Assembly (NCBI GenBank): GCA_046861395.1
Contig: JBHHUC010000025.1
Coordinates: 1-28,162 of the forward strand
Length of the DNA: 28,162 nt
Direction: 5' to 3'
Origin: Fidelibacterota bacterium
GTDB taxonomy: Bacteria; Fidelibacterota; Marinisomatia; Marinisomatales; JABMOV01
Under the pieces are notes generated by a model, which ran no database searches, was not told the DNA's origin, and saw only the letters and a list, made by a program, of their open reading frames with translations. The position numbers were made by a program, and so were the translations under genes. Below are positions 1 through 28,162 of this stretch, one piece after another (position 1 is the stretch's first letter; every line of letters starts with the position of its first letter).

Positions 1-1
1 G

Positions 2-61
2 GAGGTGGTGTTCCGGGATGATGTGATAGACATCCCGGTCATTGGTTTATTGTGGAAATGA
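2..61 (+). CDS. Possible 3' end of a gene truncated by the window edge (...EVVFRDDVIDIPVIGLLWK*)
   Basis: Frame 2 is open from the edge to TGA at 59-61 with protein-like composition; no family can be assigned from 19 aa. Confidence 0.3.
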   Translation, partial: EVVFRDDVIDIPVIGLLWK

Positions 62-179
62 ACTGCAATACTGCCGTATGGCATATCAATTTCCATGGTA
101 TGGACTTTTCGGACAAATCTGTTTTCAGAATTAGATGATTTGATGATGTTTATCATTTCATCCCATCGGCAAAACGCAG

Positions 180-187
180 TAATTTTG
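180..187 (+). promoter_or_regulatory. Putative -10/-7 promoter element TAATTTTG upstream of the ferredoxin gene
   Basis: Matches the Bacteroidetes-type TAnnTTTG element, 62 nt upstream of ATG 250; SD AGGAG at 239-243. No good -35 hexamer. Confidence 0.4.
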
Positions 188-249
188 CCGTGCTTTTTGT
201 CTCCGAGTGAGACGTAAAAAATTTTATCAACGGAATTCAGGAGCAAATT

Positions 250-543
250 ATGGCTTACATTATTGCGGAACCTTGTGTCGGTACCTGTGACACGGCCTGT
301 GTGGAAGTGTGTCCGGTCGATTGTATTCATCCTACCAAAGACGAATGGGATGAGGCCGGATTTGACGAAAATAATCTGGATGGAAAAATGCTGTATATCG
401 ATCCGGAAGAATGCATCGATTGCGGTGCCTGCGAACCGGAATGTCCCGTGGAAGCGATCTTTGAAGAAAGTGAAGTCCCGGAAGAATGGCATAAATATAT
501 CAAGATTAATTACGATTACTACGATCGCGAATACGACGGTTAA
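250..543 (+). CDS. fdxA: Dicluster ferredoxin (7Fe/8Fe FdxA type)
   Basis: [20 protein letters not shown] and [22 protein letters not shown] motifs, acidic composition, C-terminal W..YI..N helix, SD AGGAG. Confidence 0.92.
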
Positions 544-569
544 ACCGTTCCTTTCCAATTTGTTTCCAT

Positions 570-597
570 AAAACGGCTGCTGCGGCAGCCGTTTTTA
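570..597 (+). terminator. Rho-independent terminator after the ferredoxin gene, probably bidirectional
   Basis: AAAACGGCTGC-tgcg-GCAGCCGTTTTT: perfect stem, 4-nt loop, T-tract downstream and A-tract upstream. Confidence 0.85.
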
Positions 598-636
598 TAT
601 CCCTAACCCATACAAAAAACGAAATAAATTCGACCC

Positions 637-1749
637 ATGGATAAACAGACAGTTCTCGATCTATTAAAAACAGTAAAATACCCTGGGTTTACCCGCGACA
701 TCGTTTCCTTCGGCATGGTGGACGATATGGAAATCCAGGGCGATGCCATCACCGTTACCCTGAAAATTTCCACCCAGCAGGAAGAAAAGAAAGCCGTCAT
801 CCTGGCGGCCGTGGAAGAGGTGTTGAAAACCCGGGGCGGTTTTACCTCTGTCACCCTCACATTGCAGGATGCACCGACAGCCACCACGCAGCCCGACCCT
901 GTGGCCGCTACCGGCATATTACCTGATTCCATCAGACACGTGATCGCCGTGGCATCGGGGAAAGGCGGAGTGGGAAAATCCACCGTAGCCGCCAATCTGG
1001 CCCTGGCCCTAAAAAATAAAGGGAAGGCTGTGGGGCTTTTGGACCTGGATATCTACGGCCCGTCATTGCCATTGATTCTGGGTCTGAATCGTCCTCCGGA
1101 GATCACGCCCGAACGGAAACTGGTTCCCCTGGAAAAATTCGGCCTGAAGGCCATGAGTTTCGGCTTCATCAGCGGCAATAATACGCCGGCCATCTGGCGC
1201 GGTCCCATGGTAGCCCGGATGACGGAACAGTTTTTTTCCGATGTGCTCTGGGGTAACCTGGATATTCTCATCCTGGACCTGCCGCCGGGTACGGGAGACA
1301 TTCAACTGACCCTGACCCAGAAAGTCGCACTGACTGGTGCCGTCATTGTTACCACACCCCAGGATATTGCCCTGGCGGATGTGCAGAAAGGCGCCGATAT
1401 GTTTGAAAAAGTAAATACACCGGTTCTGGGGGTCGTGGAAAACATGTCCGGACTCTATCTGGAAGGTGAAGCGTCCGGCGCCACATCCCTGACCCTGAAT
1501 GGTACCACCGTCCCGCTGGACAGTGACGGCCGTTTTTCTCACCGACTGGATATTTTCAAACGTGGCGGTGGCAAAGCCGAAAGTACCCGCCTCGACGTCC
1601 CGCTTCTGGCGGAGATTCCCCTGGCCCTGGATTTGATGACGGCCACCGATGAAGGCCGGCCTCTTGTGGCGTCCGCCCCGGAATCAGCCGTGGCCGCCTG
1701 TTTCGTCGATCTGGCGGATAAACTGATACAACGGATTGCTGCTGAATAA
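637..1749 (+). CDS. mrp: Mrp/ApbC/NBP35 family P-loop ATPase with N-terminal DUF59-like domain; lacks the C-terminal CxxC
   Basis: VASGKGGVGKST, LDLDIYGPSLP, WRGPM, LDLPPGTGDIQL, VTTPQ, GVVENMS; N-terminal VKYPGFTRDIVSFG. Confidence 0.93.
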   Translation: MDKQTVLDLLKTVKYPGFTRDIVSFGMVDDMEIQGDAITVTLKISTQQEEKKAVILAAVEEVLKTRGGFTSVTLTLQDAPTATTQPDPVAATGILPDSIRHVIAVASGKGGVGKSTVAANLALALKNKGKAVGLLDLDIYGPSLPLILGLNRPPEITPERKLVPLEKFGLKAMSFGFISGNNTPAIWRGPMVARMTEQFFSDVLWGNLDILILDLPPGTGDIQLTLTQKVALTGAVIVTTPQDIALADVQKGADMFEKVNTPVLGVVENMSGLYLEGEASGATSLTLNGTTVPLDSDGRFSHRLDIFKRGGGKAESTRLDVPLLAEIPLALDLMTATDEGRPLVASAPESAVAACFVDLADKLIQRIAAE

Positions 1750-1752
1750 CCG

Positions 1753-2514
1753 GTGTTCTCCGCCACCCAGACTCTTTTCTGTCTCAGCGGTACGGCCCTG
1801 GGCGCGATTTTGCCCCTATATCTGATATTTCATCCTCACCTTTCCGACCCGGGACGGCAACGGCTGCTGAAAGCCATGCTGTATTCCGCGCTGCTGGGCA
1901 TTGTTTCCCTGTGGTGGATTGAGCCCAATTTTCAGTTGCAACTGGCCGGTGTGTTCTGGCTGGCTACCATCCTGGCCGTGGCCGCTTATTTCTATGCCCG
2001 ACCCCGGGTCCACCCCGTGCCGGGTGCCATTACCAGCGTCCTGGGTATGATCATGGTGTACCGCAGCGGCAATGTCATTTTACCAGTGGAATCCGATTTC
2101 CTGGTGCTGGTTATGAACCTACTGTCGGGACTGGTACTTACCGTATTCCTGGTAGCGGCCTTGTCTTCCGAGCAAGACGGTCATGCTCCCACCCGCGGAC
2201 TCTGGCTCCTGGCCGCTTTGTTCCTGTTTGGCCGCCTGATATGGGACGGTTACCAGTTATCCGGAGGCAAGACAGAATCTCGTTTCGGCCTGGCGGAAGA
2301 AATTCACACCTTTTTCAATACCAGCGACTGGTGGCTGATTGGGCTGGGGATGATTCTGGCTATCGGGTTTCCTCTGCTGGCGACGCTGGTCATTCCCTAT
2401 TCCCGCTGGGGACAAAACAAGTCCGGCTATCTGTCCCGCACGGGATTTTTCACCCTTCTGGCCGGACACGGCGCATTGGTGTATTTCTGTTTTCAGTATG
2501 GGATCGTCTTTTGA
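1753..2514 (+). CDS. Hypothetical polytopic membrane protein (about 7-8 TM)
   Basis: 253-aa ORF with a GTG start 3 nt after the mrp stop and multiple hydrophobic stretches; no recognised motif. Confidence 0.7.
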   Translation: MFSATQTLFCLSGTALGAILPLYLIFHPHLSDPGRQRLLKAMLYSALLGIVSLWWIEPNFQLQLAGVFWLATILAVAAYFYARPRVHPVPGAITSVLGMIMVYRSGNVILPVESDFLVLVMNLLSGLVLTVFLVAALSSEQDGHAPTRGLWLLAALFLFGRLIWDGYQLSGGKTESRFGLAEEIHTFFNTSDWWLIGLGMILAIGFPLLATLVIPYSRWGQNKSGYLSRTGFFTLLAGHGALVYFCFQYGIVF

Positions 2515-2593
2515 GGCCGGGAACATTGAATGTTATATCACGTAAGACGTCGGAAACCGAAACCCGCAGGACGAAGCGGCAGCGGACAATTGG

Positions 2594-2624
2594 TTGACAG
2601 CTCATGAGCAAACGAGTAACTTCG
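2594..2624 (+). promoter_or_regulatory. Sigma70-type promoter for the uppS-bamA-lpx operon
   Basis: Perfect TTGACA (2594-2599), 17-nt spacer, TAACTT (2617-2622), about 37 nt upstream of the uppS ATG. Confidence 0.7.
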
Positions 2625-2659
2625 CCCCGCATTTTCTCTTCGGTATATAACCGCTAGAC

Positions 2660-3421
2660 ATGTCTAATTCTGACCTGAGAAATATTATCCTTTCGCATGG
2701 CGTCCTGCCGGTTCACATCGCAATCATCATGGATGGAAACGGCCGCTGGGCGAAGCAGCGCAATCAATCCCGGATTGCCGGACACCGGGAAGGGATAAAC
2801 TCCGTCCGGGAAGTGACTAGGGTGTGCGGTGAAATGGGTATCAGACATTTGACCCTGTACACATTTTCCACCGAAAACTGGCTCCGGCCGCGCATGGAAG
2901 TATCAGCCCTGATGAAATTGTTACTCAAGACGATCCGGGGAGAAATAAAAAGTCTGGATAAAAATAATGTACGGCTTACCACCATCGGCAATCTGAATGA
3001 TTTACCCAATGATGCCCGCCGCGGGATAGAAGAGGGAATTGAAGCATTGAAGGATAATACCGGATTGAATCTGAACCTGGCCCTGAGCTATGGTAGCCGA
3101 CAGGAAATTGTGGCGGCTGTCCGAACCATTGCCGATCGGGTCGCCCGGCACGAGATCAAATCCGACGATATTGACGAAGCACTGTTTGCCGCCCATCTCT
3201 ACACGGCCGGCCTTCCGGACCCGGACCTCCTGATCCGTACCGGCGGTGAATTCAGGATCAGCAATTTCCTGCTCTGGCAATCAGCCTATACCGAACTGGT
3301 GATTACACCGGAATACTGGCCCGATTTTCGCGAAACATCCATTTTGAAAGCCATCCGTGAATTTCAATTGCGGGAACGACGGTTTGGTAAAACGAGTGAA
3401 CAGGTGATGGAGACACCGTAA
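2660..3421 (+). CDS. uppS: Isoprenyl transferase / undecaprenyl diphosphate synthase
   Basis: HIAIIMDGNGRWA, GHREG, TFSTENWLRP, DLLIRTGGEFRISNFLLWQ, RERRFG motifs. Confidence 0.97.
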   Translation: MSNSDLRNIILSHGVLPVHIAIIMDGNGRWAKQRNQSRIAGHREGINSVREVTRVCGEMGIRHLTLYTFSTENWLRPRMEVSALMKLLLKTIRGEIKSLDKNNVRLTTIGNLNDLPNDARRGIEEGIEALKDNTGLNLNLALSYGSRQEIVAAVRTIADRVARHEIKSDDIDEALFAAHLYTAGLPDPDLLIRTGGEFRISNFLLWQSAYTELVITPEYWPDFRETSILKAIREFQLRERRFGKTSEQVMETP

Positions 3422-3423
3422 GT

Positions 3424-5841
3424 ATGAAACAAATGATTGTATGGCTGCTGGTTCTGACCGCACTGGCGGCAGCTCAGCCGCAGGAAGTGACGCTGGCCCG
3501 TGTAAATGTGGAAGGTCTGGCGTTAACCCCCGAAAGTATGGTGCGATACACCGCCGGCCTGACGGCGGGACAGACCATAACCCCCGGTGACGTATCTTTT
3601 TCCCGCGCCGTGAAACGTCTTTGGGACCTGGGCCTGTTTGAAGATATTCAGATCCGTCTGGACGAGGAAACGCCGGATGGTATTGCAATTACCATCGTCG
3701 TAAAAGAAAATCCTGTCCTGTCACAGGTCCGGTTTAAAGGCAATAAAAAATTAAAGGATGATAAGCTGAAAGAGGAAATCGATCTGAATTCCGGTCAGCG
3801 CATCAAACCCAATACCCTTAAGGAAGCCACAGAAAAAATCAAGGATGTCTATGCTGAAGACGGCTATCTCCTGGCAGAAGTGACGGCCGAACTGATGGAG
3901 CCGGAAGAAGGATCGGTGGTTTCGGAAAAGGTACGAGCGATTGCCAAGGATATCCTGTTTACCATCAAGGAAAATAAGAAAGTCAAAATCCGCAATATCA
4001 TTTTTGAAGGGAACGAAGCCTTTTCAGATTTTCGTCTGCGCCGGGTATTGAAGGAAACCAAGCAACAGCGCTGGTATCTGTTCTGGCGTTCCTATTTTGA
4101 CGAAAAGAAATTTGAAGAGGACAAGGCCAGCCTCCTGAGTTTCTACCGCAATCGCGGCTACCGGGATGTGGCCGTTCTGCAGGACAGTCTTTACAATGAT
4201 GAGGACCGGCGGCATATGAATATCCGCTTCCGGATTTACGAAGGTTCCCAATATAAATTCCGATCCTTTACCTGGGAAGGGAATACCCTGTTTTCCGATG
4301 AGGAACTGGCCACCCGACTACACATCAAACCGGGCGATATATATGATGAGGAAGATTTCAACCTGGCAGTATTCGATCGGGTACAGGGCCTGTATATGGA
4401 TCGCGGCTATATTTACAGTCAGATCGATCCCCAGATCATGCCGGTGGGCGATGATTCACTGGATGTGCATTTTGCCATTACGGAAAATCATAAAGTGTAT
4501 GTTCGAAATATTTATATCAGCGGCAATACCAAGACACGGGAAAATGTCATTCGTCGCGAAATGAAACTTTATCCCGGTGACGTATTCAACCGTGAAAAAC
4601 TCATTCGTTCTCAGCGGGAAATCTGGATACTCAATTATTTCAGCAATGTGGTGCCGGACGTCCTCCCGGTGGATGAAGATGAAGTGGACCTGGAAGTTTC
4701 GGTCGAAGAAAAATCGTCTGATAAGGCCAATGCCAATATCGGTTTCACCGGTGAGTATGGCATGATGGGCGGTGGTGGACTGGAATTCACCAATTTCCGA
4801 GGTCTGGGCCAGCGCCTGATGTTGAGTTTCAACGTGGGTACCCAGTACAATTTTTACAGTTCTGCCAAGCCGTCCAAATATCATTCCTTCAGTCTCAGTT
4901 TTACCGATCCCATGGTGTACGACACCCCCAATCTGATCGGGGCATCCCTGTTCTATACCTTCCGTGGAGCATCCACCCAATATTATTATCCTTTGGACTT
5001 TACCGTACTGGGTGGATCTTTGACCTGGGGCCGCCGGTTCCGTTGGCCGGATGATTTCTTCCGTGGGAACTGGGCGTTCCAGATTGCCGAAAAGAATTAT
5101 AATGGCACGGCCCGGGATATCGATTTTTATCTGGGCTATGCCGAAACGGATGATTCCACCACAGCCAAGTCAATGGGAGTCAGTTTACGTCAGATTATCA
5201 GTCGGGACAGTCGGGACCGGCCGGAATTCACTACCCGTGGTTCGCGCATGGTCTGGGAAACCACCCTGTCCGGCGGTATTCTGGGTGGGAATGAGGATTT
5301 CCACAAACATGTCCTGAGCATGGAATGGTTTACTCCAGCCGTTTCGAAATTCGTCCTCATGAGTTCAGTCAAATTCGGAACCATACAGCTGCTGGGGAAT
5401 CAGAATGATTCCCGCTCCATCATTCCCTTTGACGAACGGTTTGTCATGGGGGGGAACGGCATTCCTTATGGGAATATGCTACGTGGATATCCCGATAATT
5501 CCATCGGGCCGCAGACCGTCAGTGGCGGACCGCTGGGGGGTAACAACATGTTGAAAATCACCACTGAAATCCGGTTCCCTTTCTCGGAAAACCCGGTGGT
5601 ATACGGCCTGGCATTCGCAGACTTGGGCAATGTCTGGTCCAACAATGACTTGACGGAACCCTTTGCCCTGAACCGGTACGATTCCTTTTCCCTGAAGCGG
5701 GCAGCCGGCGTGGGTGTCCGCTTTTTCATGCCCATGATTGGCATGCTGGGGTTTGACATGGGCTATGGCTTTGATGATATTTCCGGAAATAATAAGCCGG
5801 AAGGATGGACATATACAATTACATTTGGACAACAGTTTTAA
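3424..5841 (+). CDS. bamA: Outer membrane protein assembly factor BamA
   Basis: Signal peptide, POTRA repeats (FKGNKK, FEGNEAF, WEGNTLF, ISGNTKTRENVIRRE), barrel loop LRGY motif, C-terminal TITFGQQF; located between uppS and skp. Confidence 0.96.
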   Translation: MKQMIVWLLVLTALAAAQPQEVTLARVNVEGLALTPESMVRYTAGLTAGQTITPGDVSFSRAVKRLWDLGLFEDIQIRLDEETPDGIAITIVVKENPVLSQVRFKGNKKLKDDKLKEEIDLNSGQRIKPNTLKEATEKIKDVYAEDGYLLAEVTAELMEPEEGSVVSEKVRAIAKDILFTIKENKKVKIRNIIFEGNEAFSDFRLRRVLKETKQQRWYLFWRSYFDEKKFEEDKASLLSFYRNRGYRDVAVLQDSLYNDEDRRHMNIRFRIYEGSQYKFRSFTWEGNTLFSDEELATRLHIKPGDIYDEEDFNLAVFDRVQGLYMDRGYIYSQIDPQIMPVGDDSLDVHFAITENHKVYVRNIYISGNTKTRENVIRREMKLYPGDVFNREKLIRSQREIWILNYFSNVVPDVLPVDEDEVDLEVSVEEKSSDKANANIGFTGEYGMMGGGGLEFTNFRGLGQRLMLSFNVGTQYNFYSSAKPSKYHSFSLSFTDPMVYDTPNLIGASLFYTFRGASTQYYYPLDFTVLGGSLTWGRRFRWPDDFFRGNWAFQIAEKNYNGTARDIDFYLGYAETDDSTTAKSMGVSLRQIISRDSRDRPEFTTRGSRMVWETTLSGGILGGNEDFHKHVLSMEWFTPAVSKFVLMSSVKFGTIQLLGNQNDSRSIIPFDERFVMGGNGIPYGNMLRGYPDNSIGPQTVSGGPLGGNNMLKITTEIRFPFSENPVVYGLAFADLGNVWSNNDLTEPFALNRYDSFSLKRAAGVGVRFFMPMIGMLGFDMGYGFDDISGNNKPEGWTYTITFGQQF

Positions 5842-5859
5842 CCGTTAAAGGAGGGTATT

Positions 5860-6390
5860 GTGAACCGTAAGCGCACCTTTATACTACTCTTGCTGGTGAC
5901 GTTATTCCTGCCGGCAGGGATGATGGCACAAGTAAAAATCGGCTATATTTCTTCAGAGCGTATTCGCAATGAGTTTGAAGATTTCAAGGAAGCCGAAGCA
6001 CAACTGCAAATGGAATTTCAGAAAGTGCAGTTTGAATATCAGACCAAACTACAGGCCCTGGACAGCCTGAAACAGGCCTATGAATCTCAGCGTCTGATGA
6101 GTTCACCGGATTGGCGCCGGGAAAAAGAACAGGAAATCGCCAACAGTGAAAAGGCGATTCAGAATTTCCAGGCCGAAAAAGTCGGTCCCGAAGGTGAATT
6201 ATATCGTCGCCAGGCCCAGATGGAATATGAATTACTGGCCAAGGTAAAAGCGGCGGTGGACAATGTGGCCATTTCCAAAGGATATGATTTTATTTTTGAC
6301 GGCTCGGTGGCCTTGCTGTACGGCAAACCAACCTTTGATTTAACGGATGACGTTCTCTACGAACTGAGAAAAACCGATTCCGGCCAATAA
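5860..6390 (+). CDS. skp: OmpH/Skp periplasmic chaperone
   Basis: Signal peptide, KIGYI, helical Q/E/K-rich middle, GYDFIFD...DLTDDVL; SD AAGGAGG before the GTG start. Confidence 0.92.
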   Translation: MNRKRTFILLLLVTLFLPAGMMAQVKIGYISSERIRNEFEDFKEAEAQLQMEFQKVQFEYQTKLQALDSLKQAYESQRLMSSPDWRREKEQEIANSEKAIQNFQAEKVGPEGELYRRQAQMEYELLAKVKAAVDNVAISKGYDFIFDGSVALLYGKPTFDLTDDVLYELRKTDSGQ

Positions 6391-6395
6391 CCCGT

Positions 6396-7409
6396 TTGTT
6401 TACCCTTCGGGAACTTGCTGACCTGGTGGGAGGGTCTGTTGTGGGAGATCCGCAGACACCTATCGGGGGGGTGTCTGAAATTCAACGCGGCCAACCGGGA
6501 ACCATTACCTTCCTGGCGAATCCCCGGTATAAACAATATCTGTCGGAAACCCGCGCTGCTGCCGTAGTAATTTCTTCCGATCATCCCGAACCGGCCATTC
6601 CGGCCATCCGGGTGAAAAATCCTCAGGCCGCCTTTGCTCGTATTCTGCAAGAATTTGCGCCGAACCGTCCCCGCCCTGCCGGGATCCATCCCACCGCCCT
6701 CATCCATGATACAGCCAAGCTGGGGAAAAATGTTGCCGTGGGTCCCTATGCCGTAATCGAAGCGAATGTATCTTTGGGCGATAACTGTACGGTTGGCACA
6801 CATAGTTTTCTCGGCGAATCCGTCATTATCGGAACGGGCACTGAACTCTATCCCCATGTCACGATTCATACCCGTTGCCGGTTGGGATCGGATTGTATCA
6901 TTCACAGCGGTACTGTGATCGGAACGGACGGGTACGGCTTTGTGGAAGAAGACGGTCAACATTTGAAAATTCCTCAGAACGGCGGAGTCCACATCGGTAA
7001 TCAAGTCGAGATGGGGGGCAACTGTACCATTGACCGTGGTACCATCGGCGATACGGTAATCGGAGACGGAACCAAGTTTGATAACCAGGTTCATGTGGCC
7101 CACAACGTAACCCTGGGCAGGGGTTGTCTGGTGACGGGACAGGTGGGTATCGCCGGAAGTGCGACCATAGGGGATTTCTGTATTTTTGCCGGTCAGGTAG
7201 GAGTTGCGCCGCACGTGACCATTGGCGACCGGGCCGTATTTGCGGCCAAGTCCGGCGTAACCAAATCTTTATCCGGAGGAAAAATATATGCTGGCATGCC
7301 GGCCCGGGAGATCCATGAGCAAAACCGGCGTGATGCTGTTTTTAGTCAGGTTAAACGCCTGAAAAAGCGTCTGGAAAAAATCGAAGCCAACCTTAACTTA
7401 GCTGTCTGA
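6396..7409 (+). CDS. lpxD: UDP-3-O-(3-hydroxyacyl)glucosamine N-acyltransferase
   Basis: TLRELA N-terminus, ITFLANPRY, hexapeptide repeats, IGTDGYGF, KIPQNG, TIDRG, KFDNQVHVAHNV; TTG start. Confidence 0.96.
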   Translation: MFTLRELADLVGGSVVGDPQTPIGGVSEIQRGQPGTITFLANPRYKQYLSETRAAAVVISSDHPEPAIPAIRVKNPQAAFARILQEFAPNRPRPAGIHPTALIHDTAKLGKNVAVGPYAVIEANVSLGDNCTVGTHSFLGESVIIGTGTELYPHVTIHTRCRLGSDCIIHSGTVIGTDGYGFVEEDGQHLKIPQNGGVHIGNQVEMGGNCTIDRGTIGDTVIGDGTKFDNQVHVAHNVTLGRGCLVTGQVGIAGSATIGDFCIFAGQVGVAPHVTIGDRAVFAAKSGVTKSLSGGKIYAGMPAREIHEQNRRDAVFSQVKRLKKRLEKIEANLNLAV

Positions 7410-7410
7410 A

Positions 7411-8817
7411 ATGAATCGCAATCAACGTACCATATCCTCTTCCGTGTCCTGCACCGGTGTGGGACTGCACACCGGAGTAGAATCGACCGTCACCTTTAAA
7501 CCGGCTGGTGAGAACTACGGCATCCGCTTTGTCCGCACCGATGTGGACGGCTGTCCCGAAATCAAGGCAGATATTCAGCATGTCGTGGATATTTCCCGCG
7601 GCACGACCATCGAAGAGCATGGTATTCGTGTGCATACGGTGGAACATGTTCTGGCTGCCATCTCCGGCTTGCGGCTGGATAATGTCCGGGTGGAGCTCAC
7701 AGGCAAGGAACCACCGGTCATGGACGGCAGCGCATTGGATTTCGTTACGGCCCTCCAGTCCGCCGAGATTCAGGAACAGGAAAAGGAACGGATCGTCCTG
7801 GAGATTGACGAAGCCATCACCTACACCGATCCTGAGCGCGGCGTGGATATTCATGTCCTGCCCTCCGACCAGTTCCGGGTTACCTTTATGGTGGATTATA
7901 AATTTCCTTCCCTGGGGACCCAATATACTGCCGTGTATAACATGGAAGAAAATTTCGCCCGGGAAATTGCTCCGGCCCGCACCTTTTGTTTTTTGAGTGA
8001 AATTGAGCATTTGAAAAAATCCGGTCTGATCAAAGGCGGTAATTTGGACAATGCGGTAGTCATCATGGATCGCAAGATTAATGATGAAGAAATTGAAAAA
8101 CTGAAATCTCTATTCGGAATTCGCCGTAAAATCATCCAGGGAGCCAATGGTATCCTGAACGGTAAGGAATTGCGGTTTCACAACGAACCGGTCCGGCATA
8201 AAGCATTGGATCTGATCGGTGACCTTGCCCTTTTGGGTTTGCCCATAAAAGGTCACGTCATTGCCGCCCGGAGCGGACATGCCGCCAACGTGGAACTGGT
8301 GAAACGTATCCGCAAAACCTATGAGAAAAAACTGATTAAACAGAAATATCAGAAATCTCCGACCGACGATTATATATTGGACATCAATGCCATCATGGCC
8401 CTAATGCCGCACCGCTATCCCTTTGTTCTGATTGACCGGATTATCGATATGGTTCCGGGTGAAAGCCTGACAGCCATCAAGAATGTTACCATCAACGAGC
8501 CGTTTTTTATGGGACACTTTCCCAATCAACCCGTAATGCCCGGGGTGTTGATTCTGGAAGCCATGGCCCAGGCCGGAGCCTTTCTGGTCCTAAACACCGT
8601 GGAAAATCCCATGACGAAAAATATGTTTTTCTCGGCTGTGGAAAAAGCCCGCTTCCGGGTTCCCGTGATCCCCGGCGATCAGATCCGGCTGGACATGAAA
8701 CTGGTGAAAATGCGTTTGGGAGCCGTCCGGCTAGCCGGGAAAGCTTATGTGGGAAACAGGATTGTGGCCGAAGCTCTCCTCATGGCCAATATTGTAGACC
8801 GGCCTGCCGGAGGCTGA
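7411..8817 (+). CDS. lpxC: Bifunctional LpxC (UDP-3-O-acyl-GlcNAc deacetylase) / FabZ (3-hydroxyacyl-ACP dehydratase) fusion
   Basis: LpxC part: QRTI, GVGLHTG, TVEHVLAA, ARTF, RHKALDLIGDL, GHAAN. FabZ part: MPHRYPFVLIDRI, GHFPNQPVMPGVLILEAMAQ. Confidence 0.97.
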   Translation: MNRNQRTISSSVSCTGVGLHTGVESTVTFKPAGENYGIRFVRTDVDGCPEIKADIQHVVDISRGTTIEEHGIRVHTVEHVLAAISGLRLDNVRVELTGKEPPVMDGSALDFVTALQSAEIQEQEKERIVLEIDEAITYTDPERGVDIHVLPSDQFRVTFMVDYKFPSLGTQYTAVYNMEENFAREIAPARTFCFLSEIEHLKKSGLIKGGNLDNAVVIMDRKINDEEIEKLKSLFGIRRKIIQGANGILNGKELRFHNEPVRHKALDLIGDLALLGLPIKGHVIAARSGHAANVELVKRIRKTYEKKLIKQKYQKSPTDDYILDINAIMALMPHRYPFVLIDRIIDMVPGESLTAIKNVTINEPFFMGHFPNQPVMPGVLILEAMAQAGAFLVLNTVENPMTKNMFFSAVEKARFRVPVIPGDQIRLDMKLVKMRLGAVRLAGKAYVGNRIVAEALLMANIVDRPAGG

Positions 8818-8819
8818 TT

Positions 8820-9593
8820 ATTTCTACCCGGATTCATCCGACTGCCCTTATTGGTAACAATGTTGTGCTGGGTGAACAGGTCCGCATCGGACCGTATTCC
8901 ATTATTGAAGACAATGTGACCATCGGGGATGAGACCACGATTGGGAATCATACCACCATTTGTCGTGGAACCACCATCGGTTCCCGCTGTACCATTTATC
9001 ATTCCTGTTCCGTCGGTGAAGCGCCCCAGGATTTGAAATATCGGGGCGAGCAAACCCATACCAAAATCGGTGACATGGTCATTATTCGTGAATTCGTAAC
9101 TATCAACCGAGGCACCGTTGCGTACGGTATTACCGAAATCGGTGATAATACCCTCCTCATGGCCTACGTTCACATCGCTCATGATTGTATTGTGGGACAC
9201 GATGTAGTGTTTGCCAACTTGGCGACCCTGGGCGGACATGTGGAAATCGGGGATTATGCTTCTCTGGGCGGAGGCGTGCTAGTACATCAGTTTACGCGTA
9301 TCGGAGCCCATGCCTTTATCGGCGGTGGATTTCGTGCCGTACAGGATGTACCGCCCTTTATTATGGCTCAGGGCGAACCGCTGCAATATGCTGGTATTAA
9401 CAGCGTCGGGTTACGCCGCCGGGGTTTCACTCCCGACGACCGCCGCGTCCTGAAAAAAATCTATCGTCTTTATTTTCGTTCTTCCCTATCCCGCCGGGCC
9501 GCTCTGGATGCCATTACATCGGAATTTCCGGACCATGAACTGGCCCACTCGGTACGGCAATTCATCGCCGCATCGGATCGTGGCATTATTTAA
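8820..9593 (+). CDS. lpxA: Acyl-ACP--UDP-N-acetylglucosamine acyltransferase; start probably ATT at 8820 (ORF track starts at GTG 8865)
   Basis: PQDLKY, IREFVTINRGT, HIAHDC, LGGHVEI, VHQF, QDVPPF, NSVGLRRRGF. The in-frame upstream codons give STRIHPTALI, the usual LpxA N-terminus. Confidence 0.95.
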   Translation: MSTRIHPTALIGNNVVLGEQVRIGPYSIIEDNVTIGDETTIGNHTTICRGTTIGSRCTIYHSCSVGEAPQDLKYRGEQTHTKIGDMVIIREFVTINRGTVAYGITEIGDNTLLMAYVHIAHDCIVGHDVVFANLATLGGHVEIGDYASLGGGVLVHQFTRIGAHAFIGGGFRAVQDVPPFIMAQGEPLQYAGINSVGLRRRGFTPDDRRVLKKIYRLYFRSSLSRRAALDAITSEFPDHELAHSVRQFIAASDRGII

Positions 9594-9598
9594 GCGAC

Positions 9599-10279
9599 AT
9601 GAACCTCCGCATTTTTTCCACTATTCTCCTACTCTCATTCTGTCATGCCCAATGGATTGATCTGGACCTGACTCCGGAATTGGGGACGGGATTCAAGGGG
9701 CAGGTCGCGCCACTGATTCAGGGGCTGGCCCTGGCGACAACCGTCAGCAGTACCCGTTCGGTTACTCACAATCATCGCATCGCTGTGAGTGGAACGATGA
9801 TCAATCTGCACAGCAATGCCTTCCGGGGATCATTTCCGCTGGTATCGGGACTGGTAGCGGCGGCGAAGAATCTGACATTGAGCGGTTCCCTGGCGGCCTT
9901 CCGGTCGGACAATGATATTGTACTGCACACGGGCTATGGTCTGGGCATTGTTCCCGGCGAATCGCCCTGGGAAATATCCCTCCATGTGGGCACACTCCAA
10001 GGAAGCCGAAACCTGCGTCTCCACAGTCTGCAACTGGCAGCGACCTACGGAACGTCCCTGGGATCGGTTCCTCTTGATTTCCAATTCGGCTTTATCGATA
10101 CCCGGGCCACCTTTTCCTTTCCCGGTGTGGCTGATGCACCAAAGACGCTGAACCGGAGGTTTTATGCCCTGCAACTGGCCACGGCAAAAGAATGGGGAAC
10201 AATATTGTTTGTGCCGAAACTTATCTGGCATCCGGAGGTTGTACTTCTTTCACTGGAAACACGATTGAATATTTATTGA
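9599..10279 (+). CDS. Hypothetical exported beta-strand-rich protein, possible small outer-membrane beta-barrel
   Basis: Signal peptide ending CHA|Q, alternating polar/hydrophobic strands, C-terminus LETRLNIY ending in an aromatic residue; TGATG overlap with dxr. Confidence 0.65.
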   Translation: MNLRIFSTILLLSFCHAQWIDLDLTPELGTGFKGQVAPLIQGLALATTVSSTRSVTHNHRIAVSGTMINLHSNAFRGSFPLVSGLVAAAKNLTLSGSLAAFRSDNDIVLHTGYGLGIVPGESPWEISLHVGTLQGSRNLRLHSLQLAATYGTSLGSVPLDFQFGFIDTRATFSFPGVADAPKTLNRRFYALQLATAKEWGTILFVPKLIWHPEVVLLSLETRLNIY

Positions 10280-11427
10280 TGAAACGTAGACTGTGCATCC
10301 TGGGCTCCACCGGCTCCATAGGCGTCAACGCCCTGAAGGTCGTGGCAAATTTACCTGACGAATTTTCCATCAAGGTTCTCACGGCCCGAACCAACTGGCA
10401 ACGTCTGGCGGAACAGGCCCGGCGCTGGCAACCGGACACGGTGTGCATCGGAGACGAACATTATCATGATTTACGGGCGGCTCTGCGGGATTTGGATATT
10501 ACCGTGGTGGCTGGACGACAGTCCCTGCTGGACCTGGCGGGGCGGACCGACATTGATCTGGTTCTGAATGCCCTGGTGGGATCGCCGGGCATGGAACCGA
10601 CATTGCGGGCGGTTCAGGCCGGTGTCAATGTGGCGTTGAGCAATAAGGAAAGTCTGGTCATGGCCGGTGCTGTGATTACGGAAGCTGCCGCCCGTTCCGG
10701 CGCCCGCATATTTCCTGTTGACAGTGAACATTCGGCCATCTGGCAATGTCTGGCCGGTGAATCCGCCCAGGATATCCGCCGGATTATTCTGACCGGTTCC
10801 GGCGGTCCTTTTCGTACCCGGGACCGGGCCACATTTTCCACGATAACCCGGGAAGAAGCGTTACGGCATCCCAACTGGTCCATGGGGAATAAAATTACCA
10901 TCGATTCGGCCACCATGATGAACAAGGGGCTGGAAGTGATTGAAGCAAAATGGCTGTTTCAGCTGGATCATGATCAAATCGACATTGTTGTTCATCCCCA
11001 ATCCATTATACATTCCATGGTGGAGTTCAGGGATGCATCCGTGAAGGCGCAGCTTGGGGTTCCGGACATGAAAGTGCCCATTCAGTATGCTCTGACCTAT
11101 CCCGAGCATCGGCCGGCGCCCTGGGAGCGGCTGGACCTGGTGGCGCTGGGGAGCCTGACCTTCGAACCTCCCGATTTTAATCGTTTTCCCTGTATCCCGC
11201 TGGCCTTTAAGGCCATGGAAGGGGGCGGAACGGCGCCGGCAGCCCTGAACCTTGCCAACGATCAGGCCGTGGCGGAATTCTTAACAGGAAACATAGGTTT
11301 TATGGACATACCAAATTTGATTGCCAGTGCAATGGATCGTCATTCCTTCACGGCGGACCCGACCCTGGAAGATTTTCTGGCGCTGGAAAAGGAAATTCCC
11401 GCCATCATTACAGAGGACTTATCATGA
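10279..11427 (+). CDS. dxr: 1-deoxy-D-xylulose 5-phosphate reductoisomerase (start ATG 10279, 382 aa)
   Basis: ILGSTGSIG, LSNKESLV, PVDSEHSAI, TGSGGPF, HPNWSMGNKITIDSATMMNKGLEVIEA, HPQSIIHS. Confidence 0.97.
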   Translation: MKRRLCILGSTGSIGVNALKVVANLPDEFSIKVLTARTNWQRLAEQARRWQPDTVCIGDEHYHDLRAALRDLDITVVAGRQSLLDLAGRTDIDLVLNALVGSPGMEPTLRAVQAGVNVALSNKESLVMAGAVITEAAARSGARIFPVDSEHSAIWQCLAGESAQDIRRIILTGSGGPFRTRDRATFSTITREEALRHPNWSMGNKITIDSATMMNKGLEVIEAKWLFQLDHDQIDIVVHPQSIIHSMVEFRDASVKAQLGVPDMKVPIQYALTYPEHRPAPWERLDLVALGSLTFEPPDFNRFPCIPLAFKAMEGGGTAPAALNLANDQAVAEFLTGNIGFMDIPNLIASAMDRHSFTADPTLEDFLALEKEIPAIITEDLS

Positions 11428-12596
11428 CCACCTTATGGGCAACTATACTTGTTCTCGGTGTCCTGGTCTTTGTTCATGAACTGGGACATTATCTGGCGGC
11501 GCGGTCGGTTGGCGTTCGGGTGGAACGTTTTTCCATCGGTTTTCCGCCCCGTTTATTTTCATTTACTTCCGTTCCCGGGGGCTGGGAATTCACAATCTTT
11601 TTCTATGCCCGCCAGGAAGGGAAATGGGTATGGTCGCCGGTCTGGACTACCACCTTTTCCCGTCCCGGAAAAAAAGGAAGCGGAACGGAATATTGCCTGG
11701 CCCTGATCCCCATCGGCGGTTACGTTAAAATGTCCGGTGTCATCGATGAAAGTCTGGACACCACCATTGAGCATAAACCCTATGAACTCATGAGTAAACC
11801 GAACTGGGCCCAGGCCTGGGTCATGAGTGCCGGTGTCATTATGAATATTCTGTTGGCCTTGGCTATATATACGGGAATTTCCTGGCACACGGGGCGGCCG
11901 GAACCGCGGGACGAACCGGTCATCGCGGAAGTAATCCCCGGCATGCCAGCCGAATCAATCGGACTCCAATCAGGTGACAGGATTCTGTCTATTAACGGTG
12001 ATCCCATTGAAACCTGGACTGAAATGAGTTCCCGGGTCCATGCCATTCCCAATGCGGACATTCTTCTGGTCTGGGAGCACGACGGCGAAAAGCGGGAAGC
12101 CCGTGTGACCACATCGTGGCAGCAACGTCTGGTTGATGGAAAAATCGATACCCTGGGTGCCATCGGCATCTACCCGCAAATTGATTATATCGAAATCGGA
12201 TTGGGAGAAGCGATCAAACTGGGTGCCCGGTCCACGGCCGGTTCGGTCTTGCTTATAGGCTCCAGCCTGTCCATGCTATTTTCCGGGGAAGCCTCCATCA
12301 AGGAGCTGGGTGGACCGATTGCTGTGGCGCAGATGGCGGGTGAATCGGCCAAGGCCGGCTGGGTGAATTTGCTGGTATTCATGGCCTTTTTCAGTATCAA
12401 TCTGGCCTTTATCAATATATTACCTGTTCCGGGTCTGGACGGCGGCCATATCCTGGTCACCCTGATTCAGGCAGTTATCCGGCGTCCTCTGTCCGTCAAG
12501 TTCCGGCTGGTGATTCAACAGATCGGAATGGCATTGCTTTTATTGCTTTTTGCGACGGTCATTATCAATGATATCGGGCGCCTGTTTACGGGATAG
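11424..12596 (+). CDS. rseP: RIP metalloprotease RseP (M50) with one PDZ domain
   Basis: HELGH zinc motif, IPIGGYVKM, AGVIMN, PDZ (PAESIGLQSGDRILSING), NILPVPGLDGGH; ATGA overlap with dxr. Confidence 0.95.
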   Translation: MTTLWATILVLGVLVFVHELGHYLAARSVGVRVERFSIGFPPRLFSFTSVPGGWEFTIFFYARQEGKWVWSPVWTTTFSRPGKKGSGTEYCLALIPIGGYVKMSGVIDESLDTTIEHKPYELMSKPNWAQAWVMSAGVIMNILLALAIYTGISWHTGRPEPRDEPVIAEVIPGMPAESIGLQSGDRILSINGDPIETWTEMSSRVHAIPNADILLVWEHDGEKREARVTTSWQQRLVDGKIDTLGAIGIYPQIDYIEIGLGEAIKLGARSTAGSVLLIGSSLSMLFSGEASIKELGGPIAVAQMAGESAKAGWVNLLVFMAFFSINLAFINILPVPGLDGGHILVTLIQAVIRRPLSVKFRLVIQQIGMALLLLLFATVIINDIGRLFTG

Positions 12597-13308
12597 CCGC
12601 GGCCGTTTTTATCCGTTTTAATTTCATCACCAGTGATCCGTATTTCAGTTTGATGACAATCTGCACTGGTAATTTTTGTTTATCATCACTGAACCATACC
12701 GTCATATCGCCCTGATTCTTGAACAGGGAAGCATCCTCTCGGAACGGAGAATACACCAAACAGGGATAGGTCCCGGCCGGAACGTGCAGAATTTCTCGAT
12801 GTGTAATGCGAGTCATGAAGCGTGTAAATGTGCCGTTGTCGAAGGTATTGAAGCGTAAGGTATCCCCTGGAGACAGGGGAATGGTACGCAGGTAATACAA
12901 GAGGGAATAAGGGTCACGGATGGGTTCGGCGATATGGAAGGTATCGTGGCGGGTCGTGATGATTTTTCCGATGCGATCCACTCGTAAGGACGTTTTCCGG
13001 CGGTAATTTCCTTCCCGCAGTCGTTTTTCCTGGTGGGCGGTGGTTAAATCATCCAGATAGAGCCAGGTATCAATCCGGTCACGGATCTTAAAAATACGAT
13101 CAGCAATAGCTCCCGTTCGGGCCTCAAAGCGCATGTGCAATGTTTTATCCCCATCGATTTCTTCCACACCCAAATTGGACAACGTGGCCTTCCCGGCGGG
13201 GATAACGTTGAACTGGGCGGTATATTCCAAACGTTCGCCGGCTGGCAGGGAAGGAATCTGAGCCGGGAGAATCATCCCCAGCAACAGGTAGATCAGGAAT
13301 TTCTTCAT
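12586..13308 (-). CDS. DUF3108-like exported protein
   Basis: Signal peptide, GERLEY, REG.YRR, DPYSLLYYLR, REILHVPAGTYPC, VWFSDD..KLPVQI patterns typical of DUF3108. Confidence 0.75.
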   Translation of the reverse strand: MKKFLIYLLLGMILPAQIPSLPAGERLEYTAQFNVIPAGKATLSNLGVEEIDGDKTLHMRFEARTGAIADRIFKIRDRIDTWLYLDDLTTAHQEKRLREGNYRRKTSLRVDRIGKIITTRHDTFHIAEPIRDPYSLLYYLRTIPLSPGDTLRFNTFDNGTFTRFMTRITHREILHVPAGTYPCLVYSPFREDASLFKNQGDMTVWFSDDKQKLPVQIVIKLKYGSLVMKLKRIKTAAAIP

Positions 13309-13877
13309 GGTCGGATCATCTTCAGAGTTGAATGGTCTAATTTGAAAATACGTGAACCGGACGAGGCCGGTAAATGACCGCCATCAATCAAAAGATCAAT
13401 TTCAGATCCGAACTGCCGTTCAATTTCGTCGGGATCATTACAGGGAGCCTGACCGGTGCGGTTTACGCTGGTCGTCGTCAGGGGTTGCCCCAGCCGGGCG
13501 ACGATACTCAGGATGGACGGTTGCCGTGGAATTCGTACACCCAAAGAATGATCCGGACCCAAAAGGGAAGGATGGACAATTCCTGGTTTAACCGGGAAAA
13601 TTACGGTAGTAGCGCCGCCCAATTCGGTCAGGATTGTTGCCCATTCATCGGGAGTACATCGGGCCCAGGTACGGGCCGTGGCTGTATCCGGTGCAATGAC
13701 ACTCATGGGACCGGTTCGGCCCTTGATGCGGTTGATTCGTTGAATGGCCTCACCGTCGGTACCGATGACACCGAAGCCGTATAAGGTATCGGTGGGATAA
13801 ACCACTAAACCGCCTTTTTTCAGCGTTCCAACAGTATCGCTGACGATGGATGGATGGGAAAGGAGCCGACGATTCAT
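13305..13877 (-). CDS. tsaC: L-threonylcarbamoyladenylate synthase (Sua5/YrdC family, single-domain form)
   Basis: VVYPTDTLYG, IKGR, LGVRIP, PLTTTSVN, LLIDGG motifs. Confidence 0.9.
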   Translation of the reverse strand: MNRRLLSHPSIVSDTVGTLKKGGLVVYPTDTLYGFGVIGTDGEAIQRINRIKGRTGPMSVIAPDTATARTWARCTPDEWATILTELGGATTVIFPVKPGIVHPSLLGPDHSLGVRIPRQPSILSIVARLGQPLTTTSVNRTGQAPCNDPDEIERQFGSEIDLLIDGGHLPASSGSRIFKLDHSTLKMIRP

Positions 13878-14737
13878 GGTTGTGTTTTCCAGCGCCGATG
13901 GAACCAGAAATACTGTTCCGGATGGCGGCGGATGATGGTTTCCATTTCCGTAGTATAGCGCTGGGTCAATGCTGTCAGATCACGTTTTTCCGGTGGCGTG
14001 ATTATCTTGAAATGGATTTCATATTCGAAAGGTTGCCGCTGTATGCATACTCCCAGAATCAGTGGTGCTCCTGTGCGATAATGAAATACGGCTGTTCCCT
14101 TAGGCGTGGAGGAAGGCCGATTGAAAAAAGACACGAAAAGGCCTTTCCGGCGGGCATCCTGGTCACTCAGCAGGCAGAGAATCTGTCCTTGGCGAATGAC
14201 ATCAGTCATGGCTGTCGATCCGGCTTTTTGCCAGATCTGTTGGAGTCCGACGGCTTCGCGCCGTTCATAGAAAAAGCGATTGGCACCGGGATTATGTTGT
14301 TTCTGGACAACCGGTGCGGTGGGATAACCGTGTGACCCCAACCAGGCGCCCAAGATTTCCCAGGAACCGAAATGACCCGTTACAAGAATAGCACCCTTTC
14401 CCTGGTGCAGGGTAGCATCCAATTGGTCACGGCCCACGACGGTGATATGAATATCCTGCAGGGATTCGGGAAATCCAAGGAAGTGGATCAGGTTCCAGGA
14501 ATAGGATTGATAACAGGCGTGAGTGGTTTTTTTATACCAGGGCTCTGATTTCCCGGGAAAGGCTTTCCGTAGGTTTTCGAGTGCAGTATTCTTGCGCAGT
14601 GTCAGGACGAAGAAGAACAGTTTGGTGAGGCGCTTGGACCAGCGGTAACGGGACGCGGGATGCAGTTTGGTCATAACGGCATGAAGACAGGAAAGAACCC
14701 TGTAGGACATGGTTTTTGTGGCACTGTCAGAAATCAT
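13874..14737 (-). CDS. Lipid A secondary acyltransferase, LpxL/HtrB family
   Basis: NLRKAFP, LVTGHFGSWE (HX4E), LLSDQD, FVSFFNR, IRRHPEQYFWFHRRWKT. Alternative start ATG at 14710. Confidence 0.9.
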   Translation of the reverse strand: MISDSATKTMSYRVLSCLHAVMTKLHPASRYRWSKRLTKLFFFVLTLRKNTALENLRKAFPGKSEPWYKKTTHACYQSYSWNLIHFLGFPESLQDIHITVVGRDQLDATLHQGKGAILVTGHFGSWEILGAWLGSHGYPTAPVVQKQHNPGANRFFYERREAVGLQQIWQKAGSTAMTDVIRQGQILCLLSDQDARRKGLFVSFFNRPSSTPKGTAVFHYRTGAPLILGVCIQRQPFEYEIHFKIITPPEKRDLTALTQRYTTEMETIIRRHPEQYFWFHRRWKTQP

Positions 14738-14844
14738 AGACGATGAATAAAAGGCCGATGTATGCGACGAAATTCCGGCGGGGAAATCTACTTAGCAATC
14801 ACCTGTCGCAGATAACAGAATTTTCCCAAATATTGGTAGTGAAA

Positions 14845-15000
14845 TAAAGATTAAAGATAAAAGTGACATGACAAATTCAGGCCAAAACCACTAACCGTAT
14901 TTTGAAAATCGATATTTGAAATTCGTTTCCGTCATAATGTAACTATCCAATTCTTCATTCCTAATTCTTCATTAACTACCCCGTTTCCCGCCTCCCGTTT
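14845..15000. repeat. Cluster of short degenerate heptamer-period tandem repeats in the divergent intergenic region
   Basis: TAAAGAT x2 (14845-14858); TTTGAAA-ATCGATA-TTTGAAA-TTCGTTT (14901-14928); AATTCTT-CATTCCT-AATTCTT-CATT (14949-14973); CCCGTTT-CCCGCCT-CCCGTTT (14980-15000). Confidence 0.6.
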
Positions 15001-15123
15001 TCGATTAAATAGTGGAGGAGAATAAATCCGGTTAAATTGCATTCATACATAATCGCATGAATCCCAAATACAATTTCATAACTTTACACCGGTGGAAAGA
15101 ATGAAAAACAGGGAATTATATTC

Positions 15124-16098
15124 ATGAAAGTAGGGGTAATCGGTGTCGGACATCTGGGACAGCATCATGCCCGGCATTATGCCGCCATGCCAACGGTTGA
15201 TCTGGTAGGTGTCTATGACACGGACAGGCAGCGAGCCGAAGAAATCGCCGGGAAAACGGGATCAAAAGCATACCGAACCATGACGGACCTAATGGCCGCC
15301 TGTGACGCGGTTTCCATTGTAACTCCGACCCGTTATCATGCCGAAGTGGCTACGACCTGTCTCCAACAAGGATTACATGTATTCATTGAGAAACCGATTA
15401 CAAAAACGGTGGCCGAAGCCAATCACCTGTTATCCCTGGCCAAAGACAGGCAAGCCATCATCCAGGTGGGACATATCGAACGGCTGAACCCGGCTCTCAT
15501 GGTCCTGCAGGATGTGGATCTGGCTCCGAAATACATCGAGGTACAGCGGTTGGCGCCGTATACCACACGGGGGACGGATGTCCCAGTGGTGCTGGATTTG
15601 ATGATTCATGATATTGACATTATCCTGGCCTTGGTAAAATCCCAGGTAAAAAATATCCGTGCCAGCGGCGTTTCCATCATGACCGATTCGGTTGATATCG
15701 CCAATGCCCGCATCCGCTTTGAAAACGGTACGGTAGTGAACATGACTTCCAGCCGTATTGCCAAGGATAAGGTGCGAAAGTTTAAAATTTTTCAGCAAAA
15801 TCTCTATGTGACAATTGATTTCCTCTTGGGCTTGACAGAAATCTACCGGGTCCGGGATAAATCCCCGGATAAAAACCAGTCACTGTTGACGGCACCGCTG
15901 GACAGCAATGGTCGCCAGCGGGAAATAGTTTATGATAAACCGCCGGTAAAGTCCTTCGATGCCCTGCAAATGGAATTAACCAACTTTGTTCAGACGATCC
16001 AGGGGCATGCCCGGCCCATTGTAGACGGCCAGGCCGGTCGCGATGCCCTGGAACTGGCCATCACCATTCATGACATGATTATAGAAGACATACACTGA
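15124..16098 (+). CDS. Gfo/Idh/MocA oxidoreductase, GnnA-like UDP-GlcNAc 3-dehydrogenase
   Basis: GVIGVGHLG..HA, HVFIEKP, QVGHIERLNPA, R.TDVPVVLDLMIHDIDII, DIANARI.F..G, SRI; heads the lpxB-lpxK operon. Confidence 0.85.
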   Translation: MKVGVIGVGHLGQHHARHYAAMPTVDLVGVYDTDRQRAEEIAGKTGSKAYRTMTDLMAACDAVSIVTPTRYHAEVATTCLQQGLHVFIEKPITKTVAEANHLLSLAKDRQAIIQVGHIERLNPALMVLQDVDLAPKYIEVQRLAPYTTRGTDVPVVLDLMIHDIDIILALVKSQVKNIRASGVSIMTDSVDIANARIRFENGTVVNMTSSRIAKDKVRKFKIFQQNLYVTIDFLLGLTEIYRVRDKSPDKNQSLLTAPLDSNGRQREIVYDKPPVKSFDALQMELTNFVQTIQGHARPIVDGQAGRDALELAITIHDMIIEDIH

Positions 16099-16099
16099 T

Positions 16100-16672
16100 A
16101 TGGATATTCGCAAATTCTTTTTTTCCAACCGCAGTTACACTCCCATCCCTCTGGCCCTCCTTATTATTTATAATGCCGATCCCATCTGGCATCTGCTTCC
16201 TATCGGGGCGTTTCTGCTTGCAGCGGGAGAATGGCTGCGGCTGAATGCAGTACGCTATGCCGGTGGGGCTACACGCACCATGAAAGTGGGTGCGCCATCC
16301 CTGTGCACATCTGGACCGTACGCCTATGTCCGGAATCCACTTTACGTGGGGAATATGATCATATACACGGGCATTGCATTTCTGGCCGGTGGTCAGGCCC
16401 TCTGGTTCATGCTAGTGCTGACATGGTTGTTCTTTGGGGTACAATATGGGTTAATCGTCCATCTGGAAGAAGAGACGCTGGATAAACTGTTTGGCAGTGA
16501 TTACGCCACCTACAAAGAATTTATCCCGGCTCTGATTCCCCGTTTCACACCCTGGTCCGGCCGCGACGACCGTGAACCGGCCTCCTGGCGCAAGACCTTC
16601 AAAACCGAAAAGCGGACGCTGCAAAATATCCTGTTTATCCTGATCATCCTCTGGTTACGTGTAACCATCTGA
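16100..16672 (+). CDS. Isoprenylcysteine carboxylmethyltransferase (ICMT/Ste14/PEMT) family membrane methyltransferase; candidate LmtA-like lipid A phosphate methyltransferase
   Basis: LCTSGPYAYVRNPLYVGN and EEETL...FGSDY..Y...IPALIP motifs, several TM segments. The LmtA-like role is inferred from context. Confidence 0.85.
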   Translation: MDIRKFFFSNRSYTPIPLALLIIYNADPIWHLLPIGAFLLAAGEWLRLNAVRYAGGATRTMKVGAPSLCTSGPYAYVRNPLYVGNMIIYTGIAFLAGGQALWFMLVLTWLFFGVQYGLIVHLEEETLDKLFGSDYATYKEFIPALIPRFTPWSGRDDREPASWRKTFKTEKRTLQNILFILIILWLRVTI

Positions 16673-16721
16673 GCCGGAATGCCCCTTCCTGACGTTTTCG
16701 TTCAAATCCGAAACAGCCCCC

Positions 16722-17852
16722 ATGGCGGATAAATCCCTGTCGTTATATTTTGTAGCCGGTGAAGCATCCGGCGACCTGCACGGCGCACGCCTCATGGCCG
16801 CCTTGTGGGCCAGACTCCCCCGGGTTACGTTTCATGGTCATGGTGGTGATAAAATGAAAGCCGCCGGACTGGAATTACAGTATCACAGCGATGATTTATC
16901 ACTGATGGGCTTTACCGAAGTGATCAAACATTTGCCGTTTATGATGAAAGTCATGGGTGAAACGGTAAACGCCATCGCTGAGTTACAGCCGGATCGTATC
17001 ATTCTCATTGATTATCCCGGTTTCAATCTGCGCCTGTTGAAACGGATTGCCGCCCTGAACATCCCGGTAACATATTTTATTCTGCCTCAGGTCTGGGCCT
17101 GGAAGGAAAAACGTCTGGAAATCCTGAAAACTCATGTCGATCAGGCCATTAGTATTTTTCCCTTTGAACCGGCCTGGTTCCGGGAGCGGGGGCTGGTAAC
17201 GGATTATGTGGGGCATCCCCTGGTAGACCGGGAAATCACCGGAGAACAAATCCAGGCCTTTCTGACCCGTCATGAATTGGATTCCCGTAAACCCATTCTG
17301 GTATTATTGCCGGGCAGTCGGCAACAGGAAGTGGATCGCCACTGGCCCGTTTTTATCAATACCGCACAGGAATTAATGCGGCGCAGGCCGGATCTGCAAT
17401 GTGTAGTAGGACAGGCTCCGGGAGTGGAACTTCCGCTCCTGCCACCAACGATCCGGCGGGAAATCACTGACATCCCTGCCGCCATCCATCAGGCCACGGC
17501 GGCTCTGGCAGCGTCCGGAACTGTCACCCTGGAAGCCGCTTTGCTGGATACTCCCGTGGTGGTCTGTTATCGTCTGTCGCCCCTGAGCTGGTGGCTGGCG
17601 AAGCGGCTGGTCCGTGTTCCATACGCTTCCATGGTCAATCTCATTGGCAATAAGGACATTGTCCCGGAATTTCTGCAGGCCAGCATGAAAGAAGATAACC
17701 TGGTGGCTGCTCTGGAACCCCTGTTGACCGGGGAATCCAGGGACAGGAAGATGATGCTGGCGGATTTTGAAACGGTTCGCCGGGCGCTGGGAATGCCCGG
17801 TGTCTATGACCGGATCGCCGATACCATTGCCAGACGGCTGGTTGAGTCATGA
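16722..17852 (+). CDS. lpxB: Lipid-A-disaccharide synthase
   Basis: VAGEASGDLHGA, IDYPGFNL, PQVWAWK, IFPFE, VGHPL, LLPGSRQQE, ASGTVTLEAAL. Confidence 0.97.
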   Translation: MADKSLSLYFVAGEASGDLHGARLMAALWARLPRVTFHGHGGDKMKAAGLELQYHSDDLSLMGFTEVIKHLPFMMKVMGETVNAIAELQPDRIILIDYPGFNLRLLKRIAALNIPVTYFILPQVWAWKEKRLEILKTHVDQAISIFPFEPAWFRERGLVTDYVGHPLVDREITGEQIQAFLTRHELDSRKPILVLLPGSRQQEVDRHWPVFINTAQELMRRRPDLQCVVGQAPGVELPLLPPTIRREITDIPAAIHQATAALAASGTVTLEAALLDTPVVVCYRLSPLSWWLAKRLVRVPYASMVNLIGNKDIVPEFLQASMKEDNLVAALEPLLTGESRDRKMMLADFETVRRALGMPGVYDRIADTIARRLVES

Positions 17853-18481
17853 ATACGGTCCGGGTGATTCTGGCCAAATGGTTGTTGCTTGTTCTGCACA
17901 AGACCTGTTGCTGGCGGGTGGATAATGAAGCGGTGATCGCCCGTGCGTTGCAGGAGAGAAAGTCGGTAATCATTGCCGTCTGGCATGGACGGTTACTGGC
18001 TCCCTTTTTCCATTTTTCCCAACGGGGATATTATGCCCTTGCCGGAACCCATGCCGACGCCGAACTGATTTCACAGATGGCATTTCGCATGGGTTGGAAA
18101 ATGATTCGCGGTTCCAGCAGCAAAGGCGGCAGCGCCGCCTTTAAGAATATTGTCAAAACATTACGACAACCAGGCACCGTTCTCTACATTACTCCGGACG
18201 GACCAAAAGGCCCGGCGCTGGAACCGAAGTCAGGCACAATCCGCGCCGCACGGTTGACCCGCGCCGTCATTATTCCCATCAGTGCCAGTGCCACACGATC
18301 CTGGGGCTTTACCAATTGGGACACATTTTATGTCGCGAAACCCTTTTCCCGGATTGAACTCCTTTTCGGTGAGCCGTTTGAAATTCTGGCGGATATGTCC
18401 GAAGCAGAGGGAATCATGACACTTAAAACCCGGCTGGACCAGTTATCCCGGGAAGCGGACCGAAGGGCCGGAGTTCTTTAG
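17849..18481 (+). CDS. DUF374 / lysophospholipid acyltransferase family protein (LpxJ-like)
   Basis: WHGRLL, H.DAELI, IRGSSSKGG, ITPDGPKGP, WDTF...KPFS; ATGA overlap with lpxB. Confidence 0.85.
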   Translation: MNTVRVILAKWLLLVLHKTCCWRVDNEAVIARALQERKSVIIAVWHGRLLAPFFHFSQRGYYALAGTHADAELISQMAFRMGWKMIRGSSSKGGSAAFKNIVKTLRQPGTVLYITPDGPKGPALEPKSGTIRAARLTRAVIIPISASATRSWGFTNWDTFYVAKPFSRIELLFGEPFEILADMSEAEGIMTLKTRLDQLSREADRRAGVL

Positions 18482-18485
18482 GACA

Positions 18486-19475
18486 ATGCGATTATTAAAT
18501 ACCATTATAGTGCCATTGGCTGGTATTTATGGCTGTATCATGACCGTGCGGAATATTCTTTATGACCGGGGCTGGTTTCCAGTGCGAACTCTTCCGGCTG
18601 TGGTAATCAGTATTGGCAACATTACCATGGGCGGCACAGGCAAGACTCCGGTTACCGTAGCCCTGGCGATGTGGCTCTGTGAAAAAGGGTATAAGGTTGC
18701 GATTCTCAGTCGGGGCTATGGTCGGAAAACACGGGGAACGTTCATCGGATCGGAAAAGTCCACCTGGCAGGAACTGGGCGATGAACCCTCCATGATGCGG
18801 GATATCCTGGATGATGTCCCCATTGTAGTGGATGAAAACCGTTTCCGTGGCGGCCGGATTCTTGTGGATATATTTCAGCCGGACGTTATTCTGCTGGACG
18901 ATGCCTTTCAACACCGCTCCCTGCACCGCGATTTGGATTTACTGGTAATCAGTGCTGGTGATCGACAGGAGAATTATTCCCTGTTTCCGGCCGGTCGTCT
19001 GCGGGAAGCTTGGCGCCACGCCCACCGGGCCGATGCCATATTATTGACCAAGTCAGAATGGTATGACCTGCCCCAGGATGTTGACAGGAAAATCTCCGCT
19101 CTGTCCCGGCCCGTATTTCAACTCACAGCCGAGACGGTCCTCCAGTCTCCTTACGGACCCATTGAATCTTGTGATGCTCCCTTTATTTTGGTCTGTGCCA
19201 TTGCCGATCCCGAATCCTTCCGCCGGGCGGCCGGAAGGAAATATCTGGACATTGCGAAGGAGTTTATTTTTCCCGATCATTATCATTACACCCGGGCGGA
19301 TGTAGATAAGATTGAAGCCTGGGATGATACCGGTAAAACGGCCGGCATCCTGACGACGGAAAAGGATTATGTCAAACTCAAACGGTTACGTCTCAGCAAA
19401 CCACTCTATGTTCTGACGCTACGGTACAATCTACCAGTGGAACTGCAGGACGTGATTGTAAAAGCGTTATCCTGA
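18486..19475 (+). CDS. lpxK: Tetraacyldisaccharide 4'-kinase
   Basis: IGNITMGGTGKTP, LSRGYG, GDEP, LLDDAFQH, PAGRLRE, FPDHYHY, TTEKDYVKL. Confidence 0.96.
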   Translation: MRLLNTIIVPLAGIYGCIMTVRNILYDRGWFPVRTLPAVVISIGNITMGGTGKTPVTVALAMWLCEKGYKVAILSRGYGRKTRGTFIGSEKSTWQELGDEPSMMRDILDDVPIVVDENRFRGGRILVDIFQPDVILLDDAFQHRSLHRDLDLLVISAGDRQENYSLFPAGRLREAWRHAHRADAILLTKSEWYDLPQDVDRKISALSRPVFQLTAETVLQSPYGPIESCDAPFILVCAIADPESFRRAAGRKYLDIAKEFIFPDHYHYTRADVDKIEAWDDTGKTAGILTTEKDYVKLKRLRLSKPLYVLTLRYNLPVELQDVIVKALS

Positions 19476-19477
19476 TC

Positions 19478-22400
19478 TTACATCTGGGAGATACCCCAGG
19501 CGAACATTACACCGACGAAGGTGAGCATCAGAGGCCAGGACGTATTGACGAATTGCCTGGCGCTGGGATCTTCAAAGACATGAATCTGGAAGGAATGAGT
19601 GGTGGTGGCACCATGTTCGTCAATAACAAGAATGACGACCTCATTGGGACCTAGTTGATTGTTCCGGGGTTTCCACGTCAAACCGCCGGTGCGGGGGTTG
19701 AATTTGGCATATTTTGGCAGACGAATCGGACGCAGCGTGATTTCATCCTTGTTTAAATCCTCCGCCGTCAGTTTATAGCGGTATTCATAACCGGTCAGGG
19801 CCACTGGTTTTGGCTTTGACAGCACCGTAGGAGCAATATTCACAAACACTTTTTGCTGCTGTACATCTTCCCGGTAGCCGTCGGATACTTTCACTTCAAA
19901 GAGATGGGTGTTGATCTGTGAAGCCTGGGGTACCCAAACCAGTTTACCGTCCCGACTGAGCTGCATGCCCTGGGGACCTTTCACCAGTTCATACTCCAGG
20001 TAGGCATCCTCATTGGCATCTTCCACCTGGATCTGGTAACGGTATACTTCATCCACCTGAGCGATGGCCGGGGGACGGGATACGATGGTCGGCGGGTGAT
20101 TGACATAAATTTCGAATGTTTGTTCATCCTTGGCATAGCCGTCGGAAACCACCAGGGTTACTTTCTGTTTATTCACCTGGTCCTTCGTTGGTGTCCAGTG
20201 GATGGTTCCTGTTAGTTCGTCAATTATCATTCCGTCGGGGAAATCCACCAGAGAATAGCGCAACATGGAGCGTTTTTCCACTACCACTTTCGGCGGTGTT
20301 CCCTGGTTGCCATGGAAAAATTCCCACAGCACGTCCTTTATTTTTACGGTCCGTTCATCTATTGTCATCACGATGACATAGAGACGGTCGTCCTCATAGA
20401 AGATGGAATGAACATATTTTTTCAGGTTTAGACGTGAAATCTGATCGTCTTCCGGCAGGGTGGGATCGGTAAGATATACGGTTTCCGCATGGTTCCAGTC
20501 CCCGATATAGCGCTCAATATTTTCGCGATATACATCATCGGAAATATTTACGGCATAGAGCCGCGCATTGGCAGCGTCCATGACCTTGACTGTTTTCCTG
20601 AAGGGCAGAAGCGTTGCCCGGTTACGATCGCTGGTCATGATTTCGTGCTTGTATTCTTCCCCCACCGTGGCCTGTAACTGAGGGATGGAAACAATCTTGA
20701 TGGGAGCGTTTACAAAGAATTCCGCCTCGAAGGACCGAATCGTATGGCCGTCGGAGATTTCCATTTTCAATTGGGAGAAATCAAGTTGATTTCCGGTGGG
20801 ATCCCAGCGCAGGCGACCGGAGTAGGGATCCATTCGCATCCCTTCCGGCATGGTAATGGCGGTAAAAGTGAGTTCATCGAATTCATTGGGATCGTGCGCT
20901 TCGATCTGAAAATCCCAGGTATTGCCCAGGTTGATCATGGTCATGGGGGGCGGAATGGCATCCAGGACTGGGGGATGGTTTACGAATATGGCCACAAACT
21001 GGGTATCGGTGGCGACACCCTGCCGGGCCACGATGGCAACGGTCTGGGTATCAATCTGTGTTTCATCCGGTGTCCATTCGATGATTCCGTCGGTGGAAAT
21101 TTCCATGCCGTCCGGCGGTTGGTAGAGTAAAACGGTAACCGGCTGGTCAAGATTTTGATGCCAAACCTCTGTTTCATAGCGGTAAGGTTGATTGACAGCA
21201 CCGGACAGAGGCGGTTTGGAAATAATCCGGACCCCGGCCCGCGCGAAAAGCTTGAATTCCTGAGCCGTACGATCAAATCCGTCCGTGACCACCAAGCGGA
21301 CATCATAGACATCCACATGGGAGCTGTCGGTGGTCCAGATGATGCGACCGGAATCCAGGACCATGCCTTCCGGGGCCACTTCCAGATCCAATTGCAACAC
21401 ATCATCAATATTGCGGTCCCGCACGACGGGTTCGTATTCAAAGACTGAATTGACCACGAATTCCGTACCTTCGGGTTGGGATAAAAACACTGGCGGGTCA
21501 TTCACATAAACCCATAGATATTCATCGTAGCCTTCCAGTTCGGGCTTAACGGAATAGGACATCAAAGAATCATTTTCCGTCGGTTCCGTGACTACCGTTT
21601 CACCCACCTGCATTTCCACGTGATAAGCCAGCTGAAAGGCCCCCAGTTGCGTTTCATCGGGTGTCCATAAAATGGATTTCGTATCATAATGGAAATACAT
21701 CCCTTTCGGTGGCGGCTGCAACCAGCGGAAAGAATAGAAATTTTCGCCTTCCTCTTCGGGAATGGTGTAGGCAAAGGCCTGATTGACCGGCAGAACATGT
21801 CGCGGTAGAACACCGGGAGGCAGGGCTTGTCCCGTGGTCCGTGCCGGTCGGGGGACTTCCGGCAGAGAAAATTGGGTGTCGGGCATTTCGGGAAATTCTG
21901 CCAGCAGATCCACTTGTTCCCGGGGAATGTCTCCCGCCAAGGGCAAGGGGGGTGCAATTTCTTCCGGTCCACGGCCCAATTCCGTCATGAATACGGCACT
22001 GGTTTCGCCATCCCAGCCGGCGCCTATCACCGTGCCCAGGTACAACCCCATCTGCGTCAGTGGCAGGGTGGCAAATACCTGCGTTTTATTGGATTCATCC
22101 TCCAGGGAAAAATAATCGATTCGGGCGCCGGTGGCCGTATCGGCACTGGCAACCAGGGTCATCAAATTCATGGCTCCGGATACCAGTAGTAAATCGTCCA
22201 GCTTATCCTGGTTGAAATCGCCGACGTTGAGGTCGGACAAAGGACCGCCGTCATAGGACAGCTGGTCAATGACGGTTGTTTCCGGTGTCGGTGTGAGTGC
22301 CAGTAGATGTCCCGACTTAAACGGCAGCAGCATATCCTTGAACCCGTCATTGTCCCAATCGCTTTCCACGATTTTACGGGGTAGAAGCTGATCCAGCCCG

Positions 22401-23155
22401 GGTATGGTTTTCGTCACCAAGGGACCGGGTTCAAATGTTTCTTCATTATTGTAGAAGGTCTGGGCTTTCAGGACGTTTCCTTCGGGGGAAAACAGGATGA
22501 TGTCGTCACGGAAGTCCCGGTCATAATCCAGCGCGGCCACGAACACGAAGCCGGCCCCAGTCCGGAAAATGGCTGGATCAATCATGGTTCTTTCATAAAG
22601 GTCACCTTCGGCGTGCCGATCAATGAGGACCACCGACCGCAGCGGGGCACCCAGCGATGCGGCAATTTCCTGGTCGCCGTCACCGTCCACGTCCAGTAAT
22701 TGGAAATTCTGGCAGCGGATAAATGGTTGTTTCGATGCCAGGCGGAGTGATGCCGCCGGTTCTTCCTGGAAGCCGACTTCTCCCACGGGATAGATAAATA
22801 CAATGGGCTGCAGCAGGTCGCGATCATGTTCGCCCGACACATTCATGATGGTGATCAGTTCCGGTTCGCCATTGCCATCCATGTCACCCAGCATGGCATC
22901 TACAAAATGTCCCAGCAAACCGTCGGGTGAAGCCACTTCCCAGATCAAATCCTGATACCCGTCCTTGTCAAGTTCATAGTATCGCAGGAAGGAGGGTTGT
23001 CCCCGTTCTCCTTGCTTTGCTTCCAGCGCCAGAAATTCCAGTTGTCCGTCTTGGTCCAGATCGTAGGTACCGGTCATATGGAGGATTTGCAAATCATCAG
23101 CCTGCAATAATCCCAGAAGCGAGATAATAACCAGGAAACGCCCGGACCTTGTCAT
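19478..23155 (-). CDS. Large exported protein: FG-GAP/VCBS beta-propeller, Pro-rich linker, seven putative Ig (He_PIG/cadherin-like) domains, C-terminal TM helix
   Basis: Signal peptide; DLDQDG, DMDGNG, DVDGDG, DYDRDF, DWDNDG, DFNQDK motifs; seven W-x-P/T..Q-type repeats with N.PP starts and V.DG ends; hydrophobic C-terminus WPLMLTFVGVMFAWGI. Confidence 0.85.
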   Translation of the reverse strand: MTRSGRFLVIISLLGLLQADDLQILHMTGTYDLDQDGQLEFLALEAKQGERGQPSFLRYYELDKDGYQDLIWEVASPDGLLGHFVDAMLGDMDGNGEPELITIMNVSGEHDRDLLQPIVFIYPVGEVGFQEEPAASLRLASKQPFIRCQNFQLLDVDGDGDQEIAASLGAPLRSVVLIDRHAEGDLYERTMIDPAIFRTGAGFVFVAALDYDRDFRDDIILFSPEGNVLKAQTFYNNEETFEPGPLVTKTIPGLDQLLPRKIVESDWDNDGFKDMLLPFKSGHLLALTPTPETTVIDQLSYDGGPLSDLNVGDFNQDKLDDLLLVSGAMNLMTLVASADTATGARIDYFSLEDESNKTQVFATLPLTQMGLYLGTVIGAGWDGETSAVFMTELGRGPEEIAPPLPLAGDIPREQVDLLAEFPEMPDTQFSLPEVPRPARTTGQALPPGVLPRHVLPVNQAFAYTIPEEEGENFYSFRWLQPPPKGMYFHYDTKSILWTPDETQLGAFQLAYHVEMQVGETVVTEPTENDSLMSYSVKPELEGYDEYLWVYVNDPPVFLSQPEGTEFVVNSVFEYEPVVRDRNIDDVLQLDLEVAPEGMVLDSGRIIWTTDSSHVDVYDVRLVVTDGFDRTAQEFKLFARAGVRIISKPPLSGAVNQPYRYETEVWHQNLDQPVTVLLYQPPDGMEISTDGIIEWTPDETQIDTQTVAIVARQGVATDTQFVAIFVNHPPVLDAIPPPMTMINLGNTWDFQIEAHDPNEFDELTFTAITMPEGMRMDPYSGRLRWDPTGNQLDFSQLKMEISDGHTIRSFEAEFFVNAPIKIVSIPQLQATVGEEYKHEIMTSDRNRATLLPFRKTVKVMDAANARLYAVNISDDVYRENIERYIGDWNHAETVYLTDPTLPEDDQISRLNLKKYVHSIFYEDDRLYVIVMTIDERTVKIKDVLWEFFHGNQGTPPKVVVEKRSMLRYSLVDFPDGMIIDELTGTIHWTPTKDQVNKQKVTLVVSDGYAKDEQTFEIYVNHPPTIVSRPPAIAQVDEVYRYQIQVEDANEDAYLEYELVKGPQGMQLSRDGKLVWVPQASQINTHLFEVKVSDGYREDVQQQKVFVNIAPTVLSKPKPVALTGYEYRYKLTAEDLNKDEITLRPIRLPKYAKFNPRTGGLTWKPRNNQLGPNEVVILVIDEHGATTTHSFQIHVFEDPSARQFVNTSWPLMLTFVGVMFAWGISQM

Positions 23156-25521
23156 TAGCGTTGTCCTGTCGTGTCCGAAACGGTGGAGTCGGCGGGGGTT
23201 GATACCGTATCCGGAAGGGCCGTTTCAGACGGCTCAGGAACGGTCAGAGTATCGCTGGCGGGTAGTTTTGCTGCAGGCAAGGTGGTCGCGGCACTGTCCG
23301 GTTCCATTATCGCAGTAGAATCAGGAACGGTCATCGTTGGTGCCGGGATATTATCGATCTTTTGTGGCGGTTCCTGAAGTTCCTCATCCTTGGGTGGTTC
23401 GGGCAGACGCAGCGGAATGGGGGTAACGGGAATGGGTAAGGACGGGGGATGGTCGGCATATTCGCTGCGGGTAGTGAGCAGCCGCGGAATAAATTCCCCG
23501 TTGAGATCCATTTCCACGATGACCTTTTGGGACAGATTTTCCTTCACTTTGATTTCACCGCGGATTTCGGCCAGCGTCCCTTCTTTGAGGTAGAGACTAA
23601 GCCAGTGGTTGGGCTGGATGGGACTGAGCATCATCACAGAAGCATTCAGAACCTGAGGAGCTGCCGATTCTCCGAAGGCAAATACCAGGGTCTGTCCGGC
23701 GGAATCCATTTTCATCGTGGCAGGAAATCCTTCAAAAAAATATTCCGGGTAATTGTAGAAATGGGGATCCCAGGATTCGGGGCTGAAAGACTGGGGAACG
23801 GTATCCATTTGCGGTGTAACCGACATATACATGACATTGGATTCAAAATCATGGATAATGGTCAGCGTCGTCATGTGGGACAGGGATGTATCCGGTGTAA
23901 AATATCGGAAGGTCACGGACGCATCACGCTGGACCAGATTCAGGTCGGCCATGATATTGTGTCCCACCAGTTTTTTATCCGTGCCGGGGATGGCATTGGA
24001 TTCATGCACCATGATCCCGAAGGGCGATTCGCCTTCGAACTGATACCGGTTATTGGCCAGTTCGGTGGGAGTGGTGACGATGAGGGAGAACATACGCGGT
24101 TCGGCCTGGACAAAGGCCAGACTGTCGAACGTGATGGCTGTATCCGGGGCCGTGGTATCCAGGACGACTATTGCGAAACGGGTTGTTGTGGTTTTTACGA
24201 TGGGTGTAAGCTGGAGACGGGCTCCGTATTCATCATCATGAGAAACGAGTTTTTCTCCCATTTTTTCTTCATAAACAAAAGAAAAGAGATGCCAACCGGT
24301 CTGGTCCTTTTCCGGCATCCAGGTAATGTTCCCGGCATCGGGATTGAACCGCACACCTCGCGGGGGCTGGGCTTGCCAGGTAAAACTGTAGAAGGAAGCC
24401 GCCGTATCGGTTCGGGGACTGTATGCTAGTGAATCACCCAGTCGTAGGGTGTCGGTGAAATCCACCATCCAACGTAGTGAATCTTCCGTAGCTACTGTTT
24501 CCAATTCCGGGACAGGAACTTCCGCGGCCGGAACGGGCGGGGATTGCCAGCCGGCCAGGGCCTGACTTAATGTTGTTTCATTGCCGGGCCATAGGAAGGG
24601 ACTATTCATATCGGTTGGGTTCAATTCCAGGGTGCGGTCCACCCATTCCAACGTCATCACGGTTTGATTATCAAAGGGAATGAGAATTTCTTCGGTCTGA
24701 TCATGATTCAAATCGGAACGGAGGAGACCGGGACCAATCAGGTGAGTACCGGTGGGTGTGATGAGAACTTTTTCGTCCAAGGCATTGCCGCCGGTAAAAG
24801 GAAACAGGGCTGTTTTCAGGAGATTGGCTTCGGCGCTGAATAGGAGGACAAACCGTTCCTCCCCGGATTGCAGGGCAGTGGCATAGACTGGTCCGTACCC
24901 GCTGGAGATAAAGGGAGAAGAAAAAGTACGAATGGTAGTAGCGGAAAGGACTCCGTTGCTGATATCCAGCTGCAGCGTAGTAGCCCGGCGTTCGGGTGTT
25001 CCTTCGGCCAGCACCAGCCAGACCCGTTCTTCATGCCGAACGATGTCGAATCCGGTAGCCCGGATTCGTTCCCGATCCGCCAGGGGAGCGGAGAAGGTAA
25101 GGGGAGTTGCAGAAAAGCTATCAGCCGTGCCGGGAAAGACCAGGAGCCAGGGATCATCACCGGGCCCCAGTCCCATCACGGAGCGGCTCAGGGCAACAAT
25201 ATCCATGCGTCCATCGCCGGTTACGTCAAATAATTTGACTTCGGACAAGCGGGCCGAACGGGACGGTTGAAAGGCATACACCCATAAAACGCGGAAAGTC
25301 CCGCCCTGATTCTCAACATACTTCAGGGTGGAATCTCCGAGTTGCGGACTCCAGAACAGATACTGGTGCTCATTGCGGGGATTTCGCTCCACGTAGGTAT
25401 TGGCGGCCTGAACCGGGTGAATTCCCAGAATGAAGAAGAAACAGACCAAAACGGGGATCACCCCGGAGGAGTGAATGAAAGACAAACTTTTTTTATTCAT
25501 AGAATTTGACCGGAAAATCAT
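23155..25521 (-). CDS. Exported protein paralogous to the downstream gene: partial FG-GAP propeller, one Ig-like domain, unknown domain, Pro/Thr/Ser-rich tail
   Basis: Signal peptide ending VQA|A (alternative start ATG 25500), DVTGDGRMD, DLNHDQTEE, FYSFTWQAQPPRG..ITWMPEKDQ; TAATG overlap with the next gene. Confidence 0.8.
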   Translation of the reverse strand: MIFRSNSMNKKSLSFIHSSGVIPVLVCFFFILGIHPVQAANTYVERNPRNEHQYLFWSPQLGDSTLKYVENQGGTFRVLWVYAFQPSRSARLSEVKLFDVTGDGRMDIVALSRSVMGLGPGDDPWLLVFPGTADSFSATPLTFSAPLADRERIRATGFDIVRHEERVWLVLAEGTPERRATTLQLDISNGVLSATTIRTFSSPFISSGYGPVYATALQSGEERFVLLFSAEANLLKTALFPFTGGNALDEKVLITPTGTHLIGPGLLRSDLNHDQTEEILIPFDNQTVMTLEWVDRTLELNPTDMNSPFLWPGNETTLSQALAGWQSPPVPAAEVPVPELETVATEDSLRWMVDFTDTLRLGDSLAYSPRTDTAASFYSFTWQAQPPRGVRFNPDAGNITWMPEKDQTGWHLFSFVYEEKMGEKLVSHDDEYGARLQLTPIVKTTTTRFAIVVLDTTAPDTAITFDSLAFVQAEPRMFSLIVTTPTELANNRYQFEGESPFGIMVHESNAIPGTDKKLVGHNIMADLNLVQRDASVTFRYFTPDTSLSHMTTLTIIHDFESNVMYMSVTPQMDTVPQSFSPESWDPHFYNYPEYFFEGFPATMKMDSAGQTLVFAFGESAAPQVLNASVMMLSPIQPNHWLSLYLKEGTLAEIRGEIKVKENLSQKVIVEMDLNGEFIPRLLTTRSEYADHPPSLPIPVTPIPLRLPEPPKDEELQEPPQKIDNIPAPTMTVPDSTAIMEPDSAATTLPAAKLPASDTLTVPEPSETALPDTVSTPADSTVSDTTGQR

Positions 25522-25556
25522 TTTGATTTTCCGTTTCCCTTACCTCCATATTTGGG

Positions 25557-25588
25557 TAAATATAGGTTTACACTCTTAAATAATACAA
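25557..25588 (-). promoter_or_regulatory. Putative promoter for the two surface-protein genes
   Basis: Minus strand: TTGTAT (25588-25583), 18-nt spacer, TATATT (25564-25559), in AT-rich context. Confidence 0.45.
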
Positions 25589-25783
25589 GGAAAAGACCGC
25601 AGCCGACCGAAGATCGAATCTGACATTTATTAGCAGTGGCGACAGTGATCGGGAAAAGGTTCGTGAACCGGGTCTTCCGGTATGGTAGCAGGATTTCAGC
25701 CCCCTTACTTTATTCCTTGATTTTCGTCGTTAATTCTGCCAATTTGGACCCGATTCGTTTTCATAAATCGGGAGTAATTGATC

Positions 25784-26383
25784 ATGTCCAATGAAATCAA
25801 GTCAGGTTTTGGCTATCTGATTCCGGCTACTGCCCTGGTGGGATATGTCGTATCATTGTTTGCGAACTTATACCTGGTCAGTATCATTTTCGCTGTCCTG
25901 GGCATACTGGGATGGTTTTTATATGCCTTGGTGATGGAAATCAAACTGCCACAGGTCATGGGGAATATGATTATTGTCTTTTCTTTACTCATTGGCGTGG
26001 GCATCTTCCTGGCCTACGGCCTGGAACAGGATATTTTCGGCGGATATCTCTTTAAAATGGAAGGATCGGTCTTTGCCTTGTTAACATTGCTTTTTGGTGT
26101 CCTGGGGGGAATTCTGTTCAATCGCAGTCGCGCTCTCGAATCACCGGCACTATCGGAGGAAGACCGGACGGCGGTGCAATCGGCCCTGGAAAATGCTGAA
26201 AACGGATCGGGCGACCCGAAAGTGATTATCGTGAAGCAGGAACAGGAACAGGAAAAAGAACCGCAACCGGTGTACGATCCGTCGCTGTACGGTTATCCTC
26301 CCGAAGATTATTACGATGATGATGACGACGAAGAATGGGAATATGAAGATGAAGAATGGGACGAGGAAGACGAGGAGGATTGA
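25784..26383 (+). CDS. Hypothetical membrane protein, 4 TM helices plus a very acidic C-terminal tail
   Basis: SD GGGAG at 25770-25774 fits ATG 25784 better than TTG 25778; four hydrophobic segments; tail EDYYDDDDDEEWEYEDEEWDEEDEED. Confidence 0.8.
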   Translation: MSNEIKSGFGYLIPATALVGYVVSLFANLYLVSIIFAVLGILGWFLYALVMEIKLPQVMGNMIIVFSLLIGVGIFLAYGLEQDIFGGYLFKMEGSVFALLTLLFGVLGGILFNRSRALESPALSEEDRTAVQSALENAENGSGDPKVIIVKQEQEQEKEPQPVYDPSLYGYPPEDYYDDDDDEEWEYEDEEWDEEDEED

Positions 26384-26385
26384 CC

Positions 26386-27486
26386 TCACACGTTGAATTT
26401 AAAGAAGATACAATCTCCGTCTTTGACAATATAATCTTTCCCTTCCAACTGCACTAATCCGGCATCGCGAACGGCCTGTTCGCTGCCCAGGCGAATCAAA
26501 TCATCGTAATGATAGACTTCCGCCTTGATGAATCCGCGCTGGAAATCGGTATGGATTTCCCCCGCCGCTTCGGGTGCCGCGGCTCCCTGACGAATGGTCC
26601 AGGCCCGGACTTCCTTGGGTCCGCCGGTAAAGAATGTTTCCAATCCCAATAGTCTGAAACTGGCATGGATCAGTTTATCCAATCCCGGTTCCGGTAAGCC
26701 ATACTCTTCCAGAAAGAGCGCCTTGTCATCGTCGCTCAATGAAGCGATTTCCTGTTCCAGCTGGCCGCAGAGTCGAATGGCCAGGTTTCCTTCCTTTTCG
26801 GCAAAATCAAAAAGGGCCTGGACGTGGGAATTTCTGGTTTGCTGCTGAATTTCCTTCTCATCCACGTTGGCCACGTAGAGTATCGGTTTGCGCGTAAGTA
26901 AAAAGAGCGACCGGATCAGAGGCAGGAATTCCGTTTCCACAGGGAAAGTGCGGGCCCGGTGTCCGGCATCAAGATGAGCCTGGATATTTTCCAATACCTG
27001 GCTTTCCTTCTGTGCTTTGCGATCGCCGGAACGGGCCAGTTTCTGTACCTGGTGCAAGCGTTTCTCGATGGTGGACAGATCTGCCAGTAGCAGTTCCGTT
27101 TCAATCAGTTCGGCATCCCGGACGGGATCGATATTGCCTTCCACGTGGGTAATGTTTTCATCCTCAAAGCAACGTACCACATGAACGACGGCGCCCACCT
27201 GACGGATCTGTCCCAGGAATTGATTTCCCAATCCTTCCCCTTCGCTGGCCCCCCGGACCAGTCCGGCAATATCGGTAAATTCCACTGTGGCAGGTGTGAT
27301 TTTTCCCGGTCGGAAAATTGTGGCCAATTTCTTCAACCGTGGATCAGGCAGGGGAACGACTCCCACATGGGGATCAATGGTGCAGAAGGGATAGTTTTCA
27401 GCCGGGACGGACGACGCCGTCAAGGCATTGAAGATCGTGGATTTACCGACATTGGGCAGACCGACAATGCCGCAGCGCAGAGCCAT
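26386..27486 (-). CDS. ychF: Redox-regulated ribosome-binding ATPase YchF
   Basis: GIVGLPNVGKST, NYPFCTIDP, DIAGLVRGAS.GEGLGNQFL, FFTGGPKEVRAWTI, IHTDFQRGFIKAEV, EGKDYIVKDGD...FKFNV. Confidence 0.98.
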   Translation of the reverse strand: MALRCGIVGLPNVGKSTIFNALTASSVPAENYPFCTIDPHVGVVPLPDPRLKKLATIFRPGKITPATVEFTDIAGLVRGASEGEGLGNQFLGQIRQVGAVVHVVRCFEDENITHVEGNIDPVRDAELIETELLLADLSTIEKRLHQVQKLARSGDRKAQKESQVLENIQAHLDAGHRARTFPVETEFLPLIRSLFLLTRKPILYVANVDEKEIQQQTRNSHVQALFDFAEKEGNLAIRLCGQLEQEIASLSDDDKALFLEEYGLPEPGLDKLIHASFRLLGLETFFTGGPKEVRAWTIRQGAAAPEAAGEIHTDFQRGFIKAEVYHYDDLIRLGSEQAVRDAGLVQLEGKDYIVKDGDCIFFKFNV

Positions 27487-27507
27487 AATATTTTTCCTTT
27501 TCCGGGA

Positions 27508-28062
27508 TTAAAATGTATCGAGGGCCGGATCGCCGCCGAAGTCATAGGTGAGATTCTTGAATAATCCCACCTGTAGGTTCTTGGCGAAGTAAATCACGCG
27601 ATCTTTGACGCGTAATTCCGCATCGCCCCAGGCCATGTACACCGGCCGGGTGATCAATTTCTTGATATCCACTTTATAGATAACTTTGGTATGGTACGGA
27701 CGTACCTGACCTTTAAATTTCAGATCTTGAACACCCAGGGCCCGACCCCGGCCTTCTCCACCGACCCAGGACAGAAAGAAGCCCAGCAATTGCCAAAATC
27801 CGTCAAGCCCCAGGCAACCGGGCATGACCGGATCGCCTTTGAAATGGCAATTGAAAAACCAGTTGGATTTATGAATATCCAGTTCGGCCTTTATTTCGCC
27901 TTTGCCGTATTTCCCGCCTTCATCGGAGATGTGCATGATACGGTCAATCATCAGCATGGGCGGTTTGGGCAACTTGCCGTTTTTCAGTCCGAAAACCAGG
28001 CCTTCGGCTACCCGAATAATGTCTTCCTTGGAAAAGGATGTTTTTTTCTTTAAATCGTTCAT
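27508..28062 (-). CDS. fabA: 3-hydroxydecanoyl-ACP dehydratase / trans-2-decenoyl-ACP isomerase
   Basis: LP.PPMLMIDRI, GGKYGKG.I.AELDI, WFF.CHF.GDPVMPGCLGLD..WQL.GF.L.W.G.EG.GRALGV...KF.GQV.P; has the FabA-type Asp where FabZ has Glu. Confidence 0.95.
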   Translation of the reverse strand: MNDLKKKTSFSKEDIIRVAEGLVFGLKNGKLPKPPMLMIDRIMHISDEGGKYGKGEIKAELDIHKSNWFFNCHFKGDPVMPGCLGLDGFWQLLGFFLSWVGGEGRGRALGVQDLKFKGQVRPYHTKVIYKVDIKKLITRPVYMAWGDAELRVKDRVIYFAKNLQVGLFKNLTYDFGGDPALDTF

Positions 28063-28077
28063 ATTGGTTTCTTTTTT

Positions 28078-28095
28078 TGCGTACGAGAGTACAAA
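28078..28095. promoter_or_regulatory. Imperfect palindrome GTAC-N4-GTAC upstream of fabA, FabR-operator-like
   Basis: TGCGTACGAGAGTACAAA, 15 nt upstream of the fabA ATG. Confidence 0.3.
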
Positions 28096-28162
28096 ATTTT
28101 TTTCCGGCTCGCACGTAGATTTTTATTGATGTTAGATCATGATAGGGACGGGAATAATCCGC

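Follow-up and report, generated by a model that had tools for sequence, protein, structure and literature searches.

A GnnA orthologue and a predicted lipid A phosphate methyltransferase encoded among the late lipid A genes of a Marinisomatota (SAR406) bacterium

We observed that the genes at 15124..19475 form a late lipid A cluster, which in this Marinisomatota (SAR406) bacterium also includes gnnA and the gene of a small methyltransferase. Since this methyltransferase stays beside lipid A genes in many phyla, its carriers probably, judging from the sequences, have an outer-membrane anchor with amide linkages and a methylated phosphate, a type described mostly from Leptospira. The enzyme is predicted to be a dispensable lipid A phosphate O-methyltransferase, a reading that we favour with modest confidence.

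The window (the whole stretch of DNA analysed, 28,162 nucleotides) was placed in the Marinisomatota/Fidelibacterota (SAR406-type, marine) by the names of its homologues, in agreement with the FCB-like organism proposed in the initial annotation. The ORF coordinates also bore out the packing described there, with five tightly packed ORFs, all on the plus strand, of 324, 190, 376, 210 and 329 aa, and gaps of 1, 49, -4 and 4 nt. The features of the window are as follows.

6396..9593, plus strand: early lipid A genes lpxD, lpxC-fabZ fusion and lpxA (NCBIfam above cut-off for all three)
13874..14737, minus strand: divergent LpxL/HtrB-family late acyltransferase (PF03279, 148.4 bits)
14738..15123: intergenic, AT-rich sequence between the divergent lpxL and gnnA
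15124..16098, plus strand: gnnA orthologue, 324 aa (Gfo/Idh/MocA family; predicted NAD-dependent UDP-GlcNAc 3-dehydrogenase; PF01408, PDB 7bvj)
16100..16672, plus strand: LmtA-subfamily ICMT-fold membrane methyltransferase, 190 aa; putative lipid A phosphate O-methyltransferase (PF04191/PF04140, fold, six residues, linkage, fusions)
16722..17852, plus strand: lpxB, lipid A disaccharide synthase, 376 aa (TIGR00215; single genomic copy)
17849..18481, plus strand: lpxJ, DUF374 late acyltransferase, 210 aa (PF04028; overlaps lpxB by 4 nt)
18486..19475, plus strand: lpxK, lipid A 4'-kinase, 329 aa (TIGR00682)

All five ORFs scored above the Pfam cut-offs (GFO_IDH_MocA, PEMT/ICMT, LpxB, DUF374 and LpxK), and LpxB (TIGR00215, 276.5 bits, cut-off 190.25) and LpxK (TIGR00682, 192 bits, cut-off 91.95) were also recognized by NCBIfam. 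The lpxL-family gene and the early genes lpxD, lpxC-fabZ and lpxA had been overlooked in the initial annotation. The intergenic stretch is probably a promoter region shared by lpxL and gnnA; a promoter/terminator scan of it gave weak sigma-70-like sites (9/12 at best) and no evidence of function.

The fourth ORF had been called LpxJ-like, and the assignment held. It scored 74.5 bits against PF04028 (cut-off 26.8), and its W45/H46, D70, D117 and W157/D158 match by motif the essential residues of Rickettsia LpxJ (W60/H61, D86, D132 and W172/D173 in Rickettsia numbering), the last pair by position only. In family and in the essential W-H and Asp motifs it resembles LpxJ of Rickettsia, Helicobacter and Campylobacter, and it would differ from these in acting on an amide-linked backbone. 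LpxA was about equally similar to O-acylating and N-acylating structures. LpxI was not found in the genome, and an LpxH-like metallophosphoesterase is present with a score below the cut-off. A reading without KdtA was ruled out, as KdtA was found in 40/40 relatives and as a truncated copy at the edge of contig C131.

The GnnA-like dehydrogenase of the initial annotation proved to be a GnnA orthologue. PDB 7bvj was the outstanding match (E 2.6e-66 across residues 1-316; next match 2.6e-15), and this entry is GnnA according to bioRxiv 10.1101/2024.11.05.622173. The motifs GxGxxG, EKP, GHIxR, RLAP and DLMIHD align with 7bvj, and the best model by far was that of the archaeal UDP-GlcNAc 3-dehydrogenase (NF040723; 205.5 bits, cut-off 450). 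The orthologue was found in 141/151 genomes of the phylum. From this orthology, the enzyme would very probably oxidise UDP-GlcNAc at C3, yielding UDP-3-keto-GlcNAc. Lipid A would then have a 2,3-diaminoglucose backbone bearing its chains in amide linkage, a prediction that we make with good confidence.

The match and motifs are those of GnnA from the GnnA/GnnB pair of Acidithiobacillus ferrooxidans (PDB 7bvj/7bvk), and the position of gnnA beside lpxB is likewise a shared feature. Here, in contrast, there is no adjacent gnnB, and a canonical WbpE-type gnnB was not found in this genome (94% complete). Of the amide-linked lipid A that had been proposed, the GnnA part stood and the canonical gnnB did not; the linkage rests on a presumed substitute aminotransferase. 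The sole full-length DegT-family enzyme of the genome is an unlinked 413-aa protein of the RifK/BtrR type (C86:13535-14773). Among solved structures it comes nearest to BtrR-type and AHBA synthase/RifK enzymes, and it is only about 31% identical to the WbpE type. RifK aminates a 3-keto UDP-sugar. The balance tips slightly towards the RifK/BtrR-type aminotransferase as a substitute for GnnB.

The 141 gnnA-positive genomes of the phylum contained the RifK type only (62), the WbpE type only (63), both (5) or neither (11), so that the two types nearly exclude each other, and the 67 gnnA-positive genomes of the organism's own order, small-genome family f13 excepted, contained them in 55, 5, 4 and 3 cases, respectively; the genomes in these counts are kin rather than independent, and the thresholds leave other DegT subfamilies uncounted. 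The RifK type was the sole full-length DegT match in at least 17/41 genomes, and one relative (G281) had a second DegT. WbpE-type matches often lay in O-antigen-like loci (5/20 beside a WbpB-like gene), and the RifK-type gene had no conserved LPS neighbours across relatives. We dropped the idea of a gnnA-bearing family f13 devoid of DegT enzymes, since a WbpE-type gene was present in 4/4 of its genomes tested.

These distributions also bear on a different reading of the dehydrogenase, in which, without a true GnnB, it serves another C3 reaction on a UDP-sugar and lipid A is an ordinary ester/amide GlcN-GlcN. The lack of a WbpE-type gene in this genome fits it, as do the 11/141 genomes with neither aminotransferase and one relative (G292; 2 contigs, 95% complete) where gnnA and the methyltransferase are present and no full-length DegT was found. 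We nevertheless consider it unlikely: one or both aminotransferase types occur in 130/141 gnnA-positive genomes, gnnA is kept in the lpxB cluster even in genomes of about 1 Mb, and unlinked gnnA and gnnB are known from bacteria whose diamino lipid A is proven (PMC5644692). The diaminoglucose backbone is the preferred reading.

We further examined the methyltransferase. Its best NCBIfam model was LmtA_Leptospira (TIGR04571), at 58.4 bits against a cut-off of 325 and over positions 85-199 of the 252 in the model; other members of its clade align from about position 8 to 207. The ICMT (NF040696, 28.4 bits, cut-off 160) and MddA (NF045656, 27.5 bits, cut-off 270) models scored lower. The AF2 model (pLDDT 96.9) has the ICMT/Ste14 fold (5vg9, Z 13.0, rmsd 2.1, 133 residues aligned), and the HMM match to this structure had an E of 4.5e-8. 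With ICMT (PDB 5vg9/5v7p, 4a2n) and MddA it shares the fold and the SAM-binding C-terminal motifs GPY..RxPxY and EE..L...FG..Y..Y; unlike them, it has N-terminal FxxR and GxTR motifs and a C-terminal helix with E170.

For comparison with LmtA we used 12 full-length Bacteroidota proxies (TIGR04571 150-257 bits), putative enzymes that stand in for Leptospira LmtA. R11, R47, R59, N85, Y116 and E170 were invariant in 42/42 clade members and 12/12 proxies, and each of 42 other PEMT/ICMT paralogues had at most three of the six. A profile of the proxies gave 57-118 bits for the clade (42/42) and at most 56 for the 42 paralogues, and the clade profile gave 109-124 bits for the proxies and at most 81 for the paralogues. 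With hhalign, the clade and the LmtA-like group aligned over 177 columns (92 for a control family), and the clade was the best match of the LmtA HMM in 6/6 genomes. A careful tree supported the clade at 95/89 and the LmtA-like group at 99/91, with no resolved node for their union; quick trees united the two (SH-aLRT 92), with long-branch paralogues also inside.

The profiles and the six residues thus place the methyltransferase nearer to LmtA-like proteins than to other PEMT, ICMT or MddA proteins, as the initial annotation had supposed. Its suggestion of a Leptospira-type LmtA fails on both score and length (190 aa against about 250 aa); a proxy is 33% identical to the enzyme over 164 residues, the two fall in separate clades, and closer LmtA homologues of about 250 aa exist in Bacteroidota. 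By these residues and profiles, the enzyme can be placed in a broad LmtA subfamily and is not a formal LmtA. At E <= 1e-10 the family numbers 3,056 representatives, falling to 186 at 1e-30.

The methyltransferase gene lies directly 5' of lpxB in 32/32 relatives with an orthologue. The gfo-methyltransferase-lpxB arrangement is not due to chance, since it is contiguous in 29/29 loci examined and in three further relatives (G020, G024 and, by coordinates, G005). Among 80 GTDB loci, 53 had the gene before lpxB, 11 beside other LPS genes (lpxA, lptF/G, gnnA, or after lpxB), 3 at a cut contig end, and 13 had no LPS gene within 2.5 kb. The linkage to lpxB is therefore conserved, as expected from the initial annotation. 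The neighbour on the other side varies, being gnnA in Marinisomatota and KSB1 and a HAD phosphatase in Ignavibacteria; in Poribacteria the gene follows lptF/G instead of lpxB, and in some other lineages it follows lpxA. A representative search revealed fusions to an LpxB-like glycosyltransferase domain (P0208, P0214 and P0273); when a 90% database was searched for fused proteins of greater length, it returned one unrelated protein only, which is weak evidence. The LmtA-like Bacteroidota proxies, in contrast, adjoin lpx genes in 0/8 long loci.

The gene was found in 84/151 genomes of the phylum. Since several lineages have cleanly deleted it from between gnnA and lpxB, the predicted methylation would be an optional decoration, and the "core pathway" of the initial annotation could not be sustained. 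In a Bacteroidota-centred phylum sample, gnnA occurred in 42/43 genomes with an LmtA-HMM match of at least 50 bits, compared with 57/108 of the others, an association that seems to echo the diamino-plus-methyl pairing of Leptospira and M. loti.

Linkage and fusion would also fit methylation of the LPS anchor outside the lipid A phosphate, at the Kdo carboxyl (as a methyl ester), an inner-core phosphate, or a sugar from the fused LpxB-like glycosyltransferase. The ICMT fold does methylate carboxylates, and the Poribacteria gene follows lptF/G. We regard such a target as improbable, since the 1-phosphate is the site used by the nearest relative of known function (PMC4402001) and kdtA of the relatives is found at another locus, where no methyltransferase adjoins it. 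That the substrate is another envelope lipid, such as a glycerophospholipid or polyprenyl phosphate, with the lipid A cluster reflecting co-regulation only, is a slim prospect. It agrees with PEMT being the best Pfam family, with the 13/80 loci lacking LPS context, and with related arginine-rich groups in non-LPS contexts. It is countered by adjacency to lpxB that persists while the opposite neighbour changes, by the positions after lpxA or lptF/G elsewhere, by the LpxB-like fusion, and by generic PEMT-like paralogues that lack the diagnostic residues.

A third related group, of about 245 aa, has 4-6 of the six residues and lies directly 3' of cmoA, away from LPS genes, in rhizobial chromids and Bacteroidota, so the arginine-rich motif does not fix the substrate. 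Carboxymethyl transfer from carboxy-SAM, which this group may carry out, is very improbable here, as no CmoA-family match at E <= 1e-10 was found in 5 genomes searched including this one (4/5 with the methyltransferase), and tblastn gave only weak matches of 112-118 residues. Rhizobial plasmid matches were considered as the lipid A methylase of M. loti; this was unsupported, those matches being paired with cmoA.

A lipid A phosphate remains the preferred target. In the pathway that we propose, GnnA would oxidise UDP-GlcNAc, and the 3-keto sugar would be aminated, with the RifK/BtrR-type DegT as the candidate enzyme. The lipid would be assembled by LpxA/C/D, the LpxH-like hydrolase, LpxB, LpxK, KdtA, LpxJ and LpxL, the genes for which are present. 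The methyltransferase, a small inner-membrane enzyme, would move a methyl group from SAM to an anionic oxygen of lipid A at the cytoplasmic face, lowering its negative charge. The 1-phosphate is the leading candidate site, at a little under even chances, and the 4'-phosphate is a minor one. LmtA itself depends on Kdo.

Leptospira lipid A pairs a diamino backbone with methylation, and lipid A methylation is described as a peculiarity of Leptospira (PMC10248169). The view in the initial annotation that methylated lipid A is confined to Leptospira needs correction, since the lipid A of Mesorhizobium loti MAFF303099 is also reported (PMC4103559) to have a diaminoglucose backbone and a methylated phosphate. 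The methylation there is partial and at 4', unlike the Leptospira LmtA product (Kdo2 lipid A 1-phosphate, L. interrogans), with GalA at C1; according to the same paper, BLAST gave the authors no lmtA, and the methylation was left without an assigned gene. In literature coverage outside which lay most subscription papers and bioRxiv supplements, we found no account of the lpxB-linked methyltransferase family, no lipid A structure for Marinisomatota or Ignavibacteria, and no RifK-type GnnB.

Together, these observations lead us to suggest, tentatively, that phosphate-methylated diaminoglucose lipid A is old and widespread in the FCB group and its neighbours (Marinisomatota, Ignavibacteria/Kryptonia, KSB1, Calditrichota, Latescibacterota, Poribacteria and Vulcanimicrobiota) through an undescribed short, LpxB-coupled enzyme of the LmtA subfamily, and that in the SAR406 order GnnB was displaced by the RifK/BtrR type, giving a second, non-orthologous route to UDP-GlcNAc3N. 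If so, lipid A methylation would be a common and evolutionarily switchable trait of abundant marine and subsurface bacteria. It would matter for the charge of the outer membrane where cations are scarce or cationic peptides are present, for the way in which innate immunity recognises environmental LPS, and for lipid biomarkers. A candidate is named for the missing GnnB step, and LPS engineering would gain a small, single-function enzyme for methylating lipid A. A function would also be given to a large family so far annotated merely as 'isoprenylcysteine carboxylmethyltransferase family protein'.

We recovered the same five tightly packed ORFs as the initial annotation, with the same gaps of 1, 49, -4 and 4 nt. 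Pfam and NCBIfam identified them as follows.

15124-16098, +, Gfo/Idh/MocA dehydrogenase
16100-16672, +, PEMT/ICMT methyltransferase
16722-17852, +, LpxB
17849-18481, +, DUF374 protein (LpxJ)
18486-19475, +, LpxK

The proposed LpxJ-like gene was borne out by Pfam (DUF374), and the essential LpxJ residues published in PMC6148475 were matched by motif. Also encoded in the window are lpxD, a divergent lpxL, lpxC-fabZ and lpxA. At other sites, this 2.37-Mb genome (94% complete) carries kdsA, an LpxH-like gene scoring below the cut-off, and a kdtA cut by the contig end (C131:3-764) that gave no match in the N-terminal Pfam search. Since the named homologues are from Fidelibacterota/Marinimicrobia, the host belongs to SAR406 and hence to the FCB lineages, the affiliation that had been supposed. 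The lipid A cluster is real and strongly conserved.

Two large secreted FG-GAP/He_PIG Ig-repeat proteins (19478-23155 and 23155-25521, minus strand) converge on lpxK, and the one of 1225 aa holds the same position in many Marinisomatota loci. A stand-alone FabA-like dehydratase (27508-28062, minus strand), present besides the LpxC-FabZ fusion, is also close to the cluster in relatives (L106, L108, L123). The ORFs at 1753-2514, 9599-10279 and 25778-26383 had no Pfam match; the product of the third ends in a strongly acidic C-terminal stretch.

The dehydrogenase had been annotated as GnnA-like, and its top PDB match was 7bvj (E 2.6e-66, residues 1-316), with the second-best match 51 orders of magnitude weaker; 7bvj is named as GnnA in a preprint (bioRxiv 10.1101/2024.11.05.622173). 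We infer from this comparison that the product is very probably an active GnnA. Orthologues occur in 141/151 phylum genomes, and gnnA still adjoins lpxB even in genomes of ~1 Mb. A diamino lipid A is likely in this host.

When we searched the genome for the gnnB partner, no canonical GnnB was found. The sole full-length DegT-family protein (413 aa) is encoded on another contig, and unlinked gnnA and gnnB are normal (PMC5644692, PMC3342949). Its closest structures are BtrR-type and AHBA synthase/RifK, and its type forms a clade of its own among 66 DegT proteins (15 rows, FastTree support 100). RifK aminates a 3-keto UDP-sugar. The RifK-type protein is 55-72% conserved across the order, without LPS neighbours. 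We counted this type (E <= 1e-70) against the canonical type, using a WbpE-type query from the small-genome family f13 (E <= 1e-62). The 141 gnnA-positive genomes had RifK-type only in 62, WbpE-type only in 63, both in 5 and neither in 11. In the host's own order without f13 (n=67), the figures were 55, 5, 4 and 3. This distribution fits non-orthologous displacement of GnnB, and we slightly favour the RifK-type protein as the substitute. Against displacement, the related genomes counted are not independent and the counts cover only these two DegT types; the WbpE-type locus lies beside a WbpB-like gene in 5/20 and may serve O-antigen, and one genome (G292) has no full-length DegT protein.

The methyltransferase had been annotated as a Ste14-like enzyme of the LmtA type. 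It is not a member of the LmtA model TIGR04571 (58.4 bits against a cut-off of 325), but the ICMT fold and a kinship with the LmtA subfamily held. This model ranks the lpxB-linked clade first in 6/6 genomes. Twelve ~250-aa Bacteroidota proteins (150-257 bits over the whole model, 12/151 genomes) stood in for Leptospira LmtA itself, and reciprocal profiles set the clade and these proxies fully apart from the 42 nearest other PEMT/ICMT proteins of the same genomes. Six residues (R11, R47, R59, N85, Y116, E170) are invariant in 42/42 clade members and 12/12 proxies, while the paralogues carry 0-3 of them; the shared arginines may bind phosphate. In the AF2 model (pLDDT 96.9) the protein adopts the ICMT fold (Z 13.0), and a C-terminal helix lies beyond the matched part. 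In a careful tree (53 of 111 rows, bootstrap not fully settled), the clade was supported at 95/89 and the proxy group at 99/91, but their union was not. In a Bacteroidota-centred sample in which kin are not independent, gnnA was present in 42/43 genomes with an LmtA-model match of >= 50 bits versus 57/108 others.

Orthologues (46-72% identity) were found in 32/40 relatives, and all 32 lie between gnnA and lpxB; one (L213, G024:C41) is split over two frames by a frameshift, being a pseudogene or an assembly error. In the 8 non-carriers, gnnA abuts lpxB in 6 and lpxB is unassembled in 2. In the streamlined ~1-Mb genomes of family f13 (L207, L208, L308-L310, L235, L240), gnnA-lpxB-lpxJ-lpxK is retained but the methyltransferase is not among these genes; a long-branch paralogue is found elsewhere, near rmuC and pntB. 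Phylum-wide, the gene was found in 84/151 genomes and its loss follows family; it is therefore optional, and not the core step that had been proposed.

The expected linkage to lpxB also held in GTDB. Of 597 confirmed stretches the analysis covered the best 80, a sample dominated by Ignavibacteria, and in 53 of these the gene directly precedes lpxB (Ignavibacteria-type Bacteroidota, Kryptonia, KSB1, Fidelibacterota, Delongbacteria). In 11 more it follows some other LPS gene, namely lpxA (Latescibacterota), lptF/G (6 Poribacteria) or gnnA (2 Calditrichota), or comes behind lpxB plus an LpxB-like gene (2 Vulcanimicrobiota-type loci). A further 3 are at cut ends and 13 lack LPS context. Three proteins fuse the methyltransferase domain to an LpxB-like glycosyltransferase. 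In Ignavibacteria-type genomes the gene immediately upstream of the methyltransferase encodes a member of an MtnX-like HAD phosphatase cluster (42 of these best 80 loci; e.g. L083:7153-7887); this is a possible lipid A or core phosphatase, and our host genome has no homologue. Distant members (L136, L141-L147) follow a flippase-like gene in Synergistaceae, or GDP-mannose dehydratase/epimerase genes in Vulcanimicrobiota types, which hints at other glycolipid substrates at the family edge.

The methyltransferase quite probably modifies the LPS anchor; that its target is a lipid A phosphate is somewhat probable. By inference it would work like LmtA, which methylates the 1-phosphate (PMC4402001). 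Our literature search found no published description of the lpxB-linked family. Methylated lipid A had been named for Leptospira only, and a 2023 paper (PMC10248169) calls the modification unique to that genus, but in M. loti the 4'-phosphate on a diamino lipid A backbone is methylated in part, with the gene unassigned (PMC4103559). A cultured member of the phylum has LPS, its lipid A structure not being given in the part of PMC11652737 available.

A third group carries 4-6 of the six residues and follows cmoA; the motif therefore marks a subfamily, not a proven substrate. These ~245-aa LmtA-related membrane methyltransferases, found in Bacteroidota and rhizobial chromids, come directly after a CmoA-like gene whose product is 54-58% identical to annotated CmoA, and are candidate carboxy-SAM-dependent lipid carboxymethyltransferases. 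In the 5 genomes searched for it, our host's among them, cmoA was not found. The loci of the cmoA-paired group are as follows.

L224-L226 (genomes G184, G104, G194), cmoA-paired group
L344:3215-4735, cmoA-paired group
L345:3213-4735, cmoA-paired group

Four proteins (P0147, P0151, P0166, P0172) have two tandem ICMT-fold methyltransferase domains, one with most of the six residues.

The near-full-length LmtA homologues of 12/151 Bacteroidota-phylum genomes (L178-L189; 150-257 bits on TIGR04571) are the only match at E <= 1e-9 in their genomes, so that the short form did not show up beside them. No lpx neighbour was seen in the 8 long loci examined, and gnnA is present in 11/12 of these genomes. 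These homologues predict methylated lipid A in some Bacteroidota.
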